Origin: a virus | Lineage: Duplodnaviria > Caudoviricetes | Direction: 5' to 3' (one strand) | DNA: 54,779 bases | IMG/VR virus record: IMGVR_UViG_3300046751_000253 | Coordinates: 1 to 54,779 of that record | Shown: in pieces, positions 1 through 54,779 of the stretch | Numbering within the stretch: the stretch's first letter is position 1 | How the letters are laid out: every line of letters starts with the position of its first letter | Position numbers and translations under genes: made by a program | Notes under the pieces: generated by a model | Database searches by the model: none | Seen by the model: only the letters and a program-made list of their open reading frames with translations | What the model was told of the DNA's origin: nothing

Positions 1-27
1 AACTGGATAATATCTAATGAATACAAC
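1..27. repeat. 27-bp terminal direct repeat (copy at 54753-54779), contig circularisation overlap
   Basis: aactggataatatctaatgaatacaac is identical at both ends. Confidence 0.95.
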
Positions 28-88
28 CTATTGGTGTAAAGACATGGGGAGGGGGGTGTGGTATTTATGTCACACTATACACACTAAC

Positions 89-219
89 TGCCTAATAATT
101 GTGCAGAATCTTAGCAAATCTGGGAAAAACTAGTGTGACATTTTTGCAACACTACTTATGGTTGTGCAATCTATGGTAGAAAAAGGATGTTATGCCTATT
201 TTTTGTGCAATCCTAGCAA
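89..219. repeat. Direct repeat pair TGCCTA-N5-TGTGCA...TAGCAA (89-117, 193-219)
   Basis: tgcctaataattgtgcagaatcttagcaa vs tgcctattttttgtgcaatcctagcaa. Confidence 0.6.
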
Positions 220-349
220 GTATACATAGAACCCCCACACAAAAAACTGTCTTACTATTATATATATAATATACCCCTAACATAAATTTTCAAAAAACAA
301 AGGGTATTTCATAGGTAGGGCTGGGGGCTAATTAGTATATATAAAATAT

Positions 350-378
350 TTGACAAAAGAAGTATTATAATATATAAT
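350..378 (+). promoter_or_regulatory. Consensus sigma70 promoter heading the morphogenesis arm
   Basis: TTGACA(350-355)-17 bp-TATAAT(373-378). Confidence 0.8.
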
Positions 379-571
379 ATAGTAGAATTAGATTACAGTT
401 ATAATTATATATGAGTAATATTGGTAGGTGTGTCGGGTGTCTTCTGGGGGTATATATTTACCCCGGTGGGTCTAAATAGAAAATAACATATCTTTACAGA
501 TTTCGCAATAGGGCTAATTTATTTTTTTATATGACTGTGACATTTTTGCAACAGTTTGGAAGGAAATTAAA

Positions 572-784
572 ATGTTTAAAGCAATGATAATTGCATGTGT
601 ACTAAATAGTCCAGATGCTTGTATGCAGATATCTGATACCTATGGGCCATATAGCTCTCAGGGTAGATGTTTTACAAGACTAGAAGAAATGGAATATAAC
701 TTAGTAAAACTATGGAATGAACATAATATGAAGTTAGAGTTTAAACAGTCAAGTTGTATAGCAGTAGAAGGAGAGTCTACTTAA
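572..784 (+). CDS. Small Cys-containing hypothetical protein
   Basis: 70 aa, hydrophobic N-terminus, 4 Cys, AAGGA RBS, TAATG coupling to terL. Confidence 0.7.
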   Translation: MFKAMIIACVLNSPDACMQISDTYGPYSSQGRCFTRLEEMEYNLVKLWNEHNMKLEFKQSSCIAVEGEST

Positions 785-2343
785 TGCTAGACGAAGTAGA
801 AGGTAAGACACCAGAAGAAATAAATAATATTTCCTTGTCTCTTGATTTAAGAGAGAAGCTGACGCATTATGCAAACATGAAGGCAAAGGATGACTTCCTT
901 ACCTTTGTAAAGATATTTGCACCTACAATTGTCTCTGACTTTAAGATGGGTAGGCATATTGAACTACTATGTGAAAAGCTACAGGGTGTTATAGATGGTA
1001 GTACAAAAAGACTTATGATATTTCTACCCCCTCGTTCTTCTAAGTCTGTGGTGGCAAGTAAGCTGTTTCCTGCATGGTACATTGGTAACTTTGGTCACCA
1101 TGAGATTATGTCTGTCTCCCACAGTGACCAGCTTGCAAGTGACTTTGGTAGAACTGTACGAGACATTGTAAATACGGACAGGTTTCAAAAGATATTCCGT
1201 GGTATATCTCTAAGAAGTGATGTGAAGGCAGCAGGTAAGTGGAAGACAAATAAAAACGGTTCTTACTATGCAGCAGGTGTAAGAAGTCAGGTTGCAGGTC
1301 GGGGTGCTCACGTAGCCTTGCTCGATGACGTGATGTCAGAAGAAGACAGTTTTAGTGAAGCAGGTAGACGTTATATCAAGGAGTGGTATCCTGCAGGTCT
1401 ACGTACTCGTATTATGCCTAATGGTGCAATCATTATTATTAATACAAGATATCACTATGACGATTTGTGTGGTTGGCTTTTGAAGCAAGAGCAAAACGCA
1501 GAAGAAACGCCAAACCCTTGGGAAGTAATTAGTATACCTGCATGGCTGAATAAAGACGCAGCAGAGCTTCTTGGTCTACCAGAAGGTACGTCTTACTTTC
1601 CTGAGTGGAAGCCAGATGAATTGTTAAAGATTGACGAAATGGAAATAAGAAGTTCCAATGGTAGTAGATATTGGAACTCTTTGTATATGCAAGACCCCTC
1701 ACCTGATGACGGTGGTATTATTAAAAAGAAATGGTTAAAGTGGTGGGAATATGACGAACCACCACCATGTGACTTTATAATACAGACATATGATACAGCT
1801 TTTAGTACTGCAAGAACTGCTGACTATAGTGTAATACAAACATGGGGGATATTTAACTCCTTTGAAGAAGATGAGTATGGTACAGAACAAATAACTTCTA
1901 ATCTAATACTATTAGGTAATATAAGAGGTAGATTTGAATACCCAGAACTAAGACGTAAAGCACAAGAATTATTTGCAGAGTTTAGACCAGATGTATGTAT
2001 AATAGAAAAGAAAGCTTCTGGTCAATCTCTTATCCAAGACATGAGAAGAGCAGGACTACCTGTATTGGACTATTTACCTGACCGTGATAAGGTAGCTCGT
2101 GTCTTTGCAGCAACTGCTCTAATGGAAGCAGGACGTGTGTGGTTACCAGAAGGAAGAACATGGGCAGATGATTTGTTTGCAGAATGTATGTCTTTCCCTA
2201 ATGGAGCACATGATGACCAAGTAGACTGTCTAACAATGGCAGTTCATTACATGAGAGACAGTTGGAACTTGATACACCCAGAAGACCCTGATTGGGAAGA
2301 TGGTCCAAGAACAAAAAGAAGGGTTGCATATTGGAGAACATAA
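784..2343 (+). CDS. terL: Terminase large subunit
   Basis: Walker A-like LPPRSSKS, GRGAHVALLDD Walker B, nuclease motifs YDTAF, IIEKKASG, HDDQVD; likely start is ATG 784. Confidence 0.95.
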   Translation: MLDEVEGKTPEEINNISLSLDLREKLTHYANMKAKDDFLTFVKIFAPTIVSDFKMGRHIELLCEKLQGVIDGSTKRLMIFLPPRSSKSVVASKLFPAWYIGNFGHHEIMSVSHSDQLASDFGRTVRDIVNTDRFQKIFRGISLRSDVKAAGKWKTNKNGSYYAAGVRSQVAGRGAHVALLDDVMSEEDSFSEAGRRYIKEWYPAGLRTRIMPNGAIIIINTRYHYDDLCGWLLKQEQNAEETPNPWEVISIPAWLNKDAAELLGLPEGTSYFPEWKPDELLKIDEMEIRSSNGSRYWNSLYMQDPSPDDGGIIKKKWLKWWEYDEPPPCDFIIQTYDTAFSTARTADYSVIQTWGIFNSFEEDEYGTEQITSNLILLGNIRGRFEYPELRRKAQELFAEFRPDVCIIEKKASGQSLIQDMRRAGLPVLDYLPDRDKVARVFAATALMEAGRVWLPEGRTWADDLFAECMSFPNGAHDDQVDCLTMAVHYMRDSWNLIHPEDPDWEDGPRTKRRVAYWRT

Positions 2344-2352
2344 GTATATAAT
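2324..2352 (+). promoter_or_regulatory. sigma70-like promoter for portal operon
   Basis: TTGCAT-17-TATAAT. Confidence 0.6.
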
Positions 2353-2387
2353 AACAATTAACTGGAGCTAACTAAGAAGGAAAGATA

Positions 2388-4892
2388 ATGGCTATAGAAA
2401 AAAATCCAAATGACCCTATTTCTAAAGAAAATGTTATTCAACTAAATATAGAAAATCAAGAAGAATTAGACTTTCCGGGTGTAAACTTTGAAGTAGACCC
2501 TGAAACAGGAGACTTAGAAGTAGAATTTGAAACTGAGTTTGATTTGACCGATGTAGATAACATTGTAGAATTTAATATTGAAGACGAATTTTATACTAAC
2601 CTTGCAGAGCAAATCGAAGAAGACGAGCTTATTCGCATTGGTGAAGAAGTATACGAAAAATACGAAGCAGACAAAGAGTCACGGGCAGAATGGGAATCCA
2701 TGTTTGAACGAGGCTTTGACCTGCTTGGTTTGAAACTGGAAGAAACTACAGAACCTTTTGAAGGTGCGGCAACTGCTGTCCACCCACTACTCATTGAGTC
2801 TGCAGTTAAATTCCAGAGCCGTGCATCCCAAGAACTATTTCCTTCCAGTGGCCCAGTTAAAGCTCAGGTTCTTGGTGATGCTACGGTTGAAAAACAACGT
2901 CAAGCAAACCGTGTTCAGAACTTTATGAACTATCAGCTAACTGATATGATGCCTGAATACTTTGACGAGTTTGAACGTATGTTGTTCCATTTACCACTTA
3001 TTGGTAGCTCATTCAAAAAGATTTATTATGATGGTTCAGTAGAACGCCCTGTCAGTGAGTTTGTACCTATTGACCAGTTCTATGTGTCTTACTATGCAAC
3101 AGACCTAAGACGGGCAGACAGATATACTCATGTATTATATCGTAGCCCTCGTGAGATTGCCAATGCAATGTACTCAGGCATGTATGCAGAAATGGACTTA
3201 CCAGATGCATATATTCCACAGCAGTCAGAACTTACACAAAAGATGGACACAGTACTTGGCTTGTCTCCTTCTTCTGATACAGATATGCAGTATGTTCTTC
3301 TTGAACAGCATTGTTATCTTGATATTGAAGGACATGGTTATGAGTGTCCTTATATTGTAACCATTGAAGAGTCAACACGTAAAGTATTGTCTATACGTAG
3401 AAACTGGAATGAAGACGATAAGAACAAAGAAAAGAAAATGTTCTTTACACATTATCGTTTTGTTCCGGGATTTGGTTTCTATGGTCTAGGACTTATTCAC
3501 TTCCTTGGTAACCTTACAATGTCTGCCACTGCAGCTATGCGTAATCTTATTGATGCAGGACAGTTTGCTAACTTGCCCGGTGGCTTCAAAGCAAAAGGTG
3601 TACGTATTGTAGGTGACAATGACCCAATTGCTCCGGGTGAATTTAAAGAAGTAGAAGCAACAGGTATGGACTTAACACGTTCTATTGTACCTTTGCCTTA
3701 CAAAGAACCGTCAGGCACATTATTCCAGATGCTTCAGTTTGTCGCAGGAGCAGGTCAAAAGTTTGCAGACACTACAGAACAAGTTATTACAGAAGGTTCT
3801 AACTATGGTCCTGTAGGCACAACTATGGCCTTACTTGAAGCATCAAGTAAATTCTTTAGTGCAATCCATAAACGACTTCACAAATCACAACGTGACGAGT
3901 TTAAAATTCTTGCACGTATTAACTATGAAAGCTTACCACCAAAATATCCTTATGACGTACCCGGTGTAAGTGAGGAAATATTTAAGCGTGACTTTGATGG
4001 TCGTGTGGATGTCTTGCCTGTCTCTGACCCTAACATTCCTTCTTCGGCACACAGGCTGATGATGGCACAGATGGTTATGCAGCAAGCACAGCAATCTCCT
4101 CCCGGAATGTTTAACATGGAAGAACTTAACCGTACTTTACTTAATGCGGCAAACATTCCTAACTTGGATAAGATACTTCCAGAAAAACCACAGGCACAGG
4201 CACTTGACCCTGTAACAGATATTGAAGCAGCAACTAAAGGTCTGCCAATTAAAGCCTTTGCAGGTCAGAACCATGATGCACATATTCAGATTAAGAGTAT
4301 GTTCCTACAAGACCCTGCTAATGGTGCAAATCCAATTATGCAACGTGTAGCACCTATCTTACAAGCTAACATACAAGAACATGTAGTTATGAAGTATGAA
4401 GAGCAAGTAAATGGTCTGACACGTCAAATGATGGCAGAAGCTCCAGCAGGTGACCCTAATGCTCAGAACCCTCAAGTAATTGAGCAGGTAATGATGGCGG
4501 CTGCACAGCAGGTAACACAAGCAAACATGGCTGCTGCACAGAAAGGTCCATCACCTGAACAGGCAATGGTTCAGATGGAAGCACAACGTCTTCAGATTGA
4601 ACAGGAAAAGGTACAGGCACAGCTTGCTAAAGAAGCAACTGAGGGTGCTCTAAAGAACCGTGACCTTGACTTGAAAGAACAGAAGCTGGCACTTGATGCA
4701 TATAAGATTGGTGCAGAAGGTACACTAAAAGCAGACGAAAAAGAAAAAGACAGAAATGCCAAGGCAGCAATTAAGGCAGTAGAACTTCTTGCAGACATGG
4801 TTAAGCATGAAGATAATCTTGAAAGCTCAGAAGCTGCAAAAGCAATTGATGTCATTAGTAAAATGATTTCAGATACAAAGGGAGCTAAGTAA
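2388..4892 (+). CDS. Portal protein with long C-terminal coiled coil
   Basis: 834 aa after terL; PFEGA..VHPLL, PGFGFYGLGLIH, PVGTTMALLE motifs typical of this portal family; Q/A-rich helical tail. Confidence 0.9.
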   Translation: MAIEKNPNDPISKENVIQLNIENQEELDFPGVNFEVDPETGDLEVEFETEFDLTDVDNIVEFNIEDEFYTNLAEQIEEDELIRIGEEVYEKYEADKESRAEWESMFERGFDLLGLKLEETTEPFEGAATAVHPLLIESAVKFQSRASQELFPSSGPVKAQVLGDATVEKQRQANRVQNFMNYQLTDMMPEYFDEFERMLFHLPLIGSSFKKIYYDGSVERPVSEFVPIDQFYVSYYATDLRRADRYTHVLYRSPREIANAMYSGMYAEMDLPDAYIPQQSELTQKMDTVLGLSPSSDTDMQYVLLEQHCYLDIEGHGYECPYIVTIEESTRKVLSIRRNWNEDDKNKEKKMFFTHYRFVPGFGFYGLGLIHFLGNLTMSATAAMRNLIDAGQFANLPGGFKAKGVRIVGDNDPIAPGEFKEVEATGMDLTRSIVPLPYKEPSGTLFQMLQFVAGAGQKFADTTEQVITEGSNYGPVGTTMALLEASSKFFSAIHKRLHKSQRDEFKILARINYESLPPKYPYDVPGVSEEIFKRDFDGRVDVLPVSDPNIPSSAHRLMMAQMVMQQAQQSPPGMFNMEELNRTLLNAANIPNLDKILPEKPQAQALDPVTDIEAATKGLPIKAFAGQNHDAHIQIKSMFLQDPANGANPIMQRVAPILQANIQEHVVMKYEEQVNGLTRQMMAEAPAGDPNAQNPQVIEQVMMAAAQQVTQANMAAAQKGPSPEQAMVQMEAQRLQIEQEKVQAQLAKEATEGALKNRDLDLKEQKLALDAYKIGAEGTLKADEKEKDRNAKAAIKAVELLADMVKHEDNLESSEAAKAIDVISKMISDTKGAK

Positions 4893-5848
4893 TGTCAGGG
4901 TTAGCAGGAGTTGCCAAAACATTATTAAAAGAATTTGTAACACCAGTTAAAACTGTAGGTAGAAAAGGAGCAAAAACTTTTGTTCCTGAAGACAAGCCTA
5001 TTATGAGGATGGAAGAAAGTGTGGAAGAAACTCTTTCTCCTCGAATAAAACGTGCTATGGATACAGAAAAGTTTCCTGAAGCTGCCTCTATTATGCCAGC
5101 ACCCGGTAGATTTTTTGACCCAGCAAAGCGTGATTATAAAGAAGGCATGGCAAAAGGTTTAGAAAAAGCAGGTATTGAACTTGATTTAGATTTTGGTAAT
5201 TACATTATGATGGGTAAAGGTAAACCTACTGATGTATCAAATGAAACTTTTGAAAATCTTTTTATTAGTCCTCGTACTTCATTTAAAAAAAGTAGTGAAA
5301 GATTGCCTAGTACTCCAACACAAAATAAAACTATAGCTAGAGCTAATACACTTTCTGAAAATTTAACTATTGAAGATATGTTAAAAAATTATAAACAAAA
5401 TACTGGTTCTACAGGAAAAGAAATAAATACTAATCTTTTACAGCCGGGAAGATTTAAAGTTATAGTAAATAACGAAGAAAGATTATTAGACCATCCTATT
5501 GTTGCAGTACAGCCTAAAAGTGGTAAACATTACTATACACTAGATACGCAATTTGTTGGTCCTGTCAATATGAAAAAAATGACAACAAAAGTAAACAGAA
5601 CATTAAAGTCTGGTGAAATTAAAGAAGAAGTACCTCAACCTAATTTACGTCCTGCAACTGTAGGAGATATTAGACTAGGTAATAAAGTAGGAGAAATTAA
5701 AGTAGGAAGTAAGATGCATCCTTTATACGACTATATTGAAGTAGATGCTATACCTTCTTTTTCTAAAGGAATAGGACAAATAGAAAAGTTTAAGTCGGGT
5801 GGTAGAGTAGAACGTAATCCCTATAACTACGAACCAAAGGCTATTTAA
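4892..5848 (+). CDS. Hypothetical protein with C-terminal FKSGGRV motif
   Basis: 318 aa ORF with TAATG coupling at both ends. Confidence 0.75.
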   Translation: MSGLAGVAKTLLKEFVTPVKTVGRKGAKTFVPEDKPIMRMEESVEETLSPRIKRAMDTEKFPEAASIMPAPGRFFDPAKRDYKEGMAKGLEKAGIELDLDFGNYIMMGKGKPTDVSNETFENLFISPRTSFKKSSERLPSTPTQNKTIARANTLSENLTIEDMLKNYKQNTGSTGKEINTNLLQPGRFKVIVNNEERLLDHPIVAVQPKSGKHYYTLDTQFVGPVNMKKMTTKVNRTLKSGEIKEEVPQPNLRPATVGDIRLGNKVGEIKVGSKMHPLYDYIEVDAIPSFSKGIGQIEKFKSGGRVERNPYNYEPKAI

Positions 5849-6042
5849 TGCTTATAGAAGAAATAGATAAAGTATTACATAAAGAAATTGAATTAATAAA
5901 AAATTCGCTTGCATCTGGCGCAGCTTCAGACTATCATACATATATGAACTCTGTAGGTCGCATTTCAGGTTTGGAATGGGCAAGAGCAGAAGTTAAAAAT
6001 ATAGTTAACAAAGTAATGTATGAAGACGATGGAGATGATTAA
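5848..6042 (+). CDS. Conserved phage hypothetical protein
   Basis: 64 aa, LASG..DY..Y...VGRISGL pattern, directly precedes GroES. Confidence 0.75.
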   Translation: MLIEEIDKVLHKEIELIKNSLASGAASDYHTYMNSVGRISGLEWARAEVKNIVNKVMYEDDGDD

Positions 6043-6044
6043 TT

Positions 6045-6461
6045 ATGCAAGCAGTTGCTATGGAAAAAACAATTCTTAACGATGCGTGGAATACAAATGA
6101 AGAAGTTCCAGACCCAGACGTACTTCCAGTAATTCCGGGTTACCACTTACTAATTCGTCCTGTTTCTGTAAAGCAGGAAACTAAAGGTGGTATTATTCTT
6201 CCAGATTCTACTAGAGATGATATTGCATATCTTACAACTGTAGGTAAAGTACTTGCAGTAGGTAAGGATGCATATAAAGATAATGATAGGTATCCTAATG
6301 GTCCTTGGTGTAAAGAAGGTGATTATGTCTGTTATGGTAAACATTCAGGTCAAAAGTTTTTCTACAAGGGTGTAAGGCTTATTCTTTTATTAGATGACCA
6401 GATATCAATGATAGTGGATGACCCAAAAGAATTAGACCCTACTTATAATTTATCTAATTAA
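6045..6461 (+). CDS. groES: Co-chaperonin GroES-like (Cpn10)
   Basis: ETKGGIILPD mobile loop, GKVLAVG, PWCKEGDYV.YGK.SG. Confidence 0.9.
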   Translation: MQAVAMEKTILNDAWNTNEEVPDPDVLPVIPGYHLLIRPVSVKQETKGGIILPDSTRDDIAYLTTVGKVLAVGKDAYKDNDRYPNGPWCKEGDYVCYGKHSGQKFFYKGVRLILLLDDQISMIVDDPKELDPTYNLSN

Positions 6462-6560
6462 TTTAATACATAGGTATTGTATAACTTTATTACTTGTTGT
6501 AATATAGTATCAAATGCGTAACTCGTCACAGTGTCGCAACTGACGTAAAAGGAGAAATAT

Positions 6561-7559
6561 ATGTCTGAAGAATGGACAACGGTAAACACTTCCAATGCCG
6601 AGAATGAGGAAGAGAAAGTTGAGTTTGAAATTGAGAGTGAACTATCCGAAGGTACTTCCGAAGAGGAAGCCGTACAAACGAAGCAACAGCAAAATGCAAA
6701 CGCAGTCAATACTGGGGAATATGCTGAACAACAAAGCACTAGCTCAGAGGGTAAATCAGATGTATCTGAAGAGCCTCAATCAGGAGCACAAAAACGGATA
6801 AGACAATTAGTTCGTCAAAAGAAAGAACGTGAAGAACAAATTGAAACTCTGATGACTCGCCAACTAGAGTTAGAGGAAAGATTAAAAGCTCAACAGCAAG
6901 AGATTAAAACTTCACTACAGAAGAACTTTGAATCTGCTGAAGCACAGATTAATAGTCGTATTGAACTAGCTGAAGATGCTTATAAACAAGCTCTTGAGTC
7001 AGGTGATACAGATAGAATTGTAGCTGCACAAAAGAACTTGAATAAAGCTCAAGGTGATGCAACAACTCTTAATGTTACACGTAATCAATATAGACCACAG
7101 ATTGAAGAACAAGAAGAAGTTCGTCAGCCACAAAGACAACCAGCACAACAATCAGCAGAGTATGATAGGTTGGCAGTTGAGTGGGCAGGACGTAACCCTT
7201 GGTTTGGTCAAGACAATGTAATGACAACATTAGCTCTTGAGATTGACCAAGAATTAAAATCAGAAGGTTACGATTCTAATGACGAAGACTTCTATAAAGA
7301 GATTGACACTCGCCTTCGCAGCAAATATCCGCAGCGTTTTGGTGGAGAGGTTCAAGAGCAACGTGAGCAGGAAACGTCAACTCCTGCCCAAGTGGTCGGT
7401 GGAGCATCACGCACTTCATCAGCCTCGTCAGGTAAGAAGGTACGTCTAACAAAAGAAGATGTACGTCTTGCAGAAAAGTGGGGTATACCCTTGGAACAGT
7501 ATGCAGCCGAGAAGCTAAAAGTAGATACAGCAGACGGTGAATATACTTCAGTTTACTAA
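6561..7559 (+). CDS. Putative capsid scaffolding protein
   Basis: Acidic coiled coil, W..RNPWFG, C-terminal LT.E....A.KWGIPLEQYA; upstream of capsid genes. Confidence 0.7.
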   Translation: MSEEWTTVNTSNAENEEEKVEFEIESELSEGTSEEEAVQTKQQQNANAVNTGEYAEQQSTSSEGKSDVSEEPQSGAQKRIRQLVRQKKEREEQIETLMTRQLELEERLKAQQQEIKTSLQKNFESAEAQINSRIELAEDAYKQALESGDTDRIVAAQKNLNKAQGDATTLNVTRNQYRPQIEEQEEVRQPQRQPAQQSAEYDRLAVEWAGRNPWFGQDNVMTTLALEIDQELKSEGYDSNDEDFYKEIDTRLRSKYPQRFGGEVQEQREQETSTPAQVVGGASRTSSASSGKKVRLTKEDVRLAEKWGIPLEQYAAEKLKVDTADGEYTSVY

Positions 7560-7578
7560 CAGCGTGGAGGAAAACTAA

Positions 7579-8073
7579 ATGGCACGTAACACAAATACAC
7601 AACGTAATGTTGAGACTCGTGAACTCAATACAAGGGAACAAGACATGGAATACCGTGAGCCTAGCTTATTGGAAATTCCTGACTCAGTATCTGAACGGTT
7701 TTTAAATCAAGGCCTTACACTTCGTTGGATACGAGTAACAACCCGAAACCAAGAAGACTACAAAAACGTAGGCAAAAAGTTTCAAGAGGGTTGGCAGTTT
7801 GTAACTGTAGATGAAGTTCCTGAGTTACAACATAATTCCTTCGTAAGGGATGAAGGGCGATACAAGGGTGCAGTCTGTCGTGGAGACTTAGCATTGGCAA
7901 AAATGCCAATTCAGAAAGCACAAAATCGTCAGGCATATTTTGAGAATCAAAGCCGTGAGATGGTTGATGCAGTTAATCAACAGCTTATGGGGCAGAGTGA
8001 CACAAGAATGCCAATTAGAAATAGTAGTAAAACAAATGTTACTAGAGGACGTACACCTAACTTTCAAGATTAG
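7579..8073 (+). CDS. Conserved head-module hypothetical protein
   Basis: 164 aa, RWIR...EGWQFV...GDLALAKMP; GGAGG RBS. Confidence 0.75.
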   Translation: MARNTNTQRNVETRELNTREQDMEYREPSLLEIPDSVSERFLNQGLTLRWIRVTTRNQEDYKNVGKKFQEGWQFVTVDEVPELQHNSFVRDEGRYKGAVCRGDLALAKMPIQKAQNRQAYFENQSREMVDAVNQQLMGQSDTRMPIRNSSKTNVTRGRTPNFQD

Positions 8074-8116
8074 GTATAAAGAATTTAGTAGTGCTTTTTA
8101 AAAAGGGAGACTAAAA

Positions 8117-8728
8117 ATGACTTCAACATTAGCGTTGTCTGGCTTCCGTCCTTCCCGCAAACGTGGCAACAACCCAAACAATCAGGGTCAGAATGAATAC
8201 CCTATTGCTTCAGGTTATGCCGCTAACATTTTTACAGGCGATTTGGTCCGTATTAATGCAGGAAACTTGGAAGTCATCACCACTGTAACTGAGGTAGCTC
8301 AAGGCGTTTTCATGGGCTGTCGTTACGTTGCAGATGGCGAACAAAAATTTAGCAAGTACTGGCCTTCAGGTACATCAGCCACAGATGCATATGCATTGGT
8401 AGCTGACGATGCCCGTACAGTATTTGAGGTACAAGCAGATGCTTCTGTAACCGCAGGTGACCTGTACGGTGCTCAGAACTTTGCTGTAACACTTGGTACT
8501 GGTTCTACCTTTACAGGTATGTCTGGTCACGGCATTGCAGGTGCAACTCGTACCTCAACAATTGCAATGGCTCGTGCTCTTGACCCTGTAGATGAACCGG
8601 GTAACGATGTTGCAAATGCTGCAGAAAATGCATATCTAAAATTGAATGTGCGTTTGGTTCAGCATACTGACAACTTCCACGATGCAATCGTAACTGCGCC
8701 TACTTCTGGTGCAGACCCAGCATTCTAG
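8117..8728 (+). CDS. Putative capsid decoration/minor capsid protein
   Basis: 203 aa, GFRP, IFTGDLV, GVFMGCRY, FEVQAD; immediately upstream of MCP. Confidence 0.65.
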   Translation: MTSTLALSGFRPSRKRGNNPNNQGQNEYPIASGYAANIFTGDLVRINAGNLEVITTVTEVAQGVFMGCRYVADGEQKFSKYWPSGTSATDAYALVADDARTVFEVQADASVTAGDLYGAQNFAVTLGTGSTFTGMSGHGIAGATRTSTIAMARALDPVDEPGNDVANAAENAYLKLNVRLVQHTDNFHDAIVTAPTSGADPAF

Positions 8729-8745
8729 ATTAGGGAGAATTTAAA

Positions 8746-9684
8746 ATGGCGATAAATAGAGCAAGTATCTCTAAAGAACTTCTCCCCGGCCTAAACGCAG
8801 TGTTTGGAATGGAATATGGGGAAGTTGCAGACGAACATGCACCGTTGTTTGAGACAGAGAACTCAGACCGTGCATTTGAAGAAGAAGTGCTTTTCACAGG
8901 CTTCGGTACTGCACCTACTAAAGGTGAAGGTGCTGCTGTTGCTTATGACGATGCACAAGAAAGCTACACAGCACGTTACACCCACGAAACTGTTGCATTG
9001 GCATTTGCCGTAACAGAAGAAGCAATGGAAGATAATCTTTATGATACCTTCGCAAAGCTTCGTGCTCGTGGCTTGGCTCGTGCAATGGCTAATACAAAGC
9101 AGGTTAAAGCTGCTGATGTATTTAACAATGGTTTCAGCACATCATATGTGGGTGGCGATGGACAGCCTATGTTCTCAGCTTCACACCCAACTATGTCAGC
9201 AGGTAACCAATCAAATACATTTGGTGCAACTGACCTGTCAGAAGCTGCTCTTGAGTCTGGCCTTATCCAGATTTCAAAAGCAAAAGATGACCGTGGTATT
9301 CTGATTGGTTTGCAAGCTAAGTCTTTGCATGTACCTTCAGACTTGGCGTTTACTGCTGACCAGATTCTGAACAGCACAATGTCAACAACCATTGGTGTTA
9401 ACCCAACAACTGCAGCTAACGGTGCAACAAATGTTAATGACATTAACTCAATCCGTAATCAAGGTTTGATTCCGGGTGGTTTCTTTGTCAACAGACGTTT
9501 CACAGATACAGATGCTTGGTTCATTAAGACAGATTGTCCTAATGGTACAAAGATGTTTGTACGTGCTCCACTGCAGACAAAAATGGAACCCGATTTTGAT
9601 ACAGGTAACCTTCGCTTTAAAGCTCGTGAGCGTTATAGCTTTGGCTGGTCAGATTGGCGTGGCTTCTACGGTTCTTCAGGCTAG
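8746..9684 (+). CDS. Major capsid protein (HK97 fold, Mu gpT-like family)
   Basis: MAINRASISKELLPGLNAVFG...FEEEVLFTGFG...DFDTGNLRFKARERYSFGWSDWRG. Confidence 0.9.
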   Translation: MAINRASISKELLPGLNAVFGMEYGEVADEHAPLFETENSDRAFEEEVLFTGFGTAPTKGEGAAVAYDDAQESYTARYTHETVALAFAVTEEAMEDNLYDTFAKLRARGLARAMANTKQVKAADVFNNGFSTSYVGGDGQPMFSASHPTMSAGNQSNTFGATDLSEAALESGLIQISKAKDDRGILIGLQAKSLHVPSDLAFTADQILNSTMSTTIGVNPTTAANGATNVNDINSIRNQGLIPGGFFVNRRFTDTDAWFIKTDCPNGTKMFVRAPLQTKMEPDFDTGNLRFKARERYSFGWSDWRGFYGSSG

Positions 9685-9714
9685 TACTGAAAAACTAAAA
9701 AAGTTAAAAAAGAG

Positions 9715-9744
9715 AAGAGGGGTATTTCATATCCCTCTTTTTTT
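9715..9744 (+). terminator. Rho-independent terminator after MCP
   Basis: aagaggggtat-ttc-atatccctctt stem-loop followed by a T run. Confidence 0.75.
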
Positions 9745-9753
9745 GTGTATAAT
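9725..9753 (+). promoter_or_regulatory. sigma70-like promoter overlapping the terminator
   Basis: TTTCAT-17-TATAAT with TGTG just upstream of the -10. Confidence 0.5.
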
Positions 9754-9803
9754 ATATAGAATAGAATAACAACTAACTAATTAACAATAATCGGAGAAAT
9801 TCT

Positions 9804-10109
9804 ATGGCTTCAAATATACGTAACGCTTTTGTTACAGGCTCTGGCGCATTGCTAGATTCATTAACCAGTACAACTGTTGCAGATACACGAATCAAAGGTG
9901 TTACCTTTTCTGGTATTGGTACGTTTGTAATTACTGGTTCTCAAACAGATGAGTATGGAAACTTAAAGGGAAACAATATTAAATTTGTGGGTACTTCTGT
10001 AGTAGACGCAAGTGATATTATGATTCCTGACTTTGGTGTTAAAATGTATGGACCAGTAAAAGTTTCTGCGCCTACATCAGCAGCAACAGTAGCAGTTTAC
10101 TATGGCTAA
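9804..10109 (+). CDS. Hypothetical virion protein
   Basis: 101 aa beta-rich ORF, GGAG RBS. Confidence 0.7.
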   Translation: MASNIRNAFVTGSGALLDSLTSTTVADTRIKGVTFSGIGTFVITGSQTDEYGNLKGNNIKFVGTSVVDASDIMIPDFGVKMYGPVKVSAPTSAATVAVYYG

Positions 10110-10758
10110 TTATTCTTACCTTGTAGACGATATTACTCAAGCTGCAGAGAATGATGGAACAGAGTTTGCTAACTATATTCCTAAAATGATTAATCGTGCA
10201 GAAGAGAGACTAACTCGTGACCTTGATGATTACGGGCTGGTGTCTTATACTTCTGTTGCAATTCCTGCAGGTGCTAATCAAGTTACCCTACCTTCTGGTA
10301 CACGTATACTAAAAAACTTTAACATTACTGCAAACTCAACACGAATTAATTTGTTGCCTAGAACCGATGAATACATAAAAGATTATTGGCCTGTTGCAGC
10401 AAGCACAGGTACTCCTCAGTATTATGCTCGTAGAAACAACACAACGGTACTCATTGCACCTACTCCTGTTTCTACCTTTGATGGAGAGATAGTACATATA
10501 TCAAGGCCAACTACTTTAGCAGCAGCTTCACCAAACAATTACTTTTCAGATTTTTGTTATGACGCATTATTTAATGCAAGTATGGTAGAGGCAATGGTAT
10601 TTCAAAAAGATTATAATGCAGTAAATCTATTTGAACAGAGATATATGCAAGCAGTAGCAACATTGCAAAACCAAGCACGTAGAACAAGACGGGATGATAT
10701 GCAAGCTCCTGCAAGTAGAGCAGGTGCAGACAACCCAGTTATAGCAGGGAGTAACTAA
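10102..10758 (+). CDS. Putative head-tail adaptor
   Basis: I..AEERL.RDL, GTPQYYA, IAPTP motifs of podovirus adaptor proteins. Confidence 0.7.
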   Translation: MANYSYLVDDITQAAENDGTEFANYIPKMINRAEERLTRDLDDYGLVSYTSVAIPAGANQVTLPSGTRILKNFNITANSTRINLLPRTDEYIKDYWPVAASTGTPQYYARRNNTTVLIAPTPVSTFDGEIVHISRPTTLAAASPNNYFSDFCYDALFNASMVEAMVFQKDYNAVNLFEQRYMQAVATLQNQARRTRRDDMQAPASRAGADNPVIAGSN

Positions 10759-11858
10759 TGATTAGTAAAGCACTAAAAACAGCAGCAAAGGCACTAACCA
10801 AGAAAAAGGGTAGACCTAAAGTTGACAAGCGAAAAACAAAAGGTAAACGTAAAGCACAATCTGCTGCACGTCAAAAAACATTTCAAGCAAAGCAAACAGA
10901 GGCTGCAGAGAAGGCAGGAACATCGAAAGCTGCTCTCTCGCAGGAACGAGCTATTGAACGTAAATCACAAACTATCCGTAATCAAGATATAGCTGGTACT
11001 ACTAAAACTAATGCTATTAAAATTCTACAGGAAAGCAAAGGCAAACTTACTGCTGCAGAAGCAATTAAAAAGGCAGAGTCTTTAGGTAAAACTAAAATGC
11101 AAAAAGTTATGTCTATGGTTAGGAAAGATACTGCTAGGCAGAAAAGAAAAGGACTTCTTTCAGGTTTGTCTGAAGCTCAAATGAAAGAACGTAGAAATCT
11201 TATTTCTCAAAAGCTAAAAGAAATGAAAACACAAGGCCAAGCTAAAAAAGTAATTGCCGGAAGAACACTTTCTCTTACTCCTGAAGGTGAAAAAATTCTT
11301 AAACAAAAAGGCGGTATTGATAAAATTATTGCTGAGTCTGGACCTACTGGTACTAAGAAAAATAAATACTTGTATGAAGGTGCAAATGAAACTTTACCTG
11401 CAAAAGGTGGTGGCATAGATACCAAAGGTAAGACAGGTAAAGAAGCTAGCGAAATGAAACGTAAAGCTTATCAGTCTATGTCTAAAGGTGAGAAGTTAGA
11501 ATTTATTCGTAAGCAGTTTGCACGAGGTTATACTAATAAACAGCTTGAAGACATTATGTATAAGCCTAAAACTGCAAGTCAAAAGAAAGCCAAAGCAAGT
11601 ATTATTCAACGAATGAAGACTGCTAAAAACCAAGGCTATCCTTTTAAGACACAAAGAGAAAAAGGATTTGATAAAAAATCTTTTGATGACATTATGAAAA
11701 GTTTTGGTACTGGTAAAAGTACAGCAGGTATTGTAGCTAATACTCCTGTAGGTAGAAAAGCAGGAGGTACAGTAGGTACAAAGAAATCAAAAACAAGTCC
11801 TCGTGGTTGCGGTAAAGCATTGCGTGGTTATGGTAAAGCAATGAAAGGAAAAATGTAA
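10758..11858 (+). CDS. Lys-rich basic protein, putative internal/DNA-binding
   Basis: 366 aa, very K/R-rich, C-terminal RKAGGTVG...RGCGKALRGYGKAM. Confidence 0.75.
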   Translation: MISKALKTAAKALTKKKGRPKVDKRKTKGKRKAQSAARQKTFQAKQTEAAEKAGTSKAALSQERAIERKSQTIRNQDIAGTTKTNAIKILQESKGKLTAAEAIKKAESLGKTKMQKVMSMVRKDTARQKRKGLLSGLSEAQMKERRNLISQKLKEMKTQGQAKKVIAGRTLSLTPEGEKILKQKGGIDKIIAESGPTGTKKNKYLYEGANETLPAKGGGIDTKGKTGKEASEMKRKAYQSMSKGEKLEFIRKQFARGYTNKQLEDIMYKPKTASQKKAKASIIQRMKTAKNQGYPFKTQREKGFDKKSFDDIMKSFGTGKSTAGIVANTPVGRKAGGTVGTKKSKTSPRGCGKALRGYGKAMKGKM

Positions 11859-13108
11859 TGGCTATTCCATTAATTCTAGCATTAGGTGGTACTGTAGTAC
11901 GAGCAGTTGCTCCACGAGTAATACAACAACTAATGCGTCAAGGAGCAAAACGAGCTACCACACAGCAAATTAAAAAGGCAGGTGGTGAAAAGGGTATGTC
12001 TACTATTACTTCGGTAAAGCAAGCAAAGAACTTAAAACCTACTCGTCCAAGTTTAAAGCCTTCAACTAAAGTTGTAAAACCTAAATCAGGTATAACTTCT
12101 CAACAAAGAAGTGCATTATCCGATATGGGTGGACAAACTGTTAAGCTATCTAAGCCTACAGGCGGTGCAGGTAGAGCTAACTTAAAACCTAAAGCTCCTT
12201 CAATGAAGCCTACAACACCTTCAATGAAACCTAAGAGTCCTTCTATGAAGCCTCAACGTCCTTCATTAAAACCTAAACCTAAAGTTGTAAAACCTAGAGT
12301 ATCCGCACCGAAAGCTCCACCTTCACGTCCTTCAGTTCCATCAGGTGGTTCTCGTTTTACAGGATTTCCTCGTAGACCTACACCACCTAAAGCTCCACCT
12401 TCACGTCCTATTTCAAGGACACAACGTGCAGCAAATGTAGGTAAAGCTGCAGTAGCTTCAGGAGTAGCTGCATCAATGATACCTAATAAAAAAGAAGGAC
12501 CTAAAACATCTAAAGCAGCAATACCCACACCTAAACCACGTCCTAAAACTAAAGAGGGTGGTCCGGGTCGTAAGTTCGCTAAACCTTCTGAGGGTAAAGA
12601 CCCACGGGGTAATCAGATTAAAGCTACTCCGGGTAAAATGATTATGCCTAAGAAGTTTGACGGTGGTTACAACTCAAAGACACAAAAGCTTGTTAACATT
12701 ACTGTTGATGGTAAAAAAGCTACCTATGAAATTCCAAAGGGTATGACAACTAAACAAGCTAAAAGTCTTTTAACTAGTACTGCTAAAAAGAAAGCAGGTG
12801 GTACACCGGGCAAGTATAAAATGAAACCAGCACCTATGCCTAAAATACCACCACGTAAAAAGAAACCGGGTTTTAAAGCGAAACCAGCACCTATGCCTAA
12901 AATACCACCACGTAATCCTGAATTTAAAGGTAAGCCAGCAATTAAAAAAACGCCTACAAAATTAAAAGGATTTTCTAAACTACCAGAAAAGGTACAAAAG
13001 AAAATAAGTCCTAAACTTGCTGCTAAATACGAAACAGGTGGTTCAATTAAGTCTGGGGTTGCACGTCAAGTAAAAGGTTTTGGAGCAGCACGAAGACCTA
13101 AAAAATAA
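11858..13108 (+). CDS. Pro/Lys-rich repetitive basic protein (histone-H1-like composition)
   Basis: 416 aa with PS(L/M)KP, PKAPPSRP and KPAPMPKIPPR repeats; YETGGSI...KGFGAA tail. Confidence 0.8.
   Translation: MAIPLILALGGTVVRAVAPRVIQQLMRQGAKRATTQQIKKAGGEKGMSTITSVKQAKNLKPTRPSLKPSTKVVKPKSGITSQQRSALSDMGGQTVKLSKPTGGAGRANLKPKAPSMKPTTPSMKPKSPSMKPQRPSLKPKPKVVKPRVSAPKAPPSRPSVPSGGSRFTGFPRRPTPPKAPPSRPISRTQRAANVGKAAVASGVAASMIPNKKEGPKTSKAAIPTPKPRPKTKEGGPGRKFAKPSEGKDPRGNQIKATPGKMIMPKKFDGGYNSKTQKLVNITVDGKKATYEIPKGMTTKQAKSLLTSTAKKKAGGTPGKYKMKPAPMPKIPPRKKKPGFKAKPAPMPKIPPRNPEFKGKPAIKKTPTKLKGFSKLPEKVQKKISPKLAAKYETGGSIKSGVARQVKGFGAARRPKK
12823..12915 (+). repeat. 36-bp intragenic direct repeat (12823-12858, 12880-12915)
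   Basis: gaaaccagcacctatgcctaaaataccaccacgtaa occurs twice, period 57 bp. Confidence 0.9.
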
Positions 13109-13124
13109 AGAGAAGGGCAGGTAA

Positions 13125-13439
13125 ATGAAAAAACCTACTAAGTCTCGTAATCCTGTAGCTAAGTCTTTAGCTAATAGATTATATCAACCTAAAGTAGTAA
13201 AACCTAAAAAAGGTAAAGGCTCTTACACCCGTAAAGGTGTGAGGGCTTTAGCCTCTGGTGGTAAGCCCAAATCTACAGTAAACAAAGCAGGTAATTATAC
13301 TAAACCTACTATGCGTAAAAAATTATTTGAACGTATTAAGGCAGGAAGTAGGGGTGGTGCTTCAGGTCAATGGAGTGCTCGTAAAGCTCAGATGCTAGCC
13401 CAAGCTTATAAAAAAGCAGGTGGTGGTTATAAAGACTAA
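13125..13439 (+). CDS. ArfA-like N-terminus fused to N-half of a DUF5872-like domain
   Basis: NPVAKSL...KKGKGSYTRKG, then ALASGG, then YTKP.MRK...GG..GQWSARKAQMLA..YKKAGGGY. Confidence 0.7.
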   Translation: MKKPTKSRNPVAKSLANRLYQPKVVKPKKGKGSYTRKGVRALASGGKPKSTVNKAGNYTKPTMRKKLFERIKAGSRGGASGQWSARKAQMLAQAYKKAGGGYKD

Positions 13440-13867
13440 TGCCAGCTAAGTTAAGTGAAAATACTGAACTACAAATGCCGTTGAGGAATATTATCTCAAT
13501 GGTTATTGCTACATCTGTAGCTACGTGGGCATATTTTGGTTTAACTGAAAAAATTACTTCACTACAAACAAACGTAACTATGATGCAAGCAGACTTAGAA
13601 CAAAATACTGACTTTCGTATTAAGTGGCCTCGTGGTGAGATGGGTAGTTTACCAGCAGATAATGAACAGTTTATGTTGATTGAACATATAGCTAGTGAGT
13701 TAGAAAAGTTAGCAACAGAAATAGAAGAAGGTAGAGCACCTTACGACCAACAACAAAAATTAACATTAGAGTTTTATGAAAAGCGGATAGCAAGTCTTGA
13801 AGAGCAAATTGAAAAATTAAAAGATGCTCAAATGGAAATGACATATAGGAATATATTAAATGATTGA
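13439..13867 (+). CDS. Membrane-anchored coiled-coil protein
   Basis: N-terminal TM (IISMVIATSVATWAYFGL) then coiled coil. Confidence 0.75.
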   Translation: MPAKLSENTELQMPLRNIISMVIATSVATWAYFGLTEKITSLQTNVTMMQADLEQNTDFRIKWPRGEMGSLPADNEQFMLIEHIASELEKLATEIEEGRAPYDQQQKLTLEFYEKRIASLEEQIEKLKDAQMEMTYRNILND

Positions 13868-14078
13868 AACAATAATGGTGTTGCTTTTATATGTCTCAGG
13901 AGATATAATAGAATATAAAGGTTATGATAATATTTCTGACTGTCTATCTACTAAACGTGAGATAGAAAGAAATGTAGGTGAGCATTTAAAAAGTGCAAGA
14001 TATGCTTGTGAAATGCGTAAGGTAGAACTAGATAAAAACTCTGAAGGTAAATATTTTGTTGTGAATATTGTGGAGTAA
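13860..14078 (+). CDS. Small hypothetical protein
   Basis: 72 aa, hydrophobic N-terminus, two Cys. Confidence 0.65.
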   Translation: MIETIMVLLLYVSGDIIEYKGYDNISDCLSTKREIERNVGEHLKSARYACEMRKVELDKNSEGKYFVVNIVE

Positions 14079-14081
14079 AAA

Positions 14082-14519
14082 ATGTTAGCAGAAATAGCCG
14101 CAGCCAATGCCGCATTTGCAGTAATTAAAACGGCTATTAGTAATGGACGTGAGATTGCAGATGTAGCAGGAAAAGTAGGTGAGTATGTTAATGCAACAGA
14201 AAGCTTACGAAGAAAAGCAGACAAAAAGAAAAGACGTACAGGCTCTGCAGATTTAGAAGAGTTTATGCATCTTGAAAAACTAAAACAACAGGAAGAAGAA
14301 TTAAAACAATTAATGATATATACTGGTAGACCGGGGCTATGGCATGATTGGATTAGATTTCAAGCACAAGCAAGAAAGCAACGGATGCTAGAGGCAGCAG
14401 CAAGAAAAAAACAAATTAAACAATTAATAGAAACTTTAACTATTAGTAGTATTTTAATTGTAGGGTTCTTTGGATTAGCATTAATTGTTTGGTGGGCTTT
14501 TTATCTAAAGTCATTGTAA
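14082..14519 (+). CDS. Coiled-coil protein with C-terminal TM helix
   Basis: MLAEIAAANAAF...; C-terminal ILIVGFFGLALIVWWAF. Confidence 0.75.
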   Translation: MLAEIAAANAAFAVIKTAISNGREIADVAGKVGEYVNATESLRRKADKKKRRTGSADLEEFMHLEKLKQQEEELKQLMIYTGRPGLWHDWIRFQAQARKQRMLEAAARKKQIKQLIETLTISSILIVGFFGLALIVWWAFYLKSL

Positions 14520-14542
14520 ATATAAACATTTAGTGATATAAT
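14514..14542 (+). promoter_or_regulatory. sigma70-like promoter with extended -10
   Basis: TTGTAA-17-TATAAT with TGn. Confidence 0.65.
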
Positions 14543-14552
14543 AGGAACTATC

Positions 14553-14813
14553 ATGGCATTAAAGAAATCACAAAGGAGCTTAAAGGCTTGGACAAAACAA
14601 AAGTGGAGAACCAAGAGTGGTAAGCCCTCTACACAAGGTTCAAAGGCTACGGGTGAACGCTATCTCCCAGCAAAGGCAATTAAAGCGTTATCCCCAAAAG
14701 AATATGCTAAGACTACGGCAGCTAAAAGAAAAGGAACAGCAAAGGGAAAGCAGTTCGTTAAGCAACCTAAGACTGTCGCAAAGAAAGTCAAACGGTATAG
14801 GAAGGTAAAGTAA
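14553..14813 (+). CDS. Basic protein, C-half of a DUF5872-like domain
   Basis: QRSLKAWTKQKW.TKSG...ERYLPAKAI..LS..E...T...KR.G...GKQFV. Confidence 0.7.
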   Translation: MALKKSQRSLKAWTKQKWRTKSGKPSTQGSKATGERYLPAKAIKALSPKEYAKTTAAKRKGTAKGKQFVKQPKTVAKKVKRYRKVK

Positions 14814-15175
14814 TGGCTACTAAAAGTAAATATCCCGGAGTAAAAAGATTACCATCAGGAAGGATTGAATATCGTGGTACAACATTTGCAGGATTTAATA
14901 AACCTCGTAAATCAACTCGTCCAGAAAAGAAAGGGATGGTTCTTGCAAAAGAGGGAGATACAGTTAGAGTTATTCACTTTGGACAAAAAGGATATGGTCA
15001 TAACTATTCTGATACGGCACGTAAGTCTTTTAAGTCTAGGCATGGTAAGAATATTAAAAAGGGTAAACTATCTGCTGCTTACTGGGCTGATAAAGTTTTG
15101 TGGGCTGGTAAGAGTGGGAGCAAGAAAAGCCCACCAAAAACTCAGAAGCATAAGAAACTAGGAAGGAAATCATAA
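14813..15175 (+). CDS. Conserved basic phage protein
   Basis: VIHFGQ.G...ARKSFKSRH...LSAAYWADKVLW. Confidence 0.75.
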   Translation: MATKSKYPGVKRLPSGRIEYRGTTFAGFNKPRKSTRPEKKGMVLAKEGDTVRVIHFGQKGYGHNYSDTARKSFKSRHGKNIKKGKLSAAYWADKVLWAGKSGSKKSPPKTQKHKKLGRKS

Positions 15176-15483
15176 TGGCTACTAAGTATGATAAAATGAC
15201 AACTGCACAGTTAAAATCTATTTTAAAAAAGAATGGTATTAATTTTCCAACTAAAGGAATAGATAAAGATACATTAGCTGATGCAGTACATCAGTTTGAT
15301 ACTTCTGGTATGGTAAAAAAATTAGCAGGTGGTTCAGTAGGTAGAGCAAACTATATGGATAAGAAAAAGCCAAAAGAAAAGCCTATGTATGACCCACGTA
15401 AGACTACAGTAAAACCTAAGAAAAAAACTGTTAAGAAAAAAGCTGGTGGTTCAATTGGATGCTCTCATAACAGGCTTTATTAA
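15175..15483 (+). CDS. HeH/LEM/SAP-like basic protein
   Basis: MTTAQLKSILKKNGINFP...KDTL; two AGGS(V/I)G motifs; ends SHNRLY. Confidence 0.65.
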   Translation: MATKYDKMTTAQLKSILKKNGINFPTKGIDKDTLADAVHQFDTSGMVKKLAGGSVGRANYMDKKKPKEKPMYDPRKTTVKPKKKTVKKKAGGSIGCSHNRLY

Positions 15484-15575
15484 TGGCTATAAATCGTTCA
15501 TCCGTTGGGCAACAAATAACCAAACCCGGAAAGAAAAAAAGAAAATCAAAGCCCGTAAAAAGAAAGGGTAAATAA
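15483..15575 (+). CDS. 30-aa basic peptide resembling the MCP N-terminus (below ORF-track cutoff)
   Basis: MAINRSSVGQQITKPGKKKRKSKPVKRKGK; TAATG-coupled and fills the gap to 15578. Confidence 0.7.
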   Translation: MAINRSSVGQQITKPGKKKRKSKPVKRKGK

Positions 15576-15577
15576 GT

Positions 15578-16249
15578 ATGGCTACTTCAGGTACATATAA
15601 CTTCAATATGGATATAGACGAAGTTATCCAAGAAGCAACAGAAATGATAGGTGGTGAGCAGACACTAGGACATGAACCTAAGTCTGCCCGTAGGTCTATT
15701 AATCTATTGCTACAAGATTGGCAAAACCGTGGTGTAATGCTATGGACTGCTAATACTTCTGCAGTTACACTTACAACTAGTGTTACTACTTTTACTTTGT
15801 CTTCTGCAACTATTGATGTGCTTGAAGCTGTACATAATCGTGACGATAGAGACATTCAACTTGAACGTATCTCTATGCAGGAATATCTTAAAATCCCTAA
15901 CAAAAGCCAGACAGGACGTACTACTCAGTATGCAGTGAGACATGAACGTGGTAATCCTGTTGTGCATCTTTGGCCTATTCCAGAAAACTCTACTGACCAA
16001 GTTAAACTAGAACTAGTATCTTACATGGAAGATGTAAATAAATCTGCAATCCAAAATGCAGATATTTCTCGTAGGTTCTTACCTTGTCTAACTGCAGGAT
16101 TAGCTTACTATATGTCTATGAAACGTCCTAATGTAGAAGCAGGACGTATTACTATGATTAAACAAGAATATGAAGAAAGACTACAACGTGCTATGGACGA
16201 AGATAGAGAACGAGTTAGTATTTTCTTAAAGCCAAGAGTTATGGTATAA
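15578..16249 (+). CDS. Second adaptor/tail-tubular-like protein
   Basis: MATSGT..F, ARRSINLL..WQNRG, IPNK.Q.GR.TQY, LWPIP, RFLPCL.AGLAYY. Confidence 0.75.
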   Translation: MATSGTYNFNMDIDEVIQEATEMIGGEQTLGHEPKSARRSINLLLQDWQNRGVMLWTANTSAVTLTTSVTTFTLSSATIDVLEAVHNRDDRDIQLERISMQEYLKIPNKSQTGRTTQYAVRHERGNPVVHLWPIPENSTDQVKLELVSYMEDVNKSAIQNADISRRFLPCLTAGLAYYMSMKRPNVEAGRITMIKQEYEERLQRAMDEDRERVSIFLKPRVMV

Positions 16250-16533
16250 TGTCTACAGCAGGAAGAAAAAATGTACTTGCAATCTGCGATACTTGTGGAT
16301 TTAGGTATAAACTAAATCAACTAAAAAAGAATAGCATGGGCATGATGCAGTGTCCTACAGATTATGATGGTTCTTATGATTTAAAAAGCCATCCTCAGAA
16401 TAAATCTCCTAGAATTGAGGAAAGACATTTTATTCGTGATGCAAGACCTGAAGGCGATGGTGGTATAAATTTACAATGGCATCAAGCCACTACACAATGG
16501 AACAATAACTTAAAGTATTGGAATTTGATATAA
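16249..16533 (+). CDS. Small Zn-ribbon-like protein
   Basis: AICDTCGFRY...CPTDYD...HPQ...DARP. Confidence 0.7.
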   Translation: MSTAGRKNVLAICDTCGFRYKLNQLKKNSMGMMQCPTDYDGSYDLKSHPQNKSPRIEERHFIRDARPEGDGGINLQWHQATTQWNNNLKYWNLI

Positions 16534-18476
16534 TGAGTTTAACAGGAAAACAAATAGCAAATTCATATCTTGATTTGCTTCAAATGAATAACAATAATGC
16601 AGGTGTTCCAGCAGGTACACCTATTACTGTACGTGATGGTAATGGTAATGCTACACCTTTACAGCTTTCTCAAGGCACTGTTAATATTAATGGTAACTTT
16701 CAATATAATGGTATATCTCTTACTACTAATGTTTCTGGTCTTAATGCAGCAGCTACAGGTTCTTCTCTTGTAACTGGTATTGTTGCAGAAGACGGTAGTA
16801 CAAAATTTGGTAGAACTCTTACTGCTTCTACAGGTGTAACAATTACAAATGCAGACGGTACTGCAGGTAATCCTACATTTGCAATTGAAAATACTTCTGT
16901 ATCTGCAGGTTCATATGGTCCTATGAATACCATTACTGTAGACGCACAAGGTCGTATTACAGATGTAAGTGCAACAACAACTATTTCTGCTAATGCTTTT
17001 ATTGGCGGTACTCTTTCTGGTTCTTCTCTTTATGTAGAAAATAATGTATCTGTTTCAGGTACAATGGAAATCGCAGGTAATACTAATATTTCTGGTACAG
17101 TTTCTATTGCAGGAAGTACATCTATAGGTGGTAATTTACAAGTAGGTGGTAATTTTGGTGTATCTGGTTCAACAAGTATTTCAGGTAAACTTACAGTAGA
17201 AAACATTGTAACAAGTGTTGTTAGTGCCACATTCTTATATGGAGATGGTTCTAATATTACTGGTCTTGCAGGTGCAGGTACAATGACTGCACTAAATACT
17301 GGAACAGGTATACACTTAACAGAAAACGGTGTAACAACTACTGGTATTACAGGTTCAGGTACAGTTGCTCTTAATACTAATCAAACATTTGGCACAGTAA
17401 GTGCAACATCTTTTGTAATTGGTGGAGACAATGTTGCAATGTCTGCAACTGTTGCAAGTCTTTCTGCAACTATGGCAACCAGCATTGACAACTCAAACAC
17501 TCTTATTGCTGCAGTGTCTGCTTTAACATCTGTTAATGCTGCTGCAGTTACAAGTATAAACTCAGTTGTAGGTACATTATCTGCAACGATGGCTACTTCA
17601 ATTGATAATTCTAATACTAATATTGCTGCTGTAAGTGCTCTTACTTCTGTCAATGCCGCAGCTATTACTTCTATTAATACAATTGTAGGTTCAGGTGACT
17701 TTGCTACTTCAGCAACTGTAGCTGCTCTATCAGCAACTATGGCTACTTCTATTAATAATAGTAATACTAATATTACTACTAATGCTAATGCTATTACTTC
17801 TATAAATACAGTTGTAGGAAATAATACAACAAATATTGCTGCAGTTAGTGTTTTAACATCTGTTAATTCTGCAGCGATTACTTCTGTTAATTCTGTAGTT
17901 GGTACTAATACAAATGCAATAACATCTATTAATACTGTTGTAACAAATCTTTCTGCAACAATGGCAACTAGTATTTCTAATCAAGCAACTAATATTACTG
18001 CCTTATCTGCAACAATGGCAACAAGTATAAATAATACAAATACTAACTTGACAGCAGTGTCTGCATATGCTACAAGTATTACACAGGCTTTATCTGCAAC
18101 GATGGCAACTAGTATTAGTAATCATTTACCATTGGCAGGTGGAACTTTAACAGGTGGTATTATTGCTTCTACACATACCGTATCTGCCAATGCAACAACT
18201 ACTCCTGACTTTGGTACATATACTAATTTTGTCTGGACGTTAGATGGTAATTTGACATTGGGTAATGCAACAACAGAAGCAGGTGGTATGGGTGGTACAT
18301 TTGTATTTATACAAGACAGTACAGGTAGTAGAACATTGTCAGTAGGTAGTGAATATAAAACAGTAGGTGGAAGTATTACACTTTCAACAGCAGCCAACTC
18401 AGTAGATGTTGTACCTTACTTTGTACAAGTAACAGGTACGGTTCTTCTTGGCGCACCTTCTCTAGCCTTATCTTAA
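16533..18476 (+). CDS. Ser/Thr-rich tail fibre with repetitive coiled-coil stalk
   Basis: GSYG...ITVDAQGRIT fibre motif, six LSATMATSI repeats, LPLAGGTLTG, C-terminal QD.TGSRTL domain. Confidence 0.8.
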   Translation: MSLTGKQIANSYLDLLQMNNNNAGVPAGTPITVRDGNGNATPLQLSQGTVNINGNFQYNGISLTTNVSGLNAAATGSSLVTGIVAEDGSTKFGRTLTASTGVTITNADGTAGNPTFAIENTSVSAGSYGPMNTITVDAQGRITDVSATTTISANAFIGGTLSGSSLYVENNVSVSGTMEIAGNTNISGTVSIAGSTSIGGNLQVGGNFGVSGSTSISGKLTVENIVTSVVSATFLYGDGSNITGLAGAGTMTALNTGTGIHLTENGVTTTGITGSGTVALNTNQTFGTVSATSFVIGGDNVAMSATVASLSATMATSIDNSNTLIAAVSALTSVNAAAVTSINSVVGTLSATMATSIDNSNTNIAAVSALTSVNAAAITSINTIVGSGDFATSATVAALSATMATSINNSNTNITTNANAITSINTVVGNNTTNIAAVSVLTSVNSAAITSVNSVVGTNTNAITSINTVVTNLSATMATSISNQATNITALSATMATSINNTNTNLTAVSAYATSITQALSATMATSISNHLPLAGGTLTGGIIASTHTVSANATTTPDFGTYTNFVWTLDGNLTLGNATTEAGGMGGTFVFIQDSTGSRTLSVGSEYKTVGGSITLSTAANSVDVVPYFVQVTGTVLLGAPSLALS

Positions 18477-18494
18477 TTATCGGAGTTATATAGT

Positions 18495-21400
18495 ATGTCT
18501 TTAGTAAATAGTCCTTTTTTTCTAGCAAGTACAGGTGCAGCCGAAACTGCAGGTTCATCCCTGCGCTTTGAAAATGGTGACAATGCCTACTTAAACTGGA
18601 CACCATCCACAAATGGCTCTAGCTTGACGCAAACCCTTTCTTTTTGGATGAAAAGAACCACTGAGGGAAACTATATATTTAGAGCCAGTGAATTTTATTT
18701 GTATCTTGCTGGCGATAATCTTAATTATTACGATTGGCGGCAAGGTGCAAACGGCCTTATTTTAAAAACTAACGCAGTATATCGTGATGTTTCAGCTTGG
18801 ATGCACGTTGTGCTTACTCAAGACCGTGGCAACGCAACAGCTTCTGACAGAATAAAGCTGTATGTAAACGGGGAGCAAGTTACATCTTTTTCAACTGCTA
18901 CTTACCCCAATCAGAACGAAGGCTCTTATTTTAATAATTCTGGAAACATACATTATATGGGTGGTACTTCTGGTAACTTCTTTGATGGCTACTTAGCCAA
19001 CGTAGCTTTCATAGACGGGCAAGCCTTAGACCCTACCAGCTTTGGCGAATATGACGGCACACTGTGGAAGCCTAAGTCTGACACGGATATACAGGCACTG
19101 ACATTCGGCACAAACGGGTTCTATCTACCGTTCAAACAGACCACTGAGGCCGAAGGGTTTTCGACAGTGACCTATACTGGCAATGGCGGCACACAGTCCA
19201 TCGAGGGCGTGGGCTTCGAGCCAGATTTTGTGTGGTACAAATCAAGGTCGATATCCGCTTCAAACCATGTGGTTTTTGACTCTATAAGAGGGGCGACTAA
19301 TTATTTAATACCGAATAGCACTGGCGTAGAAGCGACAGCAACAAATGCGTTAACTTCTTTTGATAGCGGTGGTTTTAGCGTTGGAAATGAGGTAGGCACA
19401 AACAATGCTGGTAGCACTTATGTAGCATGGTGCTGGGATGCTGGCACTGGTTCTGCTGTCAGCAATACTGATGGCAGTATTACTAGCACGGTCAAGGCGA
19501 ATACAACAAACGGGTTTAGCATAGTAAGCTGGACAGATAATGCAAACACATCTTCAACAGTGGGTCATGGGCTAAACTCAACCCCAGAGCTAATAATAAC
19601 CAAAAATAGAGATGGTGCTTTCAACTGGTTTACTTGGACTACTGTTATAGACGGTTCTTACGATTATTTAAATTTAAATCTTACAAGTAGTAAAACTGAT
19701 GATTCCACCAGAGCGTTACCTACATCTAGTGTGTTCACTAATGTAGGCTCTACCTCTGGCAACAAACAAATAGCCTACTGTTTCCACTCAGTCTCAGGCT
19801 ACTCTGACATCGGGTCTTATACTGGCACAGGTGCGTCTGGTAATGCTGTGACAACTGGTTTTGAGCCAGCCTTTGTTATGATTAAGCGTACTGATGACAC
19901 AAGCAACTGGCAAATATTTGACAACACTAGAAGCTCAAATGGAAACGAAGCGTTATTTCCAAATTTATCCAATGCCGCTTCAAGTGGCTGGAATCCTGAT
20001 TACTTTAAGTTTACTAGCACTGGTTTTGAAGTAGGTAGTGGAGGTGCTCAAACAAACGCCTCTGGCGGCACATATATCTATATGGCGTTTAAAGACACAA
20101 GGGATGCCACCTTCTTTGGTGATACCTCTGGCAACGGCAACAACTGGACACCTAACGCCCTGAACAATACTGATGTCGTGCTAGATGCCCCTGTGACTGG
20201 CGGTAACTTTGCTACGTTAAATGCTTTAACTTACTCTGGTGTTTCTGCGCTTACATTGTCTGAGGGTAATCTTAAGGCTAGAGAGGCTACTGGTAGTACT
20301 TCATGGAAATCTCTCTGGTCAACCTTTGCCGCCCCCACTTCTGGCAAATGGTATGCAGAATTTTATTTAACTTATACAGGCACAACAAGCTTTACTAATC
20401 AGGCTTTTGTAGGACTACACGATGGCCTTGCCGCAACAACTTATATTGGACAAAGCTCTGGAAGCTATGGATATATTTCTTCTGGCGGCACATATAATAA
20501 CGCCACGCACACAACGTCTTATGGTGCAAGTTACACTAATGGAGATATTATCGGTCTTGCTTGGGATGCAGACAATGGTGACCTTACTTTTTATAAAAAT
20601 GGTGTTTCACAAGGGATTGCTTATTCTAGTGTAAGTACAGAAAACAAATTCTTTGGTATTTCTGCTTTTTGGGTTTATCCTGATGGTATTACATACTTGC
20701 ATTGTAACTTCGGTCAGGACAGTTCCTTTGCTGGCAACGAGACACCGCAGGGCAACACAGATGACAACGGGCAGGGTGACTTCTACTATGCGCCACCTTC
20801 GGGCTACCTTGCGTTGACAACCAGCAATCTGTCTACGCCTGACATTACTGCGCCAGATGAGTACTTTAATACTGTTCTGTGGACTGGCGATGGTTCGGCA
20901 CAAAGCATCACAGGTGTTGGGTTTCAACCAGATTTTATTTGGACAAAATCACGGAGTATCGGATACAGTCATTTGCTTTACGATGCAGTAAGAGGTGCTA
21001 CCAGTGGCTCAACTGACACTGCAATGTCCTCTGACACAACAGCTGCCGAAAACACTTATGGTATTTTGTATAGTAATTTAGCTTCTTTTGACAGTGATGG
21101 ATTTACAACTGGACTATCTACATCAACAGATGTTTTTAATAGTTCAGGACTTACACAAGTAAGTTGGAACTGGCTGGCTGATACAGCATTTAGTAATTCT
21201 GCTGGAACAAATGGCGCAGACTTAGCGTCCACAGGCCGTGTAAATCAAGACGCAGGGTTTTCTATAGTTAGTTTTGACTTAGAAGCAACTGGCAGTAAAA
21301 AAGTATTACATGGTTTGTCATCTACGCCAGAAATGATAATTGTAAAAAGTAGAGATGCCGCCACTTTTTGGGTTGTATATACTGAACCTACGGGAAATAC

Positions 21401-21896
21401 AACGTATCTTGCCTTAAATGACGATGCTGGCGCAACAACAAACTCTACGACTTGGGATAATACATCTCCAACCTCTTCTGTTTTTACTTTGGGTTCTGGG
21501 TTTACCACTACTAACTATGGTACAAGACAAATAGCCTACTGTTTCCATTCGGTTGAAGGCTACAGCAAAATAGGCTCATACACAGGCAATGGCTCGTCAG
21601 ACGGTCCGTTTGTACACTGTGGGTTCAGGCCGTCATGGATTATGGCGAAGCGAACAGATGACGCATATAGCTGGTATGTCTGGGACAACAAACGAGATGG
21701 TTATAATGTTGACAATGGTTCGTTGTCCCCAGATTTATCCAGCGCAGAGTTCGATGGTCAAACTTATGATTTTATAGATTTATTATCAAATGGATTTAAG
21801 ATGCGTGACACATATGCTGGGCGAAACGCATCAGGCGGAAGCTACATATTCCTCGCATTTGCCGAAGCCCCATTTAAATCAGCCAATGCAAGATAA
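18495..21896 (+). CDS. Receptor-binding/fibre protein with LamG/ConA-like and SPRY-like domains
   Basis: YRDVSAWMHVV, KLYVNG, FIDGQALDPTSFG, GKWYAEF, GDIIGLAWD, duplicated VGF.PDF.W.KSRS domain. Confidence 0.85.
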   Translation: MSLVNSPFFLASTGAAETAGSSLRFENGDNAYLNWTPSTNGSSLTQTLSFWMKRTTEGNYIFRASEFYLYLAGDNLNYYDWRQGANGLILKTNAVYRDVSAWMHVVLTQDRGNATASDRIKLYVNGEQVTSFSTATYPNQNEGSYFNNSGNIHYMGGTSGNFFDGYLANVAFIDGQALDPTSFGEYDGTLWKPKSDTDIQALTFGTNGFYLPFKQTTEAEGFSTVTYTGNGGTQSIEGVGFEPDFVWYKSRSISASNHVVFDSIRGATNYLIPNSTGVEATATNALTSFDSGGFSVGNEVGTNNAGSTYVAWCWDAGTGSAVSNTDGSITSTVKANTTNGFSIVSWTDNANTSSTVGHGLNSTPELIITKNRDGAFNWFTWTTVIDGSYDYLNLNLTSSKTDDSTRALPTSSVFTNVGSTSGNKQIAYCFHSVSGYSDIGSYTGTGASGNAVTTGFEPAFVMIKRTDDTSNWQIFDNTRSSNGNEALFPNLSNAASSGWNPDYFKFTSTGFEVGSGGAQTNASGGTYIYMAFKDTRDATFFGDTSGNGNNWTPNALNNTDVVLDAPVTGGNFATLNALTYSGVSALTLSEGNLKAREATGSTSWKSLWSTFAAPTSGKWYAEFYLTYTGTTSFTNQAFVGLHDGLAATTYIGQSSGSYGYISSGGTYNNATHTTSYGASYTNGDIIGLAWDADNGDLTFYKNGVSQGIAYSSVSTENKFFGISAFWVYPDGITYLHCNFGQDSSFAGNETPQGNTDDNGQGDFYYAPPSGYLALTTSNLSTPDITAPDEYFNTVLWTGDGSAQSITGVGFQPDFIWTKSRSIGYSHLLYDAVRGATSGSTDTAMSSDTTAAENTYGILYSNLASFDSDGFTTGLSTSTDVFNSSGLTQVSWNWLADTAFSNSAGTNGADLASTGRVNQDAGFSIVSFDLEATGSKKVLHGLSSTPEMIIVKSRDAATFWVVYTEPTGNTTYLALNDDAGATTNSTTWDNTSPTSSVFTLGSGFTTTNYGTRQIAYCFHSVEGYSKIGSYTGNGSSDGPFVHCGFRPSWIMAKRTDDAYSWYVWDNKRDGYNVDNGSLSPDLSSAEFDGQTYDFIDLLSNGFKMRDTYAGRNASGGSYIFLAFAEAPFKSANAR

Positions 21897-21912
21897 TAGG
21901 AGATAATATAAC

Positions 21913-22461
21913 ATGGCATGGAAGTACGGACATAAAACTATTAAACTTGGTAGAGCATGGGTTGATAATAATGGTATTCAACATCCTGCTAACTGGGGTA
22001 TTTGGTCAGATGAAGAAAAAGTATCTAAAGGATTAGTATGGGAAGCAGACCCAGCACCTTACGATAATAGGTTTTGGTGGGACGCTAACACCGCCAAGAA
22101 CATCAACGATGTGAACGAAGTGGACAGCGATGGCAATGCTATCCTAGACGCAGACGGCAATCAGCTAGTAACGCTGGGGCTGAAAAGCCAGTGGAAGAAC
22201 ATCACAAAGAAACGTGCTGGCAACCTACTAGCCCCGACAGATTGGCACGTTGTAAAGGCGGCAGAGGTTTCTGGCTACACTGTGCCAGCAGACATTACAA
22301 CGTATCGTGCGGCTGTGCGTACTGCATCCAACACCATTGAAGCAGCAATAGACGGTGCGGCTGACCATACAGCTTTCCTAGCCCTGCATGATGCACCAGT
22401 GGATGCTGATGGCAATGTGACTGGTAATTCACCTATCAACGACTGGCCTGAAGAGATATAA
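21913..22461 (+). CDS. Tail fibre assembly/chaperone-like protein
   Basis: HPANW, DNRFWW, LLAPTDWHVV, YRAAVRT, C-terminal DWP. Confidence 0.7.
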   Translation: MAWKYGHKTIKLGRAWVDNNGIQHPANWGIWSDEEKVSKGLVWEADPAPYDNRFWWDANTAKNINDVNEVDSDGNAILDADGNQLVTLGLKSQWKNITKKRAGNLLAPTDWHVVKAAEVSGYTVPADITTYRAAVRTASNTIEAAIDGAADHTAFLALHDAPVDADGNVTGNSPINDWPEEI

Positions 22462-22462
22462 A

Positions 22463-22687
22463 ATGGAAATGGCAAACCTTATAGATATTCTTTTAGGCAT
22501 TATTGTTGCAGGTGGTGCATGGTGGGCTAATAATATTTCAACAGAAACTAAAAGATTAGAAATATTACTAAACAGAACAAGAGAAGACTATGCAACTCGT
22601 AATGAATTAAAAGACGATATGGACAGGGTTATGGAAGCCTTACATAGAGTAGAGGATAAGTTAGACAAAATCTTGTCTAATAGGTAA
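22463..22687 (+). CDS. Small TM plus coiled-coil protein
   Basis: N-terminal TM, LLNRTREDY...LHRVEDKLD. Confidence 0.7.
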   Translation: MEMANLIDILLGIIVAGGAWWANNISTETKRLEILLNRTREDYATRNELKDDMDRVMEALHRVEDKLDKILSNR

Positions 22688-22701
22688 TTTTATTATATAA
22701 T
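22673..22701 (+). promoter_or_regulatory. sigma70-like promoter for tail/ejection genes
   Basis: TTGTCT-17-TATAAT. Confidence 0.6.
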
Positions 22702-22731
22702 TAACATAATATAAATTTATAAGGAAATAAG

Positions 22732-23793
22732 ATGGCATCTTCATATACCAGTAGAATACGTTTAGAAAAACAAGCAGACGGTGAAAACCCTAACTCTTGG
22801 GGTGATATCCTCAATCAAAATGTTATTGACTTGCTGGACGATGCCATTGGTGCATATACCACTATTGGTACAGCAGGTGTTCAGCTTGTTAATGACAATC
22901 CTCTTACAACAAATAATGGTAATGCAGATGAAGCTCGTTCTGCAGTATTGGAACTTCAAGGATATGTTGTTAGTGCTTCTGCTGCAAACATTGTTATTCC
23001 TGCTCAGTCTAAATTTTATATTATTCAAAATGAAGTAGTTAATTCTTCTGCAACTGGTACACTACGTATTATTAACTCAGGAGCAACTGCCACAGGATTT
23101 ACTGTACCTACTTCAATATCAGGTACATCTACTTTTGTTATTATGTCTGATGGTGTTAATGTACGTGGTCTTGATGCAAAGGGTTTAGGTTTTGGAGATT
23201 CAGTAAATAGAGATGTACTTACAAGTATAGGTGAAATACAAACAACTACTGTTGACCCTATTACTTCTGTAACTGCAACAGGTAACTTAACCTTTATTGC
23301 AAATACAACTACAGTTGAACCTAAGTTAATGGCTTTGTCTACTACTGATATTCGTTATGTCAATACAAGTATTGGTTATGCAAATACTATTGGTTCAGAC
23401 AACGAATTTAATAGTCAGATTAAAGTAAGTGCAGGTTATGCTTTTTCACCTCTTGTAACTATTGCAGTGTCTGACACAAGTATCTTTGCAGTAGACATGC
23501 AAGCAGGTAATAACTTTGTATTTCAAATGAGTGATGATAGTACATTAAGACAACCTGACAATATTAATGTAGGACAACAAGGTATTATATATGTAATACA
23601 AGATGTATCTGCTGGTAGCAAAACACTTTCATTTGCTAACGATTTTAAATTTAATAATGGTACAGTTCCTACAATAACAACATCTATTAGTGCAGTAGAC
23701 TTGCTTGCTTACTCAGTACGTAGTGTAGAAGTATCTGCAAGCGTAACAACTGCATTTATTGACATGGTAGCAATTCAAGACATGAAAAGGTAA
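22732..23793 (+). CDS. Tail/fibre-anchoring structural protein
   Basis: MASSY...LEKQADGEN..SWG...N virion N-terminal motif; C-terminal domain similar to that of 16533-18476. Confidence 0.75.
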   Translation: MASSYTSRIRLEKQADGENPNSWGDILNQNVIDLLDDAIGAYTTIGTAGVQLVNDNPLTTNNGNADEARSAVLELQGYVVSASAANIVIPAQSKFYIIQNEVVNSSATGTLRIINSGATATGFTVPTSISGTSTFVIMSDGVNVRGLDAKGLGFGDSVNRDVLTSIGEIQTTTVDPITSVTATGNLTFIANTTTVEPKLMALSTTDIRYVNTSIGYANTIGSDNEFNSQIKVSAGYAFSPLVTIAVSDTSIFAVDMQAGNNFVFQMSDDSTLRQPDNINVGQQGIIYVIQDVSAGSKTLSFANDFKFNNGTVPTITTSISAVDLLAYSVRSVEVSASVTTAFIDMVAIQDMKR

Positions 23794-23796
23794 GGT

Positions 23797-25632
23797 ATGG
23801 CTTCTACAGCAGGAAGACTTACTACTCTTGATTTTATTCCCGGTTTCCATAGAGAATCTACCCAATACTCTGAAAAAGGTAAATGGTTTGATGGAAACAG
23901 AGTACGTTTTAGAGAAGGTAAGCCAGAAAATTTAAGAGGTTACACTAAAGCAATATCAGATAATTATACTGGTATTGCTCGTGATTTGCTTACATGGTCA
24001 GATAATGACACTAAAAAACTCATGTCCTTTGGTACAGAGAAGTTTCTTTATGCTGTACAATCCTCAGAAATTTTTGATGTAACTCCATTTGTCTCTGCCA
24101 TATCTTTGACAAGTGTAATGAGTACACAAATAAACTCACCCCTTGTAAGTATTAGTATTACTAATCATGGTGTGTCTGTTAATGACAGAATATTTATTAC
24201 CTCTGCAACTTCTATTGGTAATAGTGGTATTATTCTTGATGGTGAGTATTCTGTAGTTGCAGTCGCAGGACTTAATAGTTTTACTATTTCTGCAACAACT
24301 TCTGCAGCAGCTACTTACTCAGACGGTGGCACTGCAGACTTAGAGTTTATTCTTAATGTAGAAGGTACTGTTCCTGTACAGGGAACTGGTTATGGAGCAG
24401 GAGTATATAATGCTGGTGTATCTACCACAGGGGCTAGAGCTTGGAATAGACCTGCTGCTGCAGGTGCTATTACTTTCCTTAATTCTCAGTGGACTTTAGA
24501 TAACTGGGGTGAAGACTTAGTAGCCTGTCGTAGAGGCGGTAGAATTTATCACCTTGATGTAGATGCATCTGTAACACCAGAACGTGCAGTAGTTGTCTCT
24601 GCTTCTCCGTCTGTAAATAATTATATTAAAGTATCTCCTAACGATAGACATCTTATTTCTTTTGGTTGTAATGAGTTTGGTACTGGTGAGTATAATCCAA
24701 TGCTTGTACGTTGGTCAGACCAAGAAAACTATAACAACTGGACACCTTCTATTTCTAGTACTTCTGGTGAAGTTGTACTTACAGGTGGTACAAAAATTAT
24801 GGGAACTGTTCGTTCTCGTAATGGTATTCATATTTGGACAGACAATGCAATGTTTGTTCAATCCTTTGCAGGTCCACCTTTTATCTTTAACTTCCAGAAT
24901 GTAGGTACAAACTGTGGATTAATAGGTCCTCATGCAGCAGTAGATGTAGATGGTATTTCTTATTGGATGGGTGACAATAACTTCTATGCTTTTGATGGTA
25001 GAGTAAGAGAACTAGAATGTACTGTTCGTAGATATCTTTTTGACAGTTTTAATATGACTAATAAAGATAAGGTATATGCAGGTATTAATTCTGAGTTTAG
25101 AGAAATTATTTGGTTGTATCCTTCTGCTAATTCTTCAGAACCAGATTCATATGTAATATATAATATATCAGAAAATACTTGGGTATTTGGTTCGTCTTTC
25201 TACAGTACCTTTGCTGACCGTAGTGTTTTTACTAATACAATTGCAACTGGTAAAGTATCTGCAACTGCAGATAACTATGTATGGAATAATGAACCTGCTG
25301 ATGTCTATACAGGAGATGGTAAAATACTTCCTTCTTATCTTGAATCTGCATCTTTTGATATTGAAGATGGAGACAAGATATTGTTTGTAGATAGAATTAT
25401 ACCTGATTATACATTTACTAATAATAGTAACTTACAGTTTTCTATAAACTTCCAAGAATATCCTAATGGTAATATTACTACTAAAGGACCTTTTACAATT
25501 AATGGTAGTACAAATAAAATTGATTTACGGGGTAGAGGAAGACAAGCAGAAATTATTGTGTCTGCTAGCTCAGATGGTTCTTGGCGTTGGGGTAAGGTTC
25601 GTGCAAACATACAAGTAGATGGTGAACGGTAA
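23797..25632 (+). CDS. Tail nozzle/stabilisation protein (P22 gp10 / T7 gp12-like)
   Basis: 611 aa beta-rich; W.DGNRVRFR.G.PE, WTLDNWGEDL, VRWSDQEN, NCGLIGP, EIIWLYPS, RGRGRQ. Confidence 0.75.
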   Translation: MASTAGRLTTLDFIPGFHRESTQYSEKGKWFDGNRVRFREGKPENLRGYTKAISDNYTGIARDLLTWSDNDTKKLMSFGTEKFLYAVQSSEIFDVTPFVSAISLTSVMSTQINSPLVSISITNHGVSVNDRIFITSATSIGNSGIILDGEYSVVAVAGLNSFTISATTSAAATYSDGGTADLEFILNVEGTVPVQGTGYGAGVYNAGVSTTGARAWNRPAAAGAITFLNSQWTLDNWGEDLVACRRGGRIYHLDVDASVTPERAVVVSASPSVNNYIKVSPNDRHLISFGCNEFGTGEYNPMLVRWSDQENYNNWTPSISSTSGEVVLTGGTKIMGTVRSRNGIHIWTDNAMFVQSFAGPPFIFNFQNVGTNCGLIGPHAAVDVDGISYWMGDNNFYAFDGRVRELECTVRRYLFDSFNMTNKDKVYAGINSEFREIIWLYPSANSSEPDSYVIYNISENTWVFGSSFYSTFADRSVFTNTIATGKVSATADNYVWNNEPADVYTGDGKILPSYLESASFDIEDGDKILFVDRIIPDYTFTNNSNLQFSINFQEYPNGNITTKGPFTINGSTNKIDLRGRGRQAEIIVSASSDGSWRWGKVRANIQVDGER

Positions 25633-25904
25633 TGCCTAATTATCCAAAGCTACCTAACTATTCTATGGCAAGAACTATGGACGCTACAGAAGTATATACA
25701 GAGTTACAAAGATTTACAGATACATTAACTTTTGAACTTGATGTTAGAGATGAAGAAATAAATAGCAGACCTTCGACTAGAGTATACAGTGTAGTAACTG
25801 TTACCGAAATTGGTAGACCTTCTCCGGGTGATATAGCTTTTTCATTAGGCGAAGAAAAGTTTAAAGGATATGTAAGCAGCACAGGATGGGTAGATTTAAA
25901 CTAA
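25632..25904 (+). CDS. Hypothetical virion protein
   Basis: 90 aa, TAATG coupled. Confidence 0.65.
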   Translation: MPNYPKLPNYSMARTMDATEVYTELQRFTDTLTFELDVRDEEINSRPSTRVYSVVTVTEIGRPSPGDIAFSLGEEKFKGYVSSTGWVDLN

Positions 25905-26119
25905 TGAATAAGCAAGAATATTTTAATTTAATTAATAATAGTACTTATATTAGTAATGTTAATAGTGGAACTACTGTAACAACTGACTATTTTGGTACAA
26001 AAACTGTACAGGGTATGGCATATAACCTCGGTTCGTTGTATAATAAAAGCAGTAATTTACAAGCAGACATGACAAAAGCACAGTCAAACTATATGACACC
26101 AAATAAGGTAAATACATAA
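25904..26119 (+). CDS. Hypothetical protein
   Basis: Likely start ATG 25904, TAATG coupling at both ends. Confidence 0.55.
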   Translation: MNKQEYFNLINNSTYISNVNSGTTVTTDYFGTKTVQGMAYNLGSLYNKSSNLQADMTKAQSNYMTPNKVNT

Positions 26120-26853
26120 TGGCATATTTTACAAACAAACAAGCACCCCAAAGTGGTATAGCAAACTTGCTTGCCATGAAAGGTCGTATGGGTGATACAG
26201 AATTAGTGCATATGTCTAAGCCAGAAATTAATATGCTACGTTCAATGGGTAAACTTACATCTAATCCTATGACAGGATTACCAGAAGCTTTTAATTTAGA
26301 AGAAGCAATGAGTGGTTTGGCAGGGCTTATGAACCAAGATTTGTCTGGTAAAGAGGCAATGCAGGAATTAATGAACTTTGGACGTAATAAAATATCCGAA
26401 TTTAACGAACCACCGATTCCTGAGCCTGTAATGCCAGTACAGCCACAAGTACCTATGCAAGGTATGATTCCTAATCAGCCTATAGAGATGCCTACTCAGC
26501 AGCCTTTAAACGAAGGAAATTTTCAGCAACCTAGTGGAATTGCAGCACTTGCAGGGGGTAAACGTCCATTTGAAGGAATGATAGATATAAAACGTGGTGG
26601 TGGCTCTATGGACGGCATGTCTGATGACATTTTGTTTAAGGTTAAGGGTGACCCAGTTATTGATAAAGCACTTCTTAGTAGAGATGAATATGTAATACCT
26701 GCCGATGTGGTATCTAATCTTGGTAATGGTTCATCTGATGCAGGTGCAGAAAAGCTAGATAAATTTTTAGGTGATGTTCGTGAAGAGTCAACAGGAACAC
26801 GCAAACAAATAAAAGAAATTGACGGAGACAAAATATTGAGGGAGTTAGCCTAA
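26119..26853 (+). CDS. Putative internal virion protein with two small conserved domains
   Basis: GRMGDTELVHMS.PE...NPMTGLPEAF and DGMSDDI...ALLSRDEYVIPADVVS.LGNGSSDAGA. Confidence 0.75.
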   Translation: MAYFTNKQAPQSGIANLLAMKGRMGDTELVHMSKPEINMLRSMGKLTSNPMTGLPEAFNLEEAMSGLAGLMNQDLSGKEAMQELMNFGRNKISEFNEPPIPEPVMPVQPQVPMQGMIPNQPIEMPTQQPLNEGNFQQPSGIAALAGGKRPFEGMIDIKRGGGSMDGMSDDILFKVKGDPVIDKALLSRDEYVIPADVVSNLGNGSSDAGAEKLDKFLGDVREESTGTRKQIKEIDGDKILRELA

Positions 26854-28502
26854 TGGCACAAATGTATACACCACCTACAGATTATAAATCTGGACTAGAA
26901 GAAGTACTATCCGAAGCAGGTAAAATTTACCAGCAGCAGAAGGCTGCAGGATATCAAACTTATCAAGGTCCACAGATTGCAGGGTTTGCACCTGAAGAAC
27001 AAGCAGCTATGCGTGGCATTGCAGGTCTTGTAGGTACAGGACAACAATACTTTAATCCTGCTACTGCTTTACAGATGGGTGCGGCACGTCAGTTTACTCC
27101 TACTGAAGCTGCTACTTATATGTCTCCTTATCAGCAAGCCGTAGTAGATGTAGAAAAACGTGAGGCTTCTCGTTACTTTCCACAACAAATGCAACAGATT
27201 GGTGCTCAAGCTGCAGGTGCAGGTGGTTATGGTGGTTCACGCCAAGCAATCCTTGAAGCTGAGACACTCCGTAATCAAGCACAAATGTTAGGTGATATAC
27301 AAACTCGTGGTTCACAACGTGCATTTGAAGATGCACAAAAAGCTTTTGAGCAGCAGTTAGGTCGTGAACGTGGAACTGCTAGTGCTCTTATGCAGCTAGG
27401 TCAGACAGTACCTCAACAAAGAATGACAGAGCTTACTGCTCTTGCAGGTGTAGGTGAAGCACAACGTGGTATGACACAAGCAGGACTTGACCTTGCTAAA
27501 CAACAATATGAAAGACAGCTTAACTTCCCATATGAAGCTCTTGGTCAATATCAGTCCACACTTTATCAGATGCCTCTTCAAGGTTTTCAAAGATATCAGC
27601 CAGTGGCTAAACCTTCTTCTTCACAAAACCTTGCAGGTATTCTTGGCGCAGTAGGTAAAATTGGTAGTGGTTTTAATTTATTTAAAGAAGGTGGTCATGT
27701 AGCTTTCCGTTCTCAGGGTGGTCTATCAGGTATGGTAAACAAACTTGCAGCAGGTTCAACTGTAGGTTCTGATATGGAAGAAGAAACAACAAAAACAACT
27801 CCTAGTGCCAGAACTGCTCTATATGAAACTTTAATGGGTATGCAAACTGGATTGTCTGATTACCAAAAACAATTACAAAAAGCTGCAGAAGAACAACAAA
27901 GAACTGCAGAAGAAAAGAAAGCAAGATTAGAAGAACAAGCAGGTCCTGCAGAATTTATCTCAGACCTACTATTAGGTTATGCTTCTGCAGACCCTGAAGC
28001 AGGTTTAGGCGGTCAAGTAGCACAAGCAGCTATGTATGCAGATGCACAAAGACAAGCTATTGAAGACGAAATAAATAAAATTGGAGAAGACTTAGCTGCA
28101 GGTAGATTAAGTCAAACAGAAGCTGCTTTAAAAGTACAACAACTTCAAGCATCAACTCTTGGTGATATTATTGAAGCAACAGAGGAAGACAAGTTTGAAT
28201 TAGATGCTACAACATATAATGCTTTAGCACGTCAGTCTGCAGCACGAGCAGGTGTAACTTGGAATGAACAAACTCAATCTTATGAAGGCAGTGCTAAACA
28301 AGCAGAAGAAGCTGCACAGCTTTTAGAAGACGCACTAGGTTCTTTTAAAACAGGTGGCTTTGAAGGTGCTCAAAGAACAATTACAGTTGGACCTAAAGTT
28401 TCTAGTTTAGGTGGTAACGGTGATGGTTCATCTGAAAGCACTGATGTAACAGATACTGAAACAGGTAAAAAAGCTGACGAGTTAATTCAAGGATTAAAAT
28501 AA
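26853..28502 (+). CDS. Internal virion/DNA ejection protein
   Basis: 549 aa Q/A/G-rich helical, YMSPYQQAVVD, AGGYGGSRQAI. Confidence 0.75.
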   Translation: MAQMYTPPTDYKSGLEEVLSEAGKIYQQQKAAGYQTYQGPQIAGFAPEEQAAMRGIAGLVGTGQQYFNPATALQMGAARQFTPTEAATYMSPYQQAVVDVEKREASRYFPQQMQQIGAQAAGAGGYGGSRQAILEAETLRNQAQMLGDIQTRGSQRAFEDAQKAFEQQLGRERGTASALMQLGQTVPQQRMTELTALAGVGEAQRGMTQAGLDLAKQQYERQLNFPYEALGQYQSTLYQMPLQGFQRYQPVAKPSSSQNLAGILGAVGKIGSGFNLFKEGGHVAFRSQGGLSGMVNKLAAGSTVGSDMEEETTKTTPSARTALYETLMGMQTGLSDYQKQLQKAAEEQQRTAEEKKARLEEQAGPAEFISDLLLGYASADPEAGLGGQVAQAAMYADAQRQAIEDEINKIGEDLAAGRLSQTEAALKVQQLQASTLGDIIEATEEDKFELDATTYNALARQSAARAGVTWNEQTQSYEGSAKQAEEAAQLLEDALGSFKTGGFEGAQRTITVGPKVSSLGGNGDGSSESTDVTDTETGKKADELIQGLK

Positions 28503-28505
28503 TAA

Positions 28506-31500
28506 ATGGCTATTGCTCCTAATACACAAGAGTTTTTTAATTTAAAACAAAGTGTAGAATCAGAAATAAATGCTGGTAATATTACAACCAAAAAGCAATT
28601 AAAAGAGCTTTTGGAAGCACAGGATATTGACTTCAATCAATTTATGTCTGTAGATAAAGAGTATGAACGTAGAAAAAAAGCAGGTACTCTTACAGAAGAT
28701 ACTACCTTTGACCTTGGTAAAATTGTAGGTTCTGCAGTAGGCAAAGCAGCAGAAGATGTAGGTCAAGTAGGTGGTGATGTAATAGAATTTGTTGGTGGTA
28801 AGGAAACAAGAAAAACTGTAGAAGGAGCTTTCCAAGATGCAGCAAACTTTCTTGATGAAAACCTACCTACAGAAATAACCTATGCGGCTAAAGAAACCTT
28901 TGACCCTCGTGTAAATATAGGGGAAGACATAGCTGCTGAGTTAGGTTCTTATGCTGTTCCTGCTGCTGGTCTAACAAAGGCTACAAAGTTTATTAAACCT
29001 AAAACAAGAGCAGGTAGATTAGCAAAGGGTACAGGAATAGGTATTGGTGCAGATGTATTGTCTCGTGGAGAAGACGAAACATTTGTTACAGAGTTTGCTG
29101 CCCTTGTTCCAGAAAGCGAAGAAGTTTTACAGCAACTAGCTATTGACCCTGATGATGGTGTAGCAGAACGTAGACTAAAACAGATTGTAGACTCTGCAAT
29201 TGCAGGTGGTGTTATTGCAATACCTGCTGCTGTGGCTTTTAAGTTATTAAAGGGTGGTGGTAGAAAGCTATTAGGTAAATTTAATTCTGTTCGTAATGAA
29301 GGTATTACTACTCCTATTACTCCTTCACCTACAGCCACCGCAACACGAGCTACAGTAGAAGAAACAACTCCGGGTACTTTTAGGCAACGTGGTCAAATAG
29401 GCCAAGCAATAGCAAAGATTAATACTAAACTAGGTAGAGCATTAACTTCTACTGCAGGTTTGCCACAACCCTTGTTTGAAGCCTTTATTAGAAAAAATCA
29501 GTTTGTTCAAGCTTCGTCTGCTCTTATACAAAAAGAAGCAAGAGCACTAGAAAAAGTATTAAAAAATTCTGATGTTGACAAGCAGCTTGTTAATCGTCTT
29601 CTTACAGGAGAAACATTATCTGCTCAAGAGATGGCTCAGATACCAGAAGAAATTGTTAATCAAGTAATGCGTATGCGTACAAAAATTGATAATAATTCAA
29701 GAAGAATTTTAGATGCTTTAAATTTACCTGATGATAATAAACTTCGTGCAGTTATAGACCCTGATACAGGTGGTGCATATCTTACTAGAACATTTGAATT
29801 TTCTACAAATCCTAAATGGTCTAAAGACATAGCTAAAGCAATTAAGAATAAATTATCTGACACACCACATAATGCTGATGTATTGTCTGCTGTACGTAAT
29901 GCACAAACACATTTAGCAAGAAATAATCCTGAGTTGTCTCCTGAACAAATCAATGGATTGATTATGGATTTGGTAGACAGAGGTAAAAAAGACACATCTT
30001 TTAATGTATTGTCTGAGTTAATTTCTAATGGTACTGGTGGACCTTCAGCTAAAATCCTTCGTGGTAGAAAAGAACTTGATAAGCCTATACTAGAATTACT
30101 AGGTGAAGTTAAAGACCCTGTAAGAAACTTTACAGAAACTATGACAAACCAAAATAAGCTAATTGCAAAAGCCAACTATATTCAAGATATTAAGAAGTTT
30201 GCTGAACAGAATGTAGGCAGAGATGTAAGAATAAAAGGATTGCTTCCTTTCTTACCAGAAGAAACTACAACATTTTTACGTAAAGCAGAAGTAACTCCTT
30301 CAGGTTTGGACGTAAGAGAGTCTTTGGAATCTCTTGCACAAAAAGAATTAGGTGCTTTTGGTGCAGGTGGTGAAGCTATCGGACTAAATAAGTTTGTTAC
30401 AACAAAAGAATTTAGTGATATGCTTAATAAAGGTATTGATACTTTTGGTGTAGACAATCCTGTAGGTAAGGGCTGGTTAAATATATTTGCTAAACCTGCT
30501 GCTGTAGGTCAGGCAATGGAAACAGTATTTGACCATACTGCACATCTAGTTAATACATATGGTATGGTTCAGCAGCTAGGAATGAATGGTGTATTATATC
30601 GTCCTAAAGTAGTTAAAGAAGCTGTTAAGTCTGCTAAAGCTATGTATGAAAAAGCTGCAAAGGGAGATGAAGAAACTCTTAAATTTTTACAAGCACTAAA
30701 AAACAGAGGTATTATTGACTCTAGTGTAGTTGCAGAAAACATTAAAAAGAATATTGATAGATTTGGTGAAGGTGCAGAAGGTGTAGAGGGTGCAATAACC
30801 AAAGCTATTAAAGCTCCCTTTAGAGGTATGTCTGCAGTATATGGTGGTGTAGATGACTTTGGTAAGATTATTGCTTTCCAAGCAGAATACAATGCATACA
30901 AAAAAGCATTACCGAATCTACCAGATGAAGAAATATTTAATCTAGCAACTGAAACAGTTCGTAATACTATGCCTTCTTATACTACGGCTGCTCCTGCAGT
31001 TCGTGCATTGGCTCGTTTACCCTTTGGTACATATGCAACATTCCCTGCAGAAATGGTACGTACAACTAAGAATATTCTTATGCAGGGAGCAAAAGATATT
31101 GCAGAAGGTAAAAGAACAAATAACCCTGAGTTAATAAAGATTGGTATGCGTAGACTTGCAGGTATAGGTGCAACCACTGCAGGTATTGAGTATGCAATTA
31201 GAAATAATAATAATCAAATGGGTATCTCTGATAATGATATACGTGCAGTTAATTTAACTGTACCTGATTATCAGAGAAATACAGAAAAAGTATTTACTCA
31301 ACCTTTTTATAAAGACCCTGTTACAGGTGAGATTATGACAAGGTTTATTGATTCAGGTACACTTGATTCAATGCAGTATATTAAAGGACCAACTCGTGCA
31401 GTTATTGCTCGTGTACTAGCAGGAGAAGACATTACACAAAGAGAATTAGATGATGCTTTGCCTGATGCAATAGCTGAATTGTATTCACCTTTTGTCTCTG

Positions 31501-32264
31501 AAAAGTTTTTAACAGAAGCAGTTATTAATGCTTATCGTGGAGTAGACGAAGAAGGTAATGAACTTAGTCCAGAAGAAAGAGTAAAAGGTCTTCTAGCCGT
31601 AGGTGTTCCGGGAAGTATTAAGGCAGGTCAAAAATATCTTAATGCAGAACAGTCAGAAGCATTACGTGGTGAAGGGCGTGGACAAACTGCCGCAGGATTT
31701 CCTATGCGTAAAGAAGATGCAGCAACTTTCTTTGCAACAGGCATAAGAAATAATACCATGAACTTAGATAAATCTGTTAGTTATAGTTTGTATCAAGACT
31801 CCCAAGAAATAAATAATGCCTCTAAAGAATTTAATAAATATTTAAAAACTGTTGCAGATAAACAGCTTACACAACAAGATGTTAATGATATACTTGAAAA
31901 GTATGTAGAAACACAGTTGAAAAAGAAAGAAGCAATGGCTCGTATGTCCGACAAAGTTAATGTTTTTAGAAATGTAGAGTTTTATGAAAAGGGAAAAGAT
32001 GGTAAAATATATAAATCAAAGTATGGAATTGATAATATAGTTAAAGCTTCTACAGGCAAGGGTAAATATAAAATTAATCCTAATTTAATTTATGGTCTAG
32101 TAGAAGGTTCAGAAGGTCAAGGTGTTTTTATTCCTGACAGTATTAACTCAGGACAGATTAAAAATATGTTAGTAGAAAGAAAGTTTCCACCAGCTTTAAT
32201 TAAAGGACTAAAACAATTGGAAGCTGGTTTGACAGGTCAGCCCCTAAGAAAGGTAGCAGAGTAA
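28506..32264 (+). CDS. Large internal virion/ejection protein
   Basis: 1252 aa helical; Y..VDDFGKI, VRNTMPSY, PFG.YATFPAE..R. Confidence 0.75.
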   Translation: MAIAPNTQEFFNLKQSVESEINAGNITTKKQLKELLEAQDIDFNQFMSVDKEYERRKKAGTLTEDTTFDLGKIVGSAVGKAAEDVGQVGGDVIEFVGGKETRKTVEGAFQDAANFLDENLPTEITYAAKETFDPRVNIGEDIAAELGSYAVPAAGLTKATKFIKPKTRAGRLAKGTGIGIGADVLSRGEDETFVTEFAALVPESEEVLQQLAIDPDDGVAERRLKQIVDSAIAGGVIAIPAAVAFKLLKGGGRKLLGKFNSVRNEGITTPITPSPTATATRATVEETTPGTFRQRGQIGQAIAKINTKLGRALTSTAGLPQPLFEAFIRKNQFVQASSALIQKEARALEKVLKNSDVDKQLVNRLLTGETLSAQEMAQIPEEIVNQVMRMRTKIDNNSRRILDALNLPDDNKLRAVIDPDTGGAYLTRTFEFSTNPKWSKDIAKAIKNKLSDTPHNADVLSAVRNAQTHLARNNPELSPEQINGLIMDLVDRGKKDTSFNVLSELISNGTGGPSAKILRGRKELDKPILELLGEVKDPVRNFTETMTNQNKLIAKANYIQDIKKFAEQNVGRDVRIKGLLPFLPEETTTFLRKAEVTPSGLDVRESLESLAQKELGAFGAGGEAIGLNKFVTTKEFSDMLNKGIDTFGVDNPVGKGWLNIFAKPAAVGQAMETVFDHTAHLVNTYGMVQQLGMNGVLYRPKVVKEAVKSAKAMYEKAAKGDEETLKFLQALKNRGIIDSSVVAENIKKNIDRFGEGAEGVEGAITKAIKAPFRGMSAVYGGVDDFGKIIAFQAEYNAYKKALPNLPDEEIFNLATETVRNTMPSYTTAAPAVRALARLPFGTYATFPAEMVRTTKNILMQGAKDIAEGKRTNNPELIKIGMRRLAGIGATTAGIEYAIRNNNNQMGISDNDIRAVNLTVPDYQRNTEKVFTQPFYKDPVTGEIMTRFIDSGTLDSMQYIKGPTRAVIARVLAGEDITQRELDDALPDAIAELYSPFVSEKFLTEAVINAYRGVDEEGNELSPEERVKGLLAVGVPGSIKAGQKYLNAEQSEALRGEGRGQTAAGFPMRKEDAATFFATGIRNNTMNLDKSVSYSLYQDSQEINNASKEFNKYLKTVADKQLTQQDVNDILEKYVETQLKKKEAMARMSDKVNVFRNVEFYEKGKDGKIYKSKYGIDNIVKASTGKGKYKINPNLIYGLVEGSEGQGVFIPDSINSGQIKNMLVERKFPPALIKGLKQLEAGLTGQPLRKVAE

Positions 32265-33508
32265 TGGCAAAGAAAAAGAAGACAAGTACTAAAGGTTTAG
32301 CAGGTATACCAGTATACGGTTCTAATGCTAAGACAGGTAAAGATATTCGTCTAAACAAAAAAGTTAAACCTAAGAAACTAAAAGGTGGTTATAACTATCT
32401 TGGTGAAGTAGAAACAGTTACTGTACCTAAACAGTGGTTGTCTTCTCCTGACCATGTAGTTGCAGAACTTGCTTACATTACTCCTGCTGAACAGAAAATA
32501 CTTATTGATGCTAACCTTTATGGTTCTCTTGATGGTAAACCTAATCGTGCTCCGGGTGGATTAATGTCTCTACAAGGTGACTTTGGTGGTGGAGATACAT
32601 ATGGTGGCGGTGGTAGTGAAGGTGAATCAGAAGGTAAAGAAGCTGCCGATTCTGCTTCTTCTGATTCTGGTGGCTCTTCTGACAGTGGTGGTGACGATGA
32701 CGGTGGAGCATATGACGATGACGATGTAGCTGCAGAACTAGGAGAAATGTTTGGAGATACTCAAGCCCAATCAAGATATCAGAGTTCAAGAAGTTTTGCA
32801 AGAGATACAGGTAGACCTGACCGTGTAAGTTTTGGTGGGTATGACCCAAGCAGTTATGACGAAGAACAGACTTCTGCTATTACCATTGCAGACTATGACC
32901 CTGAAACAGGAACAGGTGGAGACTTTTTGTCTGAGCAAGGAAGAAAAGATTTAGATGTCCTTGCAGAAAAAGCTTCTGCTTATTTTAATAGTCCTTTAAC
33001 AAAAGGTGTTCAAACTTTAGAAAAATTTAGTCCTTTAGCTAATCTAATAAATAAAATTCAAGGAACACCAAGTCTTACAAGGACTAAAGCAGGACTTGCT
33101 GCAGGTAGAATTGGTGATATGCAAATGGGTGTGCAACGAGGTGGTGTAGTAAAGTATGATAGTAAAGGTAATGTTTCTCATGTAGAAATGCCTGATGGTA
33201 GTAAAGTAGGAGAAAGAACAAGTAGCTCTAGTGATAAAGATGATTTTGTAGATTTAGGGGGCGGTAGTGGTGGTGGTACTACACCAGTTTCTGTAACACC
33301 TGCAATCACACCTAATGCTTATTATCAAAAGGGTATAGGTACACAGACTATTGATTTATCTGACCCTGTACAACGCAGGTTATTTATACAAAATCTTGTT
33401 GGGGGAACACCTAGTCCAATAGGTGGTTTTTATAATCCATTTAATGCTACCTATACTACTCAAGATGGTAAGGTAAGTGGTTTAGATATATTTAAAAGAA
33501 AAAAATAA
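32264..33508 (+). CDS. Putative internal virion protein with basic N-terminus and G/S/D-rich segment
   Basis: ELAYITPAEQKIL...GKPNRAPGGLMSL domain followed by an acidic low-complexity region. Confidence 0.7.
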   Translation: MAKKKKTSTKGLAGIPVYGSNAKTGKDIRLNKKVKPKKLKGGYNYLGEVETVTVPKQWLSSPDHVVAELAYITPAEQKILIDANLYGSLDGKPNRAPGGLMSLQGDFGGGDTYGGGGSEGESEGKEAADSASSDSGGSSDSGGDDDGGAYDDDDVAAELGEMFGDTQAQSRYQSSRSFARDTGRPDRVSFGGYDPSSYDEEQTSAITIADYDPETGTGGDFLSEQGRKDLDVLAEKASAYFNSPLTKGVQTLEKFSPLANLINKIQGTPSLTRTKAGLAAGRIGDMQMGVQRGGVVKYDSKGNVSHVEMPDGSKVGERTSSSSDKDDFVDLGGGSGGGTTPVSVTPAITPNAYYQKGIGTQTIDLSDPVQRRLFIQNLVGGTPSPIGGFYNPFNATYTTQDGKVSGLDIFKRKK

Positions 33509-33512
33509 ATAT

Positions 33513-33770
33513 ATGAAAAATGAAGAAAAACAAAGAACACTTGATAAAATGGTGAATTTAGTGGAGAATGAAACATTAATAACAGACAAGAAGACTTACC
33601 AAAAGAACAGGCGGTACATGGCTTGGTCTGCTCTTGCAATGATGCTTGTAGCAACGATAGCTGTACTTGTAAGCCCGGACAGGTTTGCAAGTGCCGAAGC
33701 CATACTAATGATGATGTATGGAAGCCTGTCAGCACTGGTCGCATCTTATTTTGGGTTTAGTAAAAAATGA
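33513..33770 (+). CDS. Two-TM membrane protein, holin-like
   Basis: RRYMAW + TM1, TM2 ending YFGF; adjacent to endolysin. Confidence 0.6.
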   Translation: MKNEEKQRTLDKMVNLVENETLITDKKTYQKNRRYMAWSALAMMLVATIAVLVSPDRFASAEAILMMMYGSLSALVASYFGFSKK

Positions 33771-34252
33771 AATATAATACTTCAAACTTTTTAGATAAAC
33801 TTATAGAACACGAAGGTATGGTTCTTACTGTCTACAAAGATACCCTTGGTATAGACACAATAGGTATTGGTCGTAATTTAAAAGACCGTGGTATTAGTAA
33901 AGAAGAACTTAACTACATGGACTACCCTAGTATAGAAGCTGTCTACCAGCACGGTCTTACAGAAGCAGATGCTAGGTATCTTGCAATGAATGATATTAAG
34001 ATAGTTGAGAATGAGTTATGTGCAGTACATAAGTGTGTAGAAGACCTTGATGGTGTTAGGCAATTAATACTTATGGACATGGCGTTTAACATGGGTGTTC
34101 CAAGGCTATGTAAGTTTAAGAAAATGTGGAATGCAATACATGAGAAGAAGTTTGAAGCTGCAAGTCTTGAGATGATGGATTCAAAATGGGCAAGGCAGGT
34201 AGGACAAAGAGCTAAGAAATTAAGTGAAGCTATGAAGCTGGGAGAATTTTAA
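33767..34252 (+). CDS. Endolysin, GH24/T4-type lysozyme
   Basis: HEG....YKDTLG..TIGIGRNL (E-x8-D-x5-T triad), MAFNMG, SKWARQVG.RA. Confidence 0.9.
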   Translation: MKYNTSNFLDKLIEHEGMVLTVYKDTLGIDTIGIGRNLKDRGISKEELNYMDYPSIEAVYQHGLTEADARYLAMNDIKIVENELCAVHKCVEDLDGVRQLILMDMAFNMGVPRLCKFKKMWNAIHEKKFEAASLEMMDSKWARQVGQRAKKLSEAMKLGEF

Positions 34253-34566
34253 TGTCATTAATAGAAATGGAAACTAATACACAACAACTTAATAGGTTGT
34301 TAAAAGCATTAGGCATGGAAGCAAAGCCTGTAAAGAAAGCTCCATCTGGAAAAGTAATTGATACTAATCCTATTAAAGATAGAGCATATAAAGTATCTAA
34401 GGGTAATGCTAAACCTAAGAAGGTTACTAAACCTAAAACTAAACCTAAGAAACAGAAACCTTCAAAGTCTACATCTACTTTGTTTGGTATTAGTTTTAAT
34501 AAAGCAGGTGGTACAGTAGGTAGTAAGAAAAATAAAAAACAATCTGGACATAATAGGTTATACTAA
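34252..34566 (+). CDS. Lys-rich basic protein
   Basis: 104 aa; FNKAGGTVG and terminal GHNRLY. Confidence 0.7.
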   Translation: MSLIEMETNTQQLNRLLKALGMEAKPVKKAPSGKVIDTNPIKDRAYKVSKGNAKPKKVTKPKTKPKKQKPSKSTSTLFGISFNKAGGTVGSKKNKKQSGHNRLY

Positions 34567-35312
34567 TGGGTACTCCAAGTTCAATGACACGTACAGGCAA
34601 ACATGAGCCTTGGGAACTTCAGGTTTCTAGGGGTCAGATTGCTTTTCATAAACGTCTATTAAAGTTTGGCTACAATGCTTTAATTAATGATACAGAAGAA
34701 ACCATATGGGAAGGTGGTGGTATTTATTCTTATCCTTCTTCTGCTTTAGCTATGACCGTCACAAGTGCCTCTGGTGCTACAGATAATGGTGTTAAAATTA
34801 CTATACAGGGTTTGGATGCTGATTATAATGAACAAAGTGTTGAGGTAACTCTTGCTGGTTCTGGTACAGCAACTACAACGGAAACATTTATTCGTGTCTT
34901 TCGTGCCTTTGTGTCAGGCTCAACTGCTCCTGTAGGTGCTATAACAATTGCTAATGGTGGAACAACCTATGCTTATATTAATGGAGACAATCAAACACTG
35001 ATGGCTTTATGGACAGTTCCTGCTGGATATACGGCTTACTTAGTTCAAACAGATGTAACAGTAATGACTGAAGCTAATAATAAGTTTGGTAAAGTAAGAG
35101 TTATTACAAGAGAACCCGGTGGAGTATTCAGAACACAGGATAATTTTTCAGCTAATAATATAGATATTGTTCGTTCCTATGCTTATCCACTACCTATTCC
35201 AGAAAAAACAGATATAGAGTTTCGTGGTATTGCAAGTAGCTCAAACGCATTATTACAAGTATCTGCTACCTTTGAAATTATTTATATTGAAAACGAAATA
35301 CCACCTAATTAA
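34566..35312 (+). CDS. Hypothetical virion protein
   Basis: 248 aa beta-rich; LQVSRGQI, KFGYN, ETIW, IQGLD, WTVPAG, IPEKTDIE. Confidence 0.7.
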   Translation: MGTPSSMTRTGKHEPWELQVSRGQIAFHKRLLKFGYNALINDTEETIWEGGGIYSYPSSALAMTVTSASGATDNGVKITIQGLDADYNEQSVEVTLAGSGTATTTETFIRVFRAFVSGSTAPVGAITIANGGTTYAYINGDNQTLMALWTVPAGYTAYLVQTDVTVMTEANNKFGKVRVITREPGGVFRTQDNFSANNIDIVRSYAYPLPIPEKTDIEFRGIASSSNALLQVSATFEIIYIENEIPPN

Positions 35313-35348
35313 TGTTAGGTAAAGTTTTAGAAATAGCAGGAGATAACT

Positions 35349-35732
35349 ATGTTAAACCTTCTCGTTGGCCCGATTGCAGAATTAGCAGGTACTTGGCTAA
35401 AAGGTTCAGTAGAAAAGACAAAAGCAAATGCGGAAGCAAAGGTAGCTAAAGCAAAAGCCGAAGCTACAATCATGGAAAAGAAAGCCACTGGAGAAATTGA
35501 TTGGGATTTGGAAATGGCAAAAGGAAGTCAATCGTCTTGGAAGGACGAATGGCTTACCATACTATTTTCAATCCCATTGATTTTAGCTTTTATTCCGGGG
35601 ATGGAAGAAGTAGTAGCTAATGGATTTGCACAGCTAGAAGCAATGCCTGAATGGTATCAGTACTCACTTGGCATCATTGTCGCTGCTAGCTTCGGTGTCC
35701 GTAGTGCTACTAAGTTCTTCGGTAAGAAGTAG
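35349..35732 (+). CDS. 3-TM holin (GTA-type)
   Basis: SSWKDEWLTILFSIPLILAF...MPEWYQYSLG..VAASFGVR. Confidence 0.75.
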   Translation: MLNLLVGPIAELAGTWLKGSVEKTKANAEAKVAKAKAEATIMEKKATGEIDWDLEMAKGSQSSWKDEWLTILFSIPLILAFIPGMEEVVANGFAQLEAMPEWYQYSLGIIVAASFGVRSATKFFGKK

Positions 35733-36176
35733 GTCTTCTTCGTCTTGCTCTTCTTCCTCATTGAACTCATCTGGAAATGCTTCTGCAAAAAGAAGAAAGC
35801 ACTGGTCAAACCCTAGAGCTTGAAGTATACCTTTGATGTCTTCCTCTAGGCTTTCAGTTGTCTGTTCTTCTACGTCTGCATTATTACCCCGTACACGAGA
35901 CAACAACTCCAAAGCTTTTAAAGCTGTTGTACCATGTCCTTCGTTTCGTGCTACTTCATATTGCTTCTCAATCTCATTGATAACATCTACGTTAGTTACC
36001 ATTTCATTGGTAAGTTCTTTTAACCTTTCTTGGATACGTTCTTCTTGTAGAAGTCTATGCCCTTGGTTATACGCAGATGCCTGACTATATCCTGCAGCCT
36101 TTGCCGCCTTTGTAGCATTTCGACTGAGGACATAGTTCTGGCAAAACTGTTCTTGCTTTTCATTAAGCTGCGACAT
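35664..36176 (-). CDS. terS: Terminase small subunit
   Basis: LNEKQEQFCQNY....NATKAAKAAGYS..SA...GHRLL HTH signature; ALKALELL. Confidence 0.85.
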   Translation of the reverse strand: MSQLNEKQEQFCQNYVLSRNATKAAKAAGYSQASAYNQGHRLLQEERIQERLKELTNEMVTNVDVINEIEKQYEVARNEGHGTTALKALELLSRVRGNNADVEEQTTESLEEDIKGILQALGFDQCFLLFAEAFPDEFNEEEEQDEEDLLLTEELSSTTDTEASSDNDAK

Positions 36177-38460
36177 TTAGTAACTCTGAGTAATGTTTCT
36201 CTTGGCCTCTCTTGGAAGCCTTCCAAACTTCTGAACAAAGTGTATTATCACCGTGGAAAAGCACACCCATATCAATCTCCATCTGGTCAAATAGTTTTTC
36301 ACAATCCTGTGCCATAGCAAGTAGCTCACCAGTAGTCCAGAAGTGCTTATCATTTAACTCTACCTTCATATACTTTGGTTTGTTCTGCTCTGTATCTGTG
36401 GTTTCTTTCTTCATTTCCTCTGTAACTTCTGGAATAGAACAATCAAAACCAAACAACTCAAAGTTTCGGAAGCCAAGTGTATGACCTATTGCAAGTGTTC
36501 TCATGGCTGCACAAGTACCACCTGTAATAAGAGTAGAGCCTTCGTCAATACCTGTTTCTTTGTCTACTACAATCTTATCCTTTACTTCCATATCACGAAG
36601 AGCATCTGAATAAGCTTGCCATCCTTTTACATTAGCTTTCTTTTTAAGAAGATGCTTAGTAACAGAAGGGTCAGTCATAGAAGCAACAAGGAAAATAGTT
36701 TCATTGTCTATCTTCTTAAACAAGTCCTTACGTTTTACTCCATGTGTACTGATACCATCAATAGGTCTAGGGTCAAGTATCACACAAGCAAATGGTTGAA
36801 TACCATTCTCAATCAAACGTGGATAACTATGCTTAACACAGAATACTTTATTGTTAGTGGCAGCTATACGTTCTTTTAACTTATCAAAATCAATCTCACC
36901 ACCAGAGACAATGATTGCAGTTTCGTCATTAACTTTACTTGTCTTAATCCAATCAAAGTCTTTGATTAACTTTCTATTCTCTTTTACATTGTCAATAATT
37001 TCTTGTTTAGGTCGTGAGTCTTTTGGTGTAACCACAATAGGTACACGAGTTAGTTCGTCAGGTAGTTTAGGTAATCCTTTTTTGTTGGCTACAAAACAAA
37101 GATGTGTAATGCCACCACCAAGAACACCGTCAGAGCTAGGCAATACCACTTTTCCATAAGCTTCTATTTCTCCCATTAGTTTGTTTACACCAAGATGTTC
37201 CTCTTTAGGAAGATTGCCCTGATTGTCCTTAGAGAAGTAGTCATCAAATACAACAACAGGAACATATGGTTTAATGTTTTCCCAATCTGCTTTTACTGTT
37301 TCATAAGAATGTCCACCATCAATATATGCAAAGTCTGCTTTCTTTACCATATCACAAGCAGGTACAGTTTCTTTACTGTCACCCTTATATAATTCAAAAG
37401 TAAACTTCTTATCAGTACGAGACATACGATAAGAGAAATCATCTAGTCTTTTATGAACAGCCTCAAGCATGTTATGTGCCTTACTATTCATTTCATATTC
37501 ATCAGATTCTTCTGTTGCTTCTTCAAACAAATCAAAGCCAATATAATGTACATTGTCTGTATGTTCAAAAGCAGCCAGAGCCATTTCAATTGCACGTCCA
37601 CCATTCCATGTACCTGTTTCCACAATGGTACTTGGCTTATAGAAACGTACCATATCGGCAAGTTGCTTGTACCGTTTAGGTCCTCTTACATCAGGAGCAA
37701 CTTCTGTAGTGCTAAGTTTCTTTTTTAGGTTACCTTTGAAATGGTCAAAGTATTCTGACAAAGGTGACTGAGCAAATGCTGCTAGTCCTTTGGCGTGTTC
37801 AGATAAGTTTTTAGTGACCATTCCGTGTGCTTTGTAGATGTTGAGGAGTCGTTCAAATATGAACCCGTCATGCCACTCTCTATATGCAATGGTTTCTCCA
37901 ATAGTGTAAGCCCCCCTAAAATCAGCAATGATACTGCAAGTATTATGAGAAGATAGGTTAAACCCAATAAAGCTTGTTTCACTATAGTCTGCATCCTTTC
38001 TGCCAAGATGTACTAAGTCTGCTTTGTCTGGCAACCACTTAGGAAATTGTTTTACATCTAGTCTTTTTGTTGTGACGGTATCTGCATCTAACCAAATCAT
38101 CCAGTTACTTTCGTCATGCTCTTCCTGTTCCATCATTTCAAATGCAAGGTCGGACAAAGCATACACTTTATGACACCACTTTATTGCGTCAAGCCGCCAG
38201 TTATATGGTTGTGTTCCACCATGTGTACCGTCATATGTCTTCATACGTTCACGGTACTGCGTCATTTCTGTTATGTCGTTAAGATTGCGGTAATGAATAT
38301 TATCAGCCATAGGGGCATCAACATCTTCAATGTTGAAGTCATGGTAGTAGGCATATAACTGAAAGTGTTTTGGATTCCACTTTTCAGTAACACTTTCCAA
38401 CATTTTCTTGGCATATTCATGGTATCCACTTTCACTAAATGAGGTTACAAATGTATACAT
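36163..38460 (-). CDS. Three-domain enzyme: GT-A glycosyltransferase + SAM methyltransferase + Maf/MptE-like (DUF115) domain
   Basis: WLDADT DxD; IVETGTWNG, GFDLFE, GDSKET, YIDGGHSYETVKAD, VFDDY; AIIVSGG, VILDPRP, GGT...LGFRNFELFGFDCS. Confidence 0.75.
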   Translation of the reverse strand: MYTFVTSFSESGYHEYAKKMLESVTEKWNPKHFQLYAYYHDFNIEDVDAPMADNIHYRNLNDITEMTQYRERMKTYDGTHGGTQPYNWRLDAIKWCHKVYALSDLAFEMMEQEEHDESNWMIWLDADTVTTKRLDVKQFPKWLPDKADLVHLGRKDADYSETSFIGFNLSSHNTCSIIADFRGAYTIGETIAYREWHDGFIFERLLNIYKAHGMVTKNLSEHAKGLAAFAQSPLSEYFDHFKGNLKKKLSTTEVAPDVRGPKRYKQLADMVRFYKPSTIVETGTWNGGRAIEMALAAFEHTDNVHYIGFDLFEEATEESDEYEMNSKAHNMLEAVHKRLDDFSYRMSRTDKKFTFELYKGDSKETVPACDMVKKADFAYIDGGHSYETVKADWENIKPYVPVVVFDDYFSKDNQGNLPKEEHLGVNKLMGEIEAYGKVVLPSSDGVLGGGITHLCFVANKKGLPKLPDELTRVPIVVTPKDSRPKQEIIDNVKENRKLIKDFDWIKTSKVNDETAIIVSGGEIDFDKLKERIAATNNKVFCVKHSYPRLIENGIQPFACVILDPRPIDGISTHGVKRKDLFKKIDNETIFLVASMTDPSVTKHLLKKKANVKGWQAYSDALRDMEVKDKIVVDKETGIDEGSTLITGGTCAAMRTLAIGHTLGFRNFELFGFDCSIPEVTEEMKKETTDTEQNKPKYMKVELNDKHFWTTGELLAMAQDCEKLFDQMEIDMGVLFHGDNTLCSEVWKASKRGQEKHYSELLNVAA

Positions 38461-39236
38461 TAAATTACTTCTCCTACAAGTTTATCCATAAACACTTTGC
38501 TTTTAAATGCTTGCCATTCACCAGCATATTCAGTGTCTGATTTACGTTTACCTTCCCAATCTTCAAACCAAGGACCACCTGTAGTAAAGTGTACATTCTT
38601 TGGTAAGACATTCTCTGGTGACCATCCATCTAACCAGTTCCATTCAGGTTCAATAGAGCCAATCTCATTATCAGACAGCCATGAGAACCCATGCAACCAG
38701 CTTCCAGACTTTGTATTTACATCGTCTACAGTTAGGTTTAGATTAGAAGGATGTGAACAATTCCAAAGGACAAAGCTTGACCAGTTTTTACGGTTATAGT
38801 TTTGTTGTACTTGACCATCCATTTTCAAACCTTCATTGGGTCTGTAATTATGTTTTACTACTTGAACAGCAAACTCTTCACGATTACCATATGTAGTAAA
38901 TAGTTCTTCAATATCCCAACGTACAAACATATCTGCATCCATAAATAGAGCCAGACCATCATACTGGTTTAGAGCAGGAACTAGGAAACGTGTGAAGGTA
39001 AAGTCAGAACTAAAAGGTCTGCCATCAAACTCGTCTATCCTAGTAACAGACTCAGCATTACTATCAAACCGAATAGTACGCCTATACAAACCTGCTCTAC
39101 GAAGGGCTGGTTGTACGAGAGGTATGATATCGTATTTTGTATTGTATCTTTGAATTGATTTACGTAATACTTCATAAGCCTCATGCTCCCTTGCATCATA
39201 TCCTACATAAATTACTGGTCTTTTTTCTACAAACAT
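38460..39236 (-). CDS. GT8-like (CDI-like) glycosyltransferase
   Basis: YVGYD.RE, SDFTFTRFLVP, LFMDADM, RKNWSS..LWNC.H, WNWL, HFT.GGPWF. Confidence 0.85.
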   Translation of the reverse strand: MFVEKRPVIYVGYDAREHEAYEVLRKSIQRYNTKYDIIPLVQPALRRAGLYRRTIRFDSNAESVTRIDEFDGRPFSSDFTFTRFLVPALNQYDGLALFMDADMFVRWDIEELFTTYGNREEFAVQVVKHNYRPNEGLKMDGQVQQNYNRKNWSSFVLWNCSHPSNLNLTVDDVNTKSGSWLHGFSWLSDNEIGSIEPEWNWLDGWSPENVLPKNVHFTTGGPWFEDWEGKRKSDTEYAGEWQAFKSKVFMDKLVGEVI

Positions 39237-39265
39237 ATTAGTCCTTTCACTTTTAACTATCTATA

Positions 39266-39294
39266 ATTATACTTTAACAATTTATAGTTGTCAA
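39266..39294 (-). promoter_or_regulatory. Perfect consensus sigma70 promoter for the GT-fusion-terS operon
   Basis: Minus strand TTGACA-actataaattgttaaag(17)-TATAAT. Confidence 0.85.
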
Positions 39295-39410
39295 TCTTTT
39301 TTTCTAAACCTATGTCTAAAGAATACTATTATGTTAATAGTAGTGTTTATACTAATTGCCATGAGCAACCACCACTGCCACCAGTTAGGCCAATCTAAAC
39401 CATCAATCAT
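39291..39410 (-). CDS. 39-aa Trp-rich membrane peptide (not in ORF track)
   Basis: MIDGLDWPNWWQWWLLMAISINTTINIIVFFRHRFRKKD; overlaps upstream stop. Confidence 0.55.
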   Translation of the reverse strand: MIDGLDWPNWWQWWLLMAISINTTINIIVFFRHRFRKKD

Positions 39411-39555
39411 TATCTTTCTTCTCGTTGTCTTCTATGTAGTTTTTTAGAGCCGTTAAAAGGCCTAGCTCTATTAGCTTTGCACTTTCTTCAATATCCATAA
39501 TCACCTGTATAGTGGCAGAGCCATCTCCATTTTCCTCGTAGTGTGTTACTTCCAT
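39403..39555 (-). CDS. 50-aa acidic hypothetical protein (not in ORF track)
   Basis: AAGGAG RBS; MEVTHYEENGDGSATIQV... Confidence 0.65.
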   Translation of the reverse strand: MEVTHYEENGDGSATIQVIMDIEESAKLIELGLLTALKNYIEDNEKKDND

Positions 39556-39574
39556 CTACTTCTCCTTATAATGT

Positions 39575-39686
39575 GTTGGCAGTCTCACATCCATTCTCTT
39601 AGCTTTCCCGGCCTATCCCTACCACTGGTGCTGCGGCACTTATAAGTGGCCTCTCGATTTAAAGGGTCTACAGAAAGTACCAACAT
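39575..39686. ncRNA. Putative structured RNA element
   Basis: GC-richer intergenic island closed by GTTGGTA..TTTC / GAGA..TGCCAAC, with inner GCCACT/AGTGGT and GTGC-CGCA-GCAC stems. Confidence 0.35.
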
Positions 39687-39761
39687 CTTTGTAGCATTAA
39701 TACTACTTTAGTGTTACTTATGCCTTGTTTATAAGACTTATTAATACTATAGTATTAACAT

Positions 39762-39923
39762 TTACCACCAACCCATCTTCTGCGTATTATGCATAATGAT
39801 GGCTAGGCAAGCAAGGACATGAAGGATAACCCAAGCAGTTCGCAGTATCGCTACCTTGTTTGCTTTGTCATCGTCATCATATGCCTTGCTGCCCATTGCT
39901 TTGCACCAGTATTCCCAAATCAT
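39762..39923 (-). CDS. Small conserved membrane protein
   Basis: MIWEYWCKAMGSKA...ANKVAILRT + TM; ATGA overlap with RNR stop. Confidence 0.65.
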   Translation of the reverse strand: MIWEYWCKAMGSKAYDDDDKANKVAILRTAWVILHVLACLAIIMHNTQKMGWW

Positions 39924-41881
39924 GCTGCTGTCAAGTCCACTACTTCGCAGACACCTGCGGTACAAGCTAATTCACGTCCACCTGATGTTGTATCTTCCTT
40001 CTCAAAGTCTGAGAGTAAAGACCAGTCAATCTTAGCTGGCATACCTTCCATTGCCTTATCATATTCTTCACTAGTAATATCCTGATAAGGTGCTTGCTGA
40101 TATGTATGCTCACTAAAAGGTAGGAAGCTGATACCTGACACATCGTCAAAGTTATCATATACCCATGAGCCAACCTCTAGCCACTCATGTTCTTTCACAG
40201 AGATAGTTACAGAAGGTTTGTGTTCACACCAATGCTTCTGATAGAGTAGCCACAACTCAAGCTGCTCAATAGCTGACATCTCAGTACGTGTTACTGCTCC
40301 TGTAGGTGACCTCATTGGGAAGCTGAAGACTGTTGTGCTGTCTGGCTTACCTACATCAGGCTCATTAGGAATACCCTGTGCAATCATAAACTGCGTGATA
40401 GGGTCTTTGTTATCACCACGAACAGTACGAATATAGTAAGGATTATGTCTAGCATGAATACCAGATGCACTATCTACTAGCTGAGATACTGTACCAGAAG
40501 GCTTTACACAAGTAATAGCTGCGGCTTGTGGTATACCTAGAGACTTAGACATCTGTTCGTTTGTCTCAATGGCTGTGTCCTTCAAAGAAGTAAGTATATT
40601 TTTGATGTTCATACCATGCATAGCACTCTTACCTGACATCAACTGGTTATCCATAATGCCTGTAAGAGATACACCAAGTAGACGTTCTTCTTCTGTGTTG
40701 TCCTTCCAGATTTTACGAATGTATTTAAAGTCTGTAAGTGTAGCTTGGAATGTACCAAGAATAGTAGCTAGACGTACCTTGTTTTCCAATGTCTCTATGT
40801 TATCTGTAGAACGTACAACTACCTCTGATAGATTACAAAACTGGTAAGGACGTAAGATAATTTCTGAACAAGGGTTACAACCAAACTGATGGTCAGGGTC
40901 ACGTCTGCCGTTGCTTGCTGCTTGTCTCTTAGCAGATTCACGATTGAAGATACCACGTTCACCTGAATGTGATTCGTATAGAGACAACCACTCACGCATG
41001 AATGTACCCATCTGAGGCTTCTCTTTGTAAGCAACAGAGTTATTAGCTAGAGCACGTTGTCCTTCACGCTTGATGTTCTTGTCTGGCTCATCCCACCATT
41101 CACCTGTCTTTGCATGACGCATCTGGTCATCGTTAAGATTTGACAAGCTGATAAGAGCAGAACGTCTTACGCCACCTACAACTACAACCTCACCAATCTT
41201 ACACATCAAATCGTGACACTCAATAGGGTAAAGCCTACGCCCTGCTGCACCCTTGAACTTATCAATGCAGAAGTTAAATAGGTCAATCAGAGGGGCAGGA
41301 CCTGATGCACGTCCACCAAAAGTCTTTAGCCTTGCTCCTGCAGGACGTACTTCTGATACATCCCACTTTGGAATCTGACCTGCATATAGCATGGCAATCA
41401 GTTCACGTAATGACTTAGCCCATCCGGGGCGGCTGTCACCTACCTTGATTACTGTATCTGTTTCATGGAATGTTTCATTTACAATAGGTAGCTTGTCAAT
41501 GTTGTTGCGTTCTACTGAGAAGCCTACACCTGTACCACACATTAGGATGTACATACATTCGTCAAAGGCACGAGGGCTATCAACAGGAATGTAGGAACAG
41601 TTATAACCACCTACATGGCAACGGTCTAATGCAGGACCAGAAGTCATCAGTGCTCTCATAGAGGGCATGATTTGCTGTGTAAGTACAGCTTCTTCTAGCT
41701 CTTTACGTAGTCCATCTTTTAGATTGTAATTATGTTTCTTGCTTAGATGGTCAGACATATAATCAAAATATCTGCTGACTGTTTCAGGCCATGTCTCACG
41801 TCTATCTTCGTCTTCCTTCCAACGTGCATAACGTGACAAGGCAATAAAATTCTGGTAATCTGTTGGTAAAAAATTGTTCAT
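39920..41881 (-). CDS. nrdJ: Class II (adenosylcobalamin-dependent) ribonucleotide reductase
   Basis: PSMRALM, NCS, GGVRRSALI, GCNPCSEI, FCNLSEV, TCVKPSGTVS, C-terminal ACTAGVCE; no beta subunit present. Confidence 0.9.
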   Translation of the reverse strand: MNNFLPTDYQNFIALSRYARWKEDEDRRETWPETVSRYFDYMSDHLSKKHNYNLKDGLRKELEEAVLTQQIMPSMRALMTSGPALDRCHVGGYNCSYIPVDSPRAFDECMYILMCGTGVGFSVERNNIDKLPIVNETFHETDTVIKVGDSRPGWAKSLRELIAMLYAGQIPKWDVSEVRPAGARLKTFGGRASGPAPLIDLFNFCIDKFKGAAGRRLYPIECHDLMCKIGEVVVVGGVRRSALISLSNLNDDQMRHAKTGEWWDEPDKNIKREGQRALANNSVAYKEKPQMGTFMREWLSLYESHSGERGIFNRESAKRQAASNGRRDPDHQFGCNPCSEIILRPYQFCNLSEVVVRSTDNIETLENKVRLATILGTFQATLTDFKYIRKIWKDNTEEERLLGVSLTGIMDNQLMSGKSAMHGMNIKNILTSLKDTAIETNEQMSKSLGIPQAAAITCVKPSGTVSQLVDSASGIHARHNPYYIRTVRGDNKDPITQFMIAQGIPNEPDVGKPDSTTVFSFPMRSPTGAVTRTEMSAIEQLELWLLYQKHWCEHKPSVTISVKEHEWLEVGSWVYDNFDDVSGISFLPFSEHTYQQAPYQDITSEEYDKAMEGMPAKIDWSLLSDFEKEDTTSGGRELACTAGVCEVVDLTAA

Positions 41882-41896
41882 TGATATCCCTTTCTT

Positions 41897-41911
41897 GAAC
41901 AGAGTTTGAAC
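41897..41911 (-). promoter_or_regulatory. Alphaproteobacterial LexA-type box at RNR transcription start
   Basis: GTTC-aaactct-GTTC on minus strand, 6 bp downstream of the -10. Confidence 0.5.
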
Positions 41912-41916
41912 TTAGA

Positions 41917-41945
41917 ATTGTATCATAAATAGAAGACTATTACAA
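41917..41945 (-). promoter_or_regulatory. sigma70-like promoter for RNR
   Basis: TTGTAA-17-TACAAT with TGn extension. Confidence 0.65.
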
Positions 41946-41947
41946 TA

Positions 41948-42280
41948 CTATTCATGTCCTAAAACTGCATTAATTCTTTTTCTAACATACTCAACCTCAC
42001 CTGACTTGAGTACTTTAAACGCAAACTCTCTCATGTACACAGGATTAACTCCTGCATAATCACAAACAGAATGAAAGTCTTCAGCAGTCACCCCGACTGA
42101 TGCAAAGAACCAAGCTATTGCTCTTTCTCTTTCGATAATAGAGTTAGTAGGCTCACCATCATATCGGGGCTTTGTTGCATCAAGAAGAGCTTGAAGAAGA
42201 ACAGTAAGGAACAATGTCCTTTCTGATGTTCTTAGCTCTACCTGTTCATCCTCTGCTAGTATTATGTCTTTTATTTGCAT
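41948..42280 (-). CDS. Conserved phage hypothetical protein
   Basis: LF..VLLQALLDA...A.AWFF...DF..VCDYAG.NP. Confidence 0.75.
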   Translation of the reverse strand: MQIKDIILAEDEQVELRTSERTLFLTVLLQALLDATKPRYDGEPTNSIIERERAIAWFFASVGVTAEDFHSVCDYAGVNPVYMREFAFKVLKSGEVEYVRKRINAVLGHE

Positions 42281-42677
42281 TTTCTCTTAGCCATGCTTTT
42301 GGTATCCCTTCTCCACCCTTGCAGTAAAGAAAGCCATGCTTGTCACACCAATCTCCATAGGTCATCTTACCACCTTTGTATAACTTCCTGTTAAAGTTAT
42401 CAAAGACAAATCGAATATCATATTCAGGATGCTGGTCACGAATAAACAAATGTTTCTTCCTGTCTTCCAACATAAACCTGCCCTTGACTTCTAGTATGAT
42501 GCCGTTAGGAAGAATAAAATCAGGTATGTATTTCTTATCTTCTTGCCATAAATAGGGTATGTTAAATGTTTCATATTCAAACTCAATCTTATTTTTATTT
42601 AAGAAACAAGCACAATTAAATTCTGAATTAGAACGGTAGTTGTGCTCGTTCTTATCTCTGGTTTTTTTCTTAGCCAT
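42246..42677 (-). CDS. T7 gp3-like endonuclease I (junction resolvase)
   Basis: YRS..E, FEYE, YIPDFILPNGIILEVKGRF..EDRKKHL, DIRFVF, TYGDWCDKHGF. Confidence 0.9.
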   Translation of the reverse strand: MAKKKTRDKNEHNYRSNSEFNCACFLNKNKIEFEYETFNIPYLWQEDKKYIPDFILPNGIILEVKGRFMLEDRKKHLFIRDQHPEYDIRFVFDNFNRKLYKGGKMTYGDWCDKHGFLYCKGGEGIPKAWLRENANKRHNTSRG

Positions 42678-43530
42678 TAGTCACCTCTTGTACGTCAGGT
42701 AATTTAGCTACCTGAGTAAGATATCTAATACCATTAGAATACTTAAACTTTCTTAGGCCTTGTCCACCGTTGGCATCTTTCCAACAGTCATCTTTGTAAG
42801 GACAATAGACGCAACCAATGGCAAGCTTACGATTACCAGACTTACCATCTTCCTCATCTGGATAACATCTGTCAGGTGGTAAGTCAGAAGACAAGAATGT
42901 TTTTACCTTACCAATTCTTTGCTTTGCATTAATCATGTGGATAGGTTCTATCTTCATTAGAGCCATCTCACTGGATGATTTATCAATAGCAAAGAAGGCT
43001 GCTTCTTGGTCATTACCTGCCTCTGCATAGCCTGACAACTGAGCAATGTAACCAAAGGGGTCATCACTATGTAGTGTACCTTCTTTGAACTTCTTGAAGG
43101 CATAAGAAGAAGCAGTCTTAATATCTACAAGAGTACCATCAATGCGGCAGTCCTTGTGTCCTTTAACACCTTCTACTTCTACTTCCTTCTGCTGCTCTGT
43201 TACCTTGTGTCCAGATACTTCTGTAAGTAAAATCAACACAGCCTCAAGGATGTCTCCCATAATAAACTTCATTTTAGTTTGACCGTTAATCGGTTCTGGC
43301 TCTGCTGTACTTTTTAAATCATACCAAAGCTGTCTGTCTGGCTTACCTATTTGAGACATACGTAAAGTAGTTTGCTTACTACGTTTACCTTCTCCAAGCT
43401 GACGTGTAAGTGCTCTGGCAATTTCAGTAGAACAAGTATGAATAGCATCTCTGTTCTGCACAGATGAAGTATTAATACCTTCTTCTAATGTCTTGTATAT
43501 ATCTTCTATTAGAGTATCTATACTTTTCAT
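42670..43530 (-). CDS. PD-(D/E)XK exonuclease
   Basis: LRMSQIGKP.RQLWY, GHKDCRIDG.LVDIKTAS, C-terminal C.YC.YK..CW. Confidence 0.8.
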   Translation of the reverse strand: MKSIDTLIEDIYKTLEEGINTSSVQNRDAIHTCSTEIARALTRQLGEGKRSKQTTLRMSQIGKPDRQLWYDLKSTAEPEPINGQTKMKFIMGDILEAVLILLTEVSGHKVTEQQKEVEVEGVKGHKDCRIDGTLVDIKTASSYAFKKFKEGTLHSDDPFGYIAQLSGYAEAGNDQEAAFFAIDKSSSEMALMKIEPIHMINAKQRIGKVKTFLSSDLPPDRCYPDEEDGKSGNRKLAIGCVYCPYKDDCWKDANGGQGLRKFKYSNGIRYLTQVAKLPDVQEVTNG

Positions 43531-43742
43531 TCTGTTTCCTTTTCTAAGTATCTATTTAGATACCATACTGCTTTAGCTAAGTCTTGGTCTTTACCTTTGT
43601 ATTGTTCTCGCCAAGTATATTTTATTACATTACCTTTGCAGTATCCTCTAAACTCTTCTGGTGTTAGGGCAGATTCAATTGCTTGAATACATTCTACCTC
43701 ACCCGTCTGATAGTGTGGTGGTTTATTTACATAGTCAGTCAT
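43527..43742 (-). CDS. DUF3310 / T7 gp1.7-like protein
   Basis: VNKPPHY..GEVECI.AI...GNVIKY.WR...K...DL.KA.WYL. Confidence 0.85.
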   Translation of the reverse strand: MTDYVNKPPHYQTGEVECIQAIESALTPEEFRGYCKGNVIKYTWREQYKGKDQDLAKAVWYLNRYLEKETE

Positions 43743-43929
43743 CTAGTAAATCCTCAAACTCTTTGTGGAAAGTAACATCTTCTATATATGTATATCCCAT
43801 TGCACGTAGGAAATCTAATACAATATCTGACATATCATTTAGGTCAGTTGCATAGCCTTCTACTGTGGTTTTATTTCCAAAGTCTAAGTACTCAGCAGAC
43901 ATTGTAACCTTATACTCTTTGTCTAACAT
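43735..43929 (-). CDS. Hypothetical protein
   Basis: 64 aa, DFLRAMGY, AAGGAG RBS. Confidence 0.65.
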   Translation of the reverse strand: MLDKEYKVTMSAEYLDFGNKTTVEGYATDLNDMSDIVLDFLRAMGYTYIEDVTFHKEFEDLLDD

Positions 43930-44022
43930 ATTAACTCCTTAATAAATGGCGTACCCACCCTACGCTAGCCATCTCACTACCATATTACAATATGTGTAGC
44001 ACCCTTGTTGATGTTATGCTAT

Positions 44023-44493
44023 TTAGCTACCTGTGTTGCCAAAGGGGATATCGTCTTCAAAGTCATCCACAGTGCTATGACCGTCAGGCACAACATCAAA
44101 GTCCTCAGAGTCACCATAAGGAATCAGATTAACTACCTGAACCTTTTGAAGCTCTGCTCCAACACCACTCTTACCTGCGTACTCCCACTCATAAGTCTTG
44201 AGAAGTACATTGACATCTGAACCATTACCCACAAGAGTATTGCCCATGTCGTTCTTGTTAGCATCAACAAGAGAAGGTGCTTGGTTCTGGCTACCATCTT
44301 TACGGTTTACTTTACGTTTGATGGTTACAAAGTCTCCACGTTCATCACCTTTGTTCTTGATGTTCATGCCTAGCTTCTTAGCTTTCTCAAGTTCTGCACC
44401 CTCTAACGCCAAGTCAATAGACCATACTGGTTCAAAGGTTGTGTTAGGTGTTGCAATAGTTGCCCAATGGGACTTTCCTGATAGTACTGGCAT
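44023..44493 (-). CDS. ssb: Single-stranded DNA-binding protein (gp2.5-like)
   Basis: WA....PNT.FEP.WSID, VGNGS.V, VQV..L..Y, acidic tail DDIPF. Confidence 0.8.
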   Translation of the reverse strand: MPVLSGKSHWATIATPNTTFEPVWSIDLALEGAELEKAKKLGMNIKNKGDERGDFVTIKRKVNRKDGSQNQAPSLVDANKNDMGNTLVGNGSDVNVLLKTYEWEYAGKSGVGAELQKVQVVNLIPYGDSEDFDVVPDGHSTVDDFEDDIPFGNTGS

Positions 44494-44548
44494 AATATTT
44501 ATCTCCTATTTAAGTTACTGTGTGGTCTTAGCCACTTCTGATTTTGAA

Positions 44549-44577
44549 AGTATATAACATACAAAATAGTATGTCAA
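44549..44577 (-). promoter_or_regulatory. sigma70 promoter for SSB operon
   Basis: TTGACA-17-TATACT. Confidence 0.75.
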
Positions 44578-44583
44578 CACCTA

Positions 44584-46233
44584 TTAATGAGTTTCTGCCC
44601 AATTGTTTCCAATTTTAAACTCACTGTCCAGAGGACAATTAACAGACAGTGTTTCTTGCACCTGCTTCATTGCCTTCTGTGTGAGTTCACCAAATCGTTC
44701 CGCTTGGTCTGCACGAATCTCAAACTGATACTCGTCATGGATAGACGCAACAAGATTGTAATCATAATCCCGTTGCGCCATTAAAGTTATTTGCCGCAAC
44801 CATTCTTTACAAATGATAGCACCTGCACCCTGTAGTAAAAGGTTCATGGCTGCATGTTGCTGACGTACCTTGAGAAGTCTTCCATCAAGACCACGAATAT
44901 GTCCTGTAGTTGCTGCTCTGTCCACCTTATCACGCAAGGTTTTTAAAGCTGGCATATTGGACATAAACTTTTTCATAATGATTTGTCCTTCTTTAGCACC
45001 ACCACCAACAATACTACCAATCTTAGCTGGACCTGCACCATAGATTAGAGCATAGATAAATGTCTTTGCTGCATCTCTGGTAGGAAGTCCTGCGGCTTTC
45101 TGATTTGCAGTGTGGATGTCACCACCCACTACCTCATCAGTAAATCTCTTGTCACCCATATAGTGTGCCAAGCATCTAAGTTCAAGTGAACTTGCATCAC
45201 AACCCAACAGCTTGTACTTATCGCTGCTCGTTTTCCAAACTTGTCTGCACTCCTTGCCGTAGGGAGAGTAAACGGCAGGTACTTGTGCCATGTTCGGGGA
45301 GTTATGTGCCATGCGTCCACTGATGGCTTTCAAGGTAATAACTCTACCATGAACCTTACCATCGTCTTCCACAACGTCAAGCCAAGACTTAACCTGTGAA
45401 ACTCTTTTCTGAAGTAATAGATATTGTAATATCTTTTTTACTTCTGGAATATCTACACCACTAAGAGAGCCTTCGTCCACCACTGGCTGACCAGTAGGCG
45501 TGAAAGTCTTAGGCTTCCATCCCTTTTCTTGTAGCCTCTTAGCAATCTGCTGTCTTGATGCAGGATTGAATACTTCTACCTTATCCTTTAATCGGTTTCC
45601 TGTCTTCTCTGAGTACCTTTCTGTTACGATAGGTGGGAATATAGCTTGCATCTCCTGCTCTATCTCTGTAGCCTCTTCTGAGAGCCTTGCAACAAGACAT
45701 GAAGCTTCTGGGATGTTAAGACTAAATCCATTCTCTTCTTGCTTGTCTACTATTGCTCGCACCTCATGCTCAAGCTGAATAGATTTTCCTGAATATTTTT
45801 TCATGTGAGGAAGTAGATGTTCATATAGTTTTACTGTAACTACTACGTCCTGCTTACAATACTTCAACATCTCTTGTGTGAATACAGAGAAGTCATTAAA
45901 CTCAATCTTAGGATAGCCAAGTCTTTGACCCCATGCTTCAAGTGAATGACCACCATCAAGAGATGGGTCAAAAAGCTGAGACATAATCAATGTGTCTCTT
46001 ACTTTCTTCAAAGGTATCTTACTGCCTGTCAAACGATTTACAACAGGCGCATCAAAAGACACACCGTTATGCATGACAAAGACATCAACACTCTCTGACC
46101 ATGCAGGGAAGTCCTTGATGGACTCCCCATACCATGTGTCCACTGCGCCTGTATCTAAGTCCTGTGCCACAATGCAATGCACTACAGTTGCATTGAGGTC
46201 ATCTGTCTCGATATCAAGCACTACTCTTTTCAT
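44584..46233 (-). CDS. polA: Family A DNA polymerase with 3'-5' exonuclease (T7-like)
   Basis: DIET, HNG..FD, YCKQD; DASSLELR, RDAAKTFIYALIYG, IHDEYQ. Confidence 0.95.
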   Translation of the reverse strand: MKRVVLDIETDDLNATVVHCIVAQDLDTGAVDTWYGESIKDFPAWSESVDVFVMHNGVSFDAPVVNRLTGSKIPLKKVRDTLIMSQLFDPSLDGGHSLEAWGQRLGYPKIEFNDFSVFTQEMLKYCKQDVVVTVKLYEHLLPHMKKYSGKSIQLEHEVRAIVDKQEENGFSLNIPEASCLVARLSEEATEIEQEMQAIFPPIVTERYSEKTGNRLKDKVEVFNPASRQQIAKRLQEKGWKPKTFTPTGQPVVDEGSLSGVDIPEVKKILQYLLLQKRVSQVKSWLDVVEDDGKVHGRVITLKAISGRMAHNSPNMAQVPAVYSPYGKECRQVWKTSSDKYKLLGCDASSLELRCLAHYMGDKRFTDEVVGGDIHTANQKAAGLPTRDAAKTFIYALIYGAGPAKIGSIVGGGAKEGQIIMKKFMSNMPALKTLRDKVDRAATTGHIRGLDGRLLKVRQQHAAMNLLLQGAGAIICKEWLRQITLMAQRDYDYNLVASIHDEYQFEIRADQAERFGELTQKAMKQVQETLSVNCPLDSEFKIGNNWAETH

Positions 46234-46700
46234 AGTTCTACTAGCTCCGCTTTCTGATAGGGTATGTGGAAAAAGCTTTCACCTTTTACACGATAACTAA
46301 ATAACTTCTTTACTTCTGATTCGGCAACTACAAAGTCTTTGATTCGCCATGCTGCCTTGCAATCATTACGAATGACATAGAAGTTAAAGAAATGATTGTC
46401 TGCTCCTAACTCTGCCATCCTATTGATAAGCTTATGTTTTCGGTAAGGTATCCTGATTTCTTTCCATGTATCAGGCCAATCACCTTTCCATTGGTTCTTC
46501 ATCTCTGCCTCTGAGAAGTACGTATTATCTCCTTTTTTACTCTTGATGTCAAACGAAAAGTTCTCCTGACTATCAAGTATTTCATGCCCATTACTTTGTA
46601 AGTAATTCATAATGGCTTCTCTAGCCTTGGCATCATTCTCTTCATAACTCTGGCGGCTAAACCGCCTGTTATATGCGCCATCAATCTTTGCTACCTTCAT
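46230..46700 (-). CDS. Hypothetical protein, possible PD-(D/E)XK fold
   Basis: FDI...EAEMK..W...IRIPYRK. Confidence 0.65.
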   Translation of the reverse strand: MKVAKIDGAYNRRFSRQSYEENDAKAREAIMNYLQSNGHEILDSQENFSFDIKSKKGDNTYFSEAEMKNQWKGDWPDTWKEIRIPYRKHKLINRMAELGADNHFFNFYVIRNDCKAAWRIKDFVVAESEVKKLFSYRVKGESFFHIPYQKAELVEL

Positions 46701-48355
46701 AGAAAATCTCCTATATCATCTGCGTTAGAGTCTGCCTCAAATGGGTTCTCAATCTCTGACATCCTGCCAGTGTCCTTGTCATACAGAAGGTAGGTGGCTA
46801 CACCTGTCTCACCTGCATAACGGTTCTTCAATACCCTGACTGCCGTAGTGTTGGCTTGTGTTGGGTCTTGTGCTTGCTGGTCACGTTCCAATGCAATCAC
46901 TGCATCACTAATCTGTGCAATAGAATGTGAACCACGAAGCATAGATAGAGATATCTCCTTGCCCTGCTCCTGACCCTTATCACCTGTTGCTCTGCGTAAG
47001 TGAGATACAAGAAGCATTGCACATCTGGTTTCTTCTACCAGTGAACGAAGCTTGGTCATAAGCTGGTCAATGTTTCTGCGTTCATCTTCACCTTCCAAGC
47101 CTGACACAAGGATGGATAGGTGGTCAATGATAATAAACTTACAGTCCAGAGCCTTGACCATGTAACGTACACGACTGAGTATTTCGTCTGTAGTGATAGA
47201 ACCAAAGTGGTCAAAGGCATAGAACCTACGAGTACCAATGGTCTTACGTTCCAATTCTTTTAGCTGTTCAAGGCTGTACTTTTCTCGTACCTCTTTGATA
47301 TAGATACGGTCACTTGCCTCAACAGACATCAGATGAAAGGCAGTCTGCTTGATGTTTTCTTCCAGAGAGAAGACACCCACATTATGTTCTGTGTTCATAA
47401 GTAGGTGATGCATCAACTCACGCATCATGCTGGACTTCCCTGCGCCTGTACCTGCAGTAACTGTCACCAGTTCGCCTGTACGAATACCAAACAGCTTCTC
47501 ATTCAGACCCTGATAAGGATAGAGACAAGTCTCCACATCCTCTTCTTGATAGAGCCTTTCAGATATGTCTGCAAGGTTATGGATGCCAGCAGGTGTGTAT
47601 TGTTTTGCATCCCACCATGCACGAGTAAACTCTTCTCTCTTATTTAGTTTGAGATACTCGTTAGCATCCTTGTACTGTAAGTCCATGATTTTACAGCGAT
47701 TTGGCTCAAACAACTGAGCTACCTTTCCTGCTGCAAGCTTACCCTGCTCGTCATTATCAAAGCAAAGTACAATGGTTTCAAACTGATTGAGATAATCATA
47801 ACTGCCTTTGATATCTTTCAAGGCAGACTGAGCACCATTCTTGATGGACACAACAGGCCACTTAGAACCCATCAACTCATAGGCAGACATGGCATCAAGC
47901 TCACCTTCACAGACGGTAATAAACTTACCCTTCTGACCAAACTTGTTCTGACCAAACAGCTTTGCCTTTGGTAGCTGACCTTCTGATATGAAGCCCTTGT
48001 TTTGTACCTGACGTACCTTGTTGGCTACGTGAGCACCCGATTCGTCATAGTATGGATAGATATGTTTTACAATCTGGTCACCGGAAGAGACAGTCTTTAC
48101 GCCAAAGAATTGACAAGTCTGTTGACTAATCTTTCTGTCTGCAAGTCCTGTTACCTGACCGTCTGTGAATTGATTGTGATATACACCTTGTATAGGTGCT
48201 GGCTTTGTGTACTGCATATCTTCTGTATCCCCTTTCGTATATGCTGTGCATGAGAAACAATAGGTGTGTCCATCTGAGTAAGAAATGTTTGCGTCTGACG
48301 AGCCGCAAGCTTCGCAACTTCCTCTGGAAACTTCTTTTGAATCTGTGTGTTCCAT
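46697..48355 (-). CDS. T7 gp4-like primase-helicase
   Basis: CEACGSSD..YCFSC Zn finger, EGELDAMS/FDND TOPRIM, AGTGAGKS, IIDHL, VSHL, LRGS, LKNR. Confidence 0.95.
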   Translation of the reverse strand: MEHTDSKEVSRGSCEACGSSDANISYSDGHTYCFSCTAYTKGDTEDMQYTKPAPIQGVYHNQFTDGQVTGLADRKISQQTCQFFGVKTVSSGDQIVKHIYPYYDESGAHVANKVRQVQNKGFISEGQLPKAKLFGQNKFGQKGKFITVCEGELDAMSAYELMGSKWPVVSIKNGAQSALKDIKGSYDYLNQFETIVLCFDNDEQGKLAAGKVAQLFEPNRCKIMDLQYKDANEYLKLNKREEFTRAWWDAKQYTPAGIHNLADISERLYQEEDVETCLYPYQGLNEKLFGIRTGELVTVTAGTGAGKSSMMRELMHHLLMNTEHNVGVFSLEENIKQTAFHLMSVEASDRIYIKEVREKYSLEQLKELERKTIGTRRFYAFDHFGSITTDEILSRVRYMVKALDCKFIIIDHLSILVSGLEGEDERRNIDQLMTKLRSLVEETRCAMLLVSHLRRATGDKGQEQGKEISLSMLRGSHSIAQISDAVIALERDQQAQDPTQANTTAVRVLKNRYAGETGVATYLLYDKDTGRMSEIENPFEADSNADDIGDFL

Positions 48356-48367
48356 CTCTTCTCCTGT

Positions 48368-48562
48368 TTAATTTCTGGTGAAGTATACTGTATCTAATCT
48401 GCCATTGTCAAGCACATGCAGCAAACGATTTGTTCGTTTTGTTGTATACCCCATTGCTTTACACAAGGTTTCTCTGTTTATCAACCAATCTTCTAACTCG
48501 TTGTAAGGTATTGTAGTTACTACCTTATCATCGAACCCCGTTGTAATATAGACATCAATCAT
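48368..48562 (-). CDS. Hypothetical protein
   Basis: 64 aa, closely packed with neighbours, GAGGA RBS. Confidence 0.6.
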   Translation of the reverse strand: MIDVYITTGFDDKVVTTIPYNELEDWLINRETLCKAMGYTTKRTNRLLHVLDNGRLDTVYFTRN

Positions 48563-48564
48563 AA

Positions 48565-48846
48565 TTAATGTCCTCTCATATTAAACTGAAACTGGAACGT
48601 ATCAAAGGCATCGGAAAGTTCCTGTAACTCATAAGCAGTCACCATCTTAATGCCACCCATGTCAGGATAAAGAGCAGTATCTAACACTGTGTCCAAAGTC
48701 TTGTGCAATTCTCGCAAAGATTCTTTTTGTTCAGGCTGTAATCCATCTACAGAATCTGACCTCTTTATCTTTTCTTCTTCACTTTTATCATTCCAATACT
48801 GGATGCGTTCTTCTTGTGTCATATCTTCAAAAGATTTTTCTGTCAT
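48565..48846 (-). CDS. Hypothetical protein
   Basis: 93 aa acidic, AAGGAG RBS, ATGA overlap. Confidence 0.65.
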   Translation of the reverse strand: MTEKSFEDMTQEERIQYWNDKSEEEKIKRSDSVDGLQPEQKESLRELHKTLDTVLDTALYPDMGGIKMVTAYELQELSDAFDTFQFQFNMRGH

Positions 48847-49178
48847 CTGTTATCTCCTTCTCCACCTAGTTTACCACGTACTGCCCTGTCTGCAAGCTTG
48901 TGTAGATTTGCCTTTGCAATATGTTCAAGAGACACACCACATGCATCTGCCATTGCTGCAATGTACCACAAGACATCACCAAGTTCGTCTGCAATGTCCA
49001 GCAGTTTTTCTTCTAACTCTTCTGGTGTTGCACCATCACGAATTAGTTTCTTTGCTTTGTTAGCTACCTCGCCAGCTTCACCAGCCAGACCAAGAGCAGG
49101 ATAAGAATACTTAGCACTCTCTGGAAAGATTGCAGTCTTCATTGCTAATTCTTGATATTCATTCAGAGTTATTGTCAT
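48843..49178 (-). CDS. mazG: MazG-like nucleotide pyrophosphohydrolase
   Basis: YPALGLAGEAGEVANK.KK..RD...ELGDVLWY...N..KL..R..RG...G.GDNR. Confidence 0.85.
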   Translation of the reverse strand: MTITLNEYQELAMKTAIFPESAKYSYPALGLAGEAGEVANKAKKLIRDGATPEELEEKLLDIADELGDVLWYIAAMADACGVSLEHIAKANLHKLADRAVRGKLGGEGDNR

Positions 49179-49371
49179 TGTAATTAATTCCTTTCGCCCA
49201 ACGGTTACACCAATCTCTTGCTAATTCTAAACCAAATTCATTCAGTGGAAAAAAAGTTCTGTGTTTTATCTCTCCACCTTCTGCCAAGAGAACCTCATAG
49301 CTCTCTTCAAACTCGTAGATGGTGGCTTCCTTTCCATTCTCACCTACTATGTCCTCTACCAAGTTAGTCAT
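49159..49371 (-). CDS. Hypothetical protein
   Basis: Likely start MTNLVED, GAGGAG RBS. Confidence 0.6.
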   Translation of the reverse strand: MTNLVEDIVGENGKEATIYEFEESYEVLLAEGGEIKHRTFFPLNEFGLELARDWCNRWAKGINYNDNNSE

Positions 49372-49549
49372 CGCCAAACTCCTCATAGGCAAGGCTCATA
49401 GCAAAGTCTTCTGATTCGGCAATCATTTCTTCTGCCTCTTCTTTAGCAAGCTTCTTTGCTTCTTTGTTCTCGTAGCCCTCATCTAAATATTGGTGGTATA
49501 ATTCTCTAAACAATTTCTTTCTGTCTTTATTCCAAAGATTGTCACTCAT
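49364..49549 (-). CDS. Hypothetical protein
   Basis: NLW.KDRK.LFRELY.QY..EGY..KEAKKLA; AAGGAG RBS. Confidence 0.7.
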   Translation of the reverse strand: MSDNLWNKDRKKLFRELYHQYLDEGYENKEAKKLAKEEAEEMIAESEDFAMSLAYEEFGDD

Positions 49550-49664
49550 AACTATTACTCCTTTTCTTAGTGACTAAGTATTACTAGTATTAATACTACT
49601 ACTTCTATAGCTATTATAGTTTCTAACATTCTAATCCTCTGTTAGTAATAATAAGATTAAAATT

Positions 49665-49693
49665 ATTATACATCCTAAGATATAAGATATCAA
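49665..49693 (-). promoter_or_regulatory. sigma70-like promoter for replication genes
   Basis: TTGATA-17-TATAAT. Confidence 0.7.
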
Positions 49694-49805
49694 TAGGAAT
49701 AAGGTGAAAAGTTCTGTTGCCATAGTTAATCTTCATCCCCATGTAGCATAAATTTTATAACACACATAAATGTTACTATGTATATTAGTAGCTCTATGTT
49801 TATAG

Positions 49806-50003
49806 TCATTGACACCAGAACCCAGACTTGTATAGCTTCTGTTCAAATCTTTGACCTACATCTCTCACCGCTTCGGCAATGTATTCAAAGCCATCTTCCT
49901 CTAGCTTGTTTACTAGCTCCCAATGGTGGGCAACAATGGTAGACAAATCTGATGCGGATACCATTACATTTCTTGGTTCATACTGTGGCTTTTTGTTAGA
50001 CAT
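49806..50003 (-). CDS. Hypothetical early protein
   Basis: 65 aa, AAGGAG RBS. Confidence 0.6.
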   Translation of the reverse strand: MSNKKPQYEPRNVMVSASDLSTIVAHHWELVNKLEEDGFEYIAEAVRDVGQRFEQKLYKSGFWCQ

Positions 50004-50172
50004 ATTTAATCTCCTTAACTTCGTCTATCATTTTCATTACACTTTCTACATGGACAGCATCATAATCTTCTTCCTGTACCATGTCAATAGCTTCATCTGC
50101 ATCTTCTGCTTCTATGATGTAGATGTGCTCCACTACCTCATGGGCAATGATTTCATATTTTTTCTTTTCCAT
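49996..50172 (-). CDS. 58-aa acidic protein, paralogue of 50450-50626 (not in ORF track)
   Basis: MEKKKYEIIAHEVVEHIYIIEAEDADEAIDMVQEED... Confidence 0.65.
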   Translation of the reverse strand: MEKKKYEIIAHEVVEHIYIIEAEDADEAIDMVQEEDYDAVHVESVMKMIDEVKEIKYV

Positions 50173-50457
50173 TTAGCTTTCCATTCTTTCTACCCATTCA
50201 GGGTCTGCTTGGATTAGTTGTGGATTTAATTCTAGTATTTCATTTGCATACACATCACCTCTTTCCCATGAGCCATAGGTCATAGGTGATTTGACTGCAC
50301 AGAACCATCTGCCATAGGGCTTCTTCTTCTCTGCTTCCCTGCCCTGCCATGCCTTCAATACTTTCCATTCAAAGTACATACCATTGCTAGGATTTTCTAC
50401 ACGATAGGTTGCGTAGGGCTTCTCAATGTCTCTTGTCTTTGCAAATTTATTAGGCAT
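50173..50457 (-). CDS. Hypothetical early protein
   Basis: N.FAKTR..EKPYATY...WKVLK..Q...YGRWFCAVKSPMT.GSWE.GD.Y. Confidence 0.7.
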   Translation of the reverse strand: MPNKFAKTRDIEKPYATYRVENPSNGMYFEWKVLKAWQGREAEKKKPYGRWFCAVKSPMTYGSWERGDVYANEILELNPQLIQADPEWVERMES

Positions 50458-50626
50458 CTTCATTCTCCTCAAATGTCATATCTTCATGTATTTCCCAATC
50501 ACCACCGACTGTTATCCAATCCACACCATCTTCTTCGGCTTTGGCGATTGCTTCTTCTTCACTATCTGCTTCAATAAGAGCATCCTTAAATATGTATTCT
50601 GTTGCTATTACTTTGTACTTAGGCAT
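50450..50626 (-). CDS. Small acidic early protein
   Basis: MPKYKVIATE...IEADSEEEAI; starts within the junction repeat. Confidence 0.65.
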   Translation of the reverse strand: MPKYKVIATEYIFKDALIEADSEEEAIAKAEEDGVDWITVGGDWEIHEDMTFEENEDA

Positions 50627-50813
50627 CTTCATTCTCCTCTAAGTCATCTACGTCAAGACCATCAGCCATGTATGAATAGTCAATGTTTGGTGCATGGAAT
50701 ACAGCAATCTCACCTTGTTCATTAAGTACATGGTTGCCATTTTCATCAACCACATAAAAGGTCATATCCCACACACCTATGCTGTATGATTTGTTTGGGT
50801 CAAACTTAGTCAT
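50619..50813 (-). CDS. Small acidic early protein
   Basis: MTKFDPNKSY...; flanked by junction repeats. Confidence 0.65.
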   Translation of the reverse strand: MTKFDPNKSYSIGVWDMTFYVVDENGNHVLNEQGEIAVFHAPNIDYSYMADGLDVDDLEENEDA

Positions 50814-50982
50814 CTTCATTCTCCTTCATCTCCTGAATATCCGTGGATAAACTATCTCTTATCTGTGAGTCATACTGACTTGCTATGTTAAGTAGCTTTC
50901 CTACGTAGTGAACAATGTCCTCATGTGTCCACCCCTTCATGTCTCTTTCTACAAGAGCTACTAATTCATCTTTATCAAACAT
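50806..50982 (-). CDS. Small early protein
   Basis: MFDKDELV...; flanked by junction repeats. Confidence 0.6.
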   Translation of the reverse strand: MFDKDELVALVERDMKGWTHEDIVHYVGKLLNIASQYDSQIRDSLSTDIQEMKENEDD

Positions 50983-51244
50983 CTTCATTCTCCTCTGTCA
51001 ATGTCCAGCTATAGTCGCAGTTAGTCTGCCAGTTATCATTAATCCAATCACACTCATAGACTGTGCATACAAAATTACCTGTATCTTCATCTACCCATGC
51101 GTTTAAGTCAAACATTCTGTCACCTATCTGAACGCCAAACCAATCTTCGTCACAACAATCTGCCATAGCATCAAATACTACTGTGTCATAGTAGGCAGTC
51201 AAATATCCTCTTTCATATCCTGTTAAGGCTAGTCTTTTAGTCAT
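50975..51244 (-). CDS. Hypothetical early protein
   Basis: 89 aa ending EENEDV. Confidence 0.65.
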   Translation of the reverse strand: MTKRLALTGYERGYLTAYYDTVVFDAMADCCDEDWFGVQIGDRMFDLNAWVDEDTGNFVCTVYECDWINDNWQTNCDYSWTLTEENEDV

Positions 51245-51518
51245 TCTTATATCTCCATTTTACCTCTATGCCATGTTCTTCTGGCTTGGCTCTTGTGTTA
51301 GACATAAAATCCATACCATCATTGTAATAGGTCAGGATGTCTTCCACTTCAATACCTTCCTTGATATCTAGGAATAGTACCTTTATCATATTGAATAACT
51401 CTTGGAAAGTATATTTCTCCCCAAGTATTCCATTATGCGGAAAGCAGGAATAGTTCCAGCCGTTTATCTCATTGGTTCTTATCTTTGGAAGTTCCATTTT
51501 ATTCTGCCCTTTCTTCAA
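51237..51518 (-). CDS. Hypothetical early protein
   Basis: ORF in tightly packed minus-strand array; start uncertain. Confidence 0.55.
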   Translation of the reverse strand: MKKGQNKMELPKIRTNEINGWNYSCFPHNGILGEKYTFQELFNMIKVLFLDIKEGIEVEDILTYYNDGMDFMSNTRAKPEEHGIEVKWRYKND

Positions 51519-51687
51519 ACAAATCCTGTACTAAATTTTCTAGCATGGGTATCAGATTTTCATAAGCTACCTTATCAAAGTACATCAACTTACAAGCCAG
51601 TTCGTCTACAGACATATCATATACATCTTCCATGATACCTTCTTTTATAATGTCATTTTCGTGATTGCTCATTTCAACAAATCCCAT
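51499..51687 (-). CDS. Hypothetical early protein
   Basis: Acidic ORF; likely start MSNHEND. Confidence 0.55.
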   Translation of the reverse strand: MGFVEMSNHENDIIKEGIMEDVYDMSVDELACKLMYFDKVAYENLIPMLENLVQDLFEERAE

Positions 51688-51953
51688 TCCCCATAGTAAA
51701 TGTCTTTCATGTCTTCCTCATAATCAGACTGAGCAGGGTTTGTGCCATGCTCCTCAAAGTGTAACAAGACATCTGCCAAGTCTTTTGCATTTAGATATCC
51801 ATCTGGTGCATCAGCCAAGGGGCTAAGACTTGCAGCCTCTACCTGTCCTGAGTTTACATTCCCCATGATACCATAGCCACCACCCTTTGCCTGTACGATA
51901 GACAATAGCTGACCTTTGCTGTTACGAATAATAATCTGGCTTGTCTTAGACAT
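51669..51953 (-). CDS. Hypothetical early protein
   Basis: 94 aa, AGGA RBS, overlaps neighbours. Confidence 0.6.
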   Translation of the reverse strand: MSKTSQIIIRNSKGQLLSIVQAKGGGYGIMGNVNSGQVEAASLSPLADAPDGYLNAKDLADVLLHFEEHGTNPAQSDYEEDMKDIYYGEWDLLK

Positions 51954-52203
51954 TTGCTTCTTCCTTTTCTAGCTCTTCAATTTCTCTATCTATTTCTTCA
52001 ACTCTATAGATATAATTACTAAATAGTTCGTCATTAGCTACATATAGCATAGTACTAAAATCGCTGTCAGCCTCACTATCTGATAGATAATGTTTGTTCA
52101 GATGTTTTTCCAATTCTTCCATGCCATCTATCAAACCATTTAGGTAAGTTTGTTTCTGTCTTAACTTTAATATTTTAAGTGTTGTGCTCATGTCATAGCT
52201 CAT
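51946..52203 (-). CDS. Hypothetical early protein
   Basis: Acidic helical ORF, ATGA overlap with the upstream small ORF. Confidence 0.55.
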   Translation of the reverse strand: MSYDMSTTLKILKLRQKQTYLNGLIDGMEELEKHLNKHYLSDSEADSDFSTMLYVANDELFSNYIYRVEEIDREIEELEKEEANV

Positions 52204-52498
52204 TCGTCCATTCCCCAATCTTGTGGCTTGTCAATTACTGCTAGTAGTTCACCATCCTGTGTTGAGACATGATAGACATGCTCCCCATCTACAGTATAGT
52301 TTGATAGTTCAAATGTCAAATCTTCATACTTGTTTTCTTCTTCCATTATACTTTTACCTTCCCTTCTTCATCTATAAGTATTGATTGAACATTCACCTGA
52401 TGTCCACCCTCTCTTATTTCTTTTGCCATGTCATGTGCTGAAGCAAGGCTATGGGTAGCACGAAAACACTCCCAGTTATCGTTGTTTATATGCTTCAT
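52200..52498 (-). CDS. Two tandem small ORFs (52346-52498, 52200-52346), not in ORF track
   Basis: MKHINNDNWECF...KVKV and MEEENKYEDL...WGMDE, TAATG coupled. Confidence 0.5.
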
Positions 52499-52518
52499 AT
52501 TTACCAAGAATAATTCGT

Positions 52519-52746
52519 TCATTCGTCCATACCTTCCAATGCCAATGATATTGCTCTTTTGTTAAACACTCCCCCATCAGGCGTTTTCTTTCCTTCCCAT
52601 CCTTCTGACAGGATACGAATGGCAGTCTTCATGCCATGCTTTTGCACCATGTCATAGGACAAACTGTAAAGGTCATAGTCATTATTAATCCACAAGCTTA
52701 CATTCCAGCTATTCCAGCTTGGATATCCCTCATATTCTCTAGCCAT
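52519..52746 (-). CDS. Conserved small phage early protein
   Basis: Y.GY.SWNSWNVSLWINNDY.LY...KTPDG. Confidence 0.7.
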   Translation of the reverse strand: MAREYEGYPSWNSWNVSLWINNDYDLYSLSYDMVQKHGMKTAIRILSEGWEGKKTPDGGVFNKRAISLALEGMDE

Positions 52747-52922
52747 TATTCCATCTCACTTTCTAACCAATCTGCCACCTCAAAACTATCTGGCTTATCC
52801 CAGAAATCGGTGTCTATAAATTTACCATTTACCTTTGCTACTAGGCTGTGCTCATCGCCATATTTCCCATGTTCATAAAAGGCTACGCCACCTACTGAAA
52901 ATAAATATGTATGATTAGACAT
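52746..52922 (-). CDS. 58-aa hypothetical protein (not in ORF track)
   Basis: AGGAG RBS; MSNHTYLFSVGGVAFYEH..YGDE; TAATG coupling. Confidence 0.6.
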   Translation of the reverse strand: MSNHTYLFSVGGVAFYEHGKYGDEHSLVAKVNGKFIDTDFWDKPDSFEVADWLESEME

Positions 52923-52943
52923 TTGAAATTCTCCTAAGGGTTA

Positions 52944-52973
52944 AAGATGGGTGCAGTCTATCACACCCATCTT
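52944..52973. terminator. 10-bp stem-loop, terminator or processing site
   Basis: aagatgggtg-N10-cacccatctt just after the stop of 52985-53188. Confidence 0.5.
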
Positions 52974-52984
52974 AGATTTACAAT

Positions 52985-53188
52985 TTACTTTTTTAGTGAG
53001 ACAAACTGCCCATTGTAAGGGCTACGTCCTACCACAATATAGCCCTTGTTATTATGGAACGTGCCATTCTTTTTATGGCGGTTTTTCTTGTCCATTCTGC
53101 GTACCTGTACGTCTGTCACCGATACGTTTGCAAAGATGCTGATGTTGTCCTGTGTATCAACTGCCACAATTTTAGTATCTACCTGCAT
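52985..53188 (-). CDS. Basic hypothetical early protein
   Basis: 67 aa, AGGAG RBS, ends GRSPYNGQFVSLKK. Confidence 0.65.
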   Translation of the reverse strand: MQVDTKIVAVDTQDNISIFANVSVTDVQVRRMDKKNRHKKNGTFHNNKGYIVVGRSPYNGQFVSLKK

Positions 53189-53314
53189 GATTATTTCTCC
53201 TATGAATTTGCAGTTAGTGTTGTCCAGACTAGCTTTTGTTTTTGCTTAGCCTGTCTTCTACGTTCCACCTTATGGTTTTTGGAACGATAAATCTTTTTGA
53301 ATTTGATTTTTCCA

Positions 53315-53578
53315 TTAGACATAGTGTTTAGCCTTTCCTACCAATGCACCATGATAGAAGCCCGTCAGGAAGGCGAACATTTCCTGTCCATCCCATTCAT
53401 CTGTCACTGGTCTTTCCCCTACTTTGAGACAGTATAGCCAATCCTCAAACATAGGTTCTGCGTCTGTAACTTCCAGATAAAAATCTGTATTAAATTTTTC
53501 GTTAATCTCTTTTAGCTTTTCAGTTAAGAGATAGCCTGTAGGTGTTTCTAAGTTTCTTGATTGCATCATTAATTCTCC
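53315..53578 (-). CDS. Hypothetical early protein
   Basis: AGGAG RBS before MMQSRN; start approximate. Confidence 0.55.
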   Translation of the reverse strand, partial: GELMMQSRNLETPTGYLLTEKLKEINEKFNTDFYLEVTDAEPMFEDWLYCLKVGERPVTDEWDGQEMFAFLTGFYHGALVGKAKHYV

Positions 53579-54180
53579 TATGCTTTGATGCCTAGCCATT
53601 CACAGTGAAGCTTCGATACCGCTTCGCCTGTACCATACAATTCTGGGAATTTTTCAGTGCCTATCAATTCGCACCAGCTATCCCATAGATATTCGCATCC
53701 ACCTTGTTGATTGCAAGCTTGGATATATAACTCAGCCTTCATTCGTCTAAGCTTATCGCTTGCAGTCTTTCCGAATTTGAAAGTTTTTGCATCTAATCCA
53801 AATCTTTGCAGATTGTGGGTATCCATGCATCCTACTTCACCGATGCATAATTGCATGATAAACCCAGCCTTTGCTAGCCCTATTCCATCCATTCGGGATA
53901 ATTCAACAAGACAATCAACAAGCTTTACCTTGCCCAGTTTGGTATCTTTCAAGATACGATATATCTGTTTTTTGTTTTGCTGGACATAATCCCATGTCTT
54001 TTCTTTCATTCCCCAGCAATAAGGGGAAGCTTTGCCCTTGTCTAGGATATCTCGATATTCGTCAAATACCCTAGGGGTTTGAGTTTGTATTGTTGCAGAT
54101 ACCAACAAACAAACCTTTGCGGTATTGTCTACTGAACGCAAAGCCCATTTTGAGATTTTGGTTTGGTGTTTTTTGAACAT
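53578..54180 (-). CDS. HhH-GPD superfamily DNA glycosylase-like protein
   Basis: HhH L.RMDGIGLAKAGF followed by CMDTH (candidate catalytic Lys and Asp). Confidence 0.65.
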   Translation of the reverse strand: MFKKHQTKISKWALRSVDNTAKVCLLVSATIQTQTPRVFDEYRDILDKGKASPYCWGMKEKTWDYVQQNKKQIYRILKDTKLGKVKLVDCLVELSRMDGIGLAKAGFIMQLCIGEVGCMDTHNLQRFGLDAKTFKFGKTASDKLRRMKAELYIQACNQQGGCEYLWDSWCELIGTEKFPELYGTGEAVSKLHCEWLGIKA

Positions 54181-54300
54181 GGTTTTTAGTCCCTTTCTGG
54201 ACAGGTTTTTAGATTGATAGGTAGTTTGATATCATACCTAGGATAACATGGCAAGCCCTATTTTCGTTTTAATAACGGCTTACTTGCCAGCAAGCTTTTT

Positions 54301-54596
54301 AGGCGTTTATAAGTATAATATAATATACCCCTAAAGGGGTATATATTATACTAATATTCTTGAGCATTTTGTCTCTGGATATTCCAATTTTCCAGAGCTT
54401 GTTCCAGCTCATAATCCGATAAATTTTGTTCAGCGTTTTGTTCACGCTGGTTTGTGTTATCGGATAATTCAAAAACTCTTTTTTGGTTTTGCGTCATGAT
54501 TTGTACCTCATGGCTGGTGGTTGGTTGATGGTCGATTTGAGGCGTTATAAGTATATAATACCTTTTACTTCGTAAAAGGTTTATATACTAATATTC
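54301..54596. repeat. Two hairpin modules with conserved flanks (54301-54359, 54540-54596)
   Basis: AGGCGTT(T)ATAAGTATA-[stem-loop]-TATACTAATATTC occurs twice. Confidence 0.75.
54351..54497 (-). CDS. 48-aa E/Q/N-rich ORF (not in ORF track)
   Basis: GAGG RBS; MTQNQKRVFELSDNTNQREQNAEQ...QEY. Confidence 0.4.
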   Translation of the reverse strand: MTQNQKRVFELSDNTNQREQNAEQNLSDYELEQALENWNIQRQNAQEY

Positions 54597-54615
54597 CAGC
54601 GATTTTGGGTGGTTT

Positions 54616-54688
54616 GTTCTGGGTTTGTTCTGGATGAAAAATTCATCTTTGTGCTGGGTTTGTTCTCATCAAAGTTCCTGTTTTGTTC
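54616..54688. promoter_or_regulatory. Two LexA-type GTTC-N7-GTTC boxes (54616-54630, 54674-54688)
   Basis: GTTCtgggtttGTTC and GTTCctgttttGTTC. Confidence 0.5.
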
Positions 54689-54752
54689 TCACCATCTTTG
54701 CGTGTAATGATGATATAAAAGACAAGGGGAAATTGTAATATAATTATAATAA

Positions 54753-54779
54753 AACTGGATAATATCTAATGAATACAAC
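54753..54779. repeat. 27-bp terminal direct repeat, copy of 1-27
   Basis: Exact match. Confidence 0.95.

Follow-up and report, generated by a model that had tools for sequence, protein, structure and literature searches.

A phage-borne ArfA-family module joined to a phage module, with a conserved in-frame mRNA hairpin at the joint

A marine phage encodes, within its late genes, a member of the ArfA family fused to a phage module, and the mRNA carries a hairpin, in frame, where the two modules meet. The sequence evidence supports the ORF as a phage-borne member of the family and, further, a likely docking mode, and the phage probably carries its own means of freeing stalled ribosomes. The full reading, in which the fusion protein is left uncut and rescues ribosomes through RF2 while the joint hairpin sets the amount of a short product, is one that we consider evenly balanced between right and wrong. 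The name ArfA has been given to phage proteins before, by databases and by one 2025 paper: the JGI label on many homologues is "stalled ribosome alternative rescue factor ArfA," and UniProt names a 42-aa phage ArfA. What is new here is the conserved in-frame hairpin at the joint. A literature search on ArfA in phages, Pelagibacter, and PF03889 returned no publication dealing with fusions, with a hairpin in phage arfA, or with activity.

Results

The Phage Genome and the Fused Gene.

The window, by which we mean the whole stretch of DNA analyzed, is 54,779 bp long, has direct terminal repeats, and forms the complete virus record of a marine phage. Genes for the terminase, portal, a GroES-like protein, capsid, two SU10_adaptor-like proteins, tail proteins, and lysozyme are on the + strand, and the replication genes are on the − strand. 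The capsid protein is 51 to 55% identical to those of DSL-LC04, the pelagiphages HTVC023P and HTVC027P, and the roseophages CRP-901/902, and the phage therefore belongs to this type. The label "HMO-2011-type" is wrong for it; phages of that type have only the C-terminal module described below in common with it. No tRNA or tmRNA genes were found in the window, and no Rfam families matched it at gathering scores.

The ORF occupies positions 13125 to 13439 on the + strand (104 codons plus stop, ATG start; ORF list) and consists of an ArfA-like module, a joint, and a C-terminal phage module. Its translation opens with MKKPTKSRNPVAKSLANRLYQPKVVKPKKGKGSYTRKGVRALASGG, and the gap from the end of the preceding ORF to its start is 16 nt. 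Two SU10_adaptor paralogues bracket it within the late block, with head genes on one side and tail genes on the other, and it is one of six members with 24 to 34% K+R in an ORF run at 10758 to 15483. The original prediction had placed an ArfA-like peptide at 13125 to 13265. Such a peptide is there, and the one quoted equals the first 46 residues of the ORF exactly, but the range is not a separate gene and represents the first 47 codons of the longer ORF.

The predicted fusion to another domain is also found. The C-terminal phage module spans residues 47 to 104 (13263 to 13436, + strand) and is composed of a helix at residues 61 to 73, a Gly-rich loop, and a helix at residues 85 to 97; residues 47 to 103 match phrog_17747 with an E value of 4.7e-33 over profile positions 7 to 63 of 63. 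AlphaFold2 models it as a confident two-helix hairpin, with pLDDT of 85 to 92 over the helices, and a search of the PDB with the fold gave nothing at E ≤ 0.001. In Pfam, the closest lead is DUF5872, by way of one atlas row in which 25% of a neighboring cluster's members carry it; the ORF itself has no Pfam match to DUF5872 (PF19197) at E ≤ 1. The module is found alone in HTVC115P gp44, behind a different, unrelated N-terminal module in HMO-2011 gp63, and within a phage protein of 1022 aa to which BFVD gives the name ParB/Sulfiredoxin.

To describe the architectures, we fetched 80 viral loci with the N-terminal 50 residues, 79 of which contained the core motif and gave 49 distinct proteins. The C-terminal module is fused in 32 of the 49, some of these having added modules before or between and reaching 265 aa, and the distinct proteins without it are stand-alone ORFs, mostly of 33 to 49 aa. 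The ORF studied here has two modules; among its relatives the number rises to about five, in a protein of 265 aa.

The N-Terminal Module Matches ArfA.

The ArfA-like module, identified by Pfam, PDB alignment, profile, and hhalign, consists of residues 9 to 42 (13149 to 13250, + strand), equivalent to residues 14 to 47 of Escherichia coli ArfA, and includes the lysine-rich tail KPKKGKGSYTRKG. A search with an ArfA HMM profile, suggested as a check on the original prediction, gives a match, so that the lack of one, named there as refuting, does not apply. For the Pfam ArfA family PF03889, the score is 33.4 bits (E 3.1e-8), above the curated cut-off of 25.5, and profile positions 19 to 41 of 44 are covered by residues 16 to 38; a six-frame search of the genome gives 33.9 bits. 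Using phmmer against 177,635 distinct PDB sequences with E up to 10, we obtained six distinct matches, all of them ArfA chains (E about 0.009), with phage residues 9 to 41 aligned without gaps to residues 14 to 46 of E. coli ArfA. A profile built from 49 non-redundant modules (24 taken from the window and viral contigs, and 25 from bacterial genomes, SAR11) found the same six ArfA sequences only, with a best E of 8.9e-8, and matched no histone-like or ribosomal basic proteins among the 177,635 PDB sequences. With hhalign, the probability of the match to E. coli ArfA was 96% over E. coli residues 12 to 45.

The non-basic residues N9, P10, A12, L15, P22, V25, G32, and Y34 are at least 90% conserved among 70 homologues, and the match to ArfA is therefore not explained by composition alone. 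Residues K26 to L42 align gap-free to E. coli K31 to N47, with KKGKGSY-x-RKG identical; residues 31 to 48 of E. coli ArfA are described as the lysine-rich C-terminal region located in the mRNA tunnel (PMC5378476). The stretch of E. coli ArfA that had been quoted for comparison is what the arfA gene of E. coli K-12 encodes. At E ≤ 0.001 there are at least 8,000 homologues, counted as protein clusters, and precomputed PF03889 is present on 119 of 120 among the matches listed. A tblastn search of cultured phages with the N-terminal 47 aa gave no match at E ≤ 1, which is uninformative for a short, lysine-rich query with the low-complexity filter on; HTVC027P gp30 carries such a module. AlphaFold2 (70 sequences) assigned residues 1 to 60 a pLDDT of 53 to 69, as expected if the peptide were to fold only on its partner.

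Close Relatives in SAR11 Bacteria.

Among the best 80 bacterial genome loci found with the N-terminal 50 residues as the query, 78 have Pelagibacter-type names. The nearest cellular relatives are SAR11 ArfA genes of 34 to 49 aa, which score 26 to 28.5 bits with PF03889 and which NCBI names "alternative ribosome rescue factor ArfA." In a tally of 151 sampled genomes of the Pelagibacter order, including one unpublished genome (G083), 90 had a match at E ≤ 0.001 and 41 a match over the cut-off. The SAR11 genes are single and conserved in genomes of 1.0 to 1.5 Mb, which is in keeping with a housekeeping role in rescue and suggests a short form that works. Published work describes ArfA as limited to certain beta- and gammaproteobacteria, with BrfA as an addition from the Bacillus subtilis group, and a survey of 15,259 genomes recorded arfA in 0 of 2,376 Alphaproteobacteria (PMC11633108). 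In a weakly resolved tree of 36 columns, the 17 fused phage modules group together (support 91/98, not starred) next to the SAR11 sequences; the tree lacks the strength to tell which way the transfer went.

Ribosome Rescue and the Use of RF2.

We propose that the lysine-rich tail KPKKGKGSYTRKG would enter the vacant mRNA channel of ribosomes that have run to the 3′ end of a broken message and stalled there, and that the segment NPVAKSLANRLYQP ahead of the tail would recruit host RF2, which would then release the peptide. Ribosomes would thus be kept free during translation of the phage late genes. The fusion would need no cutting, and its C-terminal module would sit outside the 30S subunit: in the published E. 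coli complex, the ArfA C terminus is described as leaving the channel at its entrance (PMC5378476), and a fusion at that end thus need not be cut off. The sequences themselves establish the family match, the mosaic build, and the hairpin with its conservation; ribosome binding, the use of RF2, the truncated transcripts, and the timing are what we infer.

Two observations bear on RF2. A SAR11 isolate has an RF2 that retains, as I198, F217, and W319, the residues that Demo et al. name as contacting ArfA (PMC5378476), and the RF1 of the isolate has V, A, and T at these positions. A complex predicted for residues 1 to 46 with SAR11 RF2 scored 0.46 versus 0.01 for the best of three controls, with contact agreement between runs of at least 69% and a partner pLDDT of at least 54. 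Of 80 solved complexes, 58 attain the mark applied to such predictions, as do 2 of 110 mismatched pairs, and the range up to 0.60 holds only seven of those 80 solved complexes along with both passing mismatches. The predicted complex thus lends weak support to RF2 docking, and the pass may reflect only likeness to solved ArfA–RF2 complexes.

The match leaves part of the E. coli factor uncovered. Positions 1 to 18 of PF03889 are unmatched, the phage protein begins five residues later, and by Pfam profile and alignment it has no counterpart of the minidomain at the N terminus of E. coli ArfA (residues 2 to 16). The nearly invariant phage K13 aligns with E. coli A18, a residue packed in the core of that minidomain, at which a change to T is reported to block release (PMC5378476). 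The hydrophobic patch of E. coli ArfA reported to contact RF2 W319, namely L19, L24, and F25 (PMC5378476), aligns with phage S14, L19, and Y20, two of the three positions being kept, and the phage residue aligned to E. coli L20 is L15, conserved at 90% or more. Many relatives have 20 to 40 extra residues ahead of the ArfA module, and an N-terminal extension of this length may not fit at the decoding center.

The absence of a conserved RF2-activating N-terminal part, with a lysine at the place of A18, is what one would expect if the module were an ArfA homologue that no longer rescues and instead binds RNA or DNA as a basic peptide, for example condensing DNA in the head, or plugs the mRNA channel and so shuts down or parks host ribosomes. 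The position of the gene among ORFs rich in K+R and the free shuffling of the module with other basic modules fit this explanation as well. Yet a general basic binder agrees poorly with a profile that finds ArfA alone among all the PDB sequences and with the conservation of the non-basic positions, and loss of rescue agrees poorly with the SAR11 homologues being single conserved chromosomal genes in such small genomes; the predicted RF2 complex, for the little that it weighs, points the same way. We consider a non-rescuing module unlikely and retain rescue through RF2 as the preferred reading.

A Conserved Hairpin at the Joint.

Folding identified an mRNA hairpin of 14 + 4 bp (18 bp) with a 6-nt loop at 13211 to 13254 on the + strand. 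The 5′ arm covers codons K29 to T35, the loop R36 and K37, and the 3′ arm G38 to S44; the arms are thus formed by the codons of (K)GKGSYT and GVRAL(AS), and the 3′ arm precedes GG. The hairpin is the most stable 50-nt + strand window genome-wide, with −26.6 kcal/mol versus −24.0 kcal/mol for the next; in the background of 3226 windows at 10000 to 16500, the mean is −6.0 and the SD 3.4. The hairpin contains three G–U pairs and reaches −25.9 when folded as the + strand versus −14.4 as the − strand. As G–U pairs leave the complementary strand far less foldable, this points to the hairpin acting as RNA.

When synonymous codons were resampled with the protein kept, z was below −2 in 25 of 29 distinct fused genes (median −2.68) and, for a control window in the C-terminal module, in 0 of 29. 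In an alignment of 16 relatives, 89.6% of the cells are paired versus 32 to 58% with slid partners, compensatory (two-sided) changes are found at 6 of the 18 pairs, and in 500 shuffles the covariation score never came up to the one observed, these figures being for sequences that are related and for a structure derived from one of them. Six further clades (L190, L206, L216, L235, L180, and L182) have hairpins of other registers at the same place, and clade L201/L202 has no hairpin (z of −0.28 and −0.15 in the synonymous-codon test). A single hairpin of −12 kcal/mol or better is present in 24 of 30 distinct fused genes, and its 3′ base in these is 12 to 21 codons past the first core K, which corresponds to E. 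coli residues 45 to 54. In fused genes, the hairpin is kept beyond the codon requirement.

The hairpin goes with the ArfA module and not with the C-terminal module: among genes with the latter, −18 kcal/mol is reached by 24 of 27 with an ArfA core upstream versus 3 of 35 without one. The SAR11 genes end at an ordinary stop, 12 codons past the first K in 45 of 79 loci, and 76 of 79 distinct loci show no structure of −10 kcal/mol or better, so the hairpin is not part of the nearest cellular form. Of the stand-alone phage genes, 14 of them distinct, two have their strongest local structure wholly inside the ORF (L224 with a T-run), four have it across the stop, two have it 3′ of the stop, and six have none.

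Possible Roles of the Hairpin.

Most likely, the hairpin would set the amounts of short, ArfA-only product and of full-length protein by ending or protecting transcripts at this place, the proposed parallel being the in-frame hairpin of bacterial arfA that yields a stop-less mRNA. It may accordingly be seen as offering a route other than cleavage to a short, ArfA-sized product. Were the 5′ arm cut, the peptide would stop at about K31 to T35, equivalent to E. coli residues 36 to 40; with an end at the stem's 3′ base, it would run to residues 40 to 49 across the family, equivalent to E. coli 45 to 54. Truncation of E. coli ArfA after M40 is reported as inactive and truncation at N47 as not inactivating (PMC5378476). 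We favor an element that ends or protects transcripts over an E. coli-like RNase III cut site because a cut in the 5′ arm would leave an inactive length and an end at the 3′ base a sufficient one. RNase III is encoded by both of two SAR11 isolates.

In metatranscriptomes (three RNA runs with parts of the stretch, contigs only), near-identical contigs stop at 13229, 13241, and 13246, within the hairpin; strain variants at 13229 to 13232 and read-length contigs account for breaks of this kind, which are uninformative as to transcript ends and expression. A programmed frameshift at the A-run before the hairpin was discarded as both shifted frames stop within 2 to 10 codons and lose KGKGSY; the A-run is also broken by AAG codons in 5 of the 16 aligned relatives.

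The terminator scan found no + strand terminator at the hairpin, which has no T-run. This, a position that differs from that of the E. coli hairpin, and the lack of a hairpin in the nearest cellular genes would suit a structure unrelated to ArfA-type control, either a general processing or stabilizing element of the late polycistronic mRNA or a ribosome pause site. A general element would, however, hardly travel with the ArfA module through varied architectures, including proteins of 159 to 265 aa, while being absent ahead of C-terminal modules without an ArfA core (the 3 of 35 above), and a hairpin or terminator also lies over the 3′ end in 8 of the 14 stand-alone phage ArfA genes. We therefore rate an unrelated role as rather improbable and keep to a hairpin that would adjust the short and full-length products.

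A bolder form of this idea, to which we give only a small chance, is that one gene has two products. Hairpin-ended, stop-less transcripts would give a short ArfA that escapes tagging only when host tmRNA is saturated, and uncut transcripts would give the full-length protein, which would dock the C-terminal module at the mRNA entrance of stalled ribosomes. If such a switch were true, the phage would have a self-adjusting supply of rescue factor, and ArfA would be a ribosome-targeting address for phage effector modules, explaining its shuffling with other modules.

Cleavage at the GG Joint.

The joint motif L-A-S-G-G, defined by conservation, covers residues 42 to 46 (13248 to 13262, + strand) and follows the pattern [LMYF]-x-x-G-G. 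Among the 70 homologues, G45 and G46 are each conserved at 90% or more, GG is 9 to 11 residues past KGKGSY in 29 of 32 distinct fused proteins, and at 40 of 41 inter-module GG sites the third residue ahead of GG is L, M, Y, or F. With such a pattern the joint is more than a glycine linker, and the attention drawn to its GG motif by the original prediction was justified. The accompanying claim, proteolytic release at GG, found no backing. Neither Pfam (79 ORFs, E ≤ 0.001) nor NCBIfam turned up a protease family, and phmmer against the PDB gave no proteases for the head-module ORFs 4892 to 5848, 6561 to 7559, 7579 to 8073, and 8117 to 8728. As a genome-wide cut site, [LMFY]xxGG was rejected for want of enrichment, with 3 occurrences in the 1553 aa of the basic-protein block versus 17 in 13954 aa elsewhere.

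These results weigh on the notion of a cargo polyprotein, a mosaic basic protein that is loaded in the capsid, cleaved behind [LMYF]-x-x-G-G by a protease of the phage or its host, and injected with the DNA as a peptide of ~38 to 46 aa. Several features are in keeping with it. In the alignment, modules are gained or lost as cassettes ending in G-G, with the regular L, M, Y, or F at the inter-module sites, and after an N-terminal extension ending in KKGG the ArfA module starts directly, matching the stand-alone start. The gene is in the late block between the SU10_adaptor paralogues, and the occurrence of the C-terminal module within the ParB/Sulfiredoxin-named protein recalls the polyvalent proteins, for which Iyer et al., who describe novel ParB-like domains, predict that capsid packaging is likely (PMC5512222). 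ArfA has 0 occurrences in the main text of that paper. Apart from the missing protease, also in the PDB searches of the four unassigned head-module ORFs, and the motif not being enriched in the basic block, the cut would have to spare invariant GG pairs inside the C-terminal module (G77–G78 and G99–G101), and only 5 of 28 N-terminal extensions have a GG end within three residues of the module. The residues just before GG are also constrained by the RNA stem, and glycine pairs are ordinary linkers. A literature search for virion proteomics came back empty. Cleavage at GG with injection is conjecture, because neither a protease nor motif enrichment was found, GG pairs are internal, and GG-ending extensions are few, and we give the cargo polyprotein little credence.

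Discussion

The ArfA-type module is very common in abundant ocean phages, with its 8,000 or more protein clusters, and is present too in the likely SAR11 hosts. If the module is active, phages of the ocean's most abundant bacteria bring their own ribosome-rescue factor, and rescue capacity may be limiting while an infection runs, for example when host or defense nucleases cut mRNA. The conserved in-frame hairpin within a longer ORF is a testable RNA element that may choose between two proteins, and the mosaic family, which has [LMYF]-x-x-G-G at its joints, offers a neat system for asking whether small phage modules get processed.

Comparison with Known Systems.

Adenovirus core-protein precursors are cut at GG by a viral protease. 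They resemble the phage protein in having basic peptides flanked by a motif of the hydrophobic-x-G-G type, but in the phage the hydrophobic residue is one place further from GG and no protease was found. The polyvalent proteins of Iyer et al. 2017 similarly combine several unrelated domains and have genes adjoining virion genes; they differ in that neither the phage protein nor the 79 ORFs contain a processing peptidase domain (Pfam E ≤ 0.001). Among small viral proteins of the phrog_17747 and DUF5872-like kind, the C-terminal module matches phrog_17747 end to end and shows no Pfam match to DUF5872. DUF7230 (PF23876), a family of small phage peptides resembling ArfA, matches residues 6 to 38 weakly, at 17.5 bits and below the cut-off of 27, and the present module is closer to ArfA proper.

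HTVC027P gp30 comes from a related phage type, with a major capsid protein 51% identical, and has the ArfA-like core IIKPKKGRGSFKR. It is, however, a stand-alone gene of 58 aa on the other strand, beside the small terminase gene, and lacks the C-terminal module and all but a weak local fold. This gene of a cultured relative is reported to have an ArfA domain and to be highly expressed early and late (PMC12753301). The SAR11 mini-ArfA is 55 to 66% identical over residues 5 to 40 but stands alone at 34 to 49 aa, without a hairpin in 76 of 79 distinct loci.

E. coli ArfA (YhdL; PF03889) is the best-known counterpart, and the phage module resembles it in the ungapped alignment of residues 9 to 41 on 14 to 46, in KKGKGSY-x-RKG, and in scoring above the Pfam cut-off. 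Both genes have a hairpin within the reading frame. That of E. coli arfA, an in-frame stem-loop at codons 52 to 66 in our folding, is described as terminating transcription or being cut by RNase III, giving a stop-less mRNA whose ArfA product escapes tmRNA tagging only when trans-translation is overwhelmed (PMC8012679). The phage hairpin begins inside the core codons, whereas that of E. coli begins at codon 52. Residues 1 to 13 of E. coli ArfA have no phage counterpart, and K13 takes the place of A18 in the phage. The tail of E. coli ArfA is hydrophobic, reported to be aggregation-prone and unstable (PMC8012679), whereas past the phage hairpin the tail is a conserved folded module; and the protein described here, in contrast to that of E. 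coli, is encoded by a phage.

A Chromosomal ArfA-Type Gene in SAR11

SAR11 genomes carry a chromosomal ArfA-type gene of 34–49 aa (bacterial loci L004–L083; genomes G001–G150). The gene gave a match at E ≤ 0.001 in 90 of the 151 genomes of the order, a tally that takes in one unpublished genome (G083), and the score exceeded the Pfam cut-off in 41 of the 151. At the three loci read, it is accompanied by a convergent neighbor gene of ~308–346 aa. The protein is named ArfA by NCBI, whereas a 2024 survey recorded arfA in 0 of 2,376 Alphaproteobacteria (PMC11633108).

Stand-Alone Relatives of the Two Modules

Each module also has a stand-alone relative. The GC-rich viral contig L211 (2196–2623) holds a stand-alone ArfA-like gene of 40 aa, whose GTG start shares bases with the TGA stop of an upstream 102-aa basic ORF and whose own stop falls in a hairpin loop. 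In the region 1294–3177 of phage HTVC115P (L002), the C module stands alone as gp44, two genes downstream of gp46, annotated as a toxin-activating lysine-acyltransferase; it is conceivable that the neighboring basic proteins undergo lysine acylation.

Genomic Surroundings in the Window

Two paralogous SU10_adaptor-like genes, at 10102–10758 (Pfam E 4.9e-20) and 15578–16249 (E 1.1e-10), bracket nine ORFs that together span 4.8 kb; in six of these ORFs the K+R content is 24–34%. This block has the appearance of a cargo region inserted amid head–tail genes. Within it, a basic ORF of 120 aa (14813–15175) matches an internal segment (517–608) of phrog_220, annotated as "minor head protein and DNA pilot," and the 102-aa ORF at 15175–15483 starts with a HeH/SAP-like motif that scored below threshold (23.5 bits vs. 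28.9). After the hairpin at the module joint, the 50-nt plus-strand RNA folds ranking next in stability are those at 19429 (−24.0 kcal/mol), 34594 (−22.5 kcal/mol), and 6223 (−22.2 kcal/mol).

Elsewhere in the window, a gene for a 765-aa protein with a methyltransferase domain and an MptE-like domain (36163–38460, minus strand) adjoins a weakly matching glycosyltransferase-8-like gene (38460–39236, minus strand), and the two may form a DNA or surface modification pair. The head module includes a GroES-like co-chaperonin gene (6045–6461; Cpn10, E 7.1e-11), as has also been reported for the pelagiphages HTVC023P and HTVC027P.

Follow-up and report, generated by a model that had tools for sequence, protein, structure and literature searches.

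The 30-codon open reading frame (ORF) at 15483..15575 (+ strand) is a real, conserved gene under purifying selection, and the likeness of its product to the N-terminus of the phage's own major capsid protein (MCP) exceeds chance. The product joins an MCP-like N-terminal motif to a polybasic tail, with a net charge of +12, and, to judge from sequence, probably represents a small DNA-binding peptide associated with the head. Our favoured explanation, put forward tentatively and rated a little short of probable, is that it serves as a small accessory head-assembly or virion protein, with a docking tag that mimics the MCP N-arm and a basic tail that binds DNA. The window, the whole 54,779-bp stretch analysed here, is a complete IMG/VR genome of a marine phage, with direct terminal repeats.

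The ORF, which the list of open reading frames does include, translates as MAINRSSVGQQITKPGKKKRKSKPVKRKGK. Its ATG overlaps by one base the TAA of a 102-aa ORF (15175-15483), forming TAATG, and 2 nt separate its own TAA from the ATG of the adaptor gene at 15578. Coordinates and translation agree with the sequence-only reading, which had described a 30-aa ORF with a polybasic tail, TAATG-coupled and filling the gap before the next gene. Alignment of the family, a per-codon table and the non-self scans described below place the MCP N-terminus mimic at codons 1-16 (15483..15530, + strand), reading MAINRSSVGQQITKPG; the polybasic tail, KKKRKSKPVKRKGK, follows at 15531..15572 (+ strand) and differs in both length and sequence among relatives. 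The small gene's own ribosome-binding site is weak, consisting of AGG only, and the tail's last codons include the GGG of what is probably the ribosome-binding site for the adaptor gene. AF2 modelled the small protein with a short helix at residues 5-12, at low confidence (pLDDT about 68). An Rfam search over 14500-16500 returned nothing at E ≤ 1, and promoter-like and terminator-like sites were not in excess in that interval. Searches of Pfam and PHROGs (PHROG cut-off E ≤ 0.001) gave no family for the protein, and its matches in the ESM Atlas were to unnamed clusters only, scoring at most 0.87. The earlier description of the gene as hidden needs qualifying: its exact sequence is already present in the ESM Atlas and homologues are annotated as hypothetical proteins in cultured relatives.

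Absence of the ORF from relatives had been named beforehand as grounds for abandoning the idea. With the adaptor used as bait in IMG/VR, and the best 80 of 167 relatives kept (73-100% identity), a homologue of the small ORF was found beside the adaptor in 72 of these 80 loci. It lies no more than about 210 nt before the adaptor and reads M[AS]I[NSGT]R..[VI].QQ[IV].K and then a basic tail; the 72 loci encode 41 distinct proteins of 27-82 aa. One of the eight loci lacking it has just 224 nt upstream of the adaptor and the other seven have another gene before the adaptor, so that absence from those genomes does not follow. Pooled pN/pS over codons 2-16 was 0.44 in frame, compared with 2.1 and 1.05 in the shifted frames, and residues I3, R5, Q11 and K14 are invariant within the window clade while each is encoded by two or three different codons. 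The family profile matches the window protein in its own genome at 1.1e-12. In public metagenomes, with scoring confined to the 8,000 candidates that had most words in common with the query, 110 protein clusters matched at E ≤ 1e-3. None of them carries a name other than 'hypothetical' or a Pfam domain, and their contigs reach about 47-61 kb. A fused long form of 256 aa was seen on a single 1.6-kb contig and was set aside as a probable gene-call artefact.

Members of the family also occur in cultured phages, where gp50 of HTVC023P (MAITRGQISKQVEGKLRGARDEKKKKKRV...) and gp63 of CRP-901 (MNRASFGKLMSKGEQKMMYGKKKPSQPVKKK...) are both annotated as 'hypothetical protein'. The window protein carries the family motif M-[AS]-I-x-R-x-x-[VI]-x-Q-Q-[IV]-x-K ahead of a polybasic tail, in a family whose lengths span about 27-90 aa, and its gene lies within the late structural operon, as in HTVC023P-like and CRP-901-like podophages. 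The position within that region varies: the HTVC023P small gene precedes the adaptor by three genes, the CRP-901 clade has it near GroES and some 2.7 kb upstream of the MCP gene, and among the three clades adjacency to the adaptor is found in the window clade only. No match to the small gene was found anywhere in the genomes of DSL-LC04, HTVC027P, 023Pt_psg01 and Pag-Yong1. The gene is accessory, dispensable in some relatives and patchy in its distribution.

The MCP itself is a 312-aa protein of the HK97 fold (8746..9684, + strand; Pfam Phage_capsid_4 at 5.8e-16, phrog_371 at 3.3e-20). Its gene opens ATGGCGATAAATAGA and its product MAINRASISKELLPG, and the imitated N-terminus, MAINRASISKELLPGLNAVFG, is nearly invariant over 24 IMG/VR loci. 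The AF2 model of the MCP (pLDDT 78 overall) contains a helix at residues 5-24, with pLDDT values of 69-87 there; Foldseek matched this model to HK97-fold capsids and encapsulins in generic terms only (best E 1.7e-7, TM ≤ 0.52). Since MA begins 18 of the 37 window genes and MAI begins five of the 37, the first three residues weigh little in any comparison, and residues 4-13 are the informative ones. The first 16 residues of 23 distinct relatives were made into a profile, which was run over the 50,285 six-frame 16-mers of the window. The MCP N-terminus, aligned Met to Met, was its best non-self match and scored 21.3 when the next match scored 17.9 (mean -13.8, sd 7.1). The reverse scan, of MCP residues 2-13 against 2,295 ORF starts (ATG, GTG or TTG; at least 20 aa; both strands), placed the small ORF at the top of the non-self matches with 31 against 15 for the next (mean -8.8, sd 6.9). 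Equivalent scans in relatives lacking the gene gave top scores of just 13-17, and in HTVC023P the small ORF is again the best non-self match to the MCP start. The proposal that the small ORF copies the MCP N-terminus is thus borne out by a reciprocal best non-self match within the window.

The two stretches also agree in their layout. Hydrophobic residues stand at positions 3, 8 and 12 in both MCP and small protein, Pro-Gly closes both stretches, and the predicted helix begins at residue 5 in both AF2 models, that of the small protein being of low confidence. Within genomes, the same codon is used at 64 of the 128 residues that the small protein and the MCP share, and in the window the two genes use different codons from R5 onward. 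This agrees with the original observation that the similarity is one of protein, with differing codons. With just half of the shared residues using one and the same codon, a recent gene conversion from the MCP 5′ end was rejected.

It had also been proposed that the N-terminus of the small protein should track the MCP N-terminus in relatives. Three clades were sampled with MCP or adaptor as bait, and a fourth set was fetched with the KKKWS...GFSEKAHCA subfamily. The MCP of the window clade opens MAINR[ASG]SI[AS]KELLPGL (MAINRASIAKELL) and the small protein MAI[NSG]R[SGA]S[VI]GQQI; in the HTVC023P clade the MCP opens MAISR[SAGQ]QL[VA]KELEPGL (MAISRSQLVKELE) and the small protein M.I[SGT]R[SG]Q[MIL]..Q[IVL], one example from this clade (L103) reading MVISRGQISRQLEPGLG...; in the CRP-901 clade MAMNRA[SNQ]FAKMLEPGL (MAMNRASFAKML) is accompanied by MNR[AST]SF[GPS][KSA]L[MI]. 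Each clade thus has a motif that its small protein shares with its MCP, namely R-x-S-[I/V], R-x-Q-[L/M] and R-A-S-F, respectively. Among the matches listed, the CRP-901 clade has the small ORF in 56 of 80 loci, with its Met aligned to M3 of the MCP. When the 56 distinct small-protein N-termini among the matches listed, including one dubious 21-aa ORF from the CRP-901 set, were compared with the MCPs of all clades, the MCP of their own clade was best for 53 and tied for three, and that of another clade was best for none.

The pooled loci holding both genes numbered 128 and comprised 79 distinct pairs, again among the matches listed. At position 8, an MCP phenylalanine is paired with phenylalanine in 25/25 pairs, leucine with methionine, isoleucine or leucine in 34/36 and isoleucine with valine or isoleucine in 17/18, so that the residue class agrees in 76 of the 79 distinct pairs. 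At position 3, M stands beside M in 23/25 and I beside I in 41/54 (M in the remaining 13/54). Agreement at position 7 is partial: S accompanies S in 26/34, Q accompanies Q in 22/38 and is replaced by S in 15/38, and N is matched by N in 1/6 and by S in 5/6. Strict covariation at position 7 was therefore rejected, as many HTVC023P-clade small proteins have S7 beside an MCP with Q7. The mean score of each small protein with its own MCP was 26.5, compared with 18.0 (sd 0.79) for shuffled pairs, and none of 2000 shuffles scored as high; this comparison ignores kinship, and because relatives share sequences its outcome is no true probability. Likewise, with three related clades, few independent events lie behind the tracking. 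The proposed tracking thus stands across the three clades but is imperfect. Being conserved, tracking the MCP and resembling it at the protein level, the small protein is aptly described as an N-arm mimic with a basic tail.

Beyond the tag the family diverges, with tails of 12 to about 65 residues that fall into several types. The window protein has a poly-K stub of 12-14 residues. Other members carry roughly 30 residues ending in RKNRLY, a conserved ...ARLKARGLVARTSGKYKGKKKDLG module, or a tail of the form ...GKLRGA.DEKKK...NPLSRTF, and a large subfamily has KKKWS.KRK..INC..P[KR]GFSE[KR]AHCA. One tag joined to varied tails is the pattern that would be expected of an address tag with exchangeable cargo.

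The genes around the small ORF belong to a podophage structural module, which also encodes tail and ejection proteins. Pfam and PHROGs assign the large terminase (754-2343), the portal (2388-4892; net charge -52), GroES (6045-6461) and a SU10-type adaptor paralogue (10102-10758), all on the + strand. The gene downstream of the small ORF (15578..16249, + strand) encodes a tail/portal adaptor of the SU10_adaptor family (Pfam 1.1e-10), with tblastn matches that are annotated as adaptor. Its nearest named relatives are distant (Pelagibacter phage HTVC023P at 38% identity, DSL-LC04 and Roseobacter phage CRP-901), and MCP identity to the nearest named relatives is 51-55%. Megablast against GenBank phages found no close DNA relatives and blastn found short patches only. 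A phmmer search of the PDB returned nothing for MCP or adaptor, so that, with neither PDB nor Foldseek giving a close match, there is no structure of a relative to inspect for the peptide.

The 102-aa protein encoded upstream of the small ORF (15175..15483, + strand) is basic, with a net charge of +17, and has weak HeH/SAP matches under the Pfam cut-offs. It ends in NRLY, a recurring C-terminus that was weighed as a functional motif but whose codons may just supply the following gene with its AGG ribosome-binding site and spacer. Among the window head genes, several proteins have no assignment, and neither a prohead protease nor a T4-type core was recognised by Pfam or PHROGs. The 203-aa protein adjoining the MCP was considered as a protease and rejected; it is fast-evolving, has no family and looks more like a decoration protein.

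Upstream of the MCP gene lies a 332-aa acidic coiled-coil protein (6561..7559, + strand; net charge -25). Alignment with its relatives, which are annotated 'kinesin-like', shows that the C-terminus is conserved, with the motif VRLTKEDVRLAEKWGIPLEQYA and the end V[KR]LT..QV.IAKKLGVPLEEYAK; no family match was found in Pfam or PHROGs. Its conserved C-terminal end makes it a plausible scaffold, and we infer that this scaffold-like protein is a candidate partner of both the MCP N-arm helix and its mimic. Scaffold ends of 80alpha, P22 and phi29 contact the N-arm helix, according to excerpts of a study of capsid assembly (PMC12749128). Given such reported docking of scaffold ends on N-arm helices (PMC12749128), the scaffold-like protein would be an equally good or better partner than sites at the portal vertex.

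On our preferred reading, the small protein would consist of two modules. Residues 1-13 or 1-16 would form a short amphipathic helix that ends in Pro-Gly and reproduces the opening of the MCP N-arm helix; they would act as an address or docking tag that binds whatever the MCP N-arm binds in head assembly. As partners of the tag, the candidates would be the scaffold-like protein, through its C-terminal end, and the MCP, through the groove that receives an N-arm. If the tag were to replace the MCP N-arm helix on the scaffold end, the peptide could be carried into the procapsid, comparable to the tags of T4 and P1 described below. With either partner, the peptide would end up inside the capsid or procapsid or on its inner face. 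The second module would be a disordered polybasic tail that may bind either the DNA packaged in the head or some acidic surface, for example the portal. Presence of the small protein in the capsid, its partner, its copy number and its binding of DNA are all features that we infer. A complex prediction that combined the 30-aa peptide with a pair of MCP chains and the scaffold-like protein from residue 195 to 332, run without controls, gave scores of 0.20 and 0.14 against a mark of 0.32, an outcome that bears on binding in neither direction. At +12 per copy the peptide could neutralise only a small share of the about 110,000 DNA phosphates unless hundreds of copies were present, and the weak ribosome-binding site argues against a high copy number.

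Proteins of similar design were found in two other phages. MEP401, a 43-kb OM43 phage of the Zobellviridae, encodes the 55-aa polybasic protein gp37, annotated as hypothetical. It starts (M)TFTTANTLSFIHKEQYGKKKKK... and the MCP of the same phage starts MAHNTANTTAFIESQQY, with TTANT..FI...QY common to both over the first 17 residues; gp37 is the top non-self match to its own MCP start in that genome, at 36 against 12 for the next. Like the window gene, it encodes a tiny polybasic protein that copies its own MCP N-terminus and neighbours the adaptor gene, whose end it overlaps. Unlike the window gene, it belongs to another lineage, carries another motif, follows the adaptor and starts with TTG. 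In T4, the 54-aa gp61.1, also annotated as hypothetical, is identical to residues 57-93 of gp23 at 17 of 37 positions (E 2e-9 in a single comparison) and ends in a charged, Lys-rich stretch. It too is a small protein copying an N-terminal segment of its own major capsid protein, but the copied segment sits behind a leader, around the gp23 maturation site, and does not begin at residue 1. Its tail is of mixed charge whereas that of the window protein is polybasic, and T4 has a protease and core system, none of which was recognised in the window. Sequence homology between the window protein and gp61.1 is unsupported, with no PHROG at E ≤ 0.001. Since gp37 and gp61.1 are unrelated in sequence to the window protein, the design has apparently arisen more than once, and by the sequences compared the likeness to both is one of design, not of descent.

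Very small, highly basic virion peptides that associate with DNA are known in phiX174 (protein J) and adenovirus (mu). They resemble the window protein as tiny basic peptides in which the proposed roles of the two ends are attachment to the shell and binding of DNA. They differ in being demonstrated virion components and share no homology with it, and to our knowledge their capsid-binding ends are not MCP mimics. In T4 and P1, N-terminal tags load proteins into the head, as described in passages of PMC9024508. The tags of both phages are, as in the window protein, short N-terminal sequences on otherwise unrelated cargo, again as those passages describe them (PMC9024508). These tags are not reported as copies of the MCP N-terminus, however, and their loading was shown by experiment, whereas the window protein is known from its sequence and its cargo would be just a short basic tail. 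As a T4-type core and protease were not recognised in the window, the T4 capsid-targeting-sequence (CTS) route is not simply transferable. A further parallel is CpmB of SaPI1, described as a competitor of the 80alpha scaffold at the N-arm helix of the MCP (PMC12749128). It likewise works by molecular mimicry at the interface of N-arm helix and scaffold in an HK97-fold assembly; in that account, however, a phage parasite imitates the scaffold side (PMC12749128), and here the phage would imitate the N-arm side. By analogy, then, the closest counterparts would be gp61.1 and gp37 in design, the T4 and P1 tags and the small basic capsid peptides in proposed function, and CpmB-type mimicry in principle.

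A literature search found no description of small MCP N-terminus mimics, and for T4 gp61.1 it found genome descriptions and no dedicated study. In the passages searched, the papers on HTVC023P-type phages, CRP-901 and MEP401 (PMC10580990) do not mention the small gene and contain no virion proteomics. The window peptide is probably of a kind so far undescribed in print.

Several other explanations were weighed against docking of the tag within the head. The small protein might instead regulate assembly: as a free mimic it would compete with the MCP for scaffold or cap MCP sites, thereby timing or limiting shell assembly, or would hinder a co-infecting relative, while its tail held nucleic acid. 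CpmB provides a precedent for such competition at the N-arm helix, as far as the excerpts describe it (PMC12749128), and an accessory, patchy gene with a tag matched to the MCP of its own clade would suit this role. Regulation leaves such varied polybasic tails without explanation, however, and in every clade the gene belongs to a late structural operon; we consider it unlikely, though it comes first among the rivals. Next in order, and also unlikely, is a likeness without a function of its own, in which the product would be a small basic protein that binds DNA or RNA, or the ORF a spacer for translational coupling, with a 5′ end derived from a duplicated MCP 5′ end or shaped by the demands of initiation. 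The frequent MA and MAI starts in the genome are in keeping with this, as is the overlap of the tail with an A-rich spacer and the adaptor ribosome-binding site, and at some loci the first six MCP codons are near-identical in DNA to those of the small ORF (ATGGCTATTAATCGTTCA compared with ATGGCTATAAATCGTTCA). Efficiency of initiation cannot, however, account for the clade-specific F8, Q7 and M3, and half of the shared residues have different codons in the two genes. The motif is moreover retained at three genomic positions under purifying selection, and unrelated phages reached the same design with other sequences.

The remaining two rivals concern where the tag acts and what acts on it. At the portal vertex, where the portal replaces a penton, N-arm sites of the shell would lack a partner, and the tag might fill them in about 5-12 copies while the tail rested on DNA or on the acidic portal. 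This would be a special case of docking by arm imitation. It would fit the gene of the window clade, which directly adjoins the adaptor gene and shares translational coupling with its operon neighbours, the overlap of MEP401 gp37 with the end of the adaptor gene, which gives adaptor adjacency in two lineages, the low copy number suggested by the weak ribosome-binding site, and the strongly acidic portal. The position of the gene is not kept, however, standing apart from the adaptor in HTVC023P and near GroES upstream of the MCP in the CRP-901 clade, and we rank the portal vertex below both rivals considered so far. The least probable explanation is a shared processing or recognition signal, by which one enzyme or chaperone, such as a head protease, a modifier of N-termini, or GroEL with the phage GroES, would act on both proteins at the N-terminus and the small protein would be the precursor of a basic peptide. 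Released basic peptides are known in the T4 internal peptides and adenovirus mu; gp61.1 copies gp23 around its maturation site, the T4 record gives gp23 as cleaved by gp21, and all these phages encode a GroES. Against such a signal, Pfam and PHROGs detected no protease family between portal and MCP in the window, the fast-evolving 203-aa protein adjoining the MCP is unlike a protease, and the mimicry begins at MCP residue one instead of behind a cleavage site.

A broader claim, doubtful but less so than any of these rivals, is that unrelated tailed phages (the HTVC023P/CRP-901 type, MEP401 and T4) have repeatedly evolved N-arm copies that slot into arm or scaffold docking sites, for example unpaired ones around the portal, and tether DNA by a basic tail. 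Such proteins would form a general, unrecognised class of capsid-internal 'arm mimic' proteins. If the tag docks by imitating the arm, small ORFs that copy the MCP N-terminus would become a rule, readable from sequence, for recognising head-internal proteins in uncultured phages. The idea also gives gene 61.1 of T4, the best-studied phage, a function that can be tested. If true, docking by arm imitation would add a new way to load proteins into HK97-fold shells or anchor them there, and would offer a natural peptide handle with which to put cargo into phage capsids; if confirmed, it could represent a new class beyond the known head-targeting and anchoring tags.

The SU10_adaptor family is present twice in the window according to Pfam (10102-10758, E = 4.9e-20; 15578-16249, E = 1.1e-10), with a spacing of about 5 kb separating the two paralogous genes. 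When the net charge of the window's gene products was considered, the region lying between these paralogues (10758-15575) was found to encode a continuous series of strongly basic proteins, interrupted solely by three small non-basic ORFs. The series comprises proteins of 366 aa (net charge +64), 416 aa (+88), 104 aa, 86 aa and 120 aa (+27 each) and 102 aa (+17), together with the 30-aa small protein (15483-15575; +12), whose N-terminal tag resembles the start of the major capsid protein (MCP). Jointly, these products could represent a set of internal or ejected DNA-associated proteins. Residues 16-38 of the 104-aa basic protein (13125-13439) matched the Pfam family ArfA (alternative ribosome-rescue factor A) at 33.4 bits (E = 3.1e-8), exceeding the curated cut-off of 25.5 bits; this family was unexpected within a phage structural region.

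Several small basic proteins share a C-terminus, NRLY or GGR[IV][YF], located immediately 5′ of a TAATG stop/start overlap. Ends of this type were observed at 15472-15483 and 34555-34566, as well as in many related loci, and are carried by the 102-aa and 104-aa proteins of the window and by longer versions of the small protein, roughly 45 aa in length, that relatives encode. The recurring end could act as a C-terminal docking motif; alternatively, the same residues could merely be the AGG ribosome-binding site of the next gene and its spacer, read as codons. A separate conserved module, KKKWS.KRK..INC..P[KR]GFSE[KR]AHCA, follows the tag in a large subfamily of small-protein relatives (P0005-P0100, loci L253-L331). 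Within this module the tryptophan and two cysteines are invariant and the histidine is nearly so, and it may form a small metal- or DNA-binding knuckle.

Directly upstream of the MCP gene (8746-9684) lies a 203-aa protein (8117-8728) that evolves rapidly among relatives, despite which an N-terminal FG[LF]RP...Q..Y.I motif is retained. In searches of Pfam and PHROGs its only family match was an unnamed PHROG; a role in decorating the capsid is possible. A phage GroES (6045-6461; Pfam Cpn10, 7.1e-11) is conserved beside the head genes in every relative that was inspected, and GroES is reported to belong to the core genes of phages of the HTVC023P type (PMC9599517); HTVC023P itself is a Pelagibacter phage distantly related to the window.

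Among the best 80 of 167 adaptor relatives in IMG/VR, seven loci (L053-L057, L060 and L065) lack the basic block upstream of the adaptor and instead encode, at that place, a protein homologous to the 248-aa product of window positions 34566-35312, with which it shares the C-terminus ...EIIYI.NE.... This replacement indicates that the structural module has been rearranged.
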